Shown: piece after piece, positions 1 to 64,000 of the stretch
How the letters are laid out: each line of letters opens with the position of its first letter
Position numbering within the stretch: position 1 is the first letter of the stretch
DNA from: an uncultured Bacilli bacterium
GTDB lineage: Bacteria; Bacillota_I; Bacilli_A; RF39; UBA660
DNA: 64,000 nt
Assembly: GCA_947629655.1 (NCBI GenBank)
Contig: CANREL010000004.1
Coordinates: 13,577 to 77,576, forward strand
Reading direction: 5' to 3'
The notes under the pieces: generated by a model
The model's database searches: none
What the model was told of the DNA's origin: nothing
What the model saw: only the letters and a program-made list of their open reading frames with translations
Made by a program: the position numbers and the translations under genes

Positions 1-1
1 G

Positions 2-2821
2 TATTTTAGAAACTTATTTTATGAAACGCATGACTTATTTCCCAACTTGGCATTTAATTTAGGAAATGGTCAAAATATATATAATTTGTCATATTATGGA
101 TTTTTGAGTCCAGTCATTTTCATATCATATTTATTTCCTTTTGTAGCCATGAACGATTACATCATCATTTCAACGATAATATTACTTTTGATGAGTAGTA
201 TTTTGATGTATTTCTTCATGAAGAAAAAGACTAATGATTACAATATTGCGTTGATAGGCAGTTTTGTATTTTTAATGGCTTCACCACTAATTTTTCATGC
301 ACATCGTCATATCATGTTCATGAATTATTTACCATTTTTATTGATGGGATATTTTGGTGTTGATAAGTATTTTGAAAAAAATAGTAAATGGTTATTAACT
401 CTATCGGTATTTTTGATGATAATGACTAGTTATCTATTCAGTGTGTGTGGAATTTTATCAATTGTCATATATGGAATTTATTGTTATTTACAAAGAAATG
501 ATAAAATTACTTTAAAAGGTTTTATCAGTGATGGATTTAAATTTGTTTTGCCAATATTAGTTGGCGTGTTGATGTCTTGTATTTTAATTGGACCAACGTT
601 CTATTCTTTGTTGAATGGAAGAGAATCAACTACTAGTATGAATCTTTTTAAGTTGTTAATGCCTGACGTTGACATCAGTAAACTTTTATACGGTACTTAT
701 GCGATGGGACTTTCATCACTAGCTCTAATCGGTTTAGTTGGAAGTTTTTCAATTAAGAAAAAAGAAAATGTCTTTTTAGCTACTGCTTTAGCGATAATAT
801 TGATATTTCCAATATTTACCTATTTGTTAAATGGGGGATTATATACAGAAAGTAAGATATTAATTCCGCTAATACCATTATTTATTTTGATGATTGGTGA
901 TGTGTTAAAGAACATTTTTGAAAAAAGAATAAAGGTTCGACCAATCATTATGTCAACTGTCATAATATGTTCAATTTCATTACTATTTAATGACTATAAA
1001 CAAATAGAAGTTTTATTAATTGAATTATCAATTGTCATCATATGTGTTTATCTACTATATAAAAAGAAATATTTTAGATATTTTTACATGTATCTATTTC
1101 CAGCTCTATTAATCATAAATATTTGCTTTAATTTCGGAGATACACTAATTGAAAAAGATTATTATGATCGTTTTACGGATCCAGTTTTAGATATCATTGA
1201 TGATGATCAATCTTTTTATCGAGTAAATGTTTTTGATTACAATTTGGATCATGTCAATCGCGTTTATGATAGTGAATATTATACTTCAGGTATGTACTCA
1301 TCGAGTGCTTCAATCGGTTATGAAGATTTCTTCTATCAAAGAATCGGTAATGAAATAACTTTTAGAACTTATCGTCAAATGGGAAATACTGCTAATTTGT
1401 TTTATAACATCTATAATGGTAATAAATATTTAGTAGCTGATGACTTTGATTCTGGATTTTATAAAAAGATAGGTGATATGACTTATATCAATGATAATGT
1501 TTTACCAGTTGGATATGTATCAAATCGATTGATGAGTCGCAGTTATTATGATGAATTAAATTATCCTGATAATATCTATGCCTATTTGAATTATGTAATT
1601 GTTGATGATGATCACATATCAAATCACTATGATTCTAAGTTTGAAAAAATAGATCTTGACTATGATTTGATATCGACGGAAGCTAAATATGAATTCATTG
1701 ATAATGGTATTAAGTTCAATTCTTCAAAGAATAAATCAAAAGTTAAATTACATCTTAATAATGATTTGGAAAATAAAGTTTTATTAGTAAGTTTCGATAT
1801 GAAATATCAAGAAATGTGTGATGTTGGGGATACTTACATTAAAATTAATGGTATTGAAAATAAGTTGTCATGTCGCAGTTGGAAATACAATAATAAAAAT
1901 TATAATTTTATTTACGTATTATCTAGTAATGATTTATCAGATATTGATATCGAGATATCTAAAGGCGATTATACAATTAAAAATCTTAACTTTTACACTA
2001 TCGATTATGATGATGTTAGAGATGTTTTAAAAGGTATTGATCCTTTGGTCATTGATAGAGAAAAAACATTGGGGGATAAGATTGTTGGGACTATAAACGT
2101 CACTGAAGATGGATACTTTAATCTATCAGTTCCATATGATGAAGGTTTCAAAATTTATGTCGATGGTAAAATGGTCGATTATGAAAAAACAGATATTAAC
2201 TTCATGGGATTCATGATGAAAAAAGGACATCATGATGTAGAAATTATTTATGAAGCACCATATAAAAAAGTTAGTATGTGGGTATCAATAATTGGATTTA
2301 TATTATTTATTTTGGAGGTATTAATGGTTGGTTTTATCAATGTTTTTGGAGATTTGTTGAATGAAATAAAAAATCCTAAAACAAAATTGTTCAAATTGAT
2401 TATGGGACTTTATTCGAAGTATAAAGAAATTGTTAATTATTTGATAGTTGGAGTTTTGACGACAGTTGTCAGTTTAGCTAGTAAATGGATTCTTCTATTT
2501 ACGGTTTTAGATGCTGAAAATGCATTTCAGTTACAAGTAGCTATTATCATCTCTTGGATATGTGCTGTACTATTTGCTTATGTCACTAATAGAATGTTTG
2601 TCTTCTATAGTAAGAATAAAAATATTTTACAAGAGATGGCGAAGTTCTTTGGGGCGAGAATTATCACATTATTGATGGAAATGGTCATAATGTGGTTCTT
2701 TGTAACACTACTCAGAATGAATAGTGATACTTGGGTTTTGATTTGGACAGTTGTGACTCAAGTGTTGATCATGGTATTTAACTATGTATTCAGTAAATTA
2801 TTAGTTTTCAAGAAAAAGTAA
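2..2821 (+). CDS. YfhO-family polytopic membrane glycosyltransferase fused to a C-terminal GtrA-like domain. The 5' end is truncated by the window edge.
   Basis: The reading frame is open from base 2; the ORF track begins at an internal TTG at 47. The N-terminal ~800 aa has many TM helices of YfhO-like topology. The last ~120 aa (LIVGVLTTVVSLASKWILLF...NRMFVF) match the GtrA family. Stop is TAA at 2819-2821. Confidence 0.6.
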   Translation, partial: YFRNLFYETHDLFPNLAFNLGNGQNIYNLSYYGFLSPVIFISYLFPFVAMNDYIIISTIILLLMSSILMYFFMKKKTNDYNIALIGSFVFLMASPLIFHAHRHIMFMNYLPFLLMGYFGVDKYFEKNSKWLLTLSVFLMIMTSYLFSVCGILSIVIYGIYCYLQRNDKITLKGFISDGFKFVLPILVGVLMSCILIGPTFYSLLNGRESTTSMNLFKLLMPDVDISKLLYGTYAMGLSSLALIGLVGSFSIKKKENVFLATALAIILIFPIFTYLLNGGLYTESKILIPLIPLFILMIGDVLKNIFEKRIKVRPIIMSTVIICSISLLFNDYKQIEVLLIELSIVIICVYLLYKKKYFRYFYMYLFPALLIINICFNFGDTLIEKDYYDRFTDPVLDIIDDDQSFYRVNVFDYNLDHVNRVYDSEYYTSGMYSSSASIGYEDFFYQRIGNEITFRTYRQMGNTANLFYNIYNGNKYLVADDFDSGFYKKIGDMTYINDNVLPVGYVSNRLMSRSYYDELNYPDNIYAYLNYVIVDDDHISNHYDSKFEKIDLDYDLISTEAKYEFIDNGIKFNSSKNKSKVKLHLNNDLENKVLLVSFDMKYQEMCDVGDTYIKINGIENKLSCRSWKYNNKNYNFIYVLSSNDLSDIDIEISKGDYTIKNLNFYTIDYDDVRDVLKGIDPLVIDREKTLGDKIVGTINVTEDGYFNLSVPYDEGFKIYVDGKMVDYEKTDINFMGFMMKKGHHDVEIIYEAPYKKVSMWVSIIGFILFILEVLMVGFINVFGDLLNEIKNPKTKLFKLIMGLYSKYKEIVNYLIVGVLTTVVSLASKWILLFTVLDAENAFQLQVAIIISWICAVLFAYVTNRMFVFYSKNKNILQEMAKFFGARIITLLMEMVIMWFFVTLLRMNSDTWVLIWTVVTQVLIMVFNYVFSKLLVFKKK

Positions 2822-2877
2822 TTACTATTATTTAGCGATATGATATAATATGAAGTATAGAATATGGTGGTGATGAT

Positions 2878-3123
2878 ATGTTTAACGATCTTGGACGTAT
2901 TGTTGTGGTGGCTGGAAGAGAGTACTTGTTAGTTAGTAGAGTTAATCATGAGGTAGATAGTTATCTCTATTTAATGAGTGTTTCTAGTCCGTTAGATATT
3001 CTAATAGCTAAAGAGAAAAATAGTAGTGCATCAGTTGTGGAATTAGTCATGGTTGATGATGACGATGAAAAGAGAAAAATATATGATTTATTCATAAAAG
3101 GTGCTCGTTTAGGGTTATTGTAA
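2878..3123 (+). CDS. Small acidic hypothetical protein (81 aa), possibly DUF1292-like.
   Basis: RBS GGTGGTGA lies 5 nt upstream of the ATG. Composition resembles the DUF1292 ORF at 11548 (hydrophobic core followed by an acidic tail, VMVDDDDEKRKIYDLF). No confident family assignment. Confidence 0.4.
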   Translation: MFNDLGRIVVVAGREYLLVSRVNHEVDSYLYLMSVSSPLDILIAKEKNSSASVVELVMVDDDDEKRKIYDLFIKGARLGLL

Positions 3124-3196
3124 ATATGGTCAAAGATATGTAAAATACATATCTTTTTTTTAGTTTCCTTGTTATAATTGGGTTATGGTGATGCAT

Positions 3197-4219
3197 ATGG
3201 ATAGCATATATAATAAAACTTATGATGAACTGATTAAGTATTTTGAGTCCATTGGTGAAAAAAAGTTTAAAGCGACACAAGTATTTGAATGGTTGTATTT
3301 AAAAAGAGTAAAATCATTTGATGAGATGAGCAATATAAAAAAAGATATCATCGATGAGTTAAAAAAAGAGTTTGTCATAAAAAATATAAATCTCGATAAA
3401 GTTGAAAGAGACGTTGAAGTTAATAAATATTTATTCACGTTAAGTGATGGTAATCACATCGAATCAGTTTTGATGCGTCATGATTATGGCACTAGTATTT
3501 GTATATCTAGTCAAGTTGGATGCAATATGGGATGTCATTTTTGTGAGAGTGGTAGATTGAAAAAAGTTCGCGATTTAACAGCGGGCGAGATGGTCGAACA
3601 GATATTGAAAGTTGAAGAAGACATAAAGATACGCATCACGCACGTCGTCATCATGGGAATAGGTGAACCATTTGATAATTTTGATAATTTTAAAAGGTTT
3701 GTCGAGATAATTAATTATCAAAAAGGAATCAATATTGGAAGTCGTCACATCACTGTTTCTACTAGTGGAATCATTCCTAAAATAAAAGAATTTGAACAAT
3801 TTCCTTATCAAGTAAATTTAGCGATTAGTCTTCATGCTCCAAATGATAAAATTCGTAATGAACTGATGCCTATCAATAAAGTTTATCCGATTAAAGACTT
3901 GATAAAAGAATTAAAAAATTACATAAAAATTACTAATAGAAGAGTGACATTCGAATATATTTTGTTAGATGGAATCAATGACACAGAGATGTGTGCTAAT
4001 GAATTGTGCAATCTAGTTGAAGGAATGAATTGTTATATCAATTTAATTCCATATAATGAAACTAATAATTTGGGCTATAAAAGGAGCAAAAAAGATACTA
4101 TTTCTAAATTTTATGATATAATAAAAAAGAGAAAAATAAATGTTACGATCAGAAGAGAATTTGGAACTAATATAAGTGCTGCTTGTGGACAACTTAGAAG
4201 TAAGAAGGAGGATTTATGA
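3197..4219 (+). CDS. rlmN: 23S rRNA / tRNA (adenine-C2)-methyltransferase RlmN (radical SAM).
   Basis: Radical-SAM cluster motif CNMGCHFCESG and the RlmN/Cfr signature C-terminal Cys (AACGQL) are present. Position upstream of prpC-prkC-rsgA-rpe matches the Bacillus yloN operon. The start could instead be the ATG at 3185. Confidence 0.9.
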   Translation: MDSIYNKTYDELIKYFESIGEKKFKATQVFEWLYLKRVKSFDEMSNIKKDIIDELKKEFVIKNINLDKVERDVEVNKYLFTLSDGNHIESVLMRHDYGTSICISSQVGCNMGCHFCESGRLKKVRDLTAGEMVEQILKVEEDIKIRITHVVIMGIGEPFDNFDNFKRFVEIINYQKGINIGSRHITVSTSGIIPKIKEFEQFPYQVNLAISLHAPNDKIRNELMPINKVYPIKDLIKELKNYIKITNRRVTFEYILLDGINDTEMCANELCNLVEGMNCYINLIPYNETNNLGYKRSKKDTISKFYDIIKKRKINVTIRREFGTNISAACGQLRSKKEDL

Positions 4220-4956
4220 AATCATTTTATTTGACAGATACTGGTAAAGTAAGAAGTCATAACGAAGATAGTTTAATCGTTTTAGAAAATAGTAATCATG
4301 AGTACTTATTAGCTGTTGCTGATGGGATGGGTGGTCATTCTGCTGGTGAGGTTGCTAGTAGCATTGCGATTACACATCTAAGTAATATGTTTAAAAAAAA
4401 TTTTTTGAACTTGGAAAAGGTTCAAGCTGTCAATTGGTTACGAGATACTGTAATTGAAATTAATGATTTGATTTTTGATTATGCGGATAAACATCCTGAG
4501 AGTAAAGGAATGGGTACTACTCTAGTCGTAGCACTTGTCACTAAAGATTATGTCTTATTTGGAAATATAGGTGATTCTTCAGGATTTGTCGTAAAAAATG
4601 GAAAATTACATAAAGTTACATACGATCACACTTTGGTCAATTTACTTTTAAAAGCTGGAGAACTTACAGAAGAAGAAGCTAAGGATCATCCAAAGAAAAA
4701 TGTCCTTATGAAAGCACTTGGTGCTAACAATCCAATTGATATCGATATTTTTGATTGTGATATGGATATCGATTCAATTCTTTTGTGTAGTGATGGACTT
4801 ACAACGATGCTTGAAACTGAACAAATTGAAAAAGTGTTATTGAGTGATACGGATATTGAAGATAAAGTTATTAAATTGATTAGAAAGAGTAATAATCGCG
4901 GGGGAACTGATAATATTTCGGTTGCTTATTTAGATTTCAAAGAAAGCGGTGAATAA
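4216..4956 (+). CDS. prpC: PP2C-family Ser/Thr protein phosphatase (Stp/PrpC).
   Basis: ADGMGGHSAGEVAS metal-binding motif. Perfect RBS AAGGAGG. The ATG overlaps the rlmN TGA (ATGA). Lies immediately upstream of prkC. Confidence 0.9.
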   Translation: MKSFYLTDTGKVRSHNEDSLIVLENSNHEYLLAVADGMGGHSAGEVASSIAITHLSNMFKKNFLNLEKVQAVNWLRDTVIEINDLIFDYADKHPESKGMGTTLVVALVTKDYVLFGNIGDSSGFVVKNGKLHKVTYDHTLVNLLLKAGELTEEEAKDHPKKNVLMKALGANNPIDIDIFDCDMDIDSILLCSDGLTTMLETEQIEKVLLSDTDIEDKVIKLIRKSNNRGGTDNISVAYLDFKESGE

Positions 4957-4958
4957 GA

Positions 4959-6782
4959 TTGATAACAAAGGGGCAAAAAATAAATGATAGATACGAGATA
5001 ATTAAAAGTATCGGTGAAGGTGGAATGGCCAATGTCTATTTGGCTCAAGATACTATTTTAGATCGTAAAGTAGCTATTAAAGTTTTAAGAGGTGATTTGG
5101 CAAACGATGAAAAATTCATTCGTCGTTTTCAAAGGGAAGCTCTATCAGCGTCGTCTTTGTCTCATCCCAATATTGTTGAAATGTATGATGTTGGTGAAGA
5201 TAATGGTAATCACTACATCGTCATGGAGTATATCGAAGGTAAGACTTTAAAGCAGTTACTTAAGAAAAGAGGTAATTTAACTGTCAGTGAAGCTGTTGAC
5301 ATCATGCTTCAATTAACTGATGGTATTTCGCATGCACATGACAGTTATATAATCCATAGAGATTTAAAACCACAAAACATCATGATTCAAGAGGATGGTC
5401 AAATAAAAATAACCGATTTTGGTATTGCGATGGCCCTCAATTCTACGCAACTTACTCAAACTAATTCGGTCATGGGAAGTGTTCACTATTTACCACCAGA
5501 ACAAGCTAGTGGTAAAGGATCAACTATAAAATGTGATATTTATTCAATGGGAATTCTTTTCTATGAGTTATTGACAGGAGTTCTTCCTTTTAAAGGCGAT
5601 AATGCCGTAGAGATTGCTTTAAAACATATGAGGGATCCATTACCTAGTGTTCGAAAACAAAATTCTAACATTCCGCAAAGCGTTGAAAATATCATCATTA
5701 AAGCAACAGCGAAAAATCCTAAAAATAGATATAATGATGTCAAAGAGATGTATCAGGATTTGAGAGTGTGTCTCGATCCAGATGTGATGAATCAAGAACG
5801 ATATGTCTACAAATATCCTGAACATGAAATTGATGATACAAAAGCGGCAATTCCAACGATTAAGACAAAGAAACCTGAAAAGAAGAAGGAAGAAGAGAAA
5901 AAAGAAGAAGAACTAGAAGAGGAAATTGCGGAAGAGATAGAAGAAGAAAAGGAAGAAAAGAGCAAGTTACGTTATGTAATTTGGGCACTATTTGGAATTT
6001 TAGTCGTTCTTGTAATAGTTCTATCAGTATTATTCCTTCCCGGTTTCTTCAGTAAGGATAAAGAAGTAGAAATACCTGATGTATCAGGACTTTCAGTTGT
6101 CGATGCTGAATCAGTTCTAAAAGATAATGGTTTAGAAGTAGCGAAAGAAACTGAAAAAATGGTCAGTGCTGAATACGAGATTGGTCTTGTCGTCAAAACT
6201 GATCCAATTGCGGGTCGCAGTGTTAAAGAGGGGACTGTTATAACGATTTATGAATCCATTGGTGAAGAGACATATACGATGGAAAACTTTGTCGGTACTA
6301 ACTATATTGAAGCTCAGACCAAATTGGAAGAAGTCTATGGTTTAGATGTTACCGTTGAGAAAAAAGATATTGAAAATATTGAAGATTCTGAAGAGTTAGA
6401 CGCTCAAATTGTTATTGAACAGACACCAGCTGAAGGAACAGTTTTGAAAAAGGGTGATAAAGTAACTTTGTACATACCAGATGTGTATGATAAATATCCA
6501 GATTTCGTCAAAGAAGAATGGACGATTGATGACATTGATGCTTTCTGTCAACAATATGGAATTACTTTAGAGAAGAAATATCAAGCTACATCAAGTTATA
6601 AGCCAGGACAAATAATTCGTCAGTCAAGATCGGCTGGTAGTAAGATAGTTAGTGGTGCAACATTGATAATAACAATCGCTGAAGAACCAAAAGTTGAAAC
6701 ACCAGAACCACCTAGTGATAGTGGTACTAGCAGTAGTGGTGATAGTACAGGAACGACAACAGGTGATGGTGGCAATACGTAA
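4959..6782 (+). CDS. prkC: Eukaryotic-type Ser/Thr protein kinase PrkC with a K/E-rich linker, one TM helix and PASTA repeats.
   Basis: Kinase motifs GEGGMANVY, VAIK, HRDLKPQNIM, DFG and PPE are present. A TM segment (ALFGILVVLVIVL) is followed by three PASTA-like repeats. TTG start with GGTGA RBS. Confidence 0.9.
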   Translation: MITKGQKINDRYEIIKSIGEGGMANVYLAQDTILDRKVAIKVLRGDLANDEKFIRRFQREALSASSLSHPNIVEMYDVGEDNGNHYIVMEYIEGKTLKQLLKKRGNLTVSEAVDIMLQLTDGISHAHDSYIIHRDLKPQNIMIQEDGQIKITDFGIAMALNSTQLTQTNSVMGSVHYLPPEQASGKGSTIKCDIYSMGILFYELLTGVLPFKGDNAVEIALKHMRDPLPSVRKQNSNIPQSVENIIIKATAKNPKNRYNDVKEMYQDLRVCLDPDVMNQERYVYKYPEHEIDDTKAAIPTIKTKKPEKKKEEEKKEEELEEEIAEEIEEEKEEKSKLRYVIWALFGILVVLVIVLSVLFLPGFFSKDKEVEIPDVSGLSVVDAESVLKDNGLEVAKETEKMVSAEYEIGLVVKTDPIAGRSVKEGTVITIYESIGEETYTMENFVGTNYIEAQTKLEEVYGLDVTVEKKDIENIEDSEELDAQIVIEQTPAEGTVLKKGDKVTLYIPDVYDKYPDFVKEEWTIDDIDAFCQQYGITLEKKYQATSSYKPGQIIRQSRSAGSKIVSGATLIITIAEEPKVETPEPPSDSGTSSSGDSTGTTTGDGGNT

Positions 6783-6794
6783 AGTGGGGGTTAA

Positions 6795-7616
6795 ATGGAA
6801 GGTCAAATAGTTAAAATAATAAGTAATTTATATACTGTTAATTGTAATGGAAATTTGTATGAATGCAATAGTCGTGGCAAATTCCGCAAAGATAACATAA
6901 CACCAGTAGTTGGTGATTATGTCGTGATTGATAGTGATAATAAATATATTTTAGAAGTAAAACCTAGGAAGAATCGATTAATAAGACCAATGGTCAGTAA
7001 TATTGACCAAGGTCTTATTCTAACGAGTGTAAAAATTCCTGATTTTTCACCAATTCTATTGGATAAATTGATAACTTTGATGGAAATCAATAATGTTGAA
7101 CCAATTATCTGTTTCAGTAAGATGGATTTATTGAGTGATTCTGAAAAAAAGGAAATATTCAAATATATCGATTACTATAAGAAAATTGGTTATCGCGTCT
7201 TCATCAATGATCAAGTCGCTGAAATAAAAAAGATTTTTAAGAATAAAATAACGGTATTTACTGGTCAGACTGGGGCTGGAAAGAGTAGTTTAATAAATAG
7301 ACTCAGTCCTGATGTCAATTTTCAAACTGGTGAAGTTTCTATTGCTTTGGGACGTGGTAGACATACGACACGCCATGTCGAATTAATTGAATTATTTGAT
7401 GGTAAAATATTAGATACTCCAGGTTTTTCAAGTTTAGAGTTTAATAATATAGATAGAGAAAAAATACGTGATGCTTTTGTCGAGTTTAAAAATTATCCTT
7501 GTAAGTTTAAAGATTGTATGCATTTGAATGAGCGTGATTGTTCAGTTAAAGATGCGGTTAAAAATGGAGAGATATTAGAGTCACGTTATAATGATTATAA
7601 AAAGATAGTACAGTAG
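6795..7616 (+). CDS. rsgA: Ribosome small-subunit-dependent GTPase RsgA (CpgA/YloQ).
   Basis: Circularly permuted GTPase with FSKMDLL, a GQTGAGKSSLINRL P-loop and DTPGF. C-terminal Zn-finger CKFKDCMHLNERDC. Confidence 0.9.
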   Translation: MEGQIVKIISNLYTVNCNGNLYECNSRGKFRKDNITPVVGDYVVIDSDNKYILEVKPRKNRLIRPMVSNIDQGLILTSVKIPDFSPILLDKLITLMEINNVEPIICFSKMDLLSDSEKKEIFKYIDYYKKIGYRVFINDQVAEIKKIFKNKITVFTGQTGAGKSSLINRLSPDVNFQTGEVSIALGRGRHTTRHVELIELFDGKILDTPGFSSLEFNNIDREKIRDAFVEFKNYPCKFKDCMHLNERDCSVKDAVKNGEILESRYNDYKKIVQ

Positions 7617-7624
7617 GTGATCAT

Positions 7625-8248
7625 ATGAAAAAGAAAGTATCAGTTTCTTTTTTTAGTAGTAAAAATATTGAAGATGATTTGATAAGTTTATGTGATACAT
7701 CAGTTGATTACATCCATGTCGATGTTGGTGATGGTAAATTCATTGAAAGAAAATTTAATCCAATCAAAGAGTTAAGCGGTTTATCAGGAGCACTTACTAA
7801 GCGATTAGATGTCCATTTCATGGTTGAAGATCCAGAGAAGTATATCATCGATTACAGTGAATTGAATTGTGAATATATAACGTTTCATTGTGAGATAAAA
7901 AAAGATATTTTGAAACTTTTAGATCTCATTAAATCTTATGGAATTAAATGTGGTTTAGCGATTAGTCCAGATACGGATATCTGTTTCTTGGAACCTTTTT
8001 TAGATGACATTGACATGATTTTAGTAATGAGTGTCGTACCAGGTAAAGGGGGACAGAGTTTTATCTATTCGACTATTGATAGAATAAAAGAGATAAAAAA
8101 ATTAATTGGTAGGCGTGATATCGTCATCAATGTCGATGGAGGAATAAATGGGGAAACTTCTAAGTTGGTCGATAGTGATATCGTTGTCAGTGGAAGCTTT
8201 GTCTTAGGTAGTGGTGATCTAGAGAAAAATATTGAAGCAGTAAGGTGA
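7625..8248 (+). CDS. rpe: Ribulose-phosphate 3-epimerase.
   Basis: HVDVGDGKF and LVMSVVPGKGGQSF motifs. Position after rsgA is as in Firmicutes. Confidence 0.85.
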   Translation: MKKKVSVSFFSSKNIEDDLISLCDTSVDYIHVDVGDGKFIERKFNPIKELSGLSGALTKRLDVHFMVEDPEKYIIDYSELNCEYITFHCEIKKDILKLLDLIKSYGIKCGLAISPDTDICFLEPFLDDIDMILVMSVVPGKGGQSFIYSTIDRIKEIKKLIGRRDIVINVDGGINGETSKLVDSDIVVSGSFVLGSGDLEKNIEAVR

Positions 8249-8252
8249 TTAG

Positions 8253-8876
8253 ATGAAAAAATTTTTAATACCATTAATGTTGGTTTTAGCAATTTTGGTA
8301 ACGGGATGTACAATCGATATCAGTAAGAATCACGATCGAGATGATAATGCGATGGATGAAGAAGAGAGAAGTACTGATAAAGAAAAAATGGAAAGTGTAG
8401 GTAGTACATCTAGTAAAGATGCTCCCCTAAGCATTGGAGAAGTTGGTATTTCTAGTAAGTACAATGCCATATTGGATACTTATCAAGATGTCGATGTCAA
8501 ATTGTTAAAAATTTATGATGATGAACTTTATCAAATTGAAAAATATAATGAAAAAAATCCAGATGATCAGATTGAAGTAGATGATGATTACAAAGCGGTA
8601 GTTCTTCAATATGAGGTATCTCTATTCGATTTTGAAACTGAATCTTTTGGAACTAGTGTTGAACTAGATACGGAAATTACGGATGTAAATGATAACAGTT
8701 TTGTTGTCAATGGTGTTAAACAAGTCATCGATGTCAAAGTTTTAGATAGTGATGCAGGAATTACTAATGGATCTAGTGGAAAAGTTACTATTTTTTTCCA
8801 AATACCGAAAGATGTGACTAATTATTTAGTCAAGTTAGGCACAAATAATCAAAAAATTGCGTATTATAAAGTGTAA
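8253..8876 (+). CDS. Lipoprotein of unknown function (DUF4352-like C-terminal beta-sandwich).
   Basis: Lipobox LAILVTGCT, an acidic linker and a beta-rich C-terminal domain. Confidence 0.55.
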   Translation: MKKFLIPLMLVLAILVTGCTIDISKNHDRDDNAMDEEERSTDKEKMESVGSTSSKDAPLSIGEVGISSKYNAILDTYQDVDVKLLKIYDDELYQIEKYNEKNPDDQIEVDDDYKAVVLQYEVSLFDFETESFGTSVELDTEITDVNDNSFVVNGVKQVIDVKVLDSDAGITNGSSGKVTIFFQIPKDVTNYLVKLGTNNQKIAYYKV

Positions 8877-8890
8877 ATGAGAGGTGTCAT

Positions 8891-10018
8891 ATGATTTATT
8901 TAGATTATTCAGCAACTACTCCAGTTGATAAAGAAGTCATCAGAACTTTTTCTAAGACTTGTGAAGAGTATTTTGCTAATCCAAATTCATTGCATAAAGA
9001 GGGAGTAAAAGCTAATGCTTTGATAAATGCAGCAACCGTCCAAATAGCTGATATTTTGGGAGTAAAGCCAAGTGAAATAATTTATACGAGTGGCGCTAGT
9101 GAAAGTAATAATTTGGCCATTAAAGGCATTTGTGATAGATATCAAAATCGAGGTAAACACATAATTACTACAGATTTTGAACATTCATCTGTCTTTGCAC
9201 CATGTGGATATTTACAAAAACATGGTTTTGATGTCGATTTCGTAAAGACAAAAGATGATGGAAAAGTCGATTTAGACGATTTGAAAAGACTCATCCGTGA
9301 TGATACGATTTTAGTAAGTATTACGGCGGTTAATAGTGAGATAGGTATCATTGAACCAATTGAAGAAATTGGCGAAATATTGAAAGAATATCCAAAAGTG
9401 TTTTATCATGTCGATTTGACTCAGAGCATTGGAAAGCAAAAGATTGATATGACCAATATTGATCTAGCTAGTTTTTCAGCTCATAAATTTTTTGGAATAA
9501 AGGGCATAGGTGTTTTAGTCAAAAAAGAAAACATCAGTATTGAACCATTAATTCATGGTGGAAAGAGTACGACTATATATCGAAGTGGTACGCCTTCAAC
9601 TCCATTAATCGCATCGATTTCTAAAGCTTTGCGATTAGTTAATATCGATATGGATAAACATTATGAATACGTCACTAAAATAAATGAGAAACTTCGTGAT
9701 GAACTGTCCAAATATGATAAAGTTCGCATCAATAGTCCAGAAGATGCTCTTCCATATATTTTGAACATAAGTGTTTTAGGAGTAAAACCAGAAGTTTTAT
9801 TACATGCGCTTGAGGAAGATGAAGTTTATATTTCAACGCAGACAGCTTGTAGTAGTAAAAATGATGAATCAAAAGCTGTATATGCTTTGACAAAAGATAA
9901 GGACAGAAGTAGATCGAGTGTTAGAATTAGTCTTTCTTATAAGACGACAGAAGAAGAAATAGAAGAATTTTTAAAAATATTTGATAAATGTTATAATAGA
10001 CTTACTACTTTGAGGTGA
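8891..10018 (+). CDS. Cysteine desulfurase (class-V aminotransferase, NifS/IscS-like).
   Basis: PLP-lysine motif SFSAHKFFG, catalytic-loop Cys (QTACSS), and a length of 375 aa. Confidence 0.85.
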   Translation: MIYLDYSATTPVDKEVIRTFSKTCEEYFANPNSLHKEGVKANALINAATVQIADILGVKPSEIIYTSGASESNNLAIKGICDRYQNRGKHIITTDFEHSSVFAPCGYLQKHGFDVDFVKTKDDGKVDLDDLKRLIRDDTILVSITAVNSEIGIIEPIEEIGEILKEYPKVFYHVDLTQSIGKQKIDMTNIDLASFSAHKFFGIKGIGVLVKKENISIEPLIHGGKSTTIYRSGTPSTPLIASISKALRLVNIDMDKHYEYVTKINEKLRDELSKYDKVRINSPEDALPYILNISVLGVKPEVLLHALEEDEVYISTQTACSSKNDESKAVYALTKDKDRSRSSVRISLSYKTTEEEIEEFLKIFDKCYNRLTTLR

Positions 10019-10024
10019 TATTAA

Positions 10025-10285
10025 ATGAAAATTATAAAAATAAATGCTGTTTGGTGTCCAGCATGCATACTAACCAATAAGATTTGGAAAAAAGCTAAAG
10101 AAGATTTTTCTGATTTGAAAATAGAAGAATTGGATTATGACTTTGATGAAGATGAAGTTAAAAAGTATGATGTCGGTAAAGTCCTACCAGTAGTTATTTT
10201 TATGAGAGATGGCATGGAAGTTGAAAGATTAGTTGGTGAAAAGAATAGAGAAGAAATATATGCAGCAATTGATAGGAATAAGTAG
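10025..10285 (+). CDS. Small cytoplasmic thioredoxin-like protein.
   Basis: WCPAC active-site motif in a thioredoxin-length fold (86 aa). Confidence 0.7.
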   Translation: MKIIKINAVWCPACILTNKIWKKAKEDFSDLKIEELDYDFDEDEVKKYDVGKVLPVVIFMRDGMEVERLVGEKNREEIYAAIDRNK

Positions 10286-10288
10286 AAG

Positions 10289-11491
10289 ATGAAGAAGTTA
10301 GTTTTAATAATTTTGAGTTTATTAATTCTTTTACCAATAAAAAGTTATGCCTTAGTAGATGGTTATGAAGATGTCGTTCACGATGAAGTAGGAGTCGAGA
10401 CTAAAGAAGATGTTGTCAACATATATCTTTTTTATGGTGATGGTTGTCCCCATTGTGCCAAAGAAGAAAAACTTTTAAATCAATTGGAAGAAAAATATGG
10501 TGGACAGATAAAAGTCTATAGTTATGAGACTTGGAATAGTACTAAAAATAAAAATTTAATGATTAAAATAAAAAAGGAAAATGGTATAAATACTAGACTT
10601 GAAGGAGTTCCTTTCACAGTAATTGGCAAAAAGACTTATGTCGGTTATTCGGATTGGGTAGGAACTGAGTTGGAAAAGCAAATTAGATACAATCTAGAAC
10701 TTGATGATATAAGTGAAGAAGAAACAGTCATTCAAAAAAATAAAGTTCATATTCCGTTACTAGGGGACGTCAATGCTACTGATACAGCTGTTGGTGTTGC
10801 AGCAGTCATTTTAGGATTTGTCGATGGTTTCAATCCATGTGCTATGTGGGTATTGCTTTTCATCATAAGTATGTTATTTGGAATGAAGGATAGAAAGAAA
10901 ATGTTTATTTTAGGTTTTGCTTTTCTATTCACTTCGGCACTTTTCTATTTTTTATCAATGATTGGTATTAATATTGTCTTAGATTTTCTTTCAACTGATA
11001 AGATAAGAAGTTTAATTGGTCTTGTTGCAATCATCTTTGGTATTTACAATTTATATGTCTATTTTCGTGATCGTAAACTTGAAGATGGATGTCAAGTTGT
11101 CGATGATAAAAGGAGAAAGAACATAATAGCGAAAGTTAAAAAGATTAAAAATGCTAGAAATTTTTTCATAGCTTTAGGTGGAATAATCCTTTTAGCGATA
11201 TCAGTAAACATGGTAGAACTTGCTTGTAGTGCCGGTTTTCCAATGATATTTAATGAGGTCATGATCGCTAATGAAGTCGATGGTTTTTTAAGAATTATCT
11301 ATTTATTAATATATGTCTTTTTCTACATGATAGATGATATGGTAGTATTTACTATTTCGATGTGTACGTTGTCAATTGCGGGCATGACTACGAAATATAA
11401 TAAATTGATTAAGATCATTGGTGGGATATTGATGTTACTGATGGGAATCTTATTAATATTCAAACCGGAATGGATAATGTTAAATTTTTAA
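10289..11491 (+). CDS. Secreted thioredoxin domain fused to a CcdA/DsbD-like polytopic membrane domain (thiol:disulfide interchange).
   Basis: Signal peptide, then CPHC (GDGCPHCAKEE) in a thioredoxin-like segment. A 6-8 TM domain follows with the conserved Cys pair (FNPCAMW ... LACSAGFP) typical of CcdA/DsbD-beta. Confidence 0.65.
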   Translation: MKKLVLIILSLLILLPIKSYALVDGYEDVVHDEVGVETKEDVVNIYLFYGDGCPHCAKEEKLLNQLEEKYGGQIKVYSYETWNSTKNKNLMIKIKKENGINTRLEGVPFTVIGKKTYVGYSDWVGTELEKQIRYNLELDDISEEETVIQKNKVHIPLLGDVNATDTAVGVAAVILGFVDGFNPCAMWVLLFIISMLFGMKDRKKMFILGFAFLFTSALFYFLSMIGINIVLDFLSTDKIRSLIGLVAIIFGIYNLYVYFRDRKLEDGCQVVDDKRRKNIIAKVKKIKNARNFFIALGGIILLAISVNMVELACSAGFPMIFNEVMIANEVDGFLRIIYLLIYVFFYMIDDMVVFTISMCTLSIAGMTTKYNKLIKIIGGILMLLMGILLIFKPEWIMLNF

Positions 11492-11520
11492 AGTAAACTA
11501 TGTTTACTTTTTTTATTTTT
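11491..11520 (+). terminator. Intrinsic terminator.
   Basis: Hairpin AAGTAAAC-tatg-GTTTACTT followed by a T-run. Confidence 0.6.
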
Positions 11521-11547
11521 TCTTGATACAATTATAATGGTGATAGT

Positions 11548-11796
11548 ATGAGAGATGAAAAATTTACAATCGAGGTCGATGGTAAAATTATTGATTGTGA
11601 AGCTTTTTTAACTTTTACGCATAATGGTGATAATTTTATCGTTTTTACAGATCATGAATTAGATATGGAAAATGAAGAACGATTGATTGCTTCTAAATAC
11701 GTATTGAATGATGGAAAAGTTGTTCTTTTAGGAGAACTTAGTGATGAAGAATACGATTTAGTTGAAAAAGAAATGGAGAAGTTTATCAATGGATAA
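11548..11796 (+). CDS. DUF1292-family small protein.
   Basis: Typical DUF1292 layout: FTIEVDGK...FLTF..NGDNFIVF followed by an acidic C-terminus. Confidence 0.6.
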   Translation: MRDEKFTIEVDGKIIDCEAFLTFTHNGDNFIVFTDHELDMENEERLIASKYVLNDGKVVLLGELSDEEYDLVEKEMEKFING

Positions 11797-13063
11797 AAAT
11801 ACGATTGTCGTAGGAATCAATGGTGATAATATCTATGCTTGTGATGTCGTTGATGGCGTTTGGTATTACTATACAGAGCTAGAGATGAAGAGTTTATTAC
11901 AAGAATTAAAAGGTGTTCATTTCTCAGGTGTGACAGTAGATAAAAATGGTGATGTTACTTTTACTAGTGATGATGAAAAAATACTTTTTGGCAACATGGA
12001 TAAATTAAAAGAACATGATGCATTTAAAGATATTTATTTACATTTAAAAGAAGAGAGCGATAAAATTGTTAAAAATGCTCAAAAAGAAAAGTTAAAACAG
12101 CGAAAACATCATCGATTGACGAGACTTGCTGCTTTTACTATGGCCGCTTTTATAAGTTTACCAGGTTCGGTCGATGAAAGTTTGATACGAAGTAATGGAT
12201 TCAATTATATCGATCAGTATTTGACTTTAGATTTTGAAAATATAAAAGATAGTGAATTTTCACTTGGAGAACTCGATACAAGAGTATTACAAGGAATTTG
12301 TACAGTTGGTGAAAATACTTTTATAACAGCATATGATTCTAGTGATGATCGCGATAAATCAGTTGTCTACATTCTCGATAAAGACAATAATTGCATTAAT
12401 GAAAAATATTTATATAACAATAGTCATGTCGGTGGAATATGTTATGATGATGAGAATGAGATCTTTTGGATAACTGATAAAAATGGAACGATTAGCGGTT
12501 ATACTTATGATGCACTTTTTTATGACAAAGATGAAATTTGTACTCCTAAATTTAAACAGATTGATGTTGGAAGTGAGGATTTAATCAATTATCAAGGCAT
12601 TCCATCAGTTGGATATATTGCTTATCACAAGGGAAAAATATTCGTTGGTAATTTTGCGATTGATGGTAGTGGTATATTGAAGTCTTTTGATATCAAAAAA
12701 AATGGTAGTATCGATATTGAAAGTTGTAAAAAAGCGAAATTCTTTAATAAAGTTCAGGGAATATCTTTTTATGAAAAGAATGATGAGACGTATTTATTAG
12801 CTAGTGTTTCTTATGGAAAATATAGCGAATCTGATCTTTTAGTTTTAAAATATGATGAAGATTGTAATGACTATACCAAAAAAGTGACAACTAGTTGTAA
12901 GATGCCACCAATGATGGAACAGATAACATTTAATGATAATGGTAAATTGATGACTCTATATGAATCAAATGCCATCAAATATAAAACAGCATTTAGGAAT
13001 AATAGTGATGTCGTCGTTACTAATCTTGATAAAGTAGTAGATCAAGTTTTTAAATCATTATAG
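11789..13063 (+). CDS. Hypothetical protein with one internal TM/hydrophobic segment, possibly beta-propeller-like C-terminal region.
   Basis: The ATG at 11789 overlaps the upstream stop (ATGGATAA), with a GGAGAAG RBS. The ORF track extends to 11762, but that start overlaps the upstream gene. No recognisable family. Confidence 0.5.
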   Translation: MDKNTIVVGINGDNIYACDVVDGVWYYYTELEMKSLLQELKGVHFSGVTVDKNGDVTFTSDDEKILFGNMDKLKEHDAFKDIYLHLKEESDKIVKNAQKEKLKQRKHHRLTRLAAFTMAAFISLPGSVDESLIRSNGFNYIDQYLTLDFENIKDSEFSLGELDTRVLQGICTVGENTFITAYDSSDDRDKSVVYILDKDNNCINEKYLYNNSHVGGICYDDENEIFWITDKNGTISGYTYDALFYDKDEICTPKFKQIDVGSEDLINYQGIPSVGYIAYHKGKIFVGNFAIDGSGILKSFDIKKNGSIDIESCKKAKFFNKVQGISFYEKNDETYLLASVSYGKYSESDLLVLKYDEDCNDYTKKVTTSCKMPPMMEQITFNDNGKLMTLYESNAIKYKTAFRNNSDVVVTNLDKVVDQVFKSL

Positions 13064-13112
13064 ATATTTTTATTCAATTATTATATAATTTATTTTTGTG
13101 AGGAGTGATTTT

Positions 13113-14537
13113 ATGGCAAATGAAGTAAAAGAAATAACTAGTCGTGATGTCGATTTTGCTAAGTGGTATACCGATGTCGTCAAGAAAGCTGATTTAGTTG
13201 ATTATTCATCAGTTAAGGGAAGTATGATTATTAGACCATATGGTTATGCGATATGGGAAAACATTCAAAAAATATTAGATGAAGAATTTAAAAAGACAGG
13301 ACATGAAAATGTTCAAATGCCGATGTTCATTCCAGAGAGTTTACTAAATGTGGAAAAAGAGCACGTCCAAGGTTTTGCTCCTGAAGTTGCTTGGGTTACA
13401 CATGGTGGAAGTGAAAAGTTGGAAGAGAGAATGTGCGTTCGACCAACTAGTGAAGTTTTATTCTGTGATCATTTCAAAAAGATAATAAAGTCATATCGTG
13501 ATTTACCAATTTTATACAATCAATGGTGTACGATTGTCAGATGGGAAAAGACAACTCGTCCTTTCTTGAGAAGTCGTGAAATATTATGGCAAGAGGGACA
13601 TACGATGCACGCTACAGAAGAAGATGCTAGAAATGAGACTTTGCGAATGTTAAAAGTCTATGAAGATTTTCAAAGAAATATTTTGGCACTTCCCGTAATT
13701 GTTGGTAAGAAAACTGATAAAGAAAAATTTGCTGGTGCTTTAGAGAGCTATACATTGGAAGCTATGATGTATGATGGTGTAGCTTTACAAAATGGAACGA
13801 GTCATTATTTTGGTAATGGTTTTGCCAAAGCTTTTGGAATAGAATTTTTAAATAAAGAGAATAAAATGGTCAATCCATATCAGACGTCATGGGGTACGAC
13901 AACACGTATGATTGGAGCTATTATAATGACTCATGGTGATGATAACGGTTTAGTTCTACCACCTAATATCGCACCATTTAAAACAATTGTCATTCCGATT
14001 GGTAAGGACGAAAAAGTTTTACAAAAAGCAGATGAAATAAAAAATTTATTAATTGATAATAACATATCTAGTAAAATCGATTTAACAGATAAGACTCCAG
14101 GGTTCAAATTCGCTGAAGCTGAAGTTAAAGGTTACCCAATTCGTGTGGAAGTTGGACCAAGGGATCTTGCTAATGATCTAGTAACTTTAGTAAGACGAGA
14201 TACTCTTGAAAAAATCCAAGTAAAAATAGAAGATGTCTTGATGGAAGTAAGTAATTTATTAGTCGATATTCAAAGAAATTTATATGATCGTGCTTTGAAA
14301 AGACGTGATTCTATGATCTATGAAGCTCACAATTATGAAGAGTTTACAGATATAGCTAATAATAAGTCAGGATTCATCAAAACGAATTGGTGTGGAGATG
14401 TAGCTTGTGAAAATAAGATTAAAGATGATTTTGGAATTAAATCGCGTTGTTTAATTGAAGATGAAGAAGTAAATGGTCCTTGTGTTTGTTGTGGAATAGA
14501 AGCAAGATATCGAATTTATTTCGGAAGACAATACTAA
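13113..14537 (+). CDS. proS: Prolyl-tRNA synthetase, archaeal/eukaryotic-like type (no editing insertion, C-terminal Zn domain).
   Basis: Class-II aaRS motifs (MIIRPYGY, FRSREILWQEGHT) and a C-terminal Cys cluster (CGDVAC...CVCCG). GAGGAGTGA RBS precedes the ATG at 13113. Confidence 0.9.
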   Translation: MANEVKEITSRDVDFAKWYTDVVKKADLVDYSSVKGSMIIRPYGYAIWENIQKILDEEFKKTGHENVQMPMFIPESLLNVEKEHVQGFAPEVAWVTHGGSEKLEERMCVRPTSEVLFCDHFKKIIKSYRDLPILYNQWCTIVRWEKTTRPFLRSREILWQEGHTMHATEEDARNETLRMLKVYEDFQRNILALPVIVGKKTDKEKFAGALESYTLEAMMYDGVALQNGTSHYFGNGFAKAFGIEFLNKENKMVNPYQTSWGTTTRMIGAIIMTHGDDNGLVLPPNIAPFKTIVIPIGKDEKVLQKADEIKNLLIDNNISSKIDLTDKTPGFKFAEAEVKGYPIRVEVGPRDLANDLVTLVRRDTLEKIQVKIEDVLMEVSNLLVDIQRNLYDRALKRRDSMIYEAHNYEEFTDIANNKSGFIKTNWCGDVACENKIKDDFGIKSRCLIEDEEVNGPCVCCGIEARYRIYFGRQY

Positions 14538-14540
14538 TTA

Positions 14541-14566
14541 GAAAGTTTGATACTTTCTTTTTTTTC
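14541..14566 (+). terminator. Intrinsic terminator after proS.
   Basis: GAAAGT-ttgat-ACTTTC hairpin followed by T9. Confidence 0.65.
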
Positions 14567-14614
14567 GACAAAATTCTTCTCGAAGAGATATTATCATCAT
14601 AATAGGTGATTAAT

Positions 14615-15079
14615 GTGAAGAAAAGACTCATTAGAAGTGTTATAATTCCTCTTTTAGTAGCGATTACGCTAGGGTTTTATGGAGCTAAAATTGCTTATGA
14701 TTTCTATCAGGTAAAAAAGACGATAAGAGAAACTGATTATAATGCTTTTGCTGTGCAGTATGGTGCTTATACCAGTATTGAAACTTTAAAAAAAGGTCTT
14801 GAAGGCATTGATAATTATGTCGTTAGTACTGAAGATGGAAAATATTATGTCTATTTAGGTTTTACGACTAATCCTGATAATCTTTCCAAAATACGTCATC
14901 TATATGAAAAAGAAGATAGGGAAATATATACTAAGAAATTATTCATCAACAATTCAGAATTTGTGAGTAGTCTTGAACAGTTTGACGTCTTACTCGCTAG
15001 TGCTAATGAAGAAGATGATATATCATCGATAAATAATGCTATTTTATCGAGTTATGATGAAATTATTTTAGGTAATTAG
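14615..15079 (+). CDS. Membrane-anchored protein with a SPOR-like domain.
   Basis: N-terminal TM; AFAVQYGAYTSIETLKKGL...YYVYLGF resembles a SPOR fold. GTG start 7 nt after an AGGTGA RBS. Confidence 0.45.
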   Translation: MKKRLIRSVIIPLLVAITLGFYGAKIAYDFYQVKKTIRETDYNAFAVQYGAYTSIETLKKGLEGIDNYVVSTEDGKYYVYLGFTTNPDNLSKIRHLYEKEDREIYTKKLFINNSEFVSSLEQFDVLLASANEEDDISSINNAILSSYDEIILGN

Positions 15080-15112
15080 AGAATAATCATTAATAATAAT
15101 ATTGGTGATTAT

Positions 15113-15784
15113 ATGATAAAAGATATACCAATTGCTGAAAGACCACGTGAGCGAGCATTGGATTTAGGAGTAGAAAATTTATCAAATAGTGAATTGTTGT
15201 CAATAATATTGCGAACTGGTACTAATAATAAAAGTGTAAAAGATTTATCTTTAGAAATAATTGATCTAGTTGGTGATATTTCTAATTTTAAGTCCTTAAC
15301 TTTGAACAAATTATTGACAATTAGAGGAATAGGTAGAGTTAAAGCGATTGAATTGATCAGTGTAATTGAGTTTTCTAAAAGAATATATTTAGGTAATAAC
15401 AAGAGTCACATAAAAATAAGTTCAGTTAATGATGTCGTTAATAATTATAAAAACTTATTTTTTAACGTCAAACAAGAGATGTTTTATTGCCTTTATTTAA
15501 ATAATAAAAATGTGGTAATTGAAAGGAAATTGTTATTTATGGGAACTATTAATCGAAGTGTAGTACATCCACGTGAAATATTTAAAAACGCTTATCTATG
15601 CAGTGCTTCGGGAATCATTTGTATGCACAATCATCCAAGTGGTGATATCACTCCTTCAATTGAAGATAAAAGACTTACGAAAACTTTAGTCGATATTGGT
15701 AAAATTCAAAATATTCCCATTCTTGATCACGTCATAATTGGGGAAGATAATTATTTCAGTTTTATGGAGAGTGGTCTATTATGA
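15113..15784 (+). CDS. radC: RadC-family (UPF0758) JAB-domain protein.
   Basis: HNHPSGD JAMM motif and an N-terminal HhH region. Located upstream of mreC as in Bacillus. Confidence 0.85.
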   Translation: MIKDIPIAERPRERALDLGVENLSNSELLSIILRTGTNNKSVKDLSLEIIDLVGDISNFKSLTLNKLLTIRGIGRVKAIELISVIEFSKRIYLGNNKSHIKISSVNDVVNNYKNLFFNVKQEMFYCLYLNNKNVVIERKLLFMGTINRSVVHPREIFKNAYLCSASGIICMHNHPSGDITPSIEDKRLTKTLVDIGKIQNIPILDHVIIGEDNYFSFMESGLL

Positions 15785-16524
15785 AGAGAAAGAAAAAAAG
15801 AATAAAAATTGTCGATTTAAAATATAAAATTATCATCGTAATGACTATTTTAGTAATAGCTATTGCGCTTTTGAGTTATTCTTTTACGAGTGATAATTTG
15901 TACATAACTAGTAGTATCAATAATATTTTTTACTATCCCTTTAACGGTTTGACAAATGATGAAGATATCATCGGTAAAAATATGAATGACGAATTACAAC
16001 AAGAAGTTGCTTCTTTGAAAAAAATTACTAATATCAATAATGTTTTAAGTGATTTTGAAAAGATCAATGGTGTCGTCATATCACGCAATATTGCGTATTG
16101 GCTTGATGATGTCATCGTTAATCGCGGTCAAAAAAATGGGGTTGAAAAGGGAATGGCAGTCGTTGTCAGTGAAGGACTTGTCGGTTATGTCAGTGATGTC
16201 TATGACACGTCTTCAAGAGTTACTCTAATTACTAATAGTTCATATAATAAGACTTCTGTTAGAGTAAATGATATCTATTTGATACTTGAATACGATAGTA
16301 ATAACAATCTCATAATCAATCAACTAGATAATAGTGATAAGATCAAAGTTGGTGATGTTGTCTACACCAGTGGTTTGACTGATAAATTTCCTGCTGGTTT
16401 GACGATTGGATATATTTCTAAAATAGAAGATAACAGTTATGGTACAGGAAAAAAGTTATATGTCGATTTGTATTATGACGTCAACGCTATAAGATATGTA
16501 ACCTTTTTAAAGAGGCAAGTATGA
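15781..16524 (+). CDS. mreC: Rod-shape-determining protein MreC.
   Basis: N-terminal TM, a coiled-coil, and a beta-rich C-terminal region (GLVGYVSDV...TSGL..FPAGL). Start overlaps the radC stop. Confidence 0.8.
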   Translation: MKRKKKRIKIVDLKYKIIIVMTILVIAIALLSYSFTSDNLYITSSINNIFYYPFNGLTNDEDIIGKNMNDELQQEVASLKKITNINNVLSDFEKINGVVISRNIAYWLDDVIVNRGQKNGVEKGMAVVVSEGLVGYVSDVYDTSSRVTLITNSSYNKTSVRVNDIYLILEYDSNNNLIINQLDNSDKIKVGDVVYTSGLTDKFPAGLTIGYISKIEDNSYGTGKKLYVDLYYDVNAIRYVTFLKRQV

Positions 16525-16985
16525 TGAATATAATTGTGACTATTTTATTGTTTTTATCACTAGTTTTAGATTTTTTACTCTCTAATTTCATACCATTTGC
16601 TTTCAATGACATAACTTTTATATATCCCATGTTTTTTGTTGCGACTAATATCGTCTTATGCAAGTACTTAAATAAGAATAATGTATACATATTTCTATTA
16701 TTTGTCATCATCTATTCTTCTCTTGCTTTTAACAATATAATTTTAGGAATAATTGTTTATGCAGTCATCTATACTTTTAATAGATTTACAGATAAAATAG
16801 CGATATATTTACGCTTGGGATTATCAATTGTTCTATATGATCTATTACTATATACAATACTGATAATTTTTAAAGGATATGATTTAAACATCATCTTTTA
16901 TTGGTATAAGTTATCAAGATCAATAATCTTTAATCTTATTTATATGATTATTTTTAATTTAGTTCTAAAAAAAATAAATCCTTAA
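16521..16985 (+). CDS. mreD: Rod-shape-determining protein MreD (polytopic membrane protein).
   Basis: 154-aa, 5-TM hydrophobic protein translationally coupled to mreC (ATGA overlap). Confidence 0.6.
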   Translation: MMNIIVTILLFLSLVLDFLLSNFIPFAFNDITFIYPMFFVATNIVLCKYLNKNNVYIFLLFVIIYSSLAFNNIILGIIVYAVIYTFNRFTDKIAIYLRLGLSIVLYDLLLYTILIIFKGYDLNIIFYWYKLSRSIIFNLIYMIIFNLVLKKINP

Positions 16986-17007
16986 TATTTTATATTGAGG
17001 TGTTTTT

Positions 17008-17592
17008 ATGGACTATACCGATAGTAAATTTTTAAAAGAAAAAGATCGAGTTAAGAAGAGTGGATTCAAATCTTTCTTTAATAAGATTTTGTTTTGTATC
17101 TTAATATTTTTGATCGCTTTAATAGTTGTTAAAGGTAATCCCAACATAAAAGAAAAATTATATAGTTATATATATGAAAATAATATATCTTTTTCTAAAT
17201 TACATGATTTGTATGATAAATATTTAGGAGGAATTGTTCCTTTTGATAATGTCTTAGTAGATGATACAGTAGCTGTTTTTAAAGAAAATTTGGAGTATGA
17301 AGAGAAAAAAGATTACAATTCAGGAGTTAAATTAGTAGTGGATAACAATTATTTAGTTCCTGTCATTGAAAGTGGTATTGTCGTCTACATTGGCGATAAA
17401 GAAGGTTATGGGAATACAGTTATCATCCAACAAGTGGATGGAGTAGATGCTTGGTATAGTAATGTCGATACTAATATATCTCTATATGATTACGTAGAAA
17501 AAGGATCACTTTTAGGTAATACTAAAGATAATAATTTATATCTATATTTTCAAAAAGATGGAAAATTTATCGATTATAAAGAGTATATCTAA
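17008..17592 (+). CDS. Membrane-anchored M23/LytM-domain protein, SpoIVFA-like.
   Basis: N-terminal TM; C-terminal VVYIGDKEGYGNTVIIQQVDGVDAWYSNVD resembles a degenerate LytM domain. Gene order after mreCD and before an S2P protease mirrors spoIVFA in Bacillus subtilis. Confidence 0.5.
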   Translation: MDYTDSKFLKEKDRVKKSGFKSFFNKILFCILIFLIALIVVKGNPNIKEKLYSYIYENNISFSKLHDLYDKYLGGIVPFDNVLVDDTVAVFKENLEYEEKKDYNSGVKLVVDNNYLVPVIESGIVVYIGDKEGYGNTVIIQQVDGVDAWYSNVDTNISLYDYVEKGSLLGNTKDNNLYLYFQKDGKFIDYKEYI

Positions 17593-18322
17593 AAAGATTT
17601 ATATTGATTCTTTTTTCTATTTTTTTATTTTGATTTCTTGCCTTACAGCTAATTTTAAAAATTTTTTATTATTTTTTTCCATTATTTTAATCCATGAGAT
17701 GGGTCATTTGATAGTTGGGGTACTTTTGGGATGGAATGTTGATAAAATATGTCTATATCCCTATGGTGGCATGACGCGGTTCAGTGAAGATATAAATAGA
17801 AAAATAAGTGAAGAATTATTAATTTTAATCAGTGGTCCACTAGTTCAAAGCATTTATTTTTTTATTGGTAATGAGTTATTTAAGAGTGCTAGTTTCAATT
17901 ACTATAACATAGCAATCTTATCATTTAATTTACTACCCATATATCCTTTGGATGGTGGTAGAATTCTAAATCTTTTGTTCAATTATTTTTGGTCGTTTAG
18001 AACTAGTTATCACTTATCGATGATAATATCTTTTGGCGTGGCTTTTTTACTACTTTGGATATCTTTAGTAAACGGTTATACTCTTAACATTATTCTAATG
18101 TTTTTAATCGTCATCTCTAAACTTGTAAAAGAGTTTAAAAAGAGGAGATACTATTTCAACAAATTTATTTTAGAGAGATATATGAACAATTATAATTTTT
18201 CAAAGTTAAAAATAATTTCATCAATAAAAAAGATGATGCGCGACTATCGTCACATCATCAAAAATAATGATACTTATTACACCGAAAAAGAATATTTAAA
18301 CAAATTATATCGAAGTAAATGA
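17558..18322 (+). CDS. spoIVFB: Site-2 protease (M50), SpoIVFB-like pro-sigma-K processing protease.
   Basis: HEMGHL zinc motif in a TM helix, and a second LDGG motif (NLLPIYPLDGGRIL). Confidence 0.7.
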   Translation: MENLSIIKSISKKIYIDSFFYFFILISCLTANFKNFLLFFSIILIHEMGHLIVGVLLGWNVDKICLYPYGGMTRFSEDINRKISEELLILISGPLVQSIYFFIGNELFKSASFNYYNIAILSFNLLPIYPLDGGRILNLLFNYFWSFRTSYHLSMIISFGVAFLLLWISLVNGYTLNIILMFLIVISKLVKEFKKRRYYFNKFILERYMNNYNFSKLKIISSIKKMMRDYRHIIKNNDTYYTEKEYLNKLYRSK

Positions 18323-18952
18323 CATTTGAACTTTATCTTTTTCAAGTTCTTTTTCGACTTTCTTTTTATCTATTTTTTTTATGTATTTTAAATAGCACTT
18401 TCCACAAAGAGGAACATATTCAATGTCATCACTTGATCCATCAATGACATTTTGTTCACCAGATGATGTGAATTTACCATTTACTTTACGGGCATTGAAG
18501 CGAGCTTTTTTGCCACAAGTACAAATGGTTTCCAATTCTTTGACGGAATCACATAATTCTAAAAGCCGCTTTGAACCGGGAAAGCTGTTGGTTTGAAAAT
18601 CACTTTTTAATCCAAAACAAATTACGGGTATTTCTAAAGTTTTAGTGATGTACCACAATTCTTCAATTTGTTGTGGTGTTAAAAACTGTACTTCATCTAC
18701 TAAGATACATTCAGCACTTTTAATCTTGGATGAATACTTTTTTTGTAGTAATGGTTCATCTTCTTTTAAAATGATGTCAACTTGTCTTTTAGGACCGATG
18801 CGCGATACTAGATAATCATTACCTTTGGTATCGATTGATGATTTGATGAGAATGACATTTTTATTATTTTCAGTATAGTTATAAGCAACTTGTAGTAACA
18901 TCATACTTTTACCAGAATTCATTGCTCCATAACGAAATTCTAATTTTGCCAT
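18305..18952 (-). CDS. tdk: Thymidine kinase.
   Basis: P-loop GAMNSGKS and a C-terminal Zn ribbon (CTCGKKA...CGKCY). Confidence 0.9.
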   Translation of the reverse strand: MAKLEFRYGAMNSGKSMMLLQVAYNYTENNKNVILIKSSIDTKGNDYLVSRIGPKRQVDIILKEDEPLLQKKYSSKIKSAECILVDEVQFLTPQQIEELWYITKTLEIPVICFGLKSDFQTNSFPGSKRLLELCDSVKELETICTCGKKARFNARKVNGKFTSSGEQNVIDGSSDDIEYVPLCGKCYLKYIKKIDKKKVEKELEKDKVQMSFTSI

Positions 18953-19052
18953 AAAACCACGCCCCTAATTCTAATTATAAATATCTTTATTTTTTTGTCA
19001 AAGCAATTTTAAAATTTTATTAATAATATTATAATTAGATACATAGAATGGA

Positions 19053-20474
19053 ATGGTGATGTTTTTGAAAAATATTAAAGAGTTATACGATTGTGATTAT
19101 GATTTTTTAGTAAAAGATATCAAAACTAATTCTAAAGAGGTGGAAAAAGGAGATTTATTCGTCTGTATTAAAGGTGTTAATGAAGATAGACATAACTTTA
19201 TTCAAGAAGCAATTGAAAATGGTTGTAGTGGATTAGTTGTCGAAAGAGGAAATAATTATTCAGTTCCTTTTATCAAAGTTGAGAATACTAATAGAGAATT
19301 GGGAAGATTGGCAAAGAAATTTTATGGGTATCAAGATTCTTTAAAAATAATTGGTGTAACTGGTACTGATGGGAAGACGACGACCTCTTTGTGCATTCGT
19401 GATATGCTTAATGATTGTGGCTATATTGGCACTAATGGTATAAAAGATAATGATATGGAAGTTGATACTAATAATACGACTCCAGAACTAAATTTAATCT
19501 ATAAATATCTTTCAATGTTTGAAGAGAAAAAATTAAAATATGCAAGCATGGAAGTATCTAGTGAAGGACTTTTACACAATCGTGTTCATGGCATTATGTT
19601 TGATGTTGGAATCTTGACCAATATTAGTGAAGATCATTTAAATGTTCATAAGACACTTTCTAATTATATTGATGCTAAGATAAAACTTTTCAAAAATATT
19701 AAGGAAGATGGTTATGCAATACTAAATCGTGATGATAGATTTTATGATAAGTTTAAAGAAAATTGTAAATGTAATGTTTTCAGTTATGGAAAGATGAAAG
19801 ATAGTGATTTAAAAATAGAAAATTATGTTTTATCCATAGATGGGGCGAATATTGATTTCAAATATCAAGATGATTTGTATCACGTTCATACCAGTTTAAA
19901 AGGTGAATACAACATTTATAATTTAGCGGCAGCTATTTCTTGTCTATTATGTCTCGGATTTACTTTTGAAGAGGTAATTAAAAGAGTCAACAACATAAAA
20001 AAAGTTGCGGGAAGATGTGAAATATTTAATAGTGATAATTTCCAAGTCGTTTTAGATTATGCTCATACTGAAAAGGGATTAGAGAGCATTCTAACTTTTT
20101 TAAATGCGATAAAGAAAAATAGAATTATTACAGTTACTGGTAGTGCTGGTGGTCGCGAAAAAGAAAAGCGCAAGGGCATGGGAAGAGTTGTTCAAAAACT
20201 TTCAGATTTAGTCATTTATACGATGGATGATCCACGATATGAAAAAGTTATTGATATCATTGATGAAATGAAGGACGATGATAAAAATAATTATTTAATT
20301 GTTGAAGATCGCAAACTGGCCATTATGAAAGCTTTTTCATTAGCATTAGATGATGACATAATTTTAATAGCTGGTAAAGGTCGTGATAAATACATGGCTA
20401 TTTTAGATAAATATGTCGACTATTCTGATTATGATGTCATTATGAATTTGTTATCTAAAGGTAAGACATTATGA
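19053..20474 (+). CDS. murE: UDP-MurNAc-L-Ala-D-Glu:diamino-acid ligase MurE.
   Basis: GVTGTDGKTTT P-loop and Mur ligase central and C-terminal domains. The true start may be the TTG at 19065 (MKNIKEL) after a GGTGATG RBS. Confidence 0.85.
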   Translation: MVMFLKNIKELYDCDYDFLVKDIKTNSKEVEKGDLFVCIKGVNEDRHNFIQEAIENGCSGLVVERGNNYSVPFIKVENTNRELGRLAKKFYGYQDSLKIIGVTGTDGKTTTSLCIRDMLNDCGYIGTNGIKDNDMEVDTNNTTPELNLIYKYLSMFEEKKLKYASMEVSSEGLLHNRVHGIMFDVGILTNISEDHLNVHKTLSNYIDAKIKLFKNIKEDGYAILNRDDRFYDKFKENCKCNVFSYGKMKDSDLKIENYVLSIDGANIDFKYQDDLYHVHTSLKGEYNIYNLAAAISCLLCLGFTFEEVIKRVNNIKKVAGRCEIFNSDNFQVVLDYAHTEKGLESILTFLNAIKKNRIITVTGSAGGREKEKRKGMGRVVQKLSDLVIYTMDDPRYEKVIDIIDEMKDDDKNNYLIVEDRKLAIMKAFSLALDDDIILIAGKGRDKYMAILDKYVDYSDYDVIMNLLSKGKTL

Positions 20475-20534
20475 TTTTTATAGTTATAAAATGATATGAG
20501 TTATGCAATTTATAATAATCATTAATAAAAATTA

Positions 20535-20543
20535 TGTTATAAT
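20535..20543 (+). promoter_or_regulatory. Extended -10 element TGtTATAAT.
   Basis: TGTTATAAT lies 22 nt upstream of the ATG at 20565. Confidence 0.35.
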
Positions 20544-20564
20544 TTAATCGTTGGTGGTATTACT

Positions 20565-22130
20565 ATGTCTAAGTTTAAAAAAGTTTTTTATACAATTATT
20601 TTTGTCATATCATTGTTTCTATTAATTGGGAAAGTATATGTTGATAATATTAAACCTTTGAAACATGTCGCTATCGATGTTAATGATGAAATAACGACTG
20701 ATATATTTTTTAAACATAAATTGGGGAAAATTAATTTCGTTACAGATGTTGAAAAGATTGATACTAGTAAACTTGGAAAATATGAAGTGATAATAGAAGT
20801 CAATAGTCATAGATTTAAAACGGAATTGGAAGTAGTTGACGTAGATGCTCCTATCGTCAAAGTGAAGAATTTAAAACTCGGTTATTATGAAGATATAAGT
20901 GCAGATATGTTTGTTGAAAAAATAGAAGATGCAACTGAGTGTAGCGTTTCTTTTGAAAAAGAAATTGTTAAGAAAGTTGGAAAACAGAAAGTTGTAATTG
21001 TCGTTGTTGATGAAGCTCATAATAAAACGAAAAAAGAAGTAGAATTGGAATTAGTAAAAGTTAAAGAAGAATTGACGCTCGAAGCAGGTAGTACTTTTGA
21101 GTTAGATAGTGTTTTGTATGGTGCTGATAAGATTGAAGATAAGAAAATAATTCAAAATATTGATACTAAAAAGTTGGGTGTTCAAGATTTGAAATTGATT
21201 GTTGATGGTGATGAATACACAGTCAAAGTTACAGTTGAAGATACTAAAGCACCCGTTGTAACTATCAATAATCCAACTATTTGGTGGGATGCTAAAGGTA
21301 TTACAGTTGATAAATTTATTAAAAAAGTTACGGATGCAACGACAGTAAAAAAAGAATTGTTAACTAAAATAGATTATTCGAAAATTGGAAAACAAGATGT
21401 TAAAATTCGCGTTACTGATGAATCAGGAAACGTAACTGAAGTGACCGCTAAACTAACTATAAAAAAAGATACGACTGGTCCAACAATTCGCAATATGACA
21501 ACGATTAGTGTCGTTAGAGGAAATAGTATCAATTACATGAGTGGTGTTAGTGCCTATGATGATCACGATGGAAAAGTTAGTGTCACATATGATGCTAGTA
21601 AAGTTAATACCGGTAGTCCAGGTAGTTATACAGTGACTTATACAGCTAAAGATTCTAGTGGTAATAAAACGACTAAAAATAGAACGATTAAAATAACAGG
21701 AAATGCGACTGATGTCAAAAATAAACTTCAACCGATTGTCAGTGGTTTGAAAGCTGGAAGTCGTGCTCAAACAGCTCTTAACATTCGAAATTGGGTGGCT
21801 AAAAATATCAGTTATAAGACGAGTAATTTAAAAAGTCTATATCCTTCAGCTTGGGAAGGTATTACAACGCGTAAAGGTGATTGTTATACACATATGGCTC
21901 TTACGAAAATAATGCTTGATTTAGCAGGTATTCCTAATCAGATAATTCATACATGGACAGGTGGTCACTATTGGAATTTAATCCAACTTGAAAATAGTAG
22001 TTGGTGTCATGTCGATTCAACACCGGGAGCTAAGGTTACCGATTTAAGAGATGATGCCAGTTATGAAAAGGTAGTAAAGAAAAAAGGTTGGGATCACTCT
22101 AGCTGGCCAAAAGCAGAGTGTATTAGATAG
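20565..22130 (+). CDS. Membrane-anchored surface protein with Ig-like (DUF5011-type) repeats and a C-terminal transglutaminase-like cysteine-protease domain.
   Basis: N-terminal TM; repeats carry the D.DAP.V / TKAPVVTINNP motif. C-terminal GDCYTHMAL...HTWTGGHYWN...HVDSTP gives the Cys-His-Asp triad. Confidence 0.7.
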   Translation: MSKFKKVFYTIIFVISLFLLIGKVYVDNIKPLKHVAIDVNDEITTDIFFKHKLGKINFVTDVEKIDTSKLGKYEVIIEVNSHRFKTELEVVDVDAPIVKVKNLKLGYYEDISADMFVEKIEDATECSVSFEKEIVKKVGKQKVVIVVVDEAHNKTKKEVELELVKVKEELTLEAGSTFELDSVLYGADKIEDKKIIQNIDTKKLGVQDLKLIVDGDEYTVKVTVEDTKAPVVTINNPTIWWDAKGITVDKFIKKVTDATTVKKELLTKIDYSKIGKQDVKIRVTDESGNVTEVTAKLTIKKDTTGPTIRNMTTISVVRGNSINYMSGVSAYDDHDGKVSVTYDASKVNTGSPGSYTVTYTAKDSSGNKTTKNRTIKITGNATDVKNKLQPIVSGLKAGSRAQTALNIRNWVAKNISYKTSNLKSLYPSAWEGITTRKGDCYTHMALTKIMLDLAGIPNQIIHTWTGGHYWNLIQLENSSWCHVDSTPGAKVTDLRDDASYEKVVKKKGWDHSSWPKAECIR

Positions 22131-22138
22131 GTGTCTTT

Positions 22139-23623
22139 ATGAGTTTGTTATCATTGACATTTGTTTGGTTTTGTCTATTTACTATATTGGCATATTTTAT
22201 CGTACGTAAAAAAATTCAATGGCTCATATTATTGATATCAAGTTGGATTTTTTTATTATACGATGACTTTACGATTGGGACCTTATTACAGGTTTTAATC
22301 GTATTATTTTCAAGTTATGGATTAGGAATTTTAATAAATAAACATAGAAGTAAAGCTAAAATCTTTTTAATACTTGGAATATTGATAATCATTGGACAAT
22401 TGTTCTATTTAAAATATACTAATCTCTTCATTGAGACATTGAATTACTTATTTGATTTAAAAATAGGTTTGGTCAATCGCCATTCCGTAATTGGTATTAG
22501 TTATTATTCTTTGATGATGATCGGTTACTTAGTCGATGTCTATCGTTGAGCGGTTAGAAGTGAAAAGAATATTTTAAAATTATCGTTATTCATGTCTTAT
22601 TTTCCCATTTTGACTAGTGGTCCAATCATCAAATATGAAAATATGAAAAAAGAGTTGTATCATGGACATCGCTTTCGTTTATGCAATTTGACTAATGGCT
22701 TACTAAGAGTGTTATGGGGATTATTTAAGATATTAGTAATATCTCAAAGAGCTCAAATATTTGTCGATTTTGTCTATCGCGATTTCATGAATTTTAGTGG
22801 TTTATACATCTTCTTCGCAGCATTATTATTCGTCGTTCAACTATATACGAATTTCTCGGGTTCAATCGATATCATAATGGGTGTTTCAGAAATATTAGGC
22901 ATCAAGTTACCGGAGAACTTTAAAGCACCTTTCTTTGCAACGACGATTACAGAATTTTGGCGCAATTGGCACATAACCCTAGGAGCATGGTTAAAAGATT
23001 ACATCTTCTATCCACTTTTGAAGAGTAATTTCATGCAGTCTTTGAATAAGAAATGTAAAAATATTTTTGGAAAAAAGATTAGTAAGAAAATACCACTATA
23101 TTTATCAATGTTAATCATGTGGACATTAATTGGAATATGGCATGGTGGTGCATATACTTACATAATAGGGTCAGGTTTACTTCAATTTATCTTCATCTTT
23201 TTAGAAGATGTTTTAGAACCAGTTAGTAACAAGATAAATAAGAAGTTAGGAATAAATACTGATACTTTTAGTTATCGTTTGTATCAGCGAATTAGGACCT
23301 TTTTACTATTCTCTTTTTCAATGATTTTCTTTAGAGCAGTGACCGTAAATGAGGCTTTGAGCATACTTCAAAACATGTTTGTTTGGACGTCGCTTACTGA
23401 TATTGGTGAAATCATGTCAATAGCTAACTTCATAGTGATGTTTTTAGGAATTGGGGCATTGTTAGTAGTTGAATATCTAATGAGTAGAAATATTGTCTCT
23501 TTGAAATTTAAAAATCGTCATCGCGATTATCTCTTTTTGATAATATTCATATTTGTAATTATACTATTTGGAATATATGGAGTCGGTTTTGATAAAGCAG
23601 ATTTCATTTATAATAGGTTTTAG
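22139..23623 (+). pseudogene. MBOAT-family membrane O-acyltransferase (DltB/AlgI-like) interrupted by a single in-frame TGA.
   Basis: The 136-aa and 343-aa ORFs are in the same frame, separated only by the TGA at 22547-22549. MBOAT motifs continue across the stop (VDVYR*...FFPILTSGPII), and the conserved His is present (WRNWHITLGAW). Confidence 0.55.
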
Positions 23624-23631
23624 GTGGTAAT

Positions 23632-24681
23632 ATGAAAAAGTTTATTATGTATTTTATATTATTCATGATTTTATTTTTAGGATTTCAAAGACTAGTTCAA
23701 CCCAAATATGATGAAGATTTAGTCGAAGGATCAATGACGAGTGAATATTATGATTCTTCTAAAAATCATCAAATAATCTTTTTAGGTGATTGTGAAGTTT
23801 ATTCTAGTTACTCACCAATCGTCTTGTTCAATGAATTTGGATATACTTCTTACATAAGAGGAAATTCTCAACAGATGATTTATCAATCTTATCATTTGTT
23901 ACGTGAGACTTTACAGTATGAAATACCTAAAATAGTAGTTTTTAATGTCAATGCGCTTCGTCATGGGGAATTGGATAAAAATGAAGGGTATAATCGTTTA
24001 ATGATTGATGAAATGCGAAACTCTAAAATTAAATATGACTTAATTAATGATTCACTTACGAAAAATGAGACTATCTTTGATTACGTCTTTCCCATTTTTA
24101 GATATCACAGTCGTATTTTTGAATTGACGAAAGAAGACTTTGAATACTTTTTTAAAGATAAAACAATTACACATAATGGATATTTGATGCGCGTTGATGT
24201 CAAACCTGTTACGACGATGTACGAAGGCCTTTCTTTAGCTAATTATGACTTTTCTAAAGAAAATATGGAATACTTGGATAAGATTAGAGAATTGTGTGAA
24301 AAAAATGATATTGAATTGATTCTTGTCAAAGCACCATCTACTTATCCTTACTGGTATCCAGAATATGATGAACAAGTTGTTGAGTACTCACAAAAATATG
24401 GTTTGGAATATATAAATTTTTTGGATTTAAGAGATGAAATAGGTATTGATTACAATACGGATACATATGATGCAGGTCTACATTTGAACTTGAGTGGTGC
24501 AGAAAAGTTGACGAGGTATTTTGGTAATTATTTACAACACAATCACAATTTAGATGACATGCGTAACGATGAAGAAATAAGTCGTGAATACCATGATAAA
24601 AGTGAATATTATGTGAAAATACAAAAAGAGCAATTCAAAGAATTAAAAAAGTATGGTAAGATAGTAATGTATGGAGGATAG
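23632..24681 (+). CDS. DltD/AlgJ-like membrane-anchored accessory protein that partners the MBOAT.
   Basis: N-terminal TM; 349 aa. It follows the MBOAT gene as in the DltB-DltD, PatA-PatB and AlgI-AlgJ pairs. Confidence 0.5.
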   Translation: MKKFIMYFILFMILFLGFQRLVQPKYDEDLVEGSMTSEYYDSSKNHQIIFLGDCEVYSSYSPIVLFNEFGYTSYIRGNSQQMIYQSYHLLRETLQYEIPKIVVFNVNALRHGELDKNEGYNRLMIDEMRNSKIKYDLINDSLTKNETIFDYVFPIFRYHSRIFELTKEDFEYFFKDKTITHNGYLMRVDVKPVTTMYEGLSLANYDFSKENMEYLDKIRELCEKNDIELILVKAPSTYPYWYPEYDEQVVEYSQKYGLEYINFLDLRDEIGIDYNTDTYDAGLHLNLSGAEKLTRYFGNYLQHNHNLDDMRNDEEISREYHDKSEYYVKIQKEQFKELKKYGKIVMYGG

Positions 24682-24687
24682 AAGAGT

Positions 24688-25206
24688 ATGAAAAAAGTTT
24701 TGGTGTTGATGCTTGGTATATTATTACTTACGGGATGTGGCGCTAGTAACGCTGATGAAAATAAGGCAAAGGCTAGAGAAACAGATCGAGTTGGTTATTC
24801 TGTAACACTTAATGGTGTAGAAATGATGGTCGGTGATGAGTTTTCTAAAGTTTCTTCAAAGTTGGGTAAAGATTATCAATATCAAGAAGTAGAGACTTGT
24901 GCTTTTGAAGGAATGGATAAAATTTATACTTATCCTGATTATGAAATTTATAATTATCATGAAGATGGTGTTGAGAAAATCTATACGATTACGCTATCAA
25001 CAGAAAATGTTGCGACTGATGAAGGTATAAGAGTTGGTGATAATATTTCTGACGTCATTTCTAAATATGGTGATGATTATGAAGATGTAGCAGGTGCTTA
25101 TACATATACAAAAGGAGATACGTTGTTGACTTTTATCTTTGATGAAGAGGCAGTTACTAGTATCGAATACAAAATTCAATTAGAAGGTGTTGAAGAAGGA
25201 GAGTAG
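24688..25206 (+). CDS. Lipoprotein of unknown function.
   Basis: Lipobox LLLTGCGAS, 172 aa. Confidence 0.55.
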   Translation: MKKVLVLMLGILLLTGCGASNADENKAKARETDRVGYSVTLNGVEMMVGDEFSKVSSKLGKDYQYQEVETCAFEGMDKIYTYPDYEIYNYHEDGVEKIYTITLSTENVATDEGIRVGDNISDVISKYGDDYEDVAGAYTYTKGDTLLTFIFDEEAVTSIEYKIQLEGVEEGE

Positions 25207-25219
25207 TCCTTCTTTTTTT
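25195..25219 (+). terminator. Intrinsic terminator.
   Basis: GAAGGA-gagtag-TCCTTC hairpin followed by T7. Confidence 0.6.
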
Positions 25220-25277
25220 GTCGAATAAAAGCATATTTTGTCCATTTTAATTCATACAATTAAATGGAGGATGAAAT

Positions 25278-25976
25278 ATGCTTTTTAAAATATTAGAGCT
25301 TTTTAGAAGTTTTTTCATGTTTACAGGGAGTTATTCAAATAATGTCTTCTATGATCCACTTTCTAAAGAAGAAGAAGAAAAATATATCAAATTGTTAGAG
25401 ATGGGTGATAAGGAAGCGAGAAATAAACTCATTGAGCACAATCTCAGATTAGTTGCACACATCGTAAAAAAGTTTGATAGTAAGAATGTCGATCAAGATG
25501 ATTTAATAAGTATAGGGACTATTGGTCTAATAAAAGGTGTGGATTCCTATTCTTTAAAACATGGAACGAAGATAACGACTTATTGTGCTCGGTGTATTGA
25601 AAATGAAATACTTATGTATTTTCGAAGTAATAATAAAAATGAAAAAAATATATCTTTAAATGAACCAATAGGGTTTGATAAAGAGGGAAATGAAATAACA
25701 GTCATGGATGTTTTAAAATTACCCAGTCCTGATTTTATAGAAGATATTCAAACTAAGGACAATATAAAATTATTAAAAAAATATATTAATGTTTTAAATT
25801 CTCGGGAAAAGGAAATAATAGTTAAGAGATATGGACTTGATAACAATGTGGAACAAACGCAAAAAGCCATAGCTAAAGAATTAAAAATTTCTCGAAGTTA
25901 TGTCTCAAGAATTGAAAAGAGAGCGCTAACTAAAATTTTTAGAGAATTTATTAAAGATAATAATACGAAACCATAG
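25278..25976 (+). CDS. sigK: Pro-sigma-K, the late mother-cell sporulation sigma factor, uninterrupted.
   Basis: Near-identical blocks to B. subtilis SigK: LIEHNLRLVAHIVKKF, DLISIGTIGLIK, TYCARCIENEILM and ISRSYVSRIEKRAL. A ~20-aa N-terminal pro-sequence is present. Confidence 0.85.
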   Translation: MLFKILELFRSFFMFTGSYSNNVFYDPLSKEEEEKYIKLLEMGDKEARNKLIEHNLRLVAHIVKKFDSKNVDQDDLISIGTIGLIKGVDSYSLKHGTKITTYCARCIENEILMYFRSNNKNEKNISLNEPIGFDKEGNEITVMDVLKLPSPDFIEDIQTKDNIKLLKKYINVLNSREKEIIVKRYGLDNNVEQTQKAIAKELKISRSYVSRIEKRALTKIFREFIKDNNTKP

Positions 25977-25998
25977 AGATTATCATCTCTTTTTATTT
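25975..25998 (+). terminator. Intrinsic terminator after sigK.
   Basis: AGAGAT-tatc-ATCTCT hairpin followed by a T-run. Confidence 0.6.
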
Positions 25999-26047
25999 AC
26001 AAATTTTTTAAATAATTTTATAATTAGGTTGAAAATAGGGTGGTGTA

Positions 26048-27454
26048 ATGATGAAAAGACGTCTCAAAAAAATATTTTTAACAATTGTTTTCATTCTCAG
26101 CATCATGATGTTTGCGTTAGCTATTTTTGTTAGTAATATCATCGATTTAAATGGAGATAAAGTTGTCTATTTAGCACTTGATAATGAATATCATGAAAAA
26201 GGTTTTAATATCAAATATTTAAATGATGATTCATTTGATGTAAAAATAACTGGTGATGTTGATAATACGAAAGTTGGAGAATACAAAATTAAATATGAAA
26301 CAGATGTTTTTGGCATTAAGATAAAAAATTATCGAACGGTTGAGGTTGTTGATGAAGAAGCACCAACTATTGAACTTGAAAATGGTAGCGATATAAAAAT
26401 TTGTGCTAAAGATAAATATGTCGAAGATGGTTATAAAGCTTCTGACAATTATGATGGGGATTTGACAGATAAAGTTAAAGTTACTGAAAAAGATGATGTG
26501 GTCATTTATAAAGTTTCAGATAGTAGTGGTAATTCTGTTGAAGTTAGGAGATATCTTGATAGAAATGATACTGAAAAACCAGAGTTGGTCTTAAAAGGAA
26601 ATTCTACTTATAACATAGTTGTCGGTGCAAAGTTTAATGATCCAGGGTATGATGTCAAAGATAATTGTAGTCAGGATGTCGATGTCAAAGTTGAAGGAAT
26701 AGTTGATACGAGTAAGACTGGTAGTTATGAGTTAAAGTATACTGCAGTTGATGAAAGTGGCAATGCAACTGAAGTTAAAAGACATGTTAGAGTTTATGAA
26801 AAAGAAAAATACATAAATAATACGGGTATCATTTATTTGACTTTTGATGATGGACCAACTTCTTATTCAACACCTAAGATTTTAGACATTTTAAAAAAGA
26901 AAAATATCAAGGCGACATTCTTTGTAATCAATCATGAAAGTAGTACGAATTATTTGATAAAAAGAGAATATGATGAAGGACATACAGTTGGTCTACACAG
27001 TTATACGCATAATTATAAAGAGATCTATTCATCAAAAGCTAATTTCTATAATGACATGAAAAAGATCAGTGATAAAGTTGAAGGAATAACGGGTAAGAAA
27101 TCTTTAATCATCAGGTTCCCAGGTGGTAGTAGTAATACGATTAGTAGAAAATATCAAAAGGGAATAATGACTGAACTAACTAGTGAAGTGAAGAGTTTAG
27201 GTTATCGTTATTACGATTGGAATGTCGATAGTAATGATGCGGGTGGAGCTAAAAATAGTGATGATGTCTATCGAAATGTCATCAATGGTTTAAAGCCAAA
27301 TAGAAGTAATATTGTCTTAATGCATGATTTTGCTAAAAATGATAAAACGATTGGAGCTTTGGAAGCAATTATCGATTATGGACTTGCAAATGGCTATAGA
27401 TTTGATAAAATAGATATAACGACAAGTATGATTAATCACAAAGTTAATAATTAA
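26048..27454 (+). CDS. Membrane-anchored polysaccharide deacetylase (NodB domain) with N-terminal Ig-like/DUF5011 repeats.
   Basis: NodB motifs YLTFDDGP, HSYTH and LMHD. Two repeats carry the EEAPTIEL / TEKPELVL motif. Confidence 0.8.
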   Translation: MMKRRLKKIFLTIVFILSIMMFALAIFVSNIIDLNGDKVVYLALDNEYHEKGFNIKYLNDDSFDVKITGDVDNTKVGEYKIKYETDVFGIKIKNYRTVEVVDEEAPTIELENGSDIKICAKDKYVEDGYKASDNYDGDLTDKVKVTEKDDVVIYKVSDSSGNSVEVRRYLDRNDTEKPELVLKGNSTYNIVVGAKFNDPGYDVKDNCSQDVDVKVEGIVDTSKTGSYELKYTAVDESGNATEVKRHVRVYEKEKYINNTGIIYLTFDDGPTSYSTPKILDILKKKNIKATFFVINHESSTNYLIKREYDEGHTVGLHSYTHNYKEIYSSKANFYNDMKKISDKVEGITGKKSLIIRFPGGSSNTISRKYQKGIMTELTSEVKSLGYRYYDWNVDSNDAGGAKNSDDVYRNVINGLKPNRSNIVLMHDFAKNDKTIGALEAIIDYGLANGYRFDKIDITTSMINHKVNN

Positions 27455-27465
27455 GGAGTATATAT

Positions 27466-29100
27466 ATGAAAAGTGATAAGAGAATAATAAAGTTGGGGTT
27501 TTTAATTAGTTTATTCGTGTTGTTTTTTATACCTAGTGCAGTTAAGGCAGAGGTTAATTTCAATATTAAAGGACCAGATTCTGTTACTCCTGGTAGTACT
27601 GTTGAGTATGCCATTGAACTAAAGTCTGATGAAACAGATATGATTAAAGGATTTGAAGCATCTGTCAATTTTGAAAGCAATGTTTTGACTTTAAAAAATA
27701 TCAAATTAGGTTCTGGTTGGAGTGGTAATACCGAAGGAGGTAGCTCTGGTAAAAATGTAAAATTTGAGTCTGAAGTAGGAAATACGGGAACTTTTACAGT
27801 TGCGACGTTAGTATTTAGTGTTAATACTAATGCTACTTCAAATAGTGCCTATGTGACTTTGAAAGATGCTAAATATACAATTAATGAAGCAGCAACTACA
27901 CTATCAGAGAAGACTCATAATATAAAAGTAAAATCTGGTGATAACACTCTAAGCGATTTAAAAGTAAATGGAGCAAGGGTTGAAGGATTTTCACCAACTG
28001 TTTATGAATATGAAATGTCTGTCGGTGGCGATATTGCTACTGCTAAGATAAATGCAACGACAAATTCGACAAAGGCAACTTTTAAATCAGGAAATGGTAA
28101 TAGAACCGTTAACTTGAATTATGGAAGTAATGTCATTAAGGTTGTTGTCATAAGTGAGAGTGGTATTGAAAAGACATATACTTTGAACATCACACGAGAA
28201 GATACTAGAAGTACTGATGCAACTTTGTCTTCTATCACGGTCGATGGCAAAGAAATATCTAATTTTAAGAGTACAACTTATAAATATACTATAAAAAAAT
28301 ATAAAGCGACGTCTGTTAAGATACTTGGAATTCCTGCTGATATGAAAGCGACAGTTAAAGTAGATGGTCCAGCTGAAATGGTTGTTGGAGAAAATACTTA
28401 CACAATTGTCGTTACTTCAGAAAGTGGTGCAACAGCTACATATACAGTAATTATTAACAATATCGATACAGCTATTAATAAAAAGTTAAAGACATTGTCT
28501 GTAAAAGGCTATGACATCGATTTCGATCGCAATAATAATCGTTATGAGATAATGTATAATAAGAGCAAGTTTAAAAAATTGCACATCTATTTCACGACGA
28601 TGGCAGCTAGTGATGAAGTTACAGCGGTTTTATCTCCTGACATCAATAATGATAGTGAAGCTTTGAAAAATTTAAAAGTTGGAGATGAAATAACTATCAC
28701 TGTCACGGGAATCGATGGTGAGAAGTCTGAATATACAATCGTCGTTGTCAAGGATAGTAGAATTAGTTTCTTCTTGGTTTTAGAATTATTTCTCATGGCT
28801 GTCATTGCCATTATCATCTTCATTGTCTTCATGAAGAGAAAAAATGCTAAAAATGGAAAAGGAAAGAATTATAAAACTACTAAAGTAGCTAAAAAAGAAG
28901 AAAAAGAAAAACCTGAAAAAACGACGAGAACGCGTTCCAATAGTGAAAATGCTGTTCCTATCGTTGAAGGGGAAAAACCTAAGAAGAGAAGAAGATTCTC
29001 AATTTATGAAGATGAGTATGAAGAAGTCGAAGTAGAAGTCGATGATGATGAATACTCAACGACAAAAGAGTTGACAGATGAAGAATTAAATTTAAAATAG
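27466..29100 (+). CDS. Type-I membrane surface protein: signal peptide, cohesin-like N-terminal domain, cadherin-like beta-sandwich repeats, C-terminal TM and a charged tail.
   Basis: Repeats of the form LSDLKVNG...FSPTVYEYEMSV and LSSITVDGKEISNFKSTTYKYT match the cadherin-like beta-sandwich pattern. A TM helix and a K/E-rich tail are present. Confidence 0.65.
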   Translation: MKSDKRIIKLGFLISLFVLFFIPSAVKAEVNFNIKGPDSVTPGSTVEYAIELKSDETDMIKGFEASVNFESNVLTLKNIKLGSGWSGNTEGGSSGKNVKFESEVGNTGTFTVATLVFSVNTNATSNSAYVTLKDAKYTINEAATTLSEKTHNIKVKSGDNTLSDLKVNGARVEGFSPTVYEYEMSVGGDIATAKINATTNSTKATFKSGNGNRTVNLNYGSNVIKVVVISESGIEKTYTLNITREDTRSTDATLSSITVDGKEISNFKSTTYKYTIKKYKATSVKILGIPADMKATVKVDGPAEMVVGENTYTIVVTSESGATATYTVIINNIDTAINKKLKTLSVKGYDIDFDRNNNRYEIMYNKSKFKKLHIYFTTMAASDEVTAVLSPDINNDSEALKNLKVGDEITITVTGIDGEKSEYTIVVVKDSRISFFLVLELFLMAVIAIIIFIVFMKRKNAKNGKGKNYKTTKVAKKEEKEKPEKTTRTRSNSENAVPIVEGEKPKKRRRFSIYEDEYEEVEVEVDDDEYSTTKELTDEELNLK

Positions 29101-29130
29101 AAATAAACTTTTGTTTATTTCTATATTTTT
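29100..29130 (+). terminator. Intrinsic terminator.
   Basis: GAAATAAAC-tttt-GTTTATTTC hairpin followed by a T-rich tail. Confidence 0.6.
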
Positions 29131-29144
29131 CTGGAGGTGTATCT

Positions 29145-29663
29145 ATGGATAAATTTATTCCTAATAGTTATTATGAAAACATATATAGTATCAATTATGA
29201 TGCTTTGAAAAAGAAAAAAATTAAATGTATCATGTTTGATTTAGATAACACCTTAGCGCTAATTGATGAAGGAATACCACCAGAGAAAGTCATTAAATTT
29301 ATGAAGAATTTGAATAAGAGTTTTGATACTTATATCATTTCTAATAATAATCGTAAAAGAATTGAAAAGTTTTGTCGTCATTTCGATAGTGAATTTGTAG
29401 CTTTTGCTTTAAAACCATTATCTAAAGGATTTCGTCAAATTCAAAAGATGAAGAAATATAGAGTTGAAGAGATGTGCATCATTGGTGATCAGTTGATGAC
29501 AGATATATTTGGCGGAAATAGATTTGGGTGTTATACTATACTCGTTGATCCCCTTGGGAAAAAAGATTTAAAAGTTACGACTCTAAATCGATTCTTAGAA
29601 AATAGAATATTAAAAAAACTATCTAAAAGGGGCATACTGGAAAGAGGTAAATATTATGAGTAA
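29145..29663 (+). CDS. yqeG: YqeG-family HAD-IIIA phosphatase.
   Basis: FDLDNTL HAD motif I; 172 aa; immediately upstream of yqeH. Confidence 0.75.
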   Translation: MDKFIPNSYYENIYSINYDALKKKKIKCIMFDLDNTLALIDEGIPPEKVIKFMKNLNKSFDTYIISNNNRKRIEKFCRHFDSEFVAFALKPLSKGFRQIQKMKKYRVEEMCIIGDQLMTDIFGGNRFGCYTILVDPLGKKDLKVTTLNRFLENRILKKLSKRGILERGKYYE

Positions 29664-30660
29664 AAAGATTTGTATTGGATGTGGAGTTACTCTTCAAGAT
29701 GAAAATATGAGTCAAGAAGGATATACTAGTAATATTGAGAATGATATATGTAGTCGTTGTTTTCGAATGAAGAACTATGGTGAATATCAAATTGTCACTA
29801 AATCTAATGATGAATACATAAAGATTTTAAAAGAAGTTAATAAGACGAAAGATTTAGTCTTATACATCGTCGATGCTTTAAATTTTGGTGAAGACATTAC
29901 GGAAATTAGAAAATATATATCTAATAAAATGATTTTAGTTTTAAATAAAAGAGATGTCTTACCTAAAAGTGTCAAAGATGATAAATTGATTGCATATTTG
30001 AAAAAGTTTGATATCGATTTTCAAGATATAATTGTCGTCAGTTGTTTAAAAAATTATAATATTGATGAATTGATGGCGATGATTAAGAAGTATAAGACGA
30101 GTAAAAATGTCTATGTTGTTGGAAATACTAATGTTGGTAAGAGCAGTTTAATAAATAAACTCATAAAGAATTACTCAGAGTATGAAGGGGAGTTGACGAT
30201 ATCGCCAATGCCTTCAACAACTCTCAATAAAATAAGTATAAAATTGAGCGATGATTTAAAAATTATTGATACGCCAGGGTTAGTAAATCGTGGTAATATC
30301 ATCAATTATGTCGATAATAGTATGTTGAAAAAAATAAATCCTAAAAAGGAAATAAAACCGAAAACTTATCAAATAAAAGAAGGTCAATGTCTAGTGATAG
30401 GTGATTTGTTCAGAATTGATTATGTAGCAGGTGAAAAAAACAGTTTTACTCTATTCGTATCGAATGACTTAAAAGTCAAACGATATAATATGTACAAATG
30501 TGAATTGTTAAAGAATCTTTCAAAAACGACTTATGATATTGGTTATCATAAAGATCTCGTCATTGATGGATTAGGGTTTATTAAGATCGTTTCGAAAGCT
30601 AAAGTCGATGTTTATGTCGATATAAATGTTAACGTTTTTGAGAGGGAATCTTTAATTTAG
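29656..30660 (+). CDS. yqeH: Ribosome-biogenesis GTPase YqeH.
   Basis: N-terminal Zn finger (CIGCG...CSRCF), circularly permuted G-domain (LNKRD, GNTNVGKSSLIN, DTPG). Confidence 0.85.
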   Translation: MSKKICIGCGVTLQDENMSQEGYTSNIENDICSRCFRMKNYGEYQIVTKSNDEYIKILKEVNKTKDLVLYIVDALNFGEDITEIRKYISNKMILVLNKRDVLPKSVKDDKLIAYLKKFDIDFQDIIVVSCLKNYNIDELMAMIKKYKTSKNVYVVGNTNVGKSSLINKLIKNYSEYEGELTISPMPSTTLNKISIKLSDDLKIIDTPGLVNRGNIINYVDNSMLKKINPKKEIKPKTYQIKEGQCLVIGDLFRIDYVAGEKNSFTLFVSNDLKVKRYNMYKCELLKNLSKTTYDIGYHKDLVIDGLGFIKIVSKAKVDVYVDINVNVFERESLI

Positions 30661-30664
30661 AGAA

Positions 30665-30701
30665 AAAAGCCTAAAAAGTTTGTATTTTGGCTTTTTTTTT
30701 A
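30665..30701 (+). terminator. Intrinsic terminator after yqeH.
   Basis: AAAAGCC...GGCTTTT hairpin followed by T10. Confidence 0.55.
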
Positions 30702-30724
30702 TTATAATTAATATGGGTGTAGAT

Positions 30725-31447
30725 ATGAAAATAAACGTTAAAGATACAGATGTCAATTACATACAATATGGTAAGGGGAAAGAGTTAATTTTACTCCATG
30801 GATGGGGACAAAATATTGAGATGATGAAACCCCTTGGTGATCGATTAGAAGATAAATATCATATTACGATTATAGATTTACCGGGTTTTGGTGCAAGTGC
30901 TGAACCGGAAAAAGTGTTCACAGTCAGTGATTATTGTGAAGTAGTTGAAGAAATCGTAAAGAAACTGAAGATAAAGAAACCGACCCTGATTGGGCATTCC
31001 TTTGGTGGACGCGTATCGATTGTTTATGCTTCACGAAATGAAATTGATAAGTTGATCTTATTTGGTAGTCCTTGCATTAGAACGGAAGAGAAAGAAAGTC
31101 TCAAACTTAAAACTTTAAAAACTTTGAAGAAAGTTCCAGGACTTAACAAATTTGAGAATTTTGCGAAGAGACATATCGGCAGTAGAGATTATAAAAATGC
31201 CAGTGAAATGATGCGTAAGATTTTGGTTGAAACTGTTAATACCGATTTATCTGAATATGCGAAAAAAATAAAATGTCCAACGTTATTGATGTGGGGCGAT
31301 AATGATTTGGAAGAACCAGTTGAAAGAGCCCGTGAATTGGAAAAAGTTATTGATGATGCAGCACTAATCGTTTTTCCCAATTCGAGTCATTATGCATATT
31401 TAGAGAATATCGATCAAGTCATAAAAATAATAAAAGAATTTGTATAG
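30725..31447 (+). CDS. Alpha/beta-fold hydrolase.
   Basis: HGWG oxyanion motif and GHSFGG nucleophile elbow. The ATG at 30725 follows a GGGTG RBS; the longer ORF-track start would run through the terminator. Confidence 0.7.
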   Translation: MKINVKDTDVNYIQYGKGKELILLHGWGQNIEMMKPLGDRLEDKYHITIIDLPGFGASAEPEKVFTVSDYCEVVEEIVKKLKIKKPTLIGHSFGGRVSIVYASRNEIDKLILFGSPCIRTEEKESLKLKTLKTLKKVPGLNKFENFAKRHIGSRDYKNASEMMRKILVETVNTDLSEYAKKIKCPTLLMWGDNDLEEPVERARELEKVIDDAALIVFPNSSHYAYLENIDQVIKIIKEFV

Positions 31448-31457
31448 GAGTGATTTT

Positions 31458-33071
31458 ATGTTAGTTTGTGCATATATAGTAATGGCGGTTGTTTTCATCT
31501 ATTCAATGATTAAAATGAAAAGAAGTCTACATATGATTCAACAAAATTTATACAATGAGAATAATCGATATTTGAGATGGATCAGTAAGAATAGAAAAGA
31601 GATATATAAAAATCTTGATGTCTATGGAATCGTATTTGTTTTCTGTTATGCATGGTGTTTTAATACTTATGTATCATTCTATTTCTTTGGACTTATCATT
31701 GCTCTTTATTTGATTTCAACTATTATTAATATAAAGAGTAGACAGAATGATCAAAATAAGAAACCATTAGTCATAACAGCTAGAGTTAAGAGATTGATTG
31801 TGACGACAAGTGTTTTGTATTTAATTCCTTGTTTATTAGGAATATTTATCAAATCTAATTTATGCGATTTCATATTTTTATTATCAATTATGGCTGTTTT
31901 AAATTTTTATGTCGTATATCTTGCTTCAGTCATAAATATTCCAATTGAAAAGATGATTTATCATCACTATGAGAAACAAGCTAAAGAAAAGTTAGCAAGT
32001 ATGAAAAATCTCAAAGTTATTGGAATTACGGGAAGTTATGGTAAGACTAGCTGTAAAAATGTCTTAGCTGATGTTTTAAACATTAAATATAATACTTTGG
32101 CATCACCTAAGAGCATAAATACTTTTAATGGTCTAATGATAACAATAAATAATGAATTAACTAAGTTTGATGATTGTTTCATTGCTGAAATGGGGGCTTA
32201 TGTCAAAGGAGAAATAAATGGTTTGTGCAAATTAGTAAATCCTAAATATGGAATAATTACTAGTATTGGAACAGCTCATTTGGAAACTTTTGGTAGTGAA
32301 AAGAACATTCAAGAAGGAAAGATGGAACTTATTGAATATCTACCTAAAGATGGTGTTGGTGTTTTGAATCGTGATGATGAAAAACAAAAAAATTATAAAA
32401 TCAAAAAGAAAGATCATTGTAAGATACTTTGGGTAGGAATTGATAGCAAGGATGAAGTTGATGTCAAAGCACTCAATATAAAGTGTAGTAATGAAGGAAC
32501 TACTTTTGATTGCGTCTTCAAAGGTGATAAGAAAAAGTATCAATTCAAGACTAAACTACTTGGAAAACATAATGTCTATAACATAATTTCAGCGCTAGCT
32601 TTAGGACGTGAGTGGGGAATTGAAATAGATAAATTACAACAAGCAGTTAAAAAGATCAAACCGATTGAACATCGTTTAGAAATAAAAAAATTCAATAATT
32701 TTTATCAATTGGATGATGCATATAATTCTAATCCAGTTGGTGCTAAAGCGGCTTTAGATGTTTTAGATATGATGAATGGTGAAAAAGTTGTCATAACACC
32801 TGGGATGGTGGAACTTGGTGAAAAAGAAGAATACTACAATAGAGAATTTGGTAAACAAATAGCTGAAGTTGCTGATAGAGTAATCTTGGTTGGAGAAAAG
32901 AAGACTAAACCAATTTTACAGGGATTAAAAGATATGAAATTCAATGAGAAAGACATCAAAGTTATAAATGATGTCAGAGAAGCATATACAATTTTGAATA
33001 AGATTAATAGTAAGAAAAACGTTTATGCGCTTTTTGAAAATGATTTACCTGATACATATAATGAAAAGTAG
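31458..33071 (+). CDS. murF: MurF-like Mur ligase (D-Ala-D-Ala adding enzyme) with an N-terminal ~170-aa polytopic membrane extension in place of the usual N-terminal domain.
   Basis: GITGSYGKTS P-loop, DDAYNSNP and GMVELGE C-terminal motifs. Four TM helices precede the P-loop. Adjacent to ddl. Confidence 0.7.
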   Translation: MLVCAYIVMAVVFIYSMIKMKRSLHMIQQNLYNENNRYLRWISKNRKEIYKNLDVYGIVFVFCYAWCFNTYVSFYFFGLIIALYLISTIINIKSRQNDQNKKPLVITARVKRLIVTTSVLYLIPCLLGIFIKSNLCDFIFLLSIMAVLNFYVVYLASVINIPIEKMIYHHYEKQAKEKLASMKNLKVIGITGSYGKTSCKNVLADVLNIKYNTLASPKSINTFNGLMITINNELTKFDDCFIAEMGAYVKGEINGLCKLVNPKYGIITSIGTAHLETFGSEKNIQEGKMELIEYLPKDGVGVLNRDDEKQKNYKIKKKDHCKILWVGIDSKDEVDVKALNIKCSNEGTTFDCVFKGDKKKYQFKTKLLGKHNVYNIISALALGREWGIEIDKLQQAVKKIKPIEHRLEIKKFNNFYQLDDAYNSNPVGAKAALDVLDMMNGEKVVITPGMVELGEKEEYYNREFGKQIAEVADRVILVGEKKTKPILQGLKDMKFNEKDIKVINDVREAYTILNKINSKKNVYALFENDLPDTYNEK

Positions 33072-33083
33072 GAGATGATTTAA

Positions 33084-34286
33084 ATGATAAAAGTTGGTGT
33101 TATTTTTGGTGGAGAAAGCGTTGAACATGAAGTAAGTATTATTTCAGCTGTTCAAGCTATGAACAAGATGGATACTGAAAAGTATGAAATCGTACCCATC
33201 TATATCACAAAAGATGGTGAGTGGTATACAGGAGATTTCTTAAAGGAAATTGAAACATTCCAGGACATGCATCTTTTAAAAAAATATGCGAAAAATGTAG
33301 TTTTGTACAAGAGACATGGCAGCTATATCTTACAGAGCAAGGGCTTCTTTAGAAGTGTTGTCAAAGAAATAGATATCGCTTTTCCAATCGTTCATGGAAC
33401 GAATGTTGAAGATGGAGCTTTACAAGGATATTTAAAAACTATTGGTATTCCTTTTGTTGGACCAGATGTTTGTCCAGCAGCTATTGGTCAAGATAAAATC
33501 TTCCAAAAACAAATTTGGGGAAGTGAAGATTTACCAATTCCTAGATATACTTGGTTTTTTGATAGTGAGTATGAAGAAAATCCAGAAGAAGTCATTAAAA
33601 AAGTTGAAAAGATTAAATATCCAGTTATTGTTAAACCAGCTACTTTAGGTAGTAGTGTTGGTATCAGTGTTGCTCACAAAAAAGAAGAATTGATTGAAGC
33701 GATTGAGGATGCCATAACTTATGACAATAAGATTTTAGTTGAAGAAGTAATTGAAAACTTAGTTGAAGTTAATGTCAGTGTCGTTGGTAATCATGACAGT
33801 CTAGATACTAGTGTCATTGAACAAGTCTTGACGGGTAATGACTTACTTACATATGAAGATAAATATATTGGGGGAACGAAGAAGTCAAGCGCTAGTAAAG
33901 GAATGCTTTCAGCTACTCGTAAGATTCCTGCTGATATTGGTGATAAATTGACAAATGAAGTTAAAGACGTTGCTATTCGTGCTTTTAAAGCTTTGAATTT
34001 AAGTGGTGATGTCAGAATAGATTTCTTAATTGATTCAAAGAAGAAAAAAGTATATATAAATGAAGTTAATACCATTCCTGGTTCACTTGCTTTCTATTTG
34101 TGGGAACCAGTTGGTAAAGATTATACAGAATTATTAGATGAACTTATAAATGTTGCTGTTAAAGACTACAAAAAGCGCGTTAATAAGACACACTCTTTTG
34201 ATACTAATATACTAAGTGGATTTGCTAATGGATTAAAGGGGTCAAAAGGAATGAAAGGTGCTAAAGAAGTTAAATCTTTGAAGTAG
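33084..34286 (+). CDS. ddl: D-alanine--D-alanine ligase.
   Basis: MIKVGVIFGGESVEHEVSIISA N-terminus, ATP-grasp body, and a ~30-aa Lys/Gly-rich C-terminal tail. Confidence 0.9.
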   Translation: MIKVGVIFGGESVEHEVSIISAVQAMNKMDTEKYEIVPIYITKDGEWYTGDFLKEIETFQDMHLLKKYAKNVVLYKRHGSYILQSKGFFRSVVKEIDIAFPIVHGTNVEDGALQGYLKTIGIPFVGPDVCPAAIGQDKIFQKQIWGSEDLPIPRYTWFFDSEYEENPEEVIKKVEKIKYPVIVKPATLGSSVGISVAHKKEELIEAIEDAITYDNKILVEEVIENLVEVNVSVVGNHDSLDTSVIEQVLTGNDLLTYEDKYIGGTKKSSASKGMLSATRKIPADIGDKLTNEVKDVAIRAFKALNLSGDVRIDFLIDSKKKKVYINEVNTIPGSLAFYLWEPVGKDYTELLDELINVAVKDYKKRVNKTHSFDTNILSGFANGLKGSKGMKGAKEVKSLK

Positions 34287-34316
34287 TGTGACAATATTCT
34301 ACAGGGGGTGTAAGTA

Positions 34317-35450
34317 TTGGATAACTTTTTTGAATCGGGTTTGGACAGTTTGAGTGATGAAGCTCTTAAATATGTCGGAGTTACTAATCTCGATTTTAGA
34401 ACCCATCTCTCTAAAGATGAATTGTTGGAGGTTCAAAATATAATGTTCTCAATAAATACTTTAATACAGATCACTTTTAAAGATGGAACTTTTGTAAGCG
34501 ATATTGAGAATGTAAAACATTTATTAGAAAATTCACCAATGTGTGATGATAGAAAAATAGAGAAGATCATTCTCAGAAGAAATACATCTGATGAAGTTAA
34601 ACAGATATTGATGATGCCTTATGATAATCCTGATACTTGGAATATTGCTTATGATGTTCACGATGATACTTATATGATAACGACGTTACCCAATTATCGT
34701 CTCATGGAGGAATATATAGGTGTTGTTCTATCTTGTATTAAGGATGACATGAGTCCTTTGGAAAAAATAAAAGAAGTATATGATTTTGTCAAGTTATTGG
34801 AACTTGATGAAAAGGCGAGTAATAGATTTCCTGATATCATAAAAAATAGAGTCACTAACAATTTGGGATTTAATGTTTTATTCAGTGAAATTTTGAAGAG
34901 AATAGGAATTAAATCTTATATTGGGAAGATTCAAAGAGAACAGATGGAATATATCACAATTGTTTCTGTTAAAGATGAAAAGTATGAAGCAGATGGTATA
35001 TATGCATTTGATCCAGTTAGTGATTCAATTCCCAAGCATGCTTATAAAAATGATGCCATGCGTAAAATAAATTATAATTTTTTTGCTCTTTCTTTGAAAA
35101 AGATTGTTTCAACTACTTCTTCGGATAAATTATTAGAACCATTATCCCTATTAACTATTGATTCTTTAGATTTTTCAGAACGTCGAGTTAATGTCAATGA
35201 ACGTAGAAAGTTAGAAGAGATTTTTGATTCAAATTATGAAGAAATATTTAAAATAGTAAATAAAACTAAAGATATAAAAGATGAAAATTTATTAAATTTA
35301 TTCATTTCGACAGTTCATCGTGAAGATTTTATCAATTTGAATAGAGATATTGAAGAATTGATAAGAAACAATTATTATTTACGAAAGAAAGATCTTTTTA
35401 TAAATCTTAAGAAAGATGATATTGAAGATATGAATATTCATGATGTTTAA
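34317..35450 (+). CDS. Cytoplasmic hypothetical protein, possibly a degenerate transglutaminase-like fold.
   Basis: TTG start with a GGGGGTG RBS. MSPLEKIKEVYDFV...GIKSYIG resembles the transglutaminase-like core but lacks the catalytic Cys. Confidence 0.45.
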   Translation: MDNFFESGLDSLSDEALKYVGVTNLDFRTHLSKDELLEVQNIMFSINTLIQITFKDGTFVSDIENVKHLLENSPMCDDRKIEKIILRRNTSDEVKQILMMPYDNPDTWNIAYDVHDDTYMITTLPNYRLMEEYIGVVLSCIKDDMSPLEKIKEVYDFVKLLELDEKASNRFPDIIKNRVTNNLGFNVLFSEILKRIGIKSYIGKIQREQMEYITIVSVKDEKYEADGIYAFDPVSDSIPKHAYKNDAMRKINYNFFALSLKKIVSTTSSDKLLEPLSLLTIDSLDFSERRVNVNERRKLEEIFDSNYEEIFKIVNKTKDIKDENLLNLFISTVHREDFINLNRDIEELIRNNYYLRKKDLFINLKKDDIEDMNIHDV

Positions 35451-35480
35451 AGATTAAATAAGTTTATTTAATCTTTTTAT
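35451..35480 (+). terminator. Intrinsic terminator.
   Basis: AGATTAAATAA-gtt-TATTTAATCT hairpin followed by a T-run. Confidence 0.6.
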
Positions 35481-35541
35481 ATTGTTGTTATTTTCAAGAA
35501 GAAATGATATCATATAGATAGAATATAATAGGTGGTGCCAT

Positions 35542-38277
35542 ATGAAAAGAACTAATAAAAAGGGATTTACTCTAATGGAAGTAATAGCGGTCATAATAAT
35601 TTTAGGATTATTAATCATGATAGCTGTACCAGCCGTAAATAAACAGTTATCAAATTTTAGAGTAAATTATTATGATAAATTGGAGAGTAGTGCGAAAGCT
35701 GCTGGTGAAGATTATGTCTCAGATAAAAGATATGCGAAACCGACGAAACTTTTGTACTCTAAGGTTATTAAGATTAGTGAATTGGAAGATGAAGGGTATA
35801 TCGATGAAGTAAAAGATTATCTCGGTAATAAATGTGATTCGAAAGATACTTCATACAGTTATGTCGTCGTCGTTAAAACAGGAGAAAAAGAGTATCAATA
35901 TCAAGCATGTTTAAGATGTAGTGAAGATGAATATGCGACAAATACGAATGATAAAAAATATAATTTATGTGATACTGCTTGGTTAAATAATACAGGAATA
36001 GAATATGTTAAACCAGGTATTAGTAGTGATTTGTTATATGTTTATTATGGAACTACAGAACAAGAGATCAAAGAGCAAGTTGGAATAACTTACGATATTG
36101 TAAAAAGAGATCGAAATGGGGAAGTTTTAGCGCAAGTAAAAAACAGTGAAGCTGAAGAAGATGACATTCTATACCCACAAAACATTGGTGAATTAGTAGG
36201 AAAAAATGTCAATAGTATCGTTGAATTGCGTTATGTTTTACCAAATGGTGAGACTTTAACGAGAAGAGCTGTCATTTATAAACACAACGATCCAAAAGTT
36301 ACGATGACATATGGTAATGCCAATACAGTAACTGGTAAAAAAGTTGGCGATAAATATAATAATGGTAGTAATGAATGGGCAAGTAAATTAAATATAAAAA
36401 TTGAATTCTCACCTAGTGATATCAAAGAGATAACTGATAAGATTAACATGAAGACAGCTGAGTATTATGATCCTGCTACTAACAAATGGGTTGATACCAA
36501 TTGTAGTTTGAGTAGTGATAAAAAGAGTTGTACTTGGACGGTTGCTAGTAACTTTAATAAATCAGTCAAGATAAGAGTAGTTAATCAAAATGATCGCCGA
36601 GGTGATGGCATAAAAGAACACTCAATAAAAGTTGATATAACGAAACCGACATGTGCAAGTAACAATGGCAGTACGACGTGGGCAAAATCACGAACTGTCA
36701 CTGAGAGTTGTACAGATAGTGGTGGAAGTGGATGTAATAAAGGAAGTTATGCAATAACTTATCCAACTAGTTCAGTAAAAAATAAGAAAACTGATAACAT
36801 CACGATATATGATAATGCTGGTAATAGTCAAAGTTGTCCTGTCAATATTTATGTTGACTCAACACCACCTTCAAGTTGTGATGTAACATTACATGGTGTA
36901 ACTAATAATGGAACGACTAGTTCAGATATTACAATTGATGTCAAAGGTGTTGATAATGAAACTGATGCTAGTGGAATAAAGAGTGAAACAGTTGATGTCA
37001 AGTTAAATGGAAGTAGCCTTGGTGATATAAGAAATACGAGTGGTAAGAACAATGGTAAATATACAATAGTTGGAACTTGTACTGATAAAGCTGGAAATTC
37101 TAAAACTAGTGCAACGCAAACTTTCACTTTAAGTAAAAAGGTAACGATAAGCTATAGTGCTGGAGTTGGTGGTAGTGGAAGTATGGCTAGTACGACATGT
37201 GGTTATAATGAAAACTGTAACATAAGTGGAAACAGTTTTACTAGAACAGGATATCACTTCACGGGATGGAAAAATGGTAGTGCTAGTTATTTAGCTGGTG
37301 GAACGTATAAATTTACTTCAAATGTTACTTTGACAGCGCAATGGGCACCTAATACTTATACGATCAATTTCAATGGTAATGGTGCTAATGGTGGTGCAAC
37401 GGGAGCTGTTACTTGTACGTATGATCAAAATTGTACTTTGCCAGGAAATGGTTTTTCAAGAACGGGTTATAGATTTATTGGATGGGGTCTATCAACTGGT
37501 GATGGCGTTGTTTATAATAATGGCGCAACTGTTAATAATTTAGTTGCTAGTGGTTCAATTACGTTATATGCAAAATGGTCTGTTTACAAAGTTCACATCC
37601 GTTACAATACGAATGGTGGATCAATTTTGAGCAGTAATGCATCAGGAAGATGGTCAACATCTGGTAACAATGTTTATTTGAATGGTGCTTTATATGAAGA
37701 GACAATTGATTATGGTAGTAGAATGGGAAGTTCTGGTCTATCTAACTGGAATAATAGTGGATACATATACATAACACGCCCAAGTTATACAGCAGTACCT
37801 GGTCAAGAATGGGTATGTAATAGTGGATGTTCTTCCGTTGGTAGAAAGTTTAGTCAAGATGTCGTTTATAGTGCTAGTGACTTCTGTAATGCTGCTAATG
37901 GTGATTGTACAGTAACAGTGGGCGTTAACTGGCAAGTTGCCTGTGGACCAGTTTATTTGAGTGCTGTTTCAACTGGTGGTAACAATGGTGGTTACTGTTG
38001 GAATAACTGCATGGGTAAGAGTTGTCAAGATTATCGCATAACATTCTCAATTTCAGGATGTAATAGTGGCATGTATGGTCATGTCTGCTACTACAATCCA
38101 GCTGGTTACGGAATTAGTTGTAATGTCTTCCAAGCTACTTATCCAACTCATAACAGTGGATATGGTGTCGTTTGCTTCAACTCATCTACTAACTGGACAT
38201 ATGATAGATCAACTGAATGGGGATATGGTTATGTTTGTAATCAAGCTAACCAATGTGCTGAGAAAATAGCTCCATAG
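35542..38277 (+). CDS. Giant (911 aa) type-IV prepilin-like protein with Listeria-Bacteroides repeats and a Cys-rich C-terminal domain. Candidate pilus adhesin or giant pilin.
   Basis: Class-III signal KKGFTLMEVIAVIIILGLL (G/FTxxE). Two List_Bact repeats (FTRTGYHFTGWKNG...LTAQWAPNTYTINF and FSRTGYRFIGWG...LYAKW). The C-terminal ~150 aa contains more than 15 Cys. Confidence 0.7.
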   Translation: MKRTNKKGFTLMEVIAVIIILGLLIMIAVPAVNKQLSNFRVNYYDKLESSAKAAGEDYVSDKRYAKPTKLLYSKVIKISELEDEGYIDEVKDYLGNKCDSKDTSYSYVVVVKTGEKEYQYQACLRCSEDEYATNTNDKKYNLCDTAWLNNTGIEYVKPGISSDLLYVYYGTTEQEIKEQVGITYDIVKRDRNGEVLAQVKNSEAEEDDILYPQNIGELVGKNVNSIVELRYVLPNGETLTRRAVIYKHNDPKVTMTYGNANTVTGKKVGDKYNNGSNEWASKLNIKIEFSPSDIKEITDKINMKTAEYYDPATNKWVDTNCSLSSDKKSCTWTVASNFNKSVKIRVVNQNDRRGDGIKEHSIKVDITKPTCASNNGSTTWAKSRTVTESCTDSGGSGCNKGSYAITYPTSSVKNKKTDNITIYDNAGNSQSCPVNIYVDSTPPSSCDVTLHGVTNNGTTSSDITIDVKGVDNETDASGIKSETVDVKLNGSSLGDIRNTSGKNNGKYTIVGTCTDKAGNSKTSATQTFTLSKKVTISYSAGVGGSGSMASTTCGYNENCNISGNSFTRTGYHFTGWKNGSASYLAGGTYKFTSNVTLTAQWAPNTYTINFNGNGANGGATGAVTCTYDQNCTLPGNGFSRTGYRFIGWGLSTGDGVVYNNGATVNNLVASGSITLYAKWSVYKVHIRYNTNGGSILSSNASGRWSTSGNNVYLNGALYEETIDYGSRMGSSGLSNWNNSGYIYITRPSYTAVPGQEWVCNSGCSSVGRKFSQDVVYSASDFCNAANGDCTVTVGVNWQVACGPVYLSAVSTGGNNGGYCWNNCMGKSCQDYRITFSISGCNSGMYGHVCYYNPAGYGISCNVFQATYPTHNSGYGVVCFNSSTNWTYDRSTEWGYGYVCNQANQCAEKIAP

Positions 38278-38294
38278 TTAGAAAGGAAATTATT

Positions 38295-39122
38295 ATGAAA
38301 AAGAAAAACACAAAGAAAATTAAAAAGAATAATTCAAAAAAAGTTTTAATCGCATTTTCAATAATAGTGATGTTATCTATCATAACTTTGGCTCTATTTC
38401 TCATAAATAGCGACAATAAAAAATATAAGAGTAATAGAGAAGTAGTCGAAAATGTCATCAAAGATGTTTTCTTAACAGAAAATACTTCTCAAAAGAAAAT
38501 AGAAAATTATTTTGGTAATCAAACTGTAAAAGTATTTGTAGCAATGGGAGAGGATAGTTACTTGCGATATATCCCTCCAACTTTTACAGAAAAGAATGCT
38601 GACTACATGAAGTATGAAACTACTCAGAAAAAATATGCCGAAAAAGTAGAAGAAAAAATCTTGAACAACACGAGTTATGTCATAAGTGAGTATGAGGAAA
38701 ATGACAATTTGCAATTTAGGATAACCCCATGGTATTTTGCCCAATATTCCAGTGATTTGTCATATTTGAAAAATAAATTGTTAGAATTGAGTAATATTGA
38801 TCCAGAATTGGTTAATACTAATTATGATAAATATAGTTTTTATGAATATAAAGCTCGTGTTAAAGCTATGGAAATAATGGACAGATATTTAGATAATTAT
38901 GATAATAAAGATGAATCATTAGATTTTACTTTCTATTATGAAAATGGTGAACCCGCTGTTAATCAATATTTGAGTTTATATTTCAATTTAATTGGTATTA
39001 CATCAAAATACAATGTCAATAGTGATGAAAAAATAAAAGAACAAGTGACGAGAGTAGATAAATATTTAGATGAGGCAATTGATAAAAAAATAGTTGATAA
39101 AGATAATGCTTTAGCACTTTAG
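38295..39122 (+). CDS. Single-pass membrane protein, paralog 1 of a tandem pair.
   Basis: N-terminal K-rich segment and TM. About 45% identical to the 39136 ORF (ITPWYFAQYSSDLSYLKNKLLE vs VTPWYFALYSSDLSSLKNKLLE). Confidence 0.6.
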   Translation: MKKKNTKKIKKNNSKKVLIAFSIIVMLSIITLALFLINSDNKKYKSNREVVENVIKDVFLTENTSQKKIENYFGNQTVKVFVAMGEDSYLRYIPPTFTEKNADYMKYETTQKKYAEKVEEKILNNTSYVISEYEENDNLQFRITPWYFAQYSSDLSYLKNKLLELSNIDPELVNTNYDKYSFYEYKARVKAMEIMDRYLDNYDNKDESLDFTFYYENGEPAVNQYLSLYFNLIGITSKYNVNSDEKIKEQVTRVDKYLDEAIDKKIVDKDNALAL

Positions 39123-39135
39123 AAAGAAGATAATT

Positions 39136-39975
39136 ATGAATAAAAAGAGAATAATTGGATTAGTAATAATGGTGTTGGGAAGTATTTGTATATTGAGTTC
39201 TGTTTTCATGATGGTGATCAATTTTTCAAAAGATGACAATACTCCAAAAGATAATGATGAAAGTAATGAAGAAACAACAGAATCAAAACATACTAAAGAA
39301 GTGAAAGAAAATATTGAAAACATCTTTTTAAACGATGATACATCTAGTGATAAAATTGAAGAAATAACAGGTAAAGAAGTGCGTTTTGACTATGTCGTTT
39401 TAGGTAGTGATAGCTATCTTCGCAGTAGACCTACGAGTGAAGTCATCGCTAGTGAAAAACTTGATGATTATGTCACTAAACAAGATGAATATGCTAAAAA
39501 AGTGGAAAAAAATTATAGAGATAATACTGAATATGTCATCGTTGAAGGTGATGATAAAAATTTGAATTTTCAAGTTACACCATGGTATTTCGCTCTATAT
39601 TCTAGTGATTTATCCAGTTTAAAAAATAAATTATTAGAGATGGCTAATGTCGATTTGAGTTTAATTGATACTGATTATTCTAAATATTCTATTTATGAAT
39701 ATAAAGCTCGCGTTAAAGCAATGATAATTTTAGATAGTTATTTAAATAATTATAAAAATGATAATGAAAATATTGATTTCGTATTCTATTACGAAAATGA
39801 TAAACCAGCACCTGATCAATATCTCAACTTGTATTATAATTTAATCGGTTCTACTTCTAAGTACATGACTAATAATGAAGAACAATTAAAAGTACAAGTT
39901 ACAAGAGTAAATGATTATCTCAATCAAGCTATTGAAAATGGTTTAATTGATAAAAATGATGTTTTAGGATTGTAG
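39136..39975 (+). CDS. Single-pass membrane protein, paralog 2 of the tandem pair.
   Basis: Same architecture as 38295 and colinear homology through the C-terminus (YEYKARVKAM...FYYEN...YLNLYYNLIGSTSKY). Confidence 0.6.
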   Translation: MNKKRIIGLVIMVLGSICILSSVFMMVINFSKDDNTPKDNDESNEETTESKHTKEVKENIENIFLNDDTSSDKIEEITGKEVRFDYVVLGSDSYLRSRPTSEVIASEKLDDYVTKQDEYAKKVEKNYRDNTEYVIVEGDDKNLNFQVTPWYFALYSSDLSSLKNKLLEMANVDLSLIDTDYSKYSIYEYKARVKAMIILDSYLNNYKNDNENIDFVFYYENDKPAPDQYLNLYYNLIGSTSKYMTNNEEQLKVQVTRVNDYLNQAIENGLIDKNDVLGL

Positions 39976-39981
39976 TTTTTT

Positions 39982-40012
39982 TAAGAGAATTTTTATTCTC
40001 TTTTTCTTATTT
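39982..40012 (+). terminator. Intrinsic terminator.
   Basis: AAGAGAAT-tttt-ATTCTCTT hairpin followed by a T-run. Confidence 0.55.
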
Positions 40013-40029
40013 TAAAATATCTATTACTA

Positions 40030-40038
40030 TGTTATAAT
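40030..40038 (+). promoter_or_regulatory. Extended -10 element TGtTATAAT upstream of the tad genes.
   Basis: TGTTATAAT lies 32 nt upstream of the ATG at 40070. Confidence 0.35.
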
Positions 40039-40069
40039 TATATTGATAATAATAGGAAGGGTTGATTTG

Positions 40070-40426
40070 ATGAAAAATAAGCAAAGTGGTCAAGCATTAA
40101 TAGAATTTGTCATTATTTTACCAGTTGTGATCTTGCTTATTTTTTCTTTTGTAGATTTGGGTAGAATTGTTTTAGAAAATAATAGATTAGAGAATTTAAC
40201 TACGAGTGTTATTGAAAAATATAATGAGACTAAAAAATATGATGATGTCATTTCTTATATCGATTCATTAGGATATGAAAAAGTTGATTTATCTATTTCT
40301 GCACATGATGATATGTTGACGATTAAACTCACTGAAAAAATTGACTTAGTTACGCCAGGACTTTCAAAAATCATGGGTGATCCTTATAAAGTTGAAGTAG
40401 AGAGAGTTGTTAAATATGAAAAATGA
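40070..40426 (+). CDS. TadE-like pseudopilin.
   Basis: N-terminus SGQALIEFVIILPVVILLIFSFVDLGR matches the TadE-like domain (G/xxxxEF). Confidence 0.65.
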   Translation: MKNKQSGQALIEFVIILPVVILLIFSFVDLGRIVLENNRLENLTTSVIEKYNETKKYDDVISYIDSLGYEKVDLSISAHDDMLTIKLTEKIDLVTPGLSKIMGDPYKVEVERVVKYEK

Positions 40427-41192
40427 AAAAGGTCAAGTATTAGTTCTTTTCATAATGATTTTACCACTTCTATTATTAGGAGGAGCGTGTATCGTTGATT
40501 CTTCTTATATGTTATATCAAAAAAATCGTTTAGATAATATAAATCGTGATGTTTTGAATAGTGTCAATAATAGTTCTTCTTTGAGTGAAGAAGTAATTGA
40601 TGAAATAATTAGAGAAAATGATGCGAAAATTGTCAATGATGAGATATCGATTGATGAGAAAATTGTGATTAAAAATCATGTGATGGTCGATAGCCTATTT
40701 GGAAAGATAATAGGTATTGATAAATATAGAGTCAATTCAGAAGTCAGTGTAAAAGCTAAGAGATTGATATTAGATATCGATAGTTTAAAGAATATTGATA
40801 ATACTGGTAATTATTCAGTTATCAATAATAATGTCATTTATGATGGAGGATTAGTTTTTAAAGATTCTGATTTGGTGATTAATAATTTTAATATGAATGG
40901 TGACTTTGAGATAAATATTTCTTTTTCATTTGAAAAAAATGGTAATTTATTAGAATTCAATAATCTTTTGATAAATATTAGTAATGATGAATTATTCATA
41001 AATGGAAAAAGAGTTACTAGTTTAAAAATTGGTGAAAAATATGATTTAGTCATAACTAAAGATCGAGTTGTATTAAATGGTGATAGTTCAGTATCTTCTA
41101 ATGATATTGACAATTATTCTGGTGATTTGATCATTGGTAAGGGATTCAGTGGAAAAATAGAATTCATAAAAATATATAATATTGGAAATTAG
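40416..41192 (+). CDS. TadE/TadG-like pilus-assembly protein.
   Basis: N-terminus EKGQVLVLFIMILPLLLLGGACIVD matches a TadE-like N-terminal helix. The ATG at 40416 overlaps the upstream stop. Confidence 0.55.
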   Translation: MKNEKGQVLVLFIMILPLLLLGGACIVDSSYMLYQKNRLDNINRDVLNSVNNSSSLSEEVIDEIIRENDAKIVNDEISIDEKIVIKNHVMVDSLFGKIIGIDKYRVNSEVSVKAKRLILDIDSLKNIDNTGNYSVINNNVIYDGGLVFKDSDLVINNFNMNGDFEINISFSFEKNGNLLEFNNLLINISNDELFINGKRVTSLKIGEKYDLVITKDRVVLNGDSSVSSNDIDNYSGDLIIGKGFSGKIEFIKIYNIGN

Positions 41193-41200
41193 GTGAAAAT

Positions 41201-41974
41201 ATGGAAAGTAAAAAAGGTAAAATTCTTACGATTACATCAATGAAGGGTGGAGTTGGAAAAACGATGGTGACGATGCTTCTAGCTAATGTTTTTTCGAAAT
41301 GTGGTAAAAAAGTATTAGTTGTCGATTTGGATTTATACAATGGTAATTTAGCTTTTGCTTATAAAACTAGAGTAAAAAGTTCTATCTATAATTTGTGTGA
41401 TGACATAGCTAATAATCGTTTAGTCAATGGAATAACATCTGAATACGTTTCAAAGATAAGTGATAATTTATACTTTATCGCGGCACCTAAGGATCCACGT
41501 CAAGCTAATAAGATTGATAATAAATATCTCGATAGCATTTTGAAATCATTATCTTTTTTATACGATGTCATTTTAATCGATACTAATCATATATTAAGTG
41601 TTTCTAACATGGTCGCTTTTGAAAACAGTTATAAGATTGTTGACCTTGTCACCAATGACAGCTTTGATTTACAGAGTACGAAGAGTTTTGTGGCCATCTG
41701 TAAGAACATGGGTGTTGACAATTTAGTTTTGATGTTAAATAACGCCATTGATTCACGAAGAGGTTACTATACGACTTATGACATGAAAAATATTACGAAG
41801 AAGAATATTGATTATACAATTCCAAGCGCTTTCTATTTAAAGAATTTTGATCAGTTGGTAATGGATGGTAAGATTGGTTTCTTTGATGAATATTTAAAGG
41901 GTGAAGCTAAAAAGAGTTTGGAAGATTTTGCTGGTCACATGTTAAGTCTCATTGATGATGGAGGTAAGGAATAA
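41201..41974 (+). CDS. CpaE/TadZ-like ParA/MinD-family ATPase.
   Basis: Deviant Walker A SMKGGVGKT. Positioned between the tadE-like and cpaF genes. Confidence 0.7.
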   Translation: MESKKGKILTITSMKGGVGKTMVTMLLANVFSKCGKKVLVVDLDLYNGNLAFAYKTRVKSSIYNLCDDIANNRLVNGITSEYVSKISDNLYFIAAPKDPRQANKIDNKYLDSILKSLSFLYDVILIDTNHILSVSNMVAFENSYKIVDLVTNDSFDLQSTKSFVAICKNMGVDNLVLMLNNAIDSRRGYYTTYDMKNITKKNIDYTIPSAFYLKNFDQLVMDGKIGFFDEYLKGEAKKSLEDFAGHMLSLIDDGGKE

Positions 41975-43359
41975 TGAAGAAATCTAGTTGGTTAGAAGAA
42001 TTTGATGTAGTTGATCTATCTCCTAAAGTTGATACTCATGAATCTGATTATGAAGTGTTTGAAGATAAGAAGTTACTCGACAATTTTAGAAATAGTATCA
42101 TTCAGGAATTGATCGATAGTAATATAAGTGATAATAGTAATTTATCACAATACATAAATGAAGAAATAGACCGCATTACTGATGGATATGATTTGAGTGG
42201 TCAAGAGAGAAATTATCTTTTGAATTTGATTGAAAATGAAGTTAATGGTTATGGACCAATTACGGAGCTTTTGGATGATAAAAACGTTACAGAAATAATG
42301 ATAAATGGTCCAGATGAAATATATATTGAAGTCGATGGTGTTCTATCACGTGATAAAAGTGTTTCTTTTATCAATGCTGATCACATCATTCGAACTGTTC
42401 AAAGAATAATTCAACCCCTTGGTAGAACGATAGATTCCGCAAGTCCGATGGTCGATTCGCGACTTCCTGACGGTTCAAGAATTAATGCGATCATTCCACC
42501 ATTGTCTGTCAAAGGACCAGTGGTGACAATTCGTAAATTTAAAGATGATATCGACAATATCGATTCTCTAATTGGTAATGGAACACTAACACCTTATATG
42601 GCTAGATTTTTAGATGCCTGTGTCGATGCACGATTAAATATTTTGGTCTGTGGTGGTACTGGTAGTGGTAAGACGACACTTCTAAACGTCTTATCAAACT
42701 TTATCGGTAATGAAGAGAGAATAATCACGATTGAGGATGCTGTCGAATTGCGATTAAAACAAGATCATGTCATTTCACTTGAGACTAAAAGTACTAACTA
42801 TGATCAAGAAGGCGAAGTGACAATTCGTGATTTGGTCAGAAACTCATTACGTATGCGACCTGACCGCATAATTGTTGGTGAAGTTCGTGGTAAAGAAGCA
42901 TTTGATATGCTTCAAGCGATGAATACTGGTCATGATGGAAGTTTGACTACGTTGCATGCCAATGGTTGTAGAGACGCTTTAAATAGACTTGAAACGATGA
43001 TTTTAATGGGTGAGTTGGAACTTCCTATCAAAGCTATCCGCGGTTATATAGAAAGCGCAATTGATATCGTCATATCAGTTGAAAGATTGAGTGATGGTAA
43101 GAGAAAAGTTACATCAATATCAGAAATTGTCGGTTTTGATGGGGAAAACATTCAATTAAAAGAAATATTTGGTTTTATTAAACATGGATTGACGGAAAGT
43201 AAAGAGGTAAATGGAGAATTCATCCTATACGATTACGTTCCAGAAGTTTATGAAAAGATTAAGAGTCGTGGTATTAATACCATTGATGACATGTTTGTAA
43301 AAGAGGAAAAAAAGAAAAAAAGTTCAGTTAAAAAAACAACAAAAAAGACTAAAAAGTAG
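41974..43359 (+). CDS. tadA: CpaF/TadA secretion ATPase (type II/IV secretion NTPase).
   Basis: Walker A GGTGSGKTTLLN, Asp box, Walker B IIVGEVRG, His box TTLHANG. 461 aa. Confidence 0.9.
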   Translation: MKKSSWLEEFDVVDLSPKVDTHESDYEVFEDKKLLDNFRNSIIQELIDSNISDNSNLSQYINEEIDRITDGYDLSGQERNYLLNLIENEVNGYGPITELLDDKNVTEIMINGPDEIYIEVDGVLSRDKSVSFINADHIIRTVQRIIQPLGRTIDSASPMVDSRLPDGSRINAIIPPLSVKGPVVTIRKFKDDIDNIDSLIGNGTLTPYMARFLDACVDARLNILVCGGTGSGKTTLLNVLSNFIGNEERIITIEDAVELRLKQDHVISLETKSTNYDQEGEVTIRDLVRNSLRMRPDRIIVGEVRGKEAFDMLQAMNTGHDGSLTTLHANGCRDALNRLETMILMGELELPIKAIRGYIESAIDIVISVERLSDGKRKVTSISEIVGFDGENIQLKEIFGFIKHGLTESKEVNGEFILYDYVPEVYEKIKSRGINTIDDMFVKEEKKKKSSVKKTTKKTKK

Positions 43360-43370
43360 GAAGTGATAAA

Positions 43371-44387
43371 ATGGATACAGCACTTGATATAATCATTTTT
43401 ATAATTCAAGTGATAACAGGATTTGTACTGTTGTACATCGCTTATCGTCTATTCAGATTTTATCGAACAGTAGGGTTTGATAAGCGCTTTGGACCTTATT
43501 CTGTCGAATTGTTAGAAGATGATAGTGAATCGTTTTTTGACATGGTCAGTTATTATTATGACAAAGTACAAAATTATCTTTCAAAGTCTTTGATAAAAAT
43601 AAAAATATTTGATAGTTATAGTAAAAAATATGAAAAGTATAGTTATGGAAAAAGAGTTAATGCGATAGATGATATGAATTATATATCGAAAAAGATATTC
43701 ATTGGTTTACTATGTGTATTTCTACTATTATTCTCTTGTATTTTTAGATATGTACACGTAAGTTTACTATCGATTTTATTAGCTTTCTTAGTAGGTTTTT
43801 TTGCTCTTGATGTCTATTTGATAATTTATGATAGAATGCGAAAAAACAGTATTGAAAAAGATATTAATAAAGCGGTCATCATCATGAATAATGCCTTTAA
43901 ATCAGGTTATAGTATCATGCAGGCAATATACCTTGTCCATACACAAATGGATGGGGCGATAAGTGAAGAATTTAGAAAGATGTACATCGATATTACTTTT
44001 GGGTTGAACATGGAAGTAGTCTTTAATCGTTTCGCTGATCGCGTTGATTGTGTTGAAGCTCGCTACATGGCTACATCTTTAGGTGTTGTCAATAGGACTG
44101 GTGGAAATATCATTCAAGTTTTTGATGCCGTTGAAAGAAATGCTACGACGAGGCAACGATTGAAAGAAGAACTTAGCAGTGTTTCAGCATCGGCTCGTGC
44201 TATGTTTAAGATTTTGGTATGCATTCCAATATTCATAATTGGTATTCTATTGATTTTAAATCCTACTTATTTTGCACCACTATTCAAAACACCAATAGGT
44301 ATTTTGTGTTTGTTATTGAGTGTGATCATATATGTTTTATACATCATCATCATTAGAAAAATTATATATGTGGAGGTTGATTTATGA
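43371..44387 (+). CDS. tadB: TadB-like (T2SS-F family) inner-membrane platform protein.
   Basis: 338 aa with three or four TM helices and a T2SF-like cytoplasmic domain. Follows cpaF. Confidence 0.7.
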   Translation: MDTALDIIIFIIQVITGFVLLYIAYRLFRFYRTVGFDKRFGPYSVELLEDDSESFFDMVSYYYDKVQNYLSKSLIKIKIFDSYSKKYEKYSYGKRVNAIDDMNYISKKIFIGLLCVFLLLFSCIFRYVHVSLLSILLAFLVGFFALDVYLIIYDRMRKNSIEKDINKAVIIMNNAFKSGYSIMQAIYLVHTQMDGAISEEFRKMYIDITFGLNMEVVFNRFADRVDCVEARYMATSLGVVNRTGGNIIQVFDAVERNATTRQRLKEELSSVSASARAMFKILVCIPIFIIGILLILNPTYFAPLFKTPIGILCLLLSVIIYVLYIIIIRKIIYVEVDL

Positions 44388-45097
44388 AAAAGGTAAAGAA
44401 TAAGAAAAGAACTCTTTCACGTAGTATTTTTTCTAAGAGACAAATCGATAGAATTCAAAGAAAAATCGATTTATTAGGTGAAAATAGTAAATTTGATGCG
44501 ATTTTCTTCTTAAATTTGCGCTTTATTTCTTCCATAGTTCTATTTTTAGTGGTATTATATGTATTTGAGTTGGGGTACTTCTTAGCACCACTAATCACGT
44601 TTATTTACTATTATTTAATTTACTATCTTTTAATTGAATACAATATAAATAAGAGATGTGATAAATTAGATGTTGAAGCGATGTATTTTTTTGAAGTTAT
44701 GACTTTGGCATTAGAATCTGGTAATAATTTAAAAAATGCTTTAGATATGACTTGTAGTAATGTGGACAATGAATTGTCTAGAGAATTTCGTAAAGCTCTT
44801 GATGAAGTTGATTACGGAAAGAGTTTGAATGAAGCTTTAGAGAGTTTGAAGCTTAGAATACCTTCGGATACAATTAACAATATTATTTTGAATATCATGC
44901 AATCTAATATTTTTGGTAATAATATAACTAATGATATGTACAATCAATTGGATTACATTAGAGATAGAGAAATTCAAAAAGCTAAGAGTAGAATTAGTAA
45001 AATACCTCTATACGTATCAGTCATTTCAGTCGTATTTTATGTACCTTTGATAATGTTGTTGATTTTATCACCAGTTATAATAGAATTTTTAAGTTAG
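44384..45097 (+). CDS. tadC: TadC-like (T2SS-F family) inner-membrane platform protein.
   Basis: 237 aa with TM helices. Start overlaps the tadB stop (ATGA). Confidence 0.65.
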   Translation: MKKVKNKKRTLSRSIFSKRQIDRIQRKIDLLGENSKFDAIFFLNLRFISSIVLFLVVLYVFELGYFLAPLITFIYYYLIYYLLIEYNINKRCDKLDVEAMYFFEVMTLALESGNNLKNALDMTCSNVDNELSREFRKALDEVDYGKSLNEALESLKLRIPSDTINNIILNIMQSNIFGNNITNDMYNQLDYIRDREIQKAKSRISKIPLYVSVISVVFYVPLIMLLILSPVIIEFLS

Positions 45098-45108
45098 GAG
45101 ATGTTAAA

Positions 45109-45828
45109 ATGAGTGGACATTCAAAGTGGGCAACTATCCATAGAAAAAAAGGATTATTGGATGCTGAAAGAGGAAAGATTTTCCAAAAGATTGCTAAAGA
45201 ATTATACGTAGCTGCGAAAGGGACAAATGGTAATCCAGATGATAACCCCGGTTTGCGCTTAGTAGTTGAAAAGGCAAAGAGTAATAACATGCCTAAAGAC
45301 AACATTCAAAAAGCGATTGATAAAGCTGTTAAATCAGCTGGTGGTGAAGACTATGAATCAGTTAGATACGAGGGATATGGTCCAAATGGTGTCGCATTCA
45401 TGGTTGATTGCTTAACTGATAATCGCAATAGAACAGCGATGCTTGTCAGATCAACTTTTACTAAACGTGGTGGAAATCTTGGAACTGACGGATCTGTTTC
45501 ATACATGTTTGAAAGACGTGGGGTTATCGTCATCGATAAAACTCTTGAAGAAGATGAAGCAATGATGGTATGCCTAGATAATGGTGCAGATGATTTCATC
45601 GTCAATGATGACAGTTATGAAATATATACGACACCTGATGATTTCATCAAAGTAAAGACAGCTTTAGAAGAAAGTGGTGTCAAAGAGTTTTTAACTAGTG
45701 AGATTACATATGTAGCTAATAATTTAGTTGAACTTGATGAAGAAGCAACAGAAAGAGTCATGGCCTTAGCTGATGCTCTAGATGAAATTGATGACGTTCA
45801 AAACGTATATCATAATTTGAGTATTTAA
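45109..45828 (+). CDS. yebC: YebC/PmpR-family transcriptional regulatory protein.
   Basis: MSGHSKWATIHRKKG N-terminus, 239 aa. Confidence 0.9.
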   Translation: MSGHSKWATIHRKKGLLDAERGKIFQKIAKELYVAAKGTNGNPDDNPGLRLVVEKAKSNNMPKDNIQKAIDKAVKSAGGEDYESVRYEGYGPNGVAFMVDCLTDNRNRTAMLVRSTFTKRGGNLGTDGSVSYMFERRGVIVIDKTLEEDEAMMVCLDNGADDFIVNDDSYEIYTTPDDFIKVKTALEESGVKEFLTSEITYVANNLVELDEEATERVMALADALDEIDDVQNVYHNLSI

Positions 45829-45853
45829 GTAGATTTATATCTACTTTTTTTGT
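45829..45853 (+). terminator. Intrinsic terminator after yebC.
   Basis: AGTAGAT-ttat-ATCTACT hairpin followed by T7. Confidence 0.65.
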
Positions 45854-45877
45854 ATACTATAAAGGGTGGTGATCTAA

Positions 45878-48800
45878 ATGAGCTATATAAAATCTTTTGA
45901 TGAAGAAGAATTTGAATCTTTAAAAGAGTATTGTCAAAAATATAGTTCTCAATATGGACTCAGTGCTCATGTCATGGAGTTATTAGATGAGAATGGACTT
46001 TATTATTTGAATAAATTTGTCAATGATGATGAAGATTTTGATGAACGTGATTTTGATACTTTAATAAGAGCTTTCTTTGATGGTTTTGATTTTTATTATG
46101 ATCGTTTAGATGATAATTATTTATTAGCGGCTAAAGAAAAATTAGAAGAGACTTTTTCATTCTTTGAAGATAGTCATTTAGATGATGAACACAAAAGTGA
46201 AATTGTCGATAATTTTTTTGAAATACTATCGAGTTATACGCGTGAAGAGTTGAGTGATAGTAAAGCTTTATACTATTTATTGACTTCTGATGTTTTTAGA
46301 AGGAGCAACATGGTTAAAGAATATTTGTACAATTCTTATAATTCGGTTGCTACTAGTAAAGAAAAGTTGGTCTTTTTTGTCAAAAATCTATATGATTTAT
46401 TGAACAAATTACCATATGAAGATGCTCACAAAGTCGATTATATATTTTTGAGTAGTTCTGATGCCTTCACTTATTTTTTAGATGTACCTGAAGAGATGAA
46501 TATCTTTTTTAATGAGAGAATTTTATCAAAATTTGGAAAAGAGACCTTGAGCTTTCTATTCAGAATGTCAGATTATTCTGTCTTCAGCAGTTTTTGTAGA
46601 TCTGATGATAAGTTTTTGTCTGTCGTAGCAGCTATGAATGAATACGTATTAAAAAAATATAATAAAAATTCTTATTTCTTTGATGGAGTTTTTAAATTTT
46701 TTAACAGATTTGAGAAAAAAGATATTAGAGCTAGAAAAATAATCATTGATCTATTCTCTGAATATTATGACAAATATTTTGAAGAAAGTAAAAAGAATGG
46801 TTTTGAAAACGATGAGATTTTTAATAATTTATTGGGATTAATTCTGCAACATCGTGATGTAATATATTTTTTGAATGAAAAAAATATTGAAAATTTAGAT
46901 GATTTCTTTAAAGCGACGAGAGAGAAAATAGATGAATTACACACGACTATATTTGGTAAGGAAGGTTTGGTCAAGTTTAAATATGGTGTCTTTGATCCAA
47001 AAAAAGATTTTCCACCTTTTGAGATGCGAGTACAGGGACTACACGATTTGAAAAATGCTTTCTTGCAAAGAGTTTATGGAATAACTTATGAAGATGCCTT
47101 TTATATCGCGTCAAAATATGGAACTTTTATCGAGCTATGTCAAGATGAAATAGCGGATGAAGATCGTGATGTTTATGAGATAGTTAAGACGATAACCGAT
47201 GTCGCTAATATGATTGATTACAATGGTAATAAAATAAATAATATTAGATTAGCTGCCCATGAATTTATTAAGAATAAGGGACTTTATAATTATAATAATG
47301 GGTCTTGTTATCCGATTCTATTATCATTGATTAATCGCATGTACATGCATGCATATAATGATTGTGTCTTTAAAGTTGATGAAAATTCTAAAGTTTTATA
47401 TCGTCAAAGAAAAGTTCCTGTAATTGATGCAGGAGTTAATTTCAACATGATTGTAAGTTCTATCAATGCTGTTGATGAGTTTTATACCAGTCGTGATAAC
47501 ATGATGGAGAAGTACAACATATCGAGTCGTTCCAATAATCAAGGAATTTGTGCAAGTTTTATCAATAATGAAAGTTTAGGAGTCATATCTTTACGCCAAC
47601 CATTAATTGGGTATGCCAATTTAGCTGATGACAGTTTGGATGCGATGGGAGTTGGTGATATATATTCCAAAACGATTGATTTAGATTTGTTGAGAGCTAA
47701 TTCTACAACTGGTGAGGGAAATTATTTCTTCACTCCTAAAAAATATATCGATTATACAAGATTTGGATATAACGAAATGGTCGTTGATCGCTTTTTGGTC
47801 AAAGATGATGACGATGCGATAAAAGTTCAACCGAGTTACATAGTTGTCTATAAAATAGATGACAATTATAAAAAGACTAGAATGTATAAAAAAGGAATAA
47901 GAATGGCTAGAGATTTTGGTGTTCCACTAGTCTTAGTTGACGTTCCAAAAGTTAAAGAAAATGAACGTGATATCATTCTTCAAAAAGAAAAAGAATTATT
48001 CAAAAGTAGTAAAGTCGATAAGGAATTATTAAATGAAATAGTAACGCGTTATATGAATAATTACAGTGGATCTTTAACGATTATGCGAAGTCGAAATCGC
48101 CGTGGAAATGAATGGCACTATCCAAAGGATTTCTCTGTGCGTGGTTTGACGAGATTTTTAGATAAAGTGGCTCGAAAGTTTGAAGATTTTGATGAAGCAC
48201 AAATAGAAGAGTGGAGTCAAGCTTTGAACGAAGTTTATAATTTAGAAAAAGAAAAGAACAAAATGGCTTTACAAATAAATGATTATGAGGATTCATTGAG
48301 TGGTGGAGAATTTTTACTCGATGATAAGATCATGTTTTCAGAATTTGTTCAAAATATCAAAGATCGCAATATCAATCGTCTTCTTCTCAGAAAGGGCATG
48401 TTTGATCAAGATAAATATTTACACATACCAGATGTCAAAGTACCAAGTGATGTCCAATTGATTGTCGATTTAGCAAACTTATTGTGTAAGAGTAAAGTTT
48501 ATGCCAATGTCAGTGGTCACAATGGGGAAAATATTTATCAGACGAAGAAGACTTATGATTATAGTGAAGAAGAAAAAAATGCTTATGGTCTCGTAATTTC
48601 TTATTTACTTGGGGACTATAGTACTAATTATTTTGCTAATCTCGATACTTGTGATATTACAAATATCAAAATTGATGAAAATATCCAACGCGTTGAGAGG
48701 TGCCTAGATGGCAATGATGCTTTTTCTAATCAGAATATCGATACAGAATTGTTATTAAAAGTTGCTACAGATATTGAAGATCTACCAACGGCAATCTTTT

Positions 48801-48958
48801 CTAAAGTGTTTAGACCATTCATTCAAGATTACAGTGCAAAGATGGGCGTTGCTCCAGATAAAGTACGCGATAATTTTCTTCGTAAGAAAGAACACATTTT
48901 TAGTGAGATGTCTAAATTTGCCCGTTCTGATAGAATTAATAAAGCAATTAGTAAATAA
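45878..48958 (+). CDS. Giant cytoplasmic protein, paralog A (1026 aa), of an unrecognised family: ~480-aa helical N-terminal domain, ~300-aa conserved core, and a variable C-terminal extension.
   Basis: Good RBS AAGGGTGGTGA, no signal peptide. Shares colinear motifs with the 53730 and 57111 ORFs: LLNRMYM, IDAGV.FNMIV, QG[IL]C[AV]S, R[FY]GYNE[MI]..[DE]RFL, QPSY[IV]V.YK, [DE]FG[VI]P[LM]V[LV]VD and RYMNN.SG. Confidence 0.7.
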   Translation: MSYIKSFDEEEFESLKEYCQKYSSQYGLSAHVMELLDENGLYYLNKFVNDDEDFDERDFDTLIRAFFDGFDFYYDRLDDNYLLAAKEKLEETFSFFEDSHLDDEHKSEIVDNFFEILSSYTREELSDSKALYYLLTSDVFRRSNMVKEYLYNSYNSVATSKEKLVFFVKNLYDLLNKLPYEDAHKVDYIFLSSSDAFTYFLDVPEEMNIFFNERILSKFGKETLSFLFRMSDYSVFSSFCRSDDKFLSVVAAMNEYVLKKYNKNSYFFDGVFKFFNRFEKKDIRARKIIIDLFSEYYDKYFEESKKNGFENDEIFNNLLGLILQHRDVIYFLNEKNIENLDDFFKATREKIDELHTTIFGKEGLVKFKYGVFDPKKDFPPFEMRVQGLHDLKNAFLQRVYGITYEDAFYIASKYGTFIELCQDEIADEDRDVYEIVKTITDVANMIDYNGNKINNIRLAAHEFIKNKGLYNYNNGSCYPILLSLINRMYMHAYNDCVFKVDENSKVLYRQRKVPVIDAGVNFNMIVSSINAVDEFYTSRDNMMEKYNISSRSNNQGICASFINNESLGVISLRQPLIGYANLADDSLDAMGVGDIYSKTIDLDLLRANSTTGEGNYFFTPKKYIDYTRFGYNEMVVDRFLVKDDDDAIKVQPSYIVVYKIDDNYKKTRMYKKGIRMARDFGVPLVLVDVPKVKENERDIILQKEKELFKSSKVDKELLNEIVTRYMNNYSGSLTIMRSRNRRGNEWHYPKDFSVRGLTRFLDKVARKFEDFDEAQIEEWSQALNEVYNLEKEKNKMALQINDYEDSLSGGEFLLDDKIMFSEFVQNIKDRNINRLLLRKGMFDQDKYLHIPDVKVPSDVQLIVDLANLLCKSKVYANVSGHNGENIYQTKKTYDYSEEEKNAYGLVISYLLGDYSTNYFANLDTCDITNIKIDENIQRVERCLDGNDAFSNQNIDTELLLKVATDIEDLPTAIFSKVFRPFIQDYSAKMGVAPDKVRDNFLRKKEHIFSEMSKFARSDRINKAISK

Positions 48959-49017
48959 AAACTAAAGTGTAAATTAAAGTAAAATTGACGTAAAAACATT
49001 TTAGTTTTTTTTATTTT

Positions 49018-49026
49018 TGATAGAAT
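49018..49026 (+). promoter_or_regulatory. Extended -10 element TGaTAGAAT.
   Basis: TGATAGAAT lies 33 nt upstream of the ATG at 49059. The same TGnTAGAAT form recurs before 51220 and 52538. Confidence 0.4.
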
Positions 49027-49058
49027 GATAATATAGGAATATTAGGATAGGTGATTAT

Positions 49059-49877
49059 ATGGAAGATTTAGAAAAACTTGGAAAGTTTGAAACTTTACAT
49101 TTAGGTGGAACTGGTACTATGTACTTAGTACATGGGGAAACAAAAAATTACATTTATAAACCGGCTGAAAGTAAGTTCAGTCATCAAAAAGAACCTTTTA
49201 GAGGAATAGTTCAAGAATGTGCTTATGAATTACAAGAGATAGTTGATCCAGTTTCAGCGGTCGTATGTAGATATGTTGATGCGGGAAAGATTTGTGGATC
49301 TGTTCAGGAACTGATCGTCGTTGATAAAAATGCTCCTGACTATAGAGATATGCAATATGCTGGTCAAATACCTGAATTATCATCTTCAGAAGTTGATCAA
49401 TTCATGAGAGAATTTGTAACTGATTATTTATTGTACAATTATGATTCACACGGAAAAAATTTTATAACTGACCAACAGGGAATCATTAGAGGTATTGACA
49501 AAGAACAATCTTTTAGATACATGCGTGAAAAGAAAGCGCAAACACTTGATTTGTATTACTCACCTAATGCGGCTTATGGTGAAGCTGAACCAATATACAA
49601 TACTATTTTTAGAGCGTATCGCGATGGTAAATTAGACATTGATTACAGTGTCATCAGTGGATGCATGGATAGAGTTGAAGCAGTCAGTGAAGACAGATAT
49701 CGCGCCATATTCGCTCCTTATTGTGAAGCTTGTGGTAAAGCTTTTGGTCAAAATCCTAATGAGATGTTAGATCAGATTGTCGCAAGACGCAATACGATGC
49801 GTGAAAAAGTGGATACTTTCTTTCAGGGATTGACTGAGGAACGCGAAGTTAATTTGAGTTCAGGAAAGGGAAAATAA
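49059..49877 (+). CDS. Atypical protein-kinase-like protein (HipA/CtkA/PI3-4K-like catalytic loop).
   Basis: Glycine-rich LHLGGTGTMYLV and catalytic-loop-like YNYDSHGKNFI (D.H.KN, as in HipA GNxDxHxKN). A downstream IRGIDKEQSF could be the DFG equivalent. The family call is inferred from motifs only. Confidence 0.45.
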   Translation: MEDLEKLGKFETLHLGGTGTMYLVHGETKNYIYKPAESKFSHQKEPFRGIVQECAYELQEIVDPVSAVVCRYVDAGKICGSVQELIVVDKNAPDYRDMQYAGQIPELSSSEVDQFMREFVTDYLLYNYDSHGKNFITDQQGIIRGIDKEQSFRYMREKKAQTLDLYYSPNAAYGEAEPIYNTIFRAYRDGKLDIDYSVISGCMDRVEAVSEDRYRAIFAPYCEACGKAFGQNPNEMLDQIVARRNTMREKVDTFFQGLTEEREVNLSSGKGK

Positions 49878-49878
49878 T

Positions 49879-51147
49879 ATGTTAGATAGTGAGGATAAGA
49901 AGTATAATTTTCATTCTCATACTTTTAGATGTGGTCATGCTTCAAATCTTCCTGATTCCACTTATTTAAATGTGGCTTTAAATAACAACTATAATAAGTA
50001 TGGTATTACTGACCATGCGCCTGTTCATCCCATTTTTTATGGCGATTCCAAAATGCGCATGAATGATAGTGAGCGATATGAATATATAAATGCGATTAAC
50101 AATTTGAAAGTGATGTATGCTAAAGAACTAGAAGTCTTTTGCGGATTTGAAGCTGAGTATGACGAAATTATTGAAGAGTATCTATGCGATTTGCGCGATA
50201 GTGTCGATTACATGATTTTGGGACAACACTATGTCTTAAATAGAGATATTAGAAAAAGTCCCAATTATCCAATAGAGTATGCGAAAAAAGTTTGTAAAGG
50301 AATTGAGAGCGGTTTATTCGACATCGTTGCTCATCCTGATATCTTTATGAAATTTCGCACTTCTTTAAAAGATGATGATAGTAGAGAAACATTCATGAAA
50401 AATGCTTACTTAGCATCAAAAATGATTTGTGCTAAAGCAAAGGAATATAATGTACCGCTAGAATTAAATTTAGGAGGAGTCCACATCTTTCCTCGAAAGA
50501 GAATTGAAAGTTTAGATATTGCTCTACCAACTGATTTCTTTCAAGATGATGATGATATGGATTATATCGATTATCCAACAAATTTATTTTGGAATATAGC
50601 TATTGAAATGGGAAATAGTGCTGTCGTTGGAATCGATGCACATTTTCCAAATGAAATTGAAGATCGTGAAGAAAAATTAGAAAGAATTAATCGATATATT
50701 GATCTCTCTAAAATAAATTTTTTACCAAATTCTTATGATCCTGTTAAAGCACGTTTAAACAATCCCAAATTGGAAGAAGCATATCAAAAGACGAAGGACA
50801 GTTTAAATTCAGTTGAAGCGCGATTAATAGATGACATAGTTAGTAAGAGTCTTGAAAGTGATAAAGAAGTTAAGCGTCATTCTTTGGCAACACAAATATC
50901 ACGCAGTTTGAAGTCACCAACTCATATTAGAGCGGTTCCCTTTGGCAATGGTTTTCTAACTCAAGATCAAATATATGACGACATGACTAAAAGAAATAGA
51001 GATGAGTTAGCAATTGTCGCAAGAAATGGTATCATGAGAACAAAAAGTCGTGATAGTGATATTTTTAGAACAGAACTACTAAATGAAATAGATGCTTATT
51101 ACCGTCATCAAGAAGTTGTTAATAAAGAGATTAAAAAGAATAAATAA
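49879..51147 (+). CDS. PHP-domain (HisJ-like) metal-dependent phosphoesterase with a ~150-aa C-terminal extension.
   Basis: N-terminal HSHTFRCGHAS (PHP motif I); later DHAP and FCGFEAEYD, then H-x-H like VAHPDIF. The ATG immediately follows the kinase-like gene's stop. Confidence 0.6.
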   Translation: MLDSEDKKYNFHSHTFRCGHASNLPDSTYLNVALNNNYNKYGITDHAPVHPIFYGDSKMRMNDSERYEYINAINNLKVMYAKELEVFCGFEAEYDEIIEEYLCDLRDSVDYMILGQHYVLNRDIRKSPNYPIEYAKKVCKGIESGLFDIVAHPDIFMKFRTSLKDDDSRETFMKNAYLASKMICAKAKEYNVPLELNLGGVHIFPRKRIESLDIALPTDFFQDDDDMDYIDYPTNLFWNIAIEMGNSAVVGIDAHFPNEIEDREEKLERINRYIDLSKINFLPNSYDPVKARLNNPKLEEAYQKTKDSLNSVEARLIDDIVSKSLESDKEVKRHSLATQISRSLKSPTHIRAVPFGNGFLTQDQIYDDMTKRNRDELAIVARNGIMRTKSRDSDIFRTELLNEIDAYYRHQEVVNKEIKKNK

Positions 51148-51149
51148 TA

Positions 51150-51181
51150 AAGAGTAAAACTTGTTTTTACTCTTTTGTTTT
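51150..51181 (+). terminator. Intrinsic terminator.
   Basis: AAGAGTAAAA-cttg-TTTTTACTCTT hairpin followed by a T-rich tail. Confidence 0.6.
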
Positions 51182-51191
51182 GATAAAATAT

Positions 51192-51200
51192 TGTTAGAAT
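51192..51200 (+). promoter_or_regulatory. Extended -10 element TGtTAGAAT.
   Basis: TGTTAGAAT lies 19 nt upstream of the ATG at 51220. Confidence 0.4.
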
Positions 51201-51219
51201 AAGATAGTGGGTGAAAAAG

Positions 51220-52503
51220 ATGGTTAATGTGTCAAATAAAAAGATATTATCGCTAACGCTTAATGAACTTATTAATATATCTTTAGATGATACTTTAGTC
51301 ATGTTGAATAATGATTTGACCAAAGTGGATAAGTATAGTTCTGATTATGCTTTATCAATCGCATCAGCTATCGTAAAAAGAATATTTTTAATTAAGAATT
51401 TTGCCCATCAATATGATAAATTTTATAAAATAATAACTTCTAATGAATTTAGAAATAATAAATATATTTATAGTGCTTTAAAAGATGAAAATACAACGCT
51501 TAGTGATTTGTTAGACGTCTATGATGATGCTGAAGAATTGACTAGTCTCATCGATGCCATTCTCATGAAAAATGAAAAGATGTTTGATGAATTAGTCTAT
51601 GGTCAATACAATGTACGTGAATTGTTTTCTTTAGAATTTGTCAATAAATTTAATCATAATTCTTTTAAAAGAATTTTATCTTTTTTGTTGAAAGATAGTG
51701 ATAGAAAAAGAGTTGTTAAAGCTCTATTCAAAAATAAGAATAATAAATTCATATACATGGTATCAAAAATGGATGATGTCGTTTTACAATACAGTAAAGA
51801 TGATACGAGTTATTTAGATGCCGTTTTAGTCATGTTAAATTACAACAATTATCGTCATCTCTTATGGGATTATTACAATAAATATATTGGTAATATAGAA
51901 AATGAGAATCTTATGAACAGTCCAGAATATCGTAAAGAAGTACCTGATGAGTTAAAAGAATTATTAAATTATACTTTTGCACTGATGGATTATAAGTATT
52001 TAAATGACAAAGTTCCTGAGATAATATCTAGTATCGATGAGTTGATAAGTTCTTTAAATGAAGGAAAAGATATGGTTCATACTACTGTTTTTGGGGTCAG
52101 TGGTTATGAAAAGGTCAAGAATGAAAGTTTTGATATCTTATTTGATTTTCCAAAGATGGATGATGAAAATAAATTGTTGAATTTAAAGATTGCTTTTTTT
52201 AGTAATATATATGGTATAACTTATGATCAAGCAGGGAAAATAATTGATAATTTTGATGATTTTATGAAAGATTTTGATGGATCTTTTGATAAAAAAGATC
52301 AATTGATATATGAGACAGTGATAGCGATGAAGTCTTTATATGATTTAAAGTTAGATGATAAAGATGGAATTGATCTATATCGTGAAGTATATTATAAATA
52401 TGTTAAAAAGAATGGATTATATGCTCCCGTTGAGTTATCAGCGGCAATCATGATGGAAGAGTTGATGCATAGAATGTATGAGAATTCTATAGAAATAATC
52501 TAG
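51220..52503 (+). CDS. N-terminal-domain-only paralog (about 428 aa) of the giant family.
   Basis: Aligns with the N-terminal halves of paralogs A, B and C (VHTTVFGVSGYEKV...IYGITYDQAGKI vs TIFGKEGLVKF...VYGITYEDAFYI) and ends just before the core domain (ELMHRMYENS vs LLNRMYMNTY). The ATG at 51220 follows a GGGTG RBS; the ORF track uses the GTG at 51211. Confidence 0.65.
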   Translation: MVNVSNKKILSLTLNELINISLDDTLVMLNNDLTKVDKYSSDYALSIASAIVKRIFLIKNFAHQYDKFYKIITSNEFRNNKYIYSALKDENTTLSDLLDVYDDAEELTSLIDAILMKNEKMFDELVYGQYNVRELFSLEFVNKFNHNSFKRILSFLLKDSDRKRVVKALFKNKNNKFIYMVSKMDDVVLQYSKDDTSYLDAVLVMLNYNNYRHLLWDYYNKYIGNIENENLMNSPEYRKEVPDELKELLNYTFALMDYKYLNDKVPEIISSIDELISSLNEGKDMVHTTVFGVSGYEKVKNESFDILFDFPKMDDENKLLNLKIAFFSNIYGITYDQAGKIIDNFDDFMKDFDGSFDKKDQLIYETVIAMKSLYDLKLDDKDGIDLYREVYYKYVKKNGLYAPVELSAAIMMEELMHRMYENSIEII

Positions 52504-52510
52504 TTTTATG

Positions 52511-52519
52511 TGATAGAAT
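52511..52519 (+). promoter_or_regulatory. Extended -10 element TGaTAGAAT.
   Basis: tgTGATAGAAT lies 19 nt upstream of the ATG at 52538, ahead of the AGGAGG RBS. Confidence 0.4.
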
Positions 52520-52537
52520 GTTATTAGGAGGTCTACT

Positions 52538-53641
52538 ATGAGTGAAATTTATAAAGACAATGAAAGAGTAGATGAAAGAGAAGCAGAAAAGAATTCTATT
52601 TTGGATGATTACTTAAAAGACGTTGGGCCAATTTCAAAATTTATTAATGAGGGCTTTGAAGAGATTGATAGGGATCTTGGCGTTCAAGATGGTGTTTTAG
52701 GATTTGCGGTAGGAGATGCTTTGGGTGTCCCTGTTGAATTTTCAAGACGTGAAACTTTGATAGATAGACCAGTTGTTGATATGATGGAGTATGGTGTTCA
52801 CAATCAACCAAAGGGAACTTGGAGTGATGATACTTCAATGATGATTGCTACAATGGATGCCATTATCAATAGTTCAAAGATTGATTATCACAAGATAGCT
52901 GATAATTTTTGCCTTTGGGCTAGCAGTAGAAAGTTTAATCCTCATGGTAAATTGTTTGACATTGGAATTACGACGAGTGATGCTCTTAAGCGTTACATGT
53001 TTGAAGGATGTGAGCCTACAAAAGCTGGCAATAAAGGTTATTATGACAATGGTAATGGTTCACTAATGCGCATTTTACCTTTGGCATATTACTTTAATAG
53101 TAATAAGATGTCCGATGAAGAGATGGCTACTATCATCAATAATGTCTCATCAATAACGCATGCTCATCCAATCAGTTGTATGGGATGTTATCTATACGTA
53201 AAATATGCCATGGATTTATTAGATGGAAAAGATTTCAATGAGGCTTATCAAGATCTACTAAGATGTGATGTATCAATGTATGATAATGATACAGTCAAAG
53301 CTTATGGTCGTATTTTAAGTGGTGAACTTGGACAAATAAAGGATCAAAATAAGATTAAATCTAGTGGCTTTGTCGTCGATTCTTTAGAGGCATCTATTTG
53401 GTGTTGCTTAAATAGTGATAATTATAAAGTTGCGACTTTGAAAGCTGTCAATCTTGGCGATGATACCGATACGGTTGGAGGATTGACAGGAGGATTAGCG
53501 GGTATTAAATATGGACGTGAAAGTATTCCTAAGAATTGGGTCGATTCTTTAGCACAAAAAGATTATTTAGTCGAGTTGTGTGATGAATATCAAAAAACGA
53601 TAAAAAAAACAGCAAATTTGAATAAAATTAGACATGTTTAA
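52538..53641 (+). CDS. ADP-ribosylglycohydrolase (ARH/DraG family) with a ~50-aa N-terminal module.
   Basis: ARH motifs GFAVGDALGVPVEF, WSDDTSMMIAT and, at the C-terminus, GDDTDTVGGLTGGLAG. The N-terminal ILDDYLKDVGPISKFINEGFEEI block is repeated in the 60097 ORF. Confidence 0.8.
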   Translation: MSEIYKDNERVDEREAEKNSILDDYLKDVGPISKFINEGFEEIDRDLGVQDGVLGFAVGDALGVPVEFSRRETLIDRPVVDMMEYGVHNQPKGTWSDDTSMMIATMDAIINSSKIDYHKIADNFCLWASSRKFNPHGKLFDIGITTSDALKRYMFEGCEPTKAGNKGYYDNGNGSLMRILPLAYYFNSNKMSDEEMATIINNVSSITHAHPISCMGCYLYVKYAMDLLDGKDFNEAYQDLLRCDVSMYDNDTVKAYGRILSGELGQIKDQNKIKSSGFVVDSLEASIWCCLNSDNYKVATLKAVNLGDDTDTVGGLTGGLAGIKYGRESIPKNWVDSLAQKDYLVELCDEYQKTIKKTANLNKIRHV

Positions 53642-53673
53642 AGAAAAAGTGTTATCATTTTTTCTTTTTTTTT
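53642..53673 (+). terminator. Possible weak terminator with an AT-only stem.
   Basis: AGAAAAA...TTTTTCT hairpin followed by T9. Confidence 0.3.
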
Positions 53674-53729
53674 GACCTTGGTCATCAATATTTGTTACAA
53701 TTATATTAGAATAGGATAGGTGTGGTAAC

Positions 53730-56700
53730 ATGGATGATCAAAGTATTGATAATGATTCTTTCTTGGAAGAAGATGATTTATATAGTGCAGTTGTAAACTC
53801 AGATGAAGAATTCGATGATGAGGATTTAGAAGATACACTTGATTTAGGTCTCTTTTCTAAAAATGATATGGACGAATCACCTAGTTTTGACGATGAAGAA
53901 GACTTACCGGAATTAGATAGTGATACTTTAAATGATCCTTTTCAAGATCCCTTTGATTCATCTTTGAGTAAAAGTTTCTTTCCACAGATGCAGGCCGTTT
54001 TAAAAAAGAGTGAAGCTATTGCTGTTAAACCAAGTATTTTAGATAAAAAAATTGTTGAATTAGAATCTATTCCCATTCAGGAATTGAGTGAAAAATTACT
54101 TGAAGAGATTAGAAGTTTAGAAAGTGAGACACCAGAATTTAGAAATGCACAATTACAAAGTATTTTTTCAAGAATATTAGAATTTCAACCAGTCAATAAG
54201 GCCGGTTCAACAAATGATTCGCATTTTGAAAAATATGAACAGAGATTGTTTACTGATCTAGTAAGTGCGATTGGCCTTTCCGATATCGATTTTGTCAAAG
54301 ACTTTTTAAAGTCAAGTTTTAAGTACGGCGGAAATAGTAGTAAAGTTCAACAGCGAAAATTATTATTACAAGTATTCGATTATTATGATACTCATTCTGA
54401 AGATGCCATTGAAAAATTCAATTACATATTTAGAAGTAGTGAAGCTATAGGTATAATGTTACTTGATGAACCAGAACTTTTAAAGACGCAATATTTTTCT
54501 AATCGTGTCATGGAACTATTTAGTAAAGAAAGTTTATCGCAACTTTATAGATTTAAATTTGTGATGGGTTATCAAGAGTTGGAGAATTTAGTCAAAGAAG
54601 AAAATGCTAAAGCTCTTTTTGTCGTTTCCCAAATGTGTAATTATAGTACCAATGTCATCGGTCATGATTTTGAATTCATGTCAGCTGTTTTTAAACAAAT
54701 TTCAACAAATCCAAAATTTTTTCAGTTGTTGAGTGATTCTTATGATTCTTTAGTTCATGGTGATGAAAAAGCTCATATGGCCAAAAAGGAATTAGAACCC
54801 GAATTTCGTAAATTGATGAATTATATATTGAATCAGTCATATGATAAAAGAGCGCTTGGTAGAAGTGACCATAGTAATATTTCAACACTTGCTGATTTTA
54901 TGAAATATGTTTCTAAACAGAGTGAAGAATTTCATGATTATGTCGTTAGACCTGGTACTTTATCAAAGATAGAAGATGAAACTTTTGATCCTGAAAATGA
55001 TTTCTTGAAAATTACTGATAAACAAGATTTACAAAATTTTAAACGTGGTATATTGATGGGAATTTATGGTATAAGTTTTGAAGAAGCTAAACATTACGTA
55101 TCACAATATGGTCAATACATGGAAGCTTTGGAAAAAGGAATTGTCGATGAAGATAAAGAAATTCTTCAGGTTTTAAAATCCATATGTTCAATTGTCAAAC
55201 TAGATGAAACTGATCAAAATTTTGAATCAAAAATTAGTCAGTTACAAACTGCTTATGCATATCAGATTAAGAAAAATGGACCTTATTTCCAAGATAAATA
55301 CGTTTCGACGATGATTCTTCAAGGTTTATTCAATAGAATGATAATGAATACTTATAACAAGAGAAATCTTTTAGCTTCCAGTTGTGAAGAACTTGGACGT
55401 GATGACGATGTAGTCTTGTTGGATGCGGGATATGATTTTGATATGGTAGTAACGTCTTTTAGTGGCGTTGAGAGTTTTTATCAATCTGGAGTTAATATGG
55501 CTAGTAAGTGGAATACGGCAGCTCTATCAGAAGGTCAAGGTCTTTGTGTATCACATATTTCTTCTCAAAATTTAGGAGTAATTTCTTTACAATCTCCAAT
55601 TATTGGATTTAGTAAGATTCCACAATACGCTTTAGATAGTATGGGACCAAATGATATATTCACTAATATCTCCAGTTATAATTTGCGCATGTTAAATGAA
55701 AATCGTGGTCGTGTTCAAAATCGTTTTTTCATTCCAGCTAATGTCATGTCTGATGAACAGCGATATGGTTATAATGAGATTTTGCTTGAAAGATTTTTAT
55801 CACAAGATGAAAAAGGCGATATCAAAATACAACCTAGTTATGTGGTATGTTATAAGATGAATGAAAATTATAAACAGTCTTTAAATTATAAACAATCTTT
55901 GAAAGTAGCTAAAGACTTTGGCATTCCAATGGTTGTCGTCGATGTCATGAAGATTAAGGAAAAAGAACAAAGTATCATCGAAGAACAACAACAACAATTG
56001 TTGAGTAGTGAAAAAGTCGATCTTGCAATGATGCATGATATTGTGACGCGATATATGAATAATTATACGGGATCTTTGACCATGTGTTGGGAGAATCAAT
56101 CTGATTGGCGCTATAGAGAAGATTTCTCAGTACCGGGAATGCGTAATTTTTTTGATGAAGTATTTCGAAAAATTTCCAGTATTGATGATGAAAATTTACA
56201 AAAAGAGTGGTTGGATGCTTTAGAATTCGCTTATCGTGATGAAAAGAGAAAGAATGATTCTGCTCATAAAGTTAGCAGTTATAAAGGATCAGTTCGAGGA
56301 TTTATTTTTGATCGTGATATGGAGAGTGGTGGATTTGATCTGTTGACTAGAATTACTGATGCAAGAAATGGAAAGTTCACTTATGCAAGCGAAGTGTATG
56401 TGGAAGATGAACCAACTGCTGATTTAGGTATTGTAACGCAAGTTAAAGTTACTAAAGTCATGTTATCGGATGGTGTCACAGAAGGTATTTTTGTCACTCC
56501 ACAAGAACTTAAAGAGGAAGATATTGCCATTATCAGTCTAACTAATGCGATGGAGATGGGTTCAACTTTTGACCTTGAAGATTATTCTCTAAATGGAGTT
56601 GATGGTTTTGCCATAAAATATAATGAGGTAGAAGATCAAGATGTTGTCGCAGCTGAAAATTTAGTCGTAAGTTATCTATTTGCCAATTTTGAAAGTGCCT

Positions 56701-57098
56701 TTATTGAAGATGTAGGTTTTGATCTCGGTAAGAAAGTGGCTGATGAATATGAATTGAATTTGGAACCAAACTATGACGTCACCTACAAATTTGATAACTC
56801 ATTATATAGTTCGGTATTCAATAAGAATTCGGAGAATCATCTCGATTTCAACCACGATATAATGGATAAGTACATCACTAAGATAGAGACGATGGACGAT
56901 AAAGATTTCTTAAAGATATTTACGCCAGTAATAGATAAAAAAGCAAGTGCTCTACAAAAGAGTCAAGAAGAGATAGGTGCCATTCTATTGGATCGCAAAG
57001 CCAATATTCGTTCACAATTCAACAACTTAGAACAGCACATCGCTATTGTTAATGGTGAAGCAGTAGACGTTATCAGTGATCATTTATCAACAAAGTAA
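53730..57098 (+). CDS. Giant cytoplasmic protein, paralog B (1122 aa), with an acidic low-complexity N-terminus.
   Basis: The first ~90 aa are D/E-rich. The same conserved N-domain and core motifs as paralog A are present. Contains an in-frame tandem duplication (NYKQSL twice) at 55866-55901. Confidence 0.7.
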   Translation: MDDQSIDNDSFLEEDDLYSAVVNSDEEFDDEDLEDTLDLGLFSKNDMDESPSFDDEEDLPELDSDTLNDPFQDPFDSSLSKSFFPQMQAVLKKSEAIAVKPSILDKKIVELESIPIQELSEKLLEEIRSLESETPEFRNAQLQSIFSRILEFQPVNKAGSTNDSHFEKYEQRLFTDLVSAIGLSDIDFVKDFLKSSFKYGGNSSKVQQRKLLLQVFDYYDTHSEDAIEKFNYIFRSSEAIGIMLLDEPELLKTQYFSNRVMELFSKESLSQLYRFKFVMGYQELENLVKEENAKALFVVSQMCNYSTNVIGHDFEFMSAVFKQISTNPKFFQLLSDSYDSLVHGDEKAHMAKKELEPEFRKLMNYILNQSYDKRALGRSDHSNISTLADFMKYVSKQSEEFHDYVVRPGTLSKIEDETFDPENDFLKITDKQDLQNFKRGILMGIYGISFEEAKHYVSQYGQYMEALEKGIVDEDKEILQVLKSICSIVKLDETDQNFESKISQLQTAYAYQIKKNGPYFQDKYVSTMILQGLFNRMIMNTYNKRNLLASSCEELGRDDDVVLLDAGYDFDMVVTSFSGVESFYQSGVNMASKWNTAALSEGQGLCVSHISSQNLGVISLQSPIIGFSKIPQYALDSMGPNDIFTNISSYNLRMLNENRGRVQNRFFIPANVMSDEQRYGYNEILLERFLSQDEKGDIKIQPSYVVCYKMNENYKQSLNYKQSLKVAKDFGIPMVVVDVMKIKEKEQSIIEEQQQQLLSSEKVDLAMMHDIVTRYMNNYTGSLTMCWENQSDWRYREDFSVPGMRNFFDEVFRKISSIDDENLQKEWLDALEFAYRDEKRKNDSAHKVSSYKGSVRGFIFDRDMESGGFDLLTRITDARNGKFTYASEVYVEDEPTADLGIVTQVKVTKVMLSDGVTEGIFVTPQELKEEDIAIISLTNAMEMGSTFDLEDYSLNGVDGFAIKYNEVEDQDVVAAENLVVSYLFANFESAFIEDVGFDLGKKVADEYELNLEPNYDVTYKFDNSLYSSVFNKNSENHLDFNHDIMDKYITKIETMDDKDFLKIFTPVIDKKASALQKSQEEIGAILLDRKANIRSQFNNLEQHIAIVNGEAVDVISDHLSTK

Positions 57099-57110
57099 GG
57101 GGAGATTTGA

Positions 57111-64000: not shown

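Follow-up and report, generated by a model that had tools for sequence, protein, structure and literature searches.

Why does the gene for a membrane-bound O-acyltransferase (MBOAT) in an uncultured Bacilli bacterium contain an in-frame stop codon? In the 64-kb stretch of DNA that we analyzed (64,000 nucleotides, hereafter the window), TGA at 22547–22549 divides a 494-codon frame into ORFs at 22139–22549 (136 amino acids) and 22592–23623 (343 amino acids), both on the + strand. The two ORFs are in the same frame, as a sequence-only reading had stated, and translation through the TGA yields a single product of 494 codons that is interrupted just once. That reading had offered a nonsense mutation, a sequencing error, and read-through or recoding as explanations. 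We think it quite likely that this is a recently inactivated allele (a pseudogene) of a carrier-protein-dependent, DltB-like MBOAT. The features of the locus are listed in Table 1.

Table 1. Features at the interrupted MBOAT gene, in coordinates of the window.
Feature	Coordinates	Strand	Remarks
Upstream neighbor, 521-aa surface protein	20565..22130	+	Ig-like and transglutaminase-core domains; ends 8 nt before the MBOAT start
MBOAT pseudogene, 5' fragment	22139..22546	+	Codons 1–136; N-terminal transmembrane helices; no catalytic residue
Premature stop, TGA from GGA (Gly)	22547..22549	+	Codon 137; corresponds to Gly144 of the intact allele P0001; aligned with a Gly of DltB (6bug_C)
MBOAT frame, 3' part	22550..23623	+	Codons 138–494 and TAG; both conserved His motifs
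Recombination breakpoint within the MBOAT gene	22837..22838		3'-most difference from the intact haplotype (L001/L087) at 22837
Partner gene, intact, 349 aa	23632..24681	+	N-terminal helix and SGNH-fold domain
Lipoprotein gene, 172 aa	24688..25206	+	Accompanies the GDCE type of partner; also in L038 and L051

The part of the frame after the stop matches the Pfam family MBOAT (PF03062) with 52 bits (the gathering cut-off is 27), and all but a few of the listed homologs carry this domain as well. The homology runs across the stop, as had been claimed: TIGR04091, the equivalog for DltB, covers residues 10–398 of the read-through product, and all of the best 120 homologs (120/120) extend across the site. 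TIGR04091 gives 117.4 bits for the read-through product and 136.8 bits for P0001, an intact allele from the same species, and both scores are below its cut-off of 375 bits. The conserved histidine motifs of the family are WRNWH (His278) and IWHGG (His335). The frame contains both, and they are invariant in the family, but they are encoded 3' of the premature stop; the 5' fragment ends with the helix that is equivalent to residues 127–143 of P0001. These histidines align with His289 and His336 of DltB, which have a catalytic role (PMC11035591). A functional MBOAT requires an uninterrupted frame for one multi-pass polypeptide, and this frame has TGA at codon 137, so we consider the gene to be a pseudogene of the MBOAT superfamily and not a functional member.

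Among the best 120 homologs, the residue at the stop site is glycine in 107 and lysine, asparagine, glutamate, or aspartate in the remainder; it is never tryptophan, cysteine, or selenocysteine. The sequence-only reading had expected glycine or arginine here. Glycine is right, and arginine was close: it is the residue just before the site. The intact allele from the same species (P0001) has GGA at this position, which indicates that GGA is the ancestral codon and that a G-to-T change gave TGA. The MBOAT is uninterrupted in 39 of 40 related loci, and we found no ortholog that is split at the position of the TGA, either among the 120 homologs or among the 40 related loci. Six shorter homologs (P0102, P0109, P0111, P0113, P0116, and P0117) are continuous across the site or are truncated elsewhere. 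Just 3 of the 51 highly conserved columns in the N-terminal half deviate from the family (the mean for family members is 0.7, with a standard deviation of 1.1 and a maximum of 6) and there are no frameshifts, which suggests that the inactivation was recent. This combination of GGA in a related allele, recurrence of the TGA (described below), and little decay supports the view that the stop is a nonsense mutation in a fresh pseudogene or a strain variant, which was one of the options raised from the sequence alone.

Could UGA encode an amino acid in this genome? If UGA encoded glycine (code 25) or tryptophan (code 4), then the gene would be intact; the ancestral glycine and the low GC content of the genome (30%) would fit, but the probability of an alternative code is negligible, as the stop codons in the window refute it. 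TGA terminates 10 other well-bounded genes, including the two that had been cited as examples, rlmN (3185–4219) and radC (15113–15784), and several of the genes that end in TGA show typical ATGA start/stop overlaps. Also, this is the only interrupted gene out of 52: the other 51 long ORFs lack in-frame TGA. Tryptophan has 102 TGG codons in the window. The genome uses the standard code. Alternatively, the true codon might be GGA, with an intact gene and an error in sequencing or assembly. A single base decides the matter, and the metagenome contigs that share the TGA allele have low coverage (around 2.3–2.9x, according to their names). However, the site is not within a homopolymer, and the same base is shared by the window and two contigs, L005 and L006, from two other samples; these contigs are 100% identical to the window over 4240 and 2363 nt. 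Because the TGA allele is base-identical in these other assemblies, it is not a one-off error, and we give this explanation very little chance. The three TGA-bearing assemblies may represent one clone (for example, from co-housed hosts), so the recurrence of the TGA rules out an error but would also be seen with a transient variant.

It is also very unlikely that the TGA is a site of programmed recoding or of tolerated read-through, with selenocysteine, tryptophan, or glycine inserted to give a functional full-length MBOAT, which might be kept scarce on purpose. In favor of this, neither side of the stop has a further interruption, the frame is otherwise well conserved, and the partner gene is intact. 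But no other family member has a stop at this site, no homolog has cysteine, selenocysteine, or tryptophan there, and TGA is an ordinary stop codon in this genome. We rejected selenocysteine or a structured recoding signal: there is no stable stem-loop or SECIS-like fold in the 100 nt downstream of the TGA, which fold no better than shuffled sequences (z = +0.82), and there is no Rfam match at the site. (The sequence-only reading did not expect a SECIS-like element either.) Read-through of UGA with tryptophan has been reported for Bacillus subtilis, and low-level read-through could yield some full-length MBOAT, most likely with tryptophan in place of the glycine. Finally, the gene might be functionally split, so that a 136-aa piece and a re-initiated 343-aa piece form an active two-chain MBOAT. 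The stop is just past the end of a helix and in a loop of the predicted structure (Gly144 follows the helix at 127–143 of P0001), and the earliest possible restart, the ATG at 22592, is just 42 nt downstream. We nevertheless consider an active split protein to be highly improbable: there is no Shine-Dalgarno sequence before this ATG (+1.2 kcal/mol, compared to a mean of −5.7 kcal/mol), the two pieces would lack 14 conserved residues, including N151 and K154, which are nearly invariant in the family, and the gene is split here in 0 of 120 homologs and 0 of 40 related loci. Because the 343-codon ORF lacks a ribosome-binding site, we expect little or no active enzyme from this locus.

As judged by comparison to the intact haplotype of the same species (L001/L087), the MBOAT gene is a mosaic with a sharp breakpoint. 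The window is identical to this haplotype from 22838 to at least 27139, but the first 700 nt of the MBOAT gene and everything upstream diverge: at the protein level, the 5' segment of the gene and all that precedes it are only 45–75% identical to the intact allele P0001. We searched 5.8 billion protein clusters and found no uninterrupted copy of this N-terminal variant, and an exact-pattern scan of the JGI metagenome contigs did not find one either. We rejected the idea that the mosaic is a chimeric misassembly because each haplotype was reproduced in an independent assembly (the window and L005 for the one, L087 and L088 for the other). The upstream surface protein sits where the intact haplotype has genes for an FkbH protein, an acyl carrier protein (ACP), and a VOC protein. 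A simple deletion of FkbH and ACP was rejected as well, since it would merely have joined the gene to a new flank, whereas the first 700 nt of the gene has diverged too.

The genes that are missing here suggest how the intact enzymes obtain their substrate. The MBOAT gene follows and adjoins genes for FkbH and ACP in the intact haplotype from the same species, as it does in 37 of 40 relatives. In the relatives, the FkbH-domain protein scores 258.6 bits against TIGR01686 (the cut-off is 146.65 bits) and is directly followed by the stand-alone ACP, which matches PP-binding. Because FkbH and ACP adjoin the MBOAT in 37 of 40 relatives, this family of MBOATs is, like DltB, most likely dependent on a carrier protein. 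Within the 64-kb window, we did not find FkbH or ACP, nor any gene that resembles dltA (AMP-binding) or dltC (PP-binding). The sequence-only reading was correct that dltA and dltC are absent, but its suggestion that the proteins therefore more likely O-acylate a glycan would imply a donor other than a carrier protein, and the arrangement in the relatives argues against this. The absence of FkbH and ACP from this locus is part of its decay or replacement, and we infer that they are absent from the rest of the genome. FkbH and ACP could be encoded outside the visible 64 kb and might still serve the locus.

The adjacent partner gene is intact, as had been reported, and its protein shows 100% identity to the counterpart from the intact haplotype. 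Its predicted structure (pLDDT 91.7) has a three-layer α/β/α SGNH fold, and the Foldseek matches include GDSL-like lipases (E = 2.6e-5), TesA, DltD, and PatB. So, the description of this protein as DltD/AlgJ-like holds for its fold and its role, but not for its family: it does not match the DltD (PF04914), ALGX, or DHHW families of Pfam even at E ≤ 1, and the only Pfam signal is a weak hit of Lipase_GDSL_2 to the C-terminal block (15.5 bits, below the cut-off of 32.9). A profile search against the sequences in PDB gave chance-level matches only. Also, SGNH enzymes have a serine nucleophile in block I (GDS) along with Asp and His in block V, but block I of the partner is GDCE. This cysteine (Cys54) is invariant in 120 of 120 family sequences and is the putative nucleophile; the Asp/His pair of the family is D280-x3-H284. 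We conclude that the partner is similar to DltD in its role but falls outside the DltD family. The lipoprotein gene that follows is undamaged as well, which fits very recent inactivation and equally fits continued function. A terminator-like hairpin at 25192–25215, after the lipoprotein gene, is likely the end of the operon.

Among known systems, the MBOAT is most like DltB. DltB is the best match among solved structures both by sequence (6bug, E = 4e-16) and by fold, and both histidine motifs are kept. The predicted structure of P0001 (pLDDT 87.5) matches DltB (6bug_C, E = 3.3e-11; 8jem_A, TM-scores of 0.65/0.77) ahead of LPCAT3, PORCN, and HHAT, with TM-scores of 0.59–0.77 for DltB. The gene order in the relatives also recalls the DltXABCD system: a gene for a small carrier protein lies beside that of the MBOAT, and a membrane-anchored SGNH-fold protein is encoded next, in the position that dltD has after dltB. 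But with 117–137 bits, these MBOATs are far from the cut-off of the DltB equivalog, and they are about 90 residues longer than DltB. Also, the loading enzyme in the relatives is FkbH (of the HAD-IIIC type) instead of the adenylating DltA, ACP takes the place of DltC, and in the window, the MBOAT gene is inactivated and the carrier protein is absent. Similarly, an N-terminal helix comes before an SGNH domain in the partner, and its gene directly follows that of the MBOAT, as for DltD, and its fold matches DltD (6pfx and 6o93, E = 2.9e-4), but the TM-score to DltD is around 0.35, generic GDSL lipases are better matches, and the partner has an invariant cysteine (GDCE) instead of serine.

In PatA/PatB and AlgI/AlgJ/AlgX, an MBOAT also comes before an extracytoplasmic SGNH-fold transferase, and the fold search with the partner also matched PatB (7tlv). 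These systems, however, are not known to come with a carrier protein of their own, which the MBOAT of the relatives has, and our partner lacks matches to ALGX or DHHW. The pair of FkbH and ACP resembles the glyceryl-ACP module of methoxymalonyl-ACP and tetronate polyketide pathways: FkbH in the relatives is above the curated cut-off and is followed by a stand-alone ACP. In these gut Bacillota, though, the module accompanies an MBOAT and an SGNH protein instead of a polyketide synthase, and it is absent from the window. In the literature that we searched, FkbH was not mentioned together with DltB, teichoic acid, or HAD-IIIC, and the papers there that mention FkbH and MBOAT together appear to concern cyanobacterial peptide natural products.

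These comparisons suggest the following scenario, in which we infer the acyl group, the acceptor polymer, and the order of events. In the intact relatives, FkbH would charge the small ACP with a glyceryl-type acyl group on the cytoplasmic side, the MBOAT would move the acyl group across the membrane, and the membrane-anchored extracellular partner, with its SGNH fold, would place it on a cell-envelope polymer. In the strain of the window, recombination at 22837/22838 has brought in a foreign 5' part of the gene, along with a different upstream neighborhood without FkbH or ACP, and the G-to-T change in the conserved glycine codon (GGA to TGA) ends translation after 136 residues, before both histidine motifs. 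Because of the stop and the recombined neighborhood, the pathway would now be without a donor supply and without a transferase, with the partner and lipoprotein genes still intact.

The finding itself is routine: the locus should be annotated as a pseudogene, and not as two genes or as a recoding site. The intact orthologs, with a conserved set of FkbH, ACP, MBOAT, and SGNH genes in many uncultured gut Bacillota, point to a Dlt-like pathway that is apparently undescribed and would be a second and chemically different version of the logic of teichoic-acid D-alanylation. For many bacterial MBOAT/SGNH systems, we know of no acyl donor, so an acyl-ACP made by FkbH is a testable candidate.

More tentatively, the window may be a switched-off remnant of such a pathway, in which a dedicated ACP receives a glycerate-derived acyl group from FkbH instead of DltA; the ACP-bound group may be the target of a VOC/epimerase-like protein, which around half of the loci encode; and a DltB-like MBOAT and interchangeable SGNH partners (Ser-type or Cys-type, with up to four in tandem) esterify a cell-envelope polymer. 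The MBOAT gene might then be a recombination hot spot with three exchangeable segments, of which the 5' one would travel together with the donor genes and the 3' one with the type of partner, and the TGA allele might be one "off" state in strain-level variation of the surface. The mosaic alleles within this species show a surface-modification locus that is reshuffled and switched off at the level of strains. The relatives are mostly metagenome-assembled genomes from rabbit gut, and one of them is named Candidatus Onthocola.

Read through its internal TGA, the MBOAT (DltB-like) gene at 22139-23623 comprises 494 codons, one of which is an internal stop (IGYLVDVYR, the stop, then AVRSEKNILKLSLFMSYFPILTSGPII), so the sequence-only reading was right that two ORFs in one frame are parted by a TGA. 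TIGR04091, the model for DltB, covers residues 10-398 of the read-through product with 117 bits, well under its equivalog cut-off of 375 bits, and the distal part of the frame matches Pfam MBOAT. Homology thus continues across the stop, as that reading had claimed.

UGA is a stop codon in this genome, because TGA ends 10 other genes in the window, including rlmN (3185-4219) and radC (15113-15784), which that reading had cited; because tryptophan in the window's genes is encoded by 102 TGG codons; and because none of the other long ORFs is interrupted. (The window is 30% GC and has 52 tightly packed long ORFs under code 11.) Several of the TGA-ending genes have ATGA start/stop overlaps. Given the TGA-terminated genes, the TGG-encoded tryptophans, and the single interrupted gene, we consider it practically impossible that the organism uses an alternative genetic code (code 4 or code 25).

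To identify the ancestral codon, we searched a protein database with the read-through product and aligned the best 120 of the 2216 hits. These homologs are ~500-510 amino acids long and span the site. The stop column has glycine in 107/120 and K, N, E or D in the remainder; none of the 120 has W, C or U. Conservation is strong in the columns on either side (Y-L-x-D-x-Y-R before the G, and then K-N-I-x-K). The nearest relative, P0001, is an intact 503-residue protein from a metagenome contig of the same species (L001/L087). The codon in related strains, which the sequence-only reading had proposed comparing, is GGA in this allele, and judged by P0001, the base change is G to T (GGA to TGA). P0001 also aligns to DltB from Streptococcus thermophilus (6bug; E = 4e-16), and the glycine at the site pairs with a glycine of DltB. 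In the AlphaFold model of P0001 (pLDDT 87.5), this glycine comes immediately after helix 127-143. Among solved structures, the fold of the MBOAT protein is matched best by DltB (6bug, 8jem; TM 0.59-0.77), ahead of LPCAT3, PORCN, and HHAT.

The stop could be a sequencing error, be bypassed, or separate two functional proteins. By exact-sequence look-up, the 136-residue fragment is on two more contigs from other samples (L005 from ERZ27249610 and L006 from ERZ27249129), and the 343-residue fragment is also on L005. They show 100% identity with the window over 4240 and 2363 nt, respectively, which makes a one-off error in base calling or assembly very unlikely, and we give sequencing error in general hardly any weight. 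The three TGA-bearing assemblies may well sample one clone. Recoding or read-through of the UGA is highly doubtful: the 100 nt beginning at the stop are no more stably folded than shuffled versions (-11.1 kcal/mol, z = +0.82; 159/200 shuffles equal or surpass them), a search of 21900-23000 against Rfam gave no match at E ≤ 1, and cysteine and selenocysteine are absent from the site in all of the best 120 homologs. A SECIS-like element, which had not been expected downstream, was indeed not found. A functional split protein seems similarly improbable. The first possible restart, the ATG at 22592, lacks Shine-Dalgarno pairing (+1.2 kcal/mol, versus a mean of -5.7 for the other 50 starts and -7.1 for the partner gene), and starting there would lose 14 conserved residues. 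Orthologs that are naturally split at this point would have argued for two genes, but no shorter homolog is split at the site, and the MBOAT gene is uninterrupted in 39/40 related genomic loci. The exception is a rabbit-gut MAG (L056, 2956-4495), whose orthologous gene is frameshifted near codon 108-111; either another family member was inactivated independently or the assembly is wrong there.

The conserved histidine motifs, WRNWH (His278) and IWHGG (His335), are both downstream of the stop. They correspond to His289 and His336 of DltB, which are active-site residues (PMC11035591). Because both motifs follow the stop and there is no bypass or restart signal, the 136-residue product would be a catalytically dead N-terminal helix bundle.

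Apart from the stop, the gene has no frameshift. At columns with at least 95% conservation, it deviates at 3/51 positions in the N-terminal half and 1/70 in the C-terminal half; the family mean is 0.7 per half (for the N-terminal half, the standard deviation is 1.1 and the maximum is 6). Since the gene is otherwise healthy, its sequence points to a recent inactivation. A nonsense mutation (a fresh pseudogene or strain variant), one of the options in the sequence-only reading, is therefore supported by the GGA codon in P0001, the recurrence of the TGA, and the slight degradation of the gene.

Features of the window and of related loci
Feature	Coordinates	Strand	Description
MBOAT 5' ORF	22139-22549	+	136 aa, ends with TGA at 22547-22549
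MBOAT 3' ORF	22592-23623	+	343 aa, same frame as 22139-22549
Partner	23632-24681	+	349 aa, intact, identical to partner of intact haplotype
Window upstream flank			tdk (minus strand), murE, then 521-aa Ig-like/transglutaminase surface protein
L087/L088 upstream		-	two hypothetical genes and holo-ACP synthase
L087/L088 after holo-ACP synthase			FkbH (592 aa), ACP (81 aa), VOC/glyoxalase-fold protein (126 aa), intact MBOAT
FkbH/ACP/(VOC)/MBOAT/SGNH set	L087 1323-5264; L088 1623-5564; L007-L045 and L056, around MBOAT match		
YfhO/GtrA-like protein	47-2821		924 aa, YfhO domain fused to C-terminal GtrA-like domain
M50-family peptidase	17558-18322		254 aa (Pfam Peptidase_M50)
Sigma-70 family factor	25278-25976		~50-residue extension before region 2
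Tad/type IV pilus-like set	40043-45097		TadE-like protein, ParA/CpaE-like ATPase, T2SSE ATPase, two T2SSF
Very large ORFs	45878-48958; 53730-57098; 57111-60092		1026, 1122, and 993 aa

The intact haplotype was found in two samples (L001/L087 in ERZ27249358 and L088 in ERZ27060145), and L087 and L088 are 99.3% identical. Both encode a partner protein identical to the window's, followed by the same genes (lipoprotein, sigma factor, and polysaccharide deacetylase). At the DNA level, L001 and the window last differ at 22837, and they are identical from 22838 to at least 27139. Before 22838, the MBOAT alleles are 45-75% identical at the protein level and the flanks are unrelated; in the window, the surface protein ends 8 nt ahead of the MBOAT start. 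Misassembly is ruled out for either haplotype, as each is present in independent assemblies (the window and L005; L087 and L088). P0124, a third allele, comes from a 233-kb NCBI contig; it matches P0001 without a difference over ~400 residues, after which identity falls to 28-50%. Its first divergent codon corresponds to window position 23339. Two contigs from different samples (L002 and L003) both begin at 23262, exactly 77 nt before 23339. An assembler with k = 77 would give this shared start if the two 3' variants coexisted in those samples, and such coexistence is suggested. Within the species, the MBOAT gene is a mosaic of three segments, and identity switches sharply between ~50% and 100% (at 22837/22838 and ~23339). 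The N-terminal segment in the window has ~60% identity with each member of the family, with no nearest relative among them, and the protein database contains no intact copy of it.

Scanning one genome per species, we identified 40 loci whose MBOAT proteins are 55-68% identical to P0001. Nearly all are from rabbit-gut MAGs labelled as uncultured Bacilli or Clostridia. The window's organism is an uncultured low-GC member of the Bacillota, and one relative bears the name Candidatus Onthocola (Bacilli incertae sedis). Of the 40 loci, 37 have FkbH (77-87% identical), 36 have ACP, and 19 have the VOC protein. Just 252-2986 nt of upstream sequence is available for the three loci without FkbH. Against TIGR01686 (cut-off 146.65), FkbH reaches 258.6 bits; ACP is above the Pfam PP-binding threshold, and the VOC protein is weakly similar to methylmalonyl-CoA epimerase. 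In L087 and L088, a holo-ACP synthase adjoins the set.

In the 64-kb window, tblastn found no FkbH or ACP, the family HMMs had no hits at E ≤ 10 to six-frame ORFs of at least 40 amino acids, and Pfam identified no AMP-binding or PP-binding domain in any ORF of at least 100 amino acids. So dltA and dltC are missing from the window, as had been noted. That absence had been taken to favor O-acylation of a glycan over D-alanylation of teichoic acid; it now reads differently, because the relatives keep a carrier protein and its loader beside the MBOAT gene. In these gene neighborhoods, the family normally comes with a carrier protein and a loader of its own. Within the 64 kb, the window haplotype either lost FkbH and ACP or never received them. 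Overall, the finding is real, and we are fairly confident in its best explanation: an acyltransferase allele, DltB-like and dependent on a carrier protein, that recently lost its function, in a locus rebuilt by recombination and without donor-loading genes in the 64 kb seen.

The most economical reading of the intact gene set, by analogy, is a Dlt-like pathway. FkbH would load an acyl group, probably derived from glycerate, onto ACP; the MBOAT protein would take it off the phosphopantetheine arm to the outer face of the membrane; and the SGNH partner would deliver it to an acceptor, presumably a cell-envelope polymer. The role of the VOC protein is likewise inferred. In the literature library searched, FkbH was mentioned with DltB, teichoic acid, or HAD-IIIC in no paper, and with MBOAT in only two, both apparently on cyanobacterial peptide natural products. 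As a pseudogene, the window's allele is ordinary. The set of FkbH, ACP, MBOAT, and SGNH is conserved and apparently undescribed, with mosaic, strain-variable alleles, and may merit follow-up of its own.

The relatives have one to four tandem partner paralogs 3' of the MBOAT gene. Arrays of three to four follow a single MBOAT in L009 (9543-12755), L032, and L045, which suggests either that the partner has diversified or that there are several acceptor specificities. In the closest FkbH-type loci, block I of these paralogs is of the serine type (IGSSNAY) and recalls the GSSE motif in DltD. In contrast, the window's partner is of the cysteine type (GDCE): Cys54 (23791-23793) is invariant in its family (120/120) and sits where SGNH enzymes bear the serine nucleophile. 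D280-x3-H284 is invariant as well. The cysteine-type partner and its neighbor, a 172-residue lipoprotein, are also found beside a more distant MBOAT (33-34% identity) in two Lachnospiraceae loci (L048 and L051), and they accompany the FkbH-type MBOAT in L038.

The partner gene had been described as intact, and it is. The "DltD-like" label fits its position and architecture but not its family membership. In its AlphaFold model (pLDDT 91.7), residues 2-22 form an N-terminal helix and there is an SGNH-fold domain; Foldseek matches include GDSL-like lipases (E = 2.6e-5), TesA, DltD (6pfx, E = 2.9e-4; 6o93), and PatB (7tlv). At normal thresholds, neither Pfam nor NCBIfam has a model that the partner matches; at E ≤ 1, there is only a weak match of the last block to Lipase_GDSL_2, and none to DltD, ALGX, or DHHW. 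The family has 4604 database hits, labelled SGNH/GDSL hydrolase by NCBI. The operon probably ends at a terminator-like hairpin (25192-25215).

Elsewhere in the window, the YfhO/GtrA-like protein is a further cell-envelope glycopolymer function (we take YfhO to be a membrane protein family of the glycosyltransferase type). The three very large ORFs have no Pfam match at E ≤ 1e-5, and a Tad/type IV pilus-like set is also present. By resemblance only, the sigma-70 factor and the M50 peptidase offer a hint of a SigE/SigK- and SpoIVFB-type sporulation programme.

Follow-up and report, generated by a model that had tools for sequence, protein, structure and literature searches.

Pilins with a GFTLxE signal are normally handled by machines of the PilB/GspE class, and the archaeal Sulfolobus bindosome (Bas system) comprises sugar-binding proteins that bear class III signal peptides. 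Modular pilins occur widely as tip adhesins, and large modular pilins are known in monoderms (Raynaud et al. 2021, PMC8179133), the modular minor pilins described including PilB (vWA module) and PilC (lectin module) of Streptococcus sanguinis and CofB of ETEC (PMC8179133). Modular TadE/F/G tips are found on Tad pili, and a large modular minor pilin at the tip has been established for KilN and TadG (PMC12075869). There are Gram-positive tad operons that lack flp and have a TadE-like gene, whose product, it has been suggested, may be a structural subunit (Imam et al. 2011, PMC3244431), and the TANB77 Tad cluster holds unannotatable pilin-like genes of 143–237 aa together with a 621 aa TadE/PilV-like protein (PMC11680825). 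Here we describe a locus from an uncultured, small-genome lineage of gut Bacilli in which a Tad operon lies beside the gene of a 911-aa pilin-like protein.

Results

The window, that is, the whole 64,000-nt stretch of DNA analysed, contains the locus at 35542–45097, with a pilin cassette (35542–39975) followed by a Tad operon (40070–45097; Table 1). The genes murF, ddl and mreCD are also encoded in the window. As the best explanation of the locus as a whole we propose, with confidence just short of even, that it consists of two adjacent and separable modules, the Tad operon and the three-gene pilin cassette. Both are of known kinds: the Tad operon is ordinary, and the giant protein is a pilin-fused adhesin. 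The boundary between the cassette and tadE is the sole sizeable intergenic gap (94 nt, 39976–40069) and includes a promoter-like site preceded by a weak hairpin. The hairpin (RNA fold −7.2 kcal/mol) had a z-score of −1.2, and is therefore not significant, nor was it picked up by the terminator scan. The promoter-like site ahead of the cassette falls in the 91-nt gap 3′ of an upstream 377-aa gene, and the tadE ATG at 40070 is preceded by a ribosome-binding site, AGGAAGGG.

Table 1 Features of the locus and positions of GFTLxE pilin genes at related Tad operons (nucleotide positions within the window unless residues or loci are given; arrows mark predicted cleavage).
Feature	Position	Strand	Remarks
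Promoter-like site TTGTTA-17-TATCAT, upstream TG	35485..35513	+	Consensus scan only; ahead of cassette
911-aa modular type IV pilin-like protein	35542..38277	+	N_methyl, TIGR02532 and Flg_new matches
911-aa protein, leader	residues 1–8 (MKRTNKKG)		Predicted cleavage G8↓F9
911-aa protein, pilin module	residues about 9–150		~140 aa
911-aa protein, beta-rich Ig-like domains	residues about 150–540
911-aa protein, two Flg_new (Listeria-Bacteroides) repeats	residues about 541–680
911-aa protein, widespread ~105-aa repeat domain	residues 691–800
911-aa protein, Cys-rich end	residues 801–911
275-aa protein, N-terminal membrane anchor	38295..39122	+	First cassette partner of giant pilin
279-aa paralog of 275-aa protein	39136..39975	+	Second cassette partner
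Weak AT-rich hairpin, then T-rich tract	39983..40002	+	Possible terminator ending cassette
Promoter-like site TTTAAA-16-TATAAT with TG	40011..40038	+	Consensus scan only; 32 nt 5′ of tadE ATG
TadE-like pseudopilin, 118 aa, MKNKQSG↓QALIEF	40070..40426 (alternative start 40043)	+	PF07811 39 bits, cutoff 22.9
TadG/TadF-like pseudopilin, 258 aa, MKNEKG↓QVLVLF	40416..41192 (alternative start 40407)	+	PF13400 20.4 bits, just under cutoff of 22.3
TadZ/CpaE-like ParA/MinD-family ATPase, 257 aa	41201..41974	+	AAA_31, CbiA and ParA matches
TadA/CpaF-family secretion ATPase, 461 aa	41974..43359	+	T2SSE 215 bits
TadB-like platform protein, 338 aa	43371..44387	+	One T2SSF domain; synteny
TadC-like platform protein, 237 aa	44384..45097	+	One T2SSF domain; synteny
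GFTLxE pilin between flp and tadE	L015, L063
GFTLxE pilin before tadE	L056
GFTLxE pilin after tadA	L025, L042
GFTLxE pilin after tadC	L017

In the downstream module we recognise a conserved operon for Tad (type IVc) pilus assembly, encoding a TadA/CpaF ATPase, TadB and TadC as separate proteins with a single T2SSF domain each, a TadZ-like protein and TadE/G pseudopilins. An earlier note, made from the DNA alone, had listed two TadE-like proteins, TadZ, TadA, TadB and TadC, and the Pfam and NCBIfam matches bear this out, with the second pseudopilin being TadG/F-like and scoring under the PF13400 cutoff. Compared with 62 related Tad loci from metagenome-assembled genomes (MAGs) of uncultured gut Bacilli, TadA was 60–76% identical, the TadZ-like protein kept its position (32–54% identity), and TadE orthologs occupied the same position in nearly all loci. 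The best NCBIfam model for TadA, which has the Walker A motif GGTGSGKTT, was the TadA family, at 313 bits and under the equivalog cutoff of 373; BasE was also among its NCBIfam matches. Classical TadZ has an N-terminal receiver-like domain that is absent from the TadZ-like protein, and the TadG/F-like protein lacks Glu at +5. With the Tad/Flp pili of Aggregatibacter, Caulobacter and Myxococcus (Kil) the operon shares TadA, TadB, TadC, TadZ-like and TadE/G-like components, as well as canonical Flp in its relatives (PMC12075869). It differs from them in being a monoderm version without secretin, RcpC or TadD, in its shorter TadZ, and in that flp and tadV lie outside this locus; the candidate modular pilin here also bears a T4a-type GFTLxE signal, not one of TadE/G type.

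Neither flp nor a prepilin peptidase gene was found in the window, as the earlier note had stated. A six-frame scan of all 64 kb for the G/A-xxxx-E/Q motif with a hydrophobic stretch gave no Flp-like ORF, none of the small ORFs with a hydrophobic stretch listed over 33000–46000 was Flp-like, and in tblastn of five genuine Flp pilins from relatives against the window the only match was the TadE N-terminus. The gap between cassette and tadE, where it had been thought that an Flp ORF might have been missed, does not have room for a pilin gene. No A24-type prepilin peptidase was present in the window, judging by the GxGDxK motif in hydrophobic ORFs and by reading all ORFs; likewise, none of the 62 related loci had the peptidase motif, which the same scan did find in three distant Tad loci (L075, L077, L082). 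In 24–26 of the 62 relatives, canonical Flp (63–89 aa, G↓QALVEY; match to Flp_Fap at E = 9e-6) is encoded directly 5′ of tadE, and the machine is therefore a normal Flp-type one with flp missing from this locus. The slot 5′ of tadE is mostly occupied by secreted structural genes in relatives, and about 24 related loci have neither flp nor a giant pilin gene adjoining tadE, so that loss of flp is not coupled to gain of a giant pilin. Sequence comparison thus points to the missing flp as a trait of this locus and not of the type of Tad system. Set against the Flp-less operons already described (PMC3244431), close relatives of this operon do have flp, and its absence here is therefore a loss or relocation at the level of the locus or lineage rather than the mark of a distinct Tad class.

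The N-terminus of the 911-aa protein, MKRTNKKG↓FTLMEVIAVIIILGLL, combines a short basic leader ending in Gly, a hydrophobic α1N segment and Glu+5 (MKRTNKKG↓FTLME), and scored above cutoff for both N_methyl (24.6 bits, cutoff 21.2) and TIGR02532 (25.4 bits, cutoff 16.3). Among 20–36 homologs, E13 (Glu+5) was invariant, and G8 (G−1) and F9 (F+1) were conserved in at least 90%. Judged by its sequence, the protein has a genuine class III (T4a-class) prepilin signal, GFTLME, in agreement with the first reading of the ORF, which had also seen the Listeria-Bacteroides repeats now matched twice by Flg_new. That reading had counted more than 15 Cys in the last ~150 aa; there are 14 in the last 153 residues and 30 overall. 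It had also held this to be the only canonical prepilin signal at the locus. The TadE-like protein bears an Flp-class processing motif of its own (KQSG↓QALIEF), and the 911-aa protein is therefore the sole T4a-class prepilin and not the sole prepilin-like protein. The C-terminal repeat domain is common to 355 cluster representatives. N_methyl was also present in five of six sampled Flg_new proteins, a seventh sampled match being an unrelated cadherin-repeat protein.

The protein is a modular pilin in that a pilin module is joined to non-pilin parts, the two Flg_new repeats and the Ig-like domains. It resembles the modular minor pilins of PMC8179133 in its class III signal, in the fusion of a small pilin module to adhesion modules, in its monoderm host and in the tip display that would be expected of it. 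It differs from them in size (911 aa, and as many as 1906 aa in relatives, the most extreme multi-domain example cited there having 860 aa), in its stalk of Ig-like and Flg_new repeats with a Cys-rich end, in belonging to a highly expanded multigene family, in the location of its gene beside a Tad operon instead of in a pil operon, and in its dedicated 275/279-aa membrane partners, which have no known counterpart.

These partners, both single-pass membrane proteins, are 48% identical to each other, and the 275-aa protein had no match in Pfam, NCBIfam or PDB. A homolog lies directly 3′ of a giant pilin gene in L001 (E = 1e-18), and paired homologs lie 3′ of one in L098/L099 (41% identity); in L098, a 1056-aa N_methyl protein is followed by two such homologs, with no Tad genes. 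Other giant-pilin relatives have small membrane-anchored genes of differing families downstream, and Tad genes were found in none of 11 further relative contexts that span the flanks (L001–L003, L084–L086, L095–L097, L088–L089). The giant pilin gene and the two genes downstream are an autonomous, self-contained cassette, and the partners are probably, if speculatively, cassette-specific membrane chaperones or assembly factors.

GFTLxE pilin genes form an expanded modular-pilin family in this lineage (about 13–20 per Mb). In seven relatives such genes are found within the Tad operon or directly abutting it (Table 1). The stand-alone pilin of L015 (151 aa), which is above the TIGR02532 cutoff, aligns to residues 5–144 of the 911-aa protein (E = 5e-11), which indicates homology to its whole pilin module. 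Adjacency of GFTLxE genes to the Tad operon, compared with the flanks, was not significantly enriched (p = 0.29), because the family is very abundant.

Discussion

For the processing, polymerisation and machine of the 911-aa protein we infer the following. The prepilin would be inserted into the membrane and cut after Gly8, the peptidase presumably being encoded beyond the window, elsewhere in the genome, as in all 62 relatives. Its pilin module would then dock into a type IV filament through the α1 helix with its conserved Glu+5, so placing the protein in the filament as a low-abundance or tip subunit that may hold the Ig-like/Flg_new adhesin stalk, with the Cys-rich distal domain, beyond the cell wall. 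If the Tad machine builds this filament, TadE and the TadG-like protein would be priming pseudopilins; flp, which roughly half of the related species have directly 5′ of tadE, is absent from the locus here.

It is gene position that suggests cooperation between the cassette and the Tad operon, and that makes the neighbouring machine the leading candidate for the filament, a candidacy we hold at somewhat below even confidence; the link is weakened by the lack of a major pilin in the window and by the gap, hairpin and promoter-like site that set the cassette apart from tadE. The earlier proposal of a giant adhesin on a Tad platform is supported in part, gaining from the GFTLxE pilins inside related Tad operons and losing by the autonomy of the cassette, the enrichment result (p = 0.29) and the PilB-type ATPase of relatives. 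In a more specific form, which we consider doubtful, a hybrid Tad machine would polymerise Flp (or the TadE-like protein) and accept T4a-class (GFTLxE) pilin modules as swappable tips. Were this so, a genome of ~1.3 Mb would encode some 20 pilin-fused giant adhesins that could replace one another, every one of them with a dedicated membrane partner, and the system would be the monoderm equivalent of the 'adaptable tips' of Myxococcus Kil, built on a different pilin class.

The giant pilin could instead be the substrate of another machine encoded elsewhere (PilB/ComGA-type ATPase, PilC/ComGB platform, PilD/ComC peptidase), its adjacency to Tad being a matter of chance in a genome so rich in genes of this kind. 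The GFTLME signal is of the T4a/Com class, with weak matches of the protein to ComGC, GspG and PilE1, most giant-pilin relatives lie far from Tad, and the enrichment at Tad was not significant. A PilB/GspE-type ATPase occurs in four related loci, is 80–100% conserved among the 120 cluster representatives listed, many of them on several contigs, and in L047/L100 has a divergent orientation to GFxxxE pilin genes (424 aa and 148 aa); the Tad machine is therefore not the sole candidate. However, no PilC- or PilD-like gene adjoins this ATPase in relatives, the window has no PilB-type ATPase or any other T4aP/Com gene, and GFTLxE pilins are embedded in several relatives' Tad operons, including the pilin-module homolog between flp and tadE. 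We hold this reading to be unlikely, although with real weight. It is distinctly improbable that polymerisation does not take place at all, the class III signal serving only for insertion, the α1 helix, after cleavage, anchoring a large adhesin in the membrane and the 275/279-aa partners aiding its folding or positioning. The family is large (about 13–20 per Mb), scattered and mostly without linked assembly genes, each giant gene comes with a small membrane-anchored partner of its own, and sizes of up to 1906 aa are awkward for incorporation into a filament. The Sulfolobus bindosome is a precedent, with its large functional surface proteins, prepilin-type signal, and an assembly ATPase and membrane protein like those of type IV pili, yet it is archaeal with substrate-binding proteins as cargoes, and the likeness is one of analogy. 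A plain anchor would not need the invariant Glu+5, the near-invariant Gly−1 and Phe+1 or conservation of the whole globular pilin module, and a membrane-tethered stalk, too, would need to traverse the peptidoglycan (murF, ddl and mreCD being in the window).

The prospect that Flp has been lost and that the Tad platform is now devoted to the 911-aa protein as principal pilin or cargo is very remote. The window has no flp, and the slot 5′ of tadE taken by the 911-aa gene is in relatives the place of flp or of other structural genes; a filament shaft of 911-aa subunits is nonetheless implausible, flp is kept in L063 and L015 despite a pilin in that slot, the cassette exists independently of Tad (L098), flp loss is uncoupled from giant-pilin gain (about 24 loci with neither), and Flp-less tad operons with only TadE-like genes are already known (PMC3244431). 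A giant pilin-like adhesin assembled or displayed by a Gram-positive Tad-like platform had been called unusual; flp is indeed absent from the window, but 24–26 of 62 related loci have it next to tadE, and both kinds of element are known (PMC3244431, PMC8179133). The TANB77 cluster, from another uncultured, reduced-genome gut Firmicute, likewise joins Tad genes to atypical pilin-like genes, and differs in its class (Clostridia), CpaB and fused TadBC, GFTLxE giant pilins not being reported there (PMC11680825). Within the Tad operon described here, the TadG/F-like protein has a C-terminal extension of ~140 aa, with no Pfam or PDB match, that is unique to this locus, its orthologs in relatives being 97–136 aa long.

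A giant modular pilin cassette beside a monoderm Tad operon

The flagged region consists of nine tightly packed genes, in a window with a G+C content of ~30%, a positive GC skew along its whole length, and 53 of the 55 ORFs that reach 100 aa on the + strand; neither tRNA genes nor Rfam families at gathering threshold were found in the 64 kb. The best reading divides the locus into an ordinary monoderm Tad operon and, next to it, a self-contained cassette of a 911-aa giant modular pilin with two partners; the flp (short Flp major pilin) gene and the peptidase of the Tad operon would then be encoded outside the locus or the window.

Features of the window and of related database loci (L handles), with positions on each
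Feature	Locus	Position	Remarks
M50 site-2-protease-like gene	window	17558-18322	read by eye only
Surface protein	window	20565-22130	Ig-like domains, transglutaminase-like core
Sporulation-type sigma factor	window	25278-25976	read by eye only
Surface protein	window	26048-27454	repeated Ig-like regions; polysaccharide-deacetylase-like part (by eye)
Two cohesin-domain surface proteins	window	27466-29100; 61700-62731	signal peptide, cadherin-like beta-sandwich domains, C-terminal membrane anchor
911-aa protein	window	35542-38277	starts MKRTNKKG/FTLMEVIAVIIILGLL; N_methyl, TIGR02532
275-aa protein	window	38295-39122	N-terminal membrane anchor
279-aa protein	window	39136-39975	N-terminal membrane anchor
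TadE-like pseudopilin	window	40070-40426	MKNKQSG/QALIEF; PF07811 above cutoff
TadG/F-like pseudopilin	window	40416-41192	PF13400 just below cutoff
TadZ-like ATPase	window	41201-41974	ParA/MinD-type
TadA/CpaF	window	41974-43359	
TadB	window	43371-44387	one T2SSF domain
TadC	window	44384-45097	one T2SSF domain
yebC	window	from 45109	next gene after tadC
~1000-aa paralogs and 430-aa relative	window	45878-48958; 51211-52503; 53730-57098; 57111-60092	
Tandem 165-195-aa paralogs	L004; L005; L055; L058	6578-8390; 5906-8407; 7904-8407; 3337-3855	just 5' of tadE
Tandem giant N_methyl genes	L085; L096; L097	1398-15057; 10001-13915; 3-11126	three; two; three genes
PilB/GspE-type ATPase	L047; L100	483-3650; 8177-11344	
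TadB with Ig-like domain	L009	11326-12846	

In its signal and domain make-up, the 911-aa protein qualifies as a modular pilin. The prepilin signal called in the earlier note is of class III and was borne out by matches above cutoff to N_methyl in Pfam (24.6 bits, cutoff 21.2) and to TIGR02532 in NCBIfam (25.4 bits, cutoff 16.3). Across 20–36 homologs Glu+5 was invariant, while conservation was at least 90% for Gly-1, for Phe+1 and for several Cys and Tyr positions within the first 145 residues. AlphaFold predicted a 51-residue helix (11–61), a small beta domain and then confident beta-sandwich domains onward to residue 681, with a pLDDT of 70.7 for the full-length model, 84.8 for a model of the N-terminal 200 residues, and only ~30 over the C-terminal 230 residues. 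Flg_new (Listeria-Bacteroides) repeats occur twice in the protein and Ig-like matches are weak; its body is similar to the Ig arrays of SiiE, GhpA and other giant adhesins. At residues 691–800 lies a ~105-aa domain shared with 355 cluster representatives, where it is frequently present in multiple copies. Of seven representatives sampled, six also had Flg_new, five of these with N_methyl as well; the seventh was an unrelated cadherin-repeat protein. The last ~110 residues are Cys-rich, as the note had it, but its count of more than 15 Cys in the last ~150 residues was slightly high (14 in the last 153, 30 in total). The protein fits the concept of modular pilins, of which more than 1,200 in 264 architectures have been reported (PMC8179133); whereas the most extreme multi-domain example cited there has 860 residues, relatives of the 911-aa protein reach 1906 aa.

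The Tad operon in the window and its relatives

TadE-like, TadG/F-like, TadZ-like, TadA, TadB and TadC proteins were found at 40070–45097. No Flp candidate appeared among the hydrophobic-stretch small ORFs listed across 33000–46000, nor in a six-frame scan of the full 64 kb for the motif G/A-xxxx-E/Q with a hydrophobic stretch, which returned N-terminal class III-like signals from the 911-aa protein and TadE only. By tblastn, five genuine Flp pilins of relatives matched nothing but the TadE N-terminus; on these searches a missed flp in the window was rejected. An A24-peptidase-like ORF was likewise not found in the 64 kb. Taken with the gene content, these absences therefore confirm what had been observed earlier, namely Tad machinery paired with a giant type IV prepilin-like adhesin, and no short Flp pilin or prepilin peptidase in the window. 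The peptidase motif was missing from all 62 related Tad loci, so its absence is typical of the lineage; the identical scan detected TadV in three distant Tad loci (L075, L077, L082).

The 62 loci, obtained by a TadA search (60–76% identity), all belong to MAGs of uncultured gut Bacilli, 'Tenericutes' or 'Mollicutes', including Clostridium sp. CAG:710, Firmicutes bacterium CAG:822 and Candidatus Coprosoma; complete genomes among the relatives are 1.2–1.34 Mb. The gene order tadE, tadG-like, tadZ, tadA, tadB, tadC is kept among them, with TadE orthologs recognised by motif. Because a 63–89-aa ORF (for example MVKLGKKG/QALVEYLLIIAVISV...C...C) with a match to Flp_Fap (E=9e-6) lies directly 5' of tadE in 24–26 of the 62, the operon type of this lineage is, judged by sequence, a normal Flp-type system. 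In ~24 further evaluable loci tadE has no adjoining flp, as in the window. Gram-positive tad operons that lack flp and have TadE-like genes alone have been known since 2011 (PMC3244431). Scanning metagenomes for relatives yielded just 8 short loci, one of which (L093) has the murF-ddl-377-aa gene order in common with the window.

Two Tad components vary in length. The window's TadG/F-like pseudopilin (258 aa) is about twice as long as its orthologs in the 62 relatives (97–136 aa) and is possibly a modular minor pilin in its own right. Its extra ~140 C-terminal residues had no match in Pfam or PDB, and neither Pfam (E up to 10) nor sequence searches of PDB supported a ConA/LamG-like lectin module in the protein. 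In many relatives TadB is ~500 aa long, with a ~170-aa N-terminal Bact_surface_Ig-like domain fused to T2SSF that is absent from the window's TadB (338 aa).

The giant-pilin cassette is self-contained

The cassette is autonomous. Tad genes were found in none of 11 flank-spanning contexts of giant-pilin relatives (L001–L003, L084–L086 and L095–L097, with up to 10 kb each side, and the shorter contigs L088 and L089). There the giant-pilin genes stand amid housekeeping genes, often in tandem, and behind each come one or two small membrane-anchored proteins from diverging families. One such context (L001) has a giant pilin and then a homolog of the 275-aa protein (E=1e-18), and another locus, L098, reproduces the window's cassette as a 1056-aa N_methyl protein with two 275-aa homologs (41% identity), the Tad operon being absent. 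The tandem arrays of giant N_methyl genes point to a rapidly diversifying multigene family; the three in L085 fall within 15 kb, and one of those in L097 encodes 1906 aa.

The 275-aa and 279-aa proteins are paralogs (48% identity) with no family or solved-structure match in Pfam, NCBIfam or PDB, and with homologs in only 2 clusters among 5.8 billion proteins; the best homologs of the 911-aa protein reach only 54% identity. The 94-nt gap between the cassette and the six Tad genes holds a promoter-like TTTAAA-16-TGnTATAAT and a weak AT-rich hairpin (-7.2 kcal/mol, z=-1.2), a combination that is suggestive of a transcription boundary and proves nothing. As an intrinsic terminator this hairpin is at most suggestive, and the terminator scanner did not call it.

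Pilin genes in and against related Tad operons

Genes with a T4a/Com-class GFTLxE-type signal recur within or abutting seven related Tad operons. Upstream of tadE they encode a 151-aa pilin (L015) or a 1074-aa pilin with DUF285/LRR modules (L063), each preceded by flp, or a 591-aa pilin with Flg_new (L056). Elsewhere, tadA is followed by a 172-aa pilin (L025), or by a 341-aa pilin and a frameshifted copy before tadB (L042), and tadC is followed by 452-aa and 467-aa pilins (L017) or, ~0.6 kb on, by one of 210 aa (L027). The 151-aa pilin passed TIGR02532 and aligned with residues 5–144 of the 911-aa protein, a span that takes in its entire pilin module (29% identity, E=5e-11).

L004 and L005 are the nearest relatives by synteny (murF, ddl, 377-aa gene, ..., tad, yebC), and their slot upstream of tadE contains 3–4 tandem ~180-aa secreted paralogs. 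Since pilins or secreted paralogs fill it in relatives, this slot tends to house structural or surface genes. Across flp-less relatives, 1–4 tandem paralogs of 165–195 aa occur there, with an N-terminal signal ending ...AYA/AFSTTLxINGTASI, and could be an alternative fibre subunit. Hints of TasA/BsaA/camelysin-like character were faint, and a TasA/SipW-type assignment was rejected (Peptidase_M73 E=0.012, BsaA family E=0.035).

Proposed display of the giant pilin

Most likely, the giant prepilin would be inserted in the membrane and cleaved at Gly8, its pilin module would dock into a type IV filament via the conserved Glu+5 helix, and the adhesin stalk would thereby be displayed. Among the candidate machines Tad leads, tentatively and at a little under an even chance. 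Such display would have a counterpart in the modular TadE/F/G tips that have been demonstrated on Myxococcus Kil pili and suggested for further Tad systems (PMC12075869). A strong version of the reading in the earlier note, in which the giant pilin replaces Flp, is the least likely, because relatives with giant pilins in the slot retain flp and its loss is not coupled to giant-pilin presence.

A rival is display by a PilB/Com-type machine. Four related loci (L045, L047/L100, L055, L065) carry a PilB/GspE-type ATPase, in some relatives ~7 kb from the Tad operon, which argues for a second type IV filament machine in the lineage that could be the true partner of the giant pilin. In L047/L100 two GFxxxE pilin-like genes, one encoding 424 aa (KGFLLVE) and the other 148 aa (KGFTVVE), run divergently from the ATPase gene; no PilC or PilD gene lies beside the ATPase. 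All 120 cluster representatives listed were 80–100% identical to it, many on several contigs. GFTLxE ORFs are very common in these genomes, and their density within 1 kb of Tad operons was not significantly above that in the outer flanks (19.9 versus 13.2 per Mb; binomial p=0.29), which we counted as against, or neutral for, a Tad link. The giant pilin could also be a non-polymerised, pilin-anchored adhesin.

Both the Tad operon and the giant pilin belong to known kinds, and the interest lies in two lineage-level patterns: the expansion of a family of giant adhesins that are fused to pilins and have private membrane partners, and the presence of T4a-class pilin modules within Tad operons. These abundant, uncultured, reduced-genome gut Bacilli spend an unusual share of coding capacity on pilin-fused giant surface proteins. 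If displayed on Tad pili, these proteins would be the main host- or partner-facing adhesins of a lineage not yet growable, and Tad machines would be shown able to take T4a-class modular pilins; should the two be neighbours by chance, the locus amounts to an ordinary Tad operon without flp, beside a single representative of a large family of adhesins. Pilin-like proteins of another uncultured gut clade were recently tied to immunotherapy response (PMC11680825), which gives the surface filaments of such clades practical interest.

Other surface and unplaced proteins

Downstream of yebC lie three ~1000-aa paralogs (32–34% identity over 700–1000 aa) and a 430-aa protein related to their N-terminal part, with no Pfam match and no obvious signal peptide. 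Interleaved with them are proteins of 272 aa and of 367 aa, the latter ADP-ribosylglycohydrolase-like in appearance when read by eye, and one with a PHP domain. The surface proteins with a transglutaminase-like core and with a polysaccharide-deacetylase-like part, together with the pilin cassette, show heavy investment in surface proteins.

Follow-up and report, generated by a model that had tools for sequence, protein, structure and literature searches.

[quoted passage not shown] From its conserved residues, K is apparently a catalytically competent atypical kinase. Its family is mainly a module in phage virion-associated (MuF/minor-capsid) multi-effector proteins, but in the 64,000 nucleotides of DNA from an uncultured Bacilli bacterium studied here (the window) K stands alone as a chromosomal gene, co-transcribed, and probably co-translated, with the gene of a PHP-domain phosphoesterase (PHP). 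Weighing all the evidence, we lean towards the view that a phage-type kinase has become established in a chromosomal island, and forms a phosphorylation/dephosphorylation couple with PHP. All coordinates below are window positions on the + strand.

Results

Fold and predicted catalytic residues of K

The K gene (49059..49877, with the stop codon TAA at 49875-49877) is preceded by a Shine-Dalgarno-like AGGATAGGTGA (49044..49054), recognised 5' of the start codon by direct reading of the sequence. Promoter and terminator scans gave scores no better than those of shuffled sequence. The AF2 model of K has a pLDDT of 92, and a Foldseek search with this model matched PI3K, CtkA and PRPK, lipid and protein kinases being the top structural matches. 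The bilobal kinase fold of the PKL superfamily is thus recognisable in K by structure comparison, and the kinase-like fold anticipated in an earlier note on this DNA was recovered.

The sequence motifs expected of such a kinase are found in order along the protein. A glycine-rich loop, LHLGGTGTMYLV (residues 13-24, 49095..49130), is followed by K34 within YIYKPA (49158..49160), the predicted ATP-binding lysine of strand beta3, by the catalytic loop YNYDSHGKNF (residues 126-135, 49434..49463), in which D129-x-H131-x-x-N134 follows the PI3/4K/HipA pattern, and by D147-K-E-Q (49497..49508), which holds the predicted metal-binding (DFG-equivalent) aspartate. K34, D129, N134 and D147 supply the ATP-binding lysine, the catalytic aspartate and asparagine and the metal-binding aspartate of the PKL superfamily, as placed by sequence order and secondary structure rather than by superposition. 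Among 33 homologs with 38-69% identity, G16, G17, G19, K34, E53, N127, D129, N134 and the whole of D147-K-E-Q are invariant; K34, Q83, D129, D147 and K148 are still so in a broader set (24-39% identity), and N134 ranges from nearly invariant to invariant across the close and diverse sets. The glycine-rich and YNYDSHGKNF motifs quoted in the earlier note are therefore present and, given their invariant residues, not due to chance, but the lysine of its D.H.KN pattern (K133) is variable across the family.

At the sequence level the similarity to known kinases is faint. HipA_C (PF07804) gives a partial match to residues 103-135 of K (15.3 bits against a cutoff of 30.5, E 0.016), and further weak HipA_C matches were seen (E 1.7e-4 and E 2.1e-3). 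The DxHxxN loop and the core structural similarity that mark the PI3/PI4-kinase family are both seen in K; PI3_PI4_kinase (PF00454) matches two of 31 K relatives (E 4.4e-5), and in the Pfam search it gave no match to the window K at E<=1. Sequence searches of the PDB with K alone, with a 33-sequence profile and with a diverse 21-sequence profile returned only spurious weak matches (Bcl-xL, calpain and eS17), so that K cannot be tied by sequence to any solved kinase. Lipid and sugar kinases are among the nearest structural relatives of K, and the fold therefore does not imply a protein substrate. Proteins of the kinase fold can also catalyse other reactions, AMPylation and glutamylation among them.

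The C-terminal part of K is a four-helix module (residues 190-265, 49626..49853), modelled with a pLDDT of 97-99 and shared, by hhalign, with the giant paralogs described below.

Distribution of the K family in phage proteins

At E<=1e-3 the family comprises 1313 representative clusters. Outside the window the domain nearly always occurs as an internal module of a phage minor-capsid/MuF protein, in many cases together with ADP-ribosyltransferase (ART) toxin domains. K matched 99 proteins from viral contigs; each of the 80 that were examined is a fusion, and their median length is 1135 residues. The capsid domain combined with K is MuF, Phage_min_cap2 or VG15, and the other partners are ART, NUDIX and Rho_N; examples are MuF+K+Rho_N architectures, McProf gp54 (VG15+K+ART) and Onyinye gp16 (K+ART). 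A domain census of K relatives counted minor-capsid domains six times, ART four times and NUDIX once. The window K contains no MuF or minor-capsid domain in its 272 residues. Phage head proteins of the MuF/polyvalent type that carry effector domains have been described (Jamet 2017, PMC5576092; Iyer 2017, PMC5512222), and no kinase module appears in the list of Jamet et al. (PMC5576092). A search of the literature found no description of the K module.

The PHP phosphoesterase

The gene downstream of K (49879..51147) encodes a protein of 422 residues, an offshoot of the HisJ clade. Pfam recognises the PHP domain (PF02811, E 2.7e-8) with 34.8 bits, above the cutoff of 26.4. The motifs reported earlier, HSHTFRCGHAS, FCGFEAEYD and VAHPDIF, are all present, and the coordinates given for both open reading frames were exact. 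Alignment places the catalytic core at about residues 9-270 (49903..50688), with the metal ligands H12, H14, H20, H46, E91, H117, H152, D253 and H255. All nine are invariant in eight homologs, including fused versions at 30-34% identity.

The C-terminal tail of about 150 residues noted earlier is real and has two parts, a conserved subfamily-specific extension (residues 280-315, 50716..50823), in which P288, R292, N295, K297, L298 and E313 are invariant, and a variable soluble tail (residues 316-422, 50824..51144) that is poorly conserved in the alignment. The protein is not a generic HisJ. HisJ models (NF005996/TIGR01856) score 55.4 against a cutoff of 133, 66.6 against 90.2 and 75.3 against 202 bits, and plain HisJ-like relatives align only over residues 8-264 to 8-284. 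Such relatives, of 250-320 residues, never have K, a giant or an ADP-ribosylglycohydrolase as neighbours, and no his genes were found among the annotated neighbours of PHP between 30.7 and 62.7 kb. In the PDB, PHP matches the histidinol phosphatase 2yxo (E 4.8e-10).

Most relatives of PHP outside the island end in a transmembrane (TM) anchor, whereas the window protein is soluble. About 12 of the 32 loci of the PHP subfamily appear, by size and similarity, to encode GH10-PHP fusions, and the four of about 1000 residues that were tested were confirmed by Pfam (E about 1e-30). The window PHP has neither a GH10 domain nor a TM anchor.

Coupling of K and PHP across loci

The stop codon of K and the start codon of PHP form the junction TAAtATG (49875..49881), with the PHP ATG at 49879, which confirms the 1-nt gap on which the earlier claim of tight coupling was based. 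In other syntenic islands this arrangement is kept: K is followed by PHP after 1-2 nt in L001, L006 and L008, and the two genes are adjacent in L009, so that four of five syntenic islands show the pair. In L003/L007 the catalytic residues of K (P0021) are intact, while PHP and the ADP-ribosylglycohydrolase are absent from the recovered stretch (10 kb upstream and about 5.6 kb downstream) of an otherwise syntenic island.

The pairing recurs in the opposite order, PHP before K, between fusion proteins at three distant genome loci. In L018, L032, L043, L170 and L173 an NTase-PHP-TM fusion precedes a K fusion by 5-6 nt (about 30-37% identity). A comparison of their N-terminal domains showed those of the K fusions to be unrelated to those of the PHP fusions. 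Seen from the PHP side, K adjoins PHP in only 3 of the 32 PHP-subfamily loci, and the majority of K fusions lack a PHP in their vicinity.

The surrounding island

K and PHP are part of an island at a conserved chromosomal site, between yebC and pyrH, with a Tad operon preceding yebC. Three giant paralogs belong to it: G1 (1026 residues, 45878..48958), directly upstream of K, G2 (1122 residues, 53730..57098) and G3 (993 residues, 57111..60092). The order of a G1-like gene followed by K is conserved in L003, L006, L008 and L009. Between PHP and G2 lie N430 (51211..52503), a standalone paralog of the N-terminal 430 or so residues of the giants (blastp E 4e-17 to 9e-32 against G1, G2 and G3) that is conserved in syntenic islands, and an ADP-ribosylglycohydrolase (ARH, 367 residues, 52538..53641). 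The earlier note had placed ARH next to PHP; the two are in fact separated by N430.

The giants are predicted from sequence to end in a catalytically dead remnant of the C-terminal module of K. The K-family HMM detects this module at residues 952-1016 of G1 (48731..48925, E 1.2e-5), 1003-1104 of G2 (56736..57041, E 3.3e-16) and 914-983 of G3 (59850..60059, domain E-value 5e-6), and hhalign of the K module against the giants' C-termini gives probabilities of 94-95%. The K-like region of G2 lacks the catalytic motifs, SHGxN and GIDKEQ being lost in a MAFFT alignment, and residues 979-1097 of G2 match a viral K domain (blastp E 7e-5). A word-index search found at least three to four homologous proteins per giant, and profile searches of the PDB gave no match for them.

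ARH matches ADP_ribosyl_GH (PF03747) over its full length (profile positions 2-286 of 287, E 8.9e-67). Its best NCBIfam match is Tri1 (E 1.2e-53), yet it falls below the Tri1 and DraG equivalog cutoffs, and it also matches PHROG 6572. PHROGs and PADLOC gave no match for K, PHP, the giants or N430. No HipB-type HTH antitoxin was found among the neighbours of K, and neither an ADP-ribosyltransferase gene that could act as a writer nor glycan-biosynthesis genes were found in the island. Searches of viral contigs found neither the PHP subfamily nor the giants, so that the island, taken as one unit, does not look like an obvious prophage.

Discussion

We propose that, in a lineage of uncultured gut Bacilli, K became established as a free-standing gene in a chromosomal island, where it would transfer phosphate from ATP to a target shared with PHP. 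The latter would hydrolyse the phosphate placed by K, and ARH might take ADP-ribose off that target or one linked to it. The data show the fold of K, its conserved catalytic residues, the distribution of its family, the intact metal site of PHP and the conserved coupling of the two genes, and from here we infer the kinase activity and a shared substrate, as well as what that substrate may be. The reading of K and PHP as a writer and an eraser, put forward in the earlier note, is plausible in the light of the non-HisJ character of PHP and the tight, conserved coupling of the two genes; as for ADP-ribosylation, no writer was found in the island. Against such a couple speak the intact K of L003/L007, where the recovered stretch holds neither PHP nor ARH, the K fusions, which mostly lack a neighbouring PHP, the small share of PHP-subfamily loci with K alongside (3 of 32) and the GH10-PHP fusions. 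The substrate could be a protein, a glycan or an ADP-ribose derivative.

The nature of this substrate bears on a reading that we consider unlikely, in which both enzymes act on a substrate of carbohydrate or nucleotide-sugar type rather than on proteins, K as a kinase of sugars or small molecules and PHP as a phosphoesterase of sugar phosphates. An envelope glycopolymer, a sugar phosphate and an ADP-ribose derivative are the candidates. The GH10-PHP fusions, four confirmed and about a dozen of 32 loci alike in size and similarity, point towards a glycan or sugar-phosphate substrate and away from a phosphoprotein made by K, and both the tail anchor of most PHP relatives and the company of K with ART, NUDIX and ARH, all of which belong to ADP-ribose chemistry, would suit this reading. 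However, the top structural matches of K are lipid and protein kinases, the window PHP carries neither the GH10 domain nor the anchor, and the island holds no recognised genes for glycan biosynthesis. The proximity of the two genes could also be without meaning, PHP being a diverged housekeeping phosphatase, for histidinol phosphate or another metabolite, beside K. Its best database matches are indeed histidinol phosphatases, and K is a neighbour in a minority of PHP-subfamily loci, but we hold this to be very improbable: PHP falls well short of the HisJ cutoffs (55 against 133 and 67 against 90 bits) and has its own conserved extension, plain HisJ-like relatives never accompany K, the giants or ARH, the gap to K is 1 nt, and the pairing is kept, at about 30-37% identity, in two architectures that differ in gene order.

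It is also rather improbable, in our judgement, that K is a growth-arresting, HipA-like effector kinase with PHP as its enzymatic antidote and ARH as a Tri1-like protection against ADP-ribosylation. Toxin before immunity gene with a 1-nt gap is an order that fits K and PHP, K resembles HipA/CtkA in structure and weakly in sequence, its relatives are modules of phage-packaged effectors that also bear ART toxin domains, and the immunity hydrolase Tri1 is the best match of ARH. Yet a toxin would not be expected without its immunity gene, and intact K occurs without PHP in L003/L007 and in most K-fusion loci. In addition, PHP precedes K in the fused versions, the island occupies a conserved chromosomal position rather than a mobile or hypervariable locus, and PADLOC recognises nothing of the pair. 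The preferred kinase/phosphoesterase couple can be extended, in a form that we regard as doubtful, to a large and hitherto undescribed family of kinases that tailed phages would pack into their capsids and inject, together with ARTs, into gut and soil bacteria. One lineage of gut Bacilli would then have domesticated the module, and its active standalone K would act jointly with PHP and ARH to control the giants, which bear the dead copy of the C-terminal module of K, for example as docking or decoy partners.

If K is active, it represents a PKL family of more than 1000 sequence clusters that current domain libraries leave unannotated, and that has been missed in deposited phage genomes, for instance inside the mycobacteriophage proteins named 'minor capsid-ADP-ribosyltransferase fusion'. 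Phages appear to bring host-modifying activities along in their virions, and phosphorylation would then be one of these. Being standalone and soluble, the window K lends itself to biochemical and structural work as a minimal representative, and its conserved pairing with PHP at once suggests a hypothesis for the reverse reaction. Its link to the giant paralogs opens a first way into a gene cluster of uncultured gut Bacilli that is otherwise wholly without annotation.

Comparison with known systems

The nearest structural relatives of K differ from it in composition. PI4K2A, a type II PI4-kinase, and the PI3/PI4-kinase clan share about 12% identity with K, which is a minimal 272-residue domain without their accessory helical or lipid-binding regions; K has instead its own C-terminal four-helix module, is bacterial or phage-borne, and gives no indication of a lipid substrate. 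With respect to HipA, CtkA and HipT, K consists of the kinase domain only, lacking the HipA N-terminal domain and a HipB-like HTH partner, its HipA_C score is below the cutoff, and the loop lysine is not conserved in its family. Most members of the K family are parts of MuF/polyvalent effector proteins, whereas the window K is standalone and chromosomal, with no capsid domain. The kinase clade of Iyer et al. (PMC5512222), compared with K through its published description, is reported to be without the C-terminal subdomain and to come mainly from Verrucomicrobia/Bacteroidetes.

For the hydrolases of the island, ARH resembles those of the Tre1-Tri1 and DraT-DraG systems in being a full-length ADP_ribosyl_GH protein with Tri1 and DraG as its best equivalog matches, but it stays below both cutoffs and has no ART gene beside it in the island. 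PHP has the fold and the full set of metal ligands of the HisJ histidinol-phosphate phosphatases; in contrast to these, it falls below all their cutoffs, carries a conserved extension and a variable tail of about 100 residues, and its subfamily occurs with K, giants, NTase or GH10 rather than with his genes. CpsB and YwqE, phosphatases of the PHP family, follow the logic proposed here, in that each shares an operon with the kinase whose phosphorylation it reverses. Their partners are P-loop BY-kinases, whereas K has the PKL fold.

Gene organization of the island

The window has a G+C content of ~30%, with almost all long ORFs on the + strand. Its local gene order is a Tad-type pilus operon (35.5-45.1 kb), yebC (45109-45828), the giant paralog G1 (1026 aa), the atypical kinase-like protein K, the PHP-domain phosphoesterase (PHP protein), the standalone protein N430 (51211-52503, 430 aa), an ADP-ribosylglycohydrolase (ARH; 52538-53641), the giant paralogs G2 (1122 aa) and G3 (993 aa), and pyrH. 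K (49059-49877, + strand, 272 aa) and the PHP protein (49879-51147, + strand, 422 aa) match exactly the ORFs proposed in the earlier note, whereas ARH, described there as their neighbor, is separated from the PHP gene by N430. As read from the sequence, the TAA stop of K ends at 49877 and a single base precedes the PHP ATG at 49879, with a purine-rich stretch within the 3′ end of K; the 100-nt spacer 5′ of K contains a good ribosome-binding site, AGGATAGGTGA.

The Tad/Flp-type operon is complete (35542-45097: TadE-like, TadZ-like ATPase, CpaF/TadA, TadB and TadC) and lies 3′ of the gene for a 911-aa protein that carries Listeria-Bacteroides repeats and an N-terminal methylation motif. At L003, a related locus, yebC and the island likewise follow this operon. 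Directly 3′ of pyrH, in the usual place and at about the size of frr, lies a 188-aa ORF (61098-61664) that had no match in Pfam and PDB searches; we rejected it as ribosome recycling factor, and it is predicted to be a small membrane protein. Cohesin and cadherin-like beta-sandwich domains occur together in a 343-aa protein (61700-62731).

K has a protein-kinase-like fold

The single Pfam match to K was a sub-threshold one to HipA_C (aa 103-135, E 0.016, 15.3 bits against a cutoff of 30.5). NCBIfam, PHROGs and PADLOC searches gave no match, PDB searches with the single sequence and two profiles gave spurious matches only, and no Pfam domain was present among the 35 close homolog clusters. In the alignment of close homologs, the invariant residues are G16-G17-x-G19 in an N-terminal strand-turn-strand, K34 within YIYKPA, E53 in the first long helix, N127-x-D129-x-H131-x-x-N134 and D147-K-E-Q, which together read like a kinase active site. 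In a set chosen deliberately for divergence (24-39% identity), K34, Q83, E118, D122, D129, D147 and K148 are still invariant, and G17, N134 and E149 nearly so. In the proposed D.H.KN motif, the lysine (K133) is not conserved.

Lipid, protein and sugar kinases are among the structural neighbors of K, which include Type II PI4-kinase (15.4 and 14.9), H. pylori CtkA (13.7), CotH and Legionella MavQ (both 11.8), PI3K-alpha, actin-fragmin kinase and Fam20 kinases (all 11.5), and HipA/HipT (9.6-10.9). In accord with this list, Foldseek matched PRPK, PI3K and CtkA at E ~1e-4. No non-kinase fold was thus found for K: its fold is protein-kinase-like, of the PI3/4K-HipA type, and the catalytic set is complete. 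The structural calls of the earlier note were right.

A large K family, borne mostly by phages

An exhaustive profile search recovered 1313 clusters (representatives at 50% identity, E≤1e-3), 357 of them with E≤1e-30. The K domain is mostly embedded in proteins of 500-3500 aa, with a ~1100-aa class showing MuF (PF04233)+K+Rho_N architectures in Pfam. A Pfam census of 31 multidomain members gave minor-capsid/MuF domains in six, ADP-ribosyltransferase exotoxin domains in four, Rho_N in two, NUDIX in one and a weak PI3_PI4_kinase match in two (E 4.4e-5). IMG/VR holds at least 99 confirmed matches, and all 80 viral copies examined are fusions (median 1135 aa, minimum 393 aa). Mycobacteriophage proteins of deposited genomes also contain the domain, unannotated: in McProf gp54 (L066, 2579-6136; deposited as 'minor capsid and ADP-ribosyltransferase fusion') it lies between the VG15 minor-capsid and ART domains, and in Onyinye gp16 (L067, 2266-6288; deposited as 'ADP-ribosyltransferase') it precedes a C-terminal ART domain. 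Among reference genomes, members are spread over gut Bacillota, Bacilli and Clostridia alike, with the standalone form found only in the window and five Bacilli MAG loci. L062 is another K-ARH neighborhood: the gene of a 3057-aa protein that contains K internally (3506-12679) is followed, after ~1 kb, by that of a 478-aa protein (13633-15069) with homology to the window ARH in its C-terminal part (E 5e-97).

In the papers on MuF toxins and polyvalent proteins that were read, we found no description of the K module. The family itself, unannotated in Pfam, NCBIfam and PHROGs, appears to be new, as does its frequent occurrence in multi-effector proteins associated with phage capsids. Iyer et al. 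2017 (PMC5512222) mention a kinase clade of polyvalent proteins whose last N-lobe strand contains a conserved Gln, with which the invariant Q83 of K may be compared. They describe this clade, however, as devoid of the C-terminal subdomain and as found mainly in Verrucomicrobia and Bacteroidetes.

The PHP protein and its linkage to K

Pfam confirmed the PHP domain, the closest solved relatives of which are histidinol phosphatases (2yxo, E 4.8e-10); every HisJ-type NCBIfam model matches the protein, but far under cutoff. In an alignment that took in fused relatives at 30-34% identity, the metal ligands (H12, H14, H20, H46, E91, H117, H152, D253 and H255) are invariant, as is a block past the core (P288, R292, N295, K297, L298 and E313). 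In the extra C-terminal tail pointed out previously, aa 280-315 are conserved and the final ~100 residues are variable. We therefore assign the protein to a separate subfamily within the HisJ clade rather than to generic HisJ, and predict it to be an active phosphoesterase.

K is followed by PHP with a gap of 1-2 nt in the syntenic islands L001, L006 and L008, and the two genes are adjacent in L009. In the island of L003/L007, N430 lies directly 3′ of K, and neither PHP nor ARH was found in the recovered stretch, while K (P0021, with all catalytic residues kept), N430 and the giants stay; a joint gain or loss of PHP and ARH is hinted at. At L018, L032 and L043, a ~800-aa protein combines a homologous PHP domain (E ~1e-61) with a weak nucleotidyltransferase-like (NTase) N-terminus and a C-terminal TM helix; 5-6 nt after its end follows a 660-690-aa fusion of a conserved 285-aa N-domain and K. 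The survival of this adjacency over two architectures, two gene orders and ~30-37% identity argues for selection on the linkage.

A metagenome scan from the PHP side gave two tiers. The true subfamily, matching through the conserved extension, comprises 32 loci, only three of which have K adjacent (L150, L170 and L173). Five encode a ~1650-aa protein with a match (E 1e-13 to 1e-19) to the core of the giants; at L161-L164 and L166 an NTase-PHP-TM fusion precedes a ~1650-1690-aa protein whose middle part gives this match, so that the PHP subfamily has a link to giant-like proteins in the absence of K as well. About a dozen encode ~1000-aa proteins resembling fusions of GH10 glycoside hydrolase and PHP, with GH10 confirmed by Pfam in 4/4 tested (E ~1e-30). 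These four (L151, L158, L167 and L176), fused to a xylanase-family domain, have a C-terminal TM anchor in three cases and a signal peptide in none, an unusual tail-anchored glycosidase-phosphoesterase. A C-terminal TM anchor and no signal peptide were seen in 6/7 non-island subfamily members inspected. The lower tier consists of 48 plain HisJ-like genes (250-320 aa), at whose loci the scan found no such partner. The linkage of K and PHP is thus real but facultative, and several alternative partners exist for the PHP subfamily. The coupling of a standalone chromosomal K to a specialised PHP appears to be new.

The giant paralogs end in a K-like module

G1, G2 and G3 are mutually paralogous (32-34% identity), and N430, for which no family match was found and which is conserved in the syntenic islands, is paralogous to the N-terminal ~430 residues of the giants (E 4e-17 to 9e-32). 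Unexpectedly, the K-family HMM matches the extreme C-termini of G2 (aa 1003-1104, window 56736-57041, E 3e-16), G1 (aa 952-1016, 48731-48925, E ~1e-5) and G3 (aa 914-983, 59850-60059, E ~5e-6), as well as giants of related loci. Using hhalign, their last 70-77 residues align with K aa 190-265 at 94-95% probability, and a viral K domain aligns with G2 aa 979-1097. The C-terminal ~70-100 aa of all three thus form a helical module that is homologous to the C-terminal region of K and lacks every catalytic motif; for this piece, giants and K share ancestry. In the MAFFT alignment, the 'LVxSYL' helix of the giants occupies the position of 'FVTDYLL' in K, the SHGxN segment and GIDKEQ hairpin are deleted, and GGTG, K34 and E53 are missing. 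We therefore interpret the module as a catalytically dead remnant of the C-terminal region of K, rather than claim a pseudokinase fold for it; such a K-derived remnant in giant paralogs appears to be new.

The conserved core of the giants (G2 aa 540-860, window 55347-56300) gave no fold or family in searches that included Pfam and PDB profiles. Its many invariant polar residues (e.g. NQG.C, TRFGYNE, DRF, K.QPSY, VDV.KVK and RYMNNY.G) suggest an enzyme or binding site.

Proposed function of the K-PHP pair

Neither the fold class nor the two enzyme superfamilies are in themselves new. In the best-supported reading, which like the functional model of the earlier note is plausible but unproven, K would be an atypical, active kinase that either descends from a phage effector module or is shared with one, the co-expressed PHP protein would most plausibly hydrolyse the phosphoester made by K, and ARH would remove ADP-ribose within the same system. 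Indications of the substrate diverge: the structural neighbors of K range over lipid, protein and sugar kinases, its ART, NUDIX and ARH partners point to ADP-ribose chemistry, and the GH10 fusions of PHP point to glycans.

Two other explanations are weakened. The tight pairing could reflect a toxin (K) with its immunity protein (PHP), but K is intact yet PHP-less in L003/L007, and the island sits at a conserved chromosomal position. The kinship with histidinol phosphatases would also suit a housekeeping HisJ unrelated to K; against this, the PHP protein scores under HisJ thresholds, carries the conserved extension and is linked to K in two architectures. For the kinase-phosphoesterase reading, a precedent may be seen, by analogy, in the PHP-family phosphatases CpsB and YwqE, which oppose kinases encoded in their own operons.
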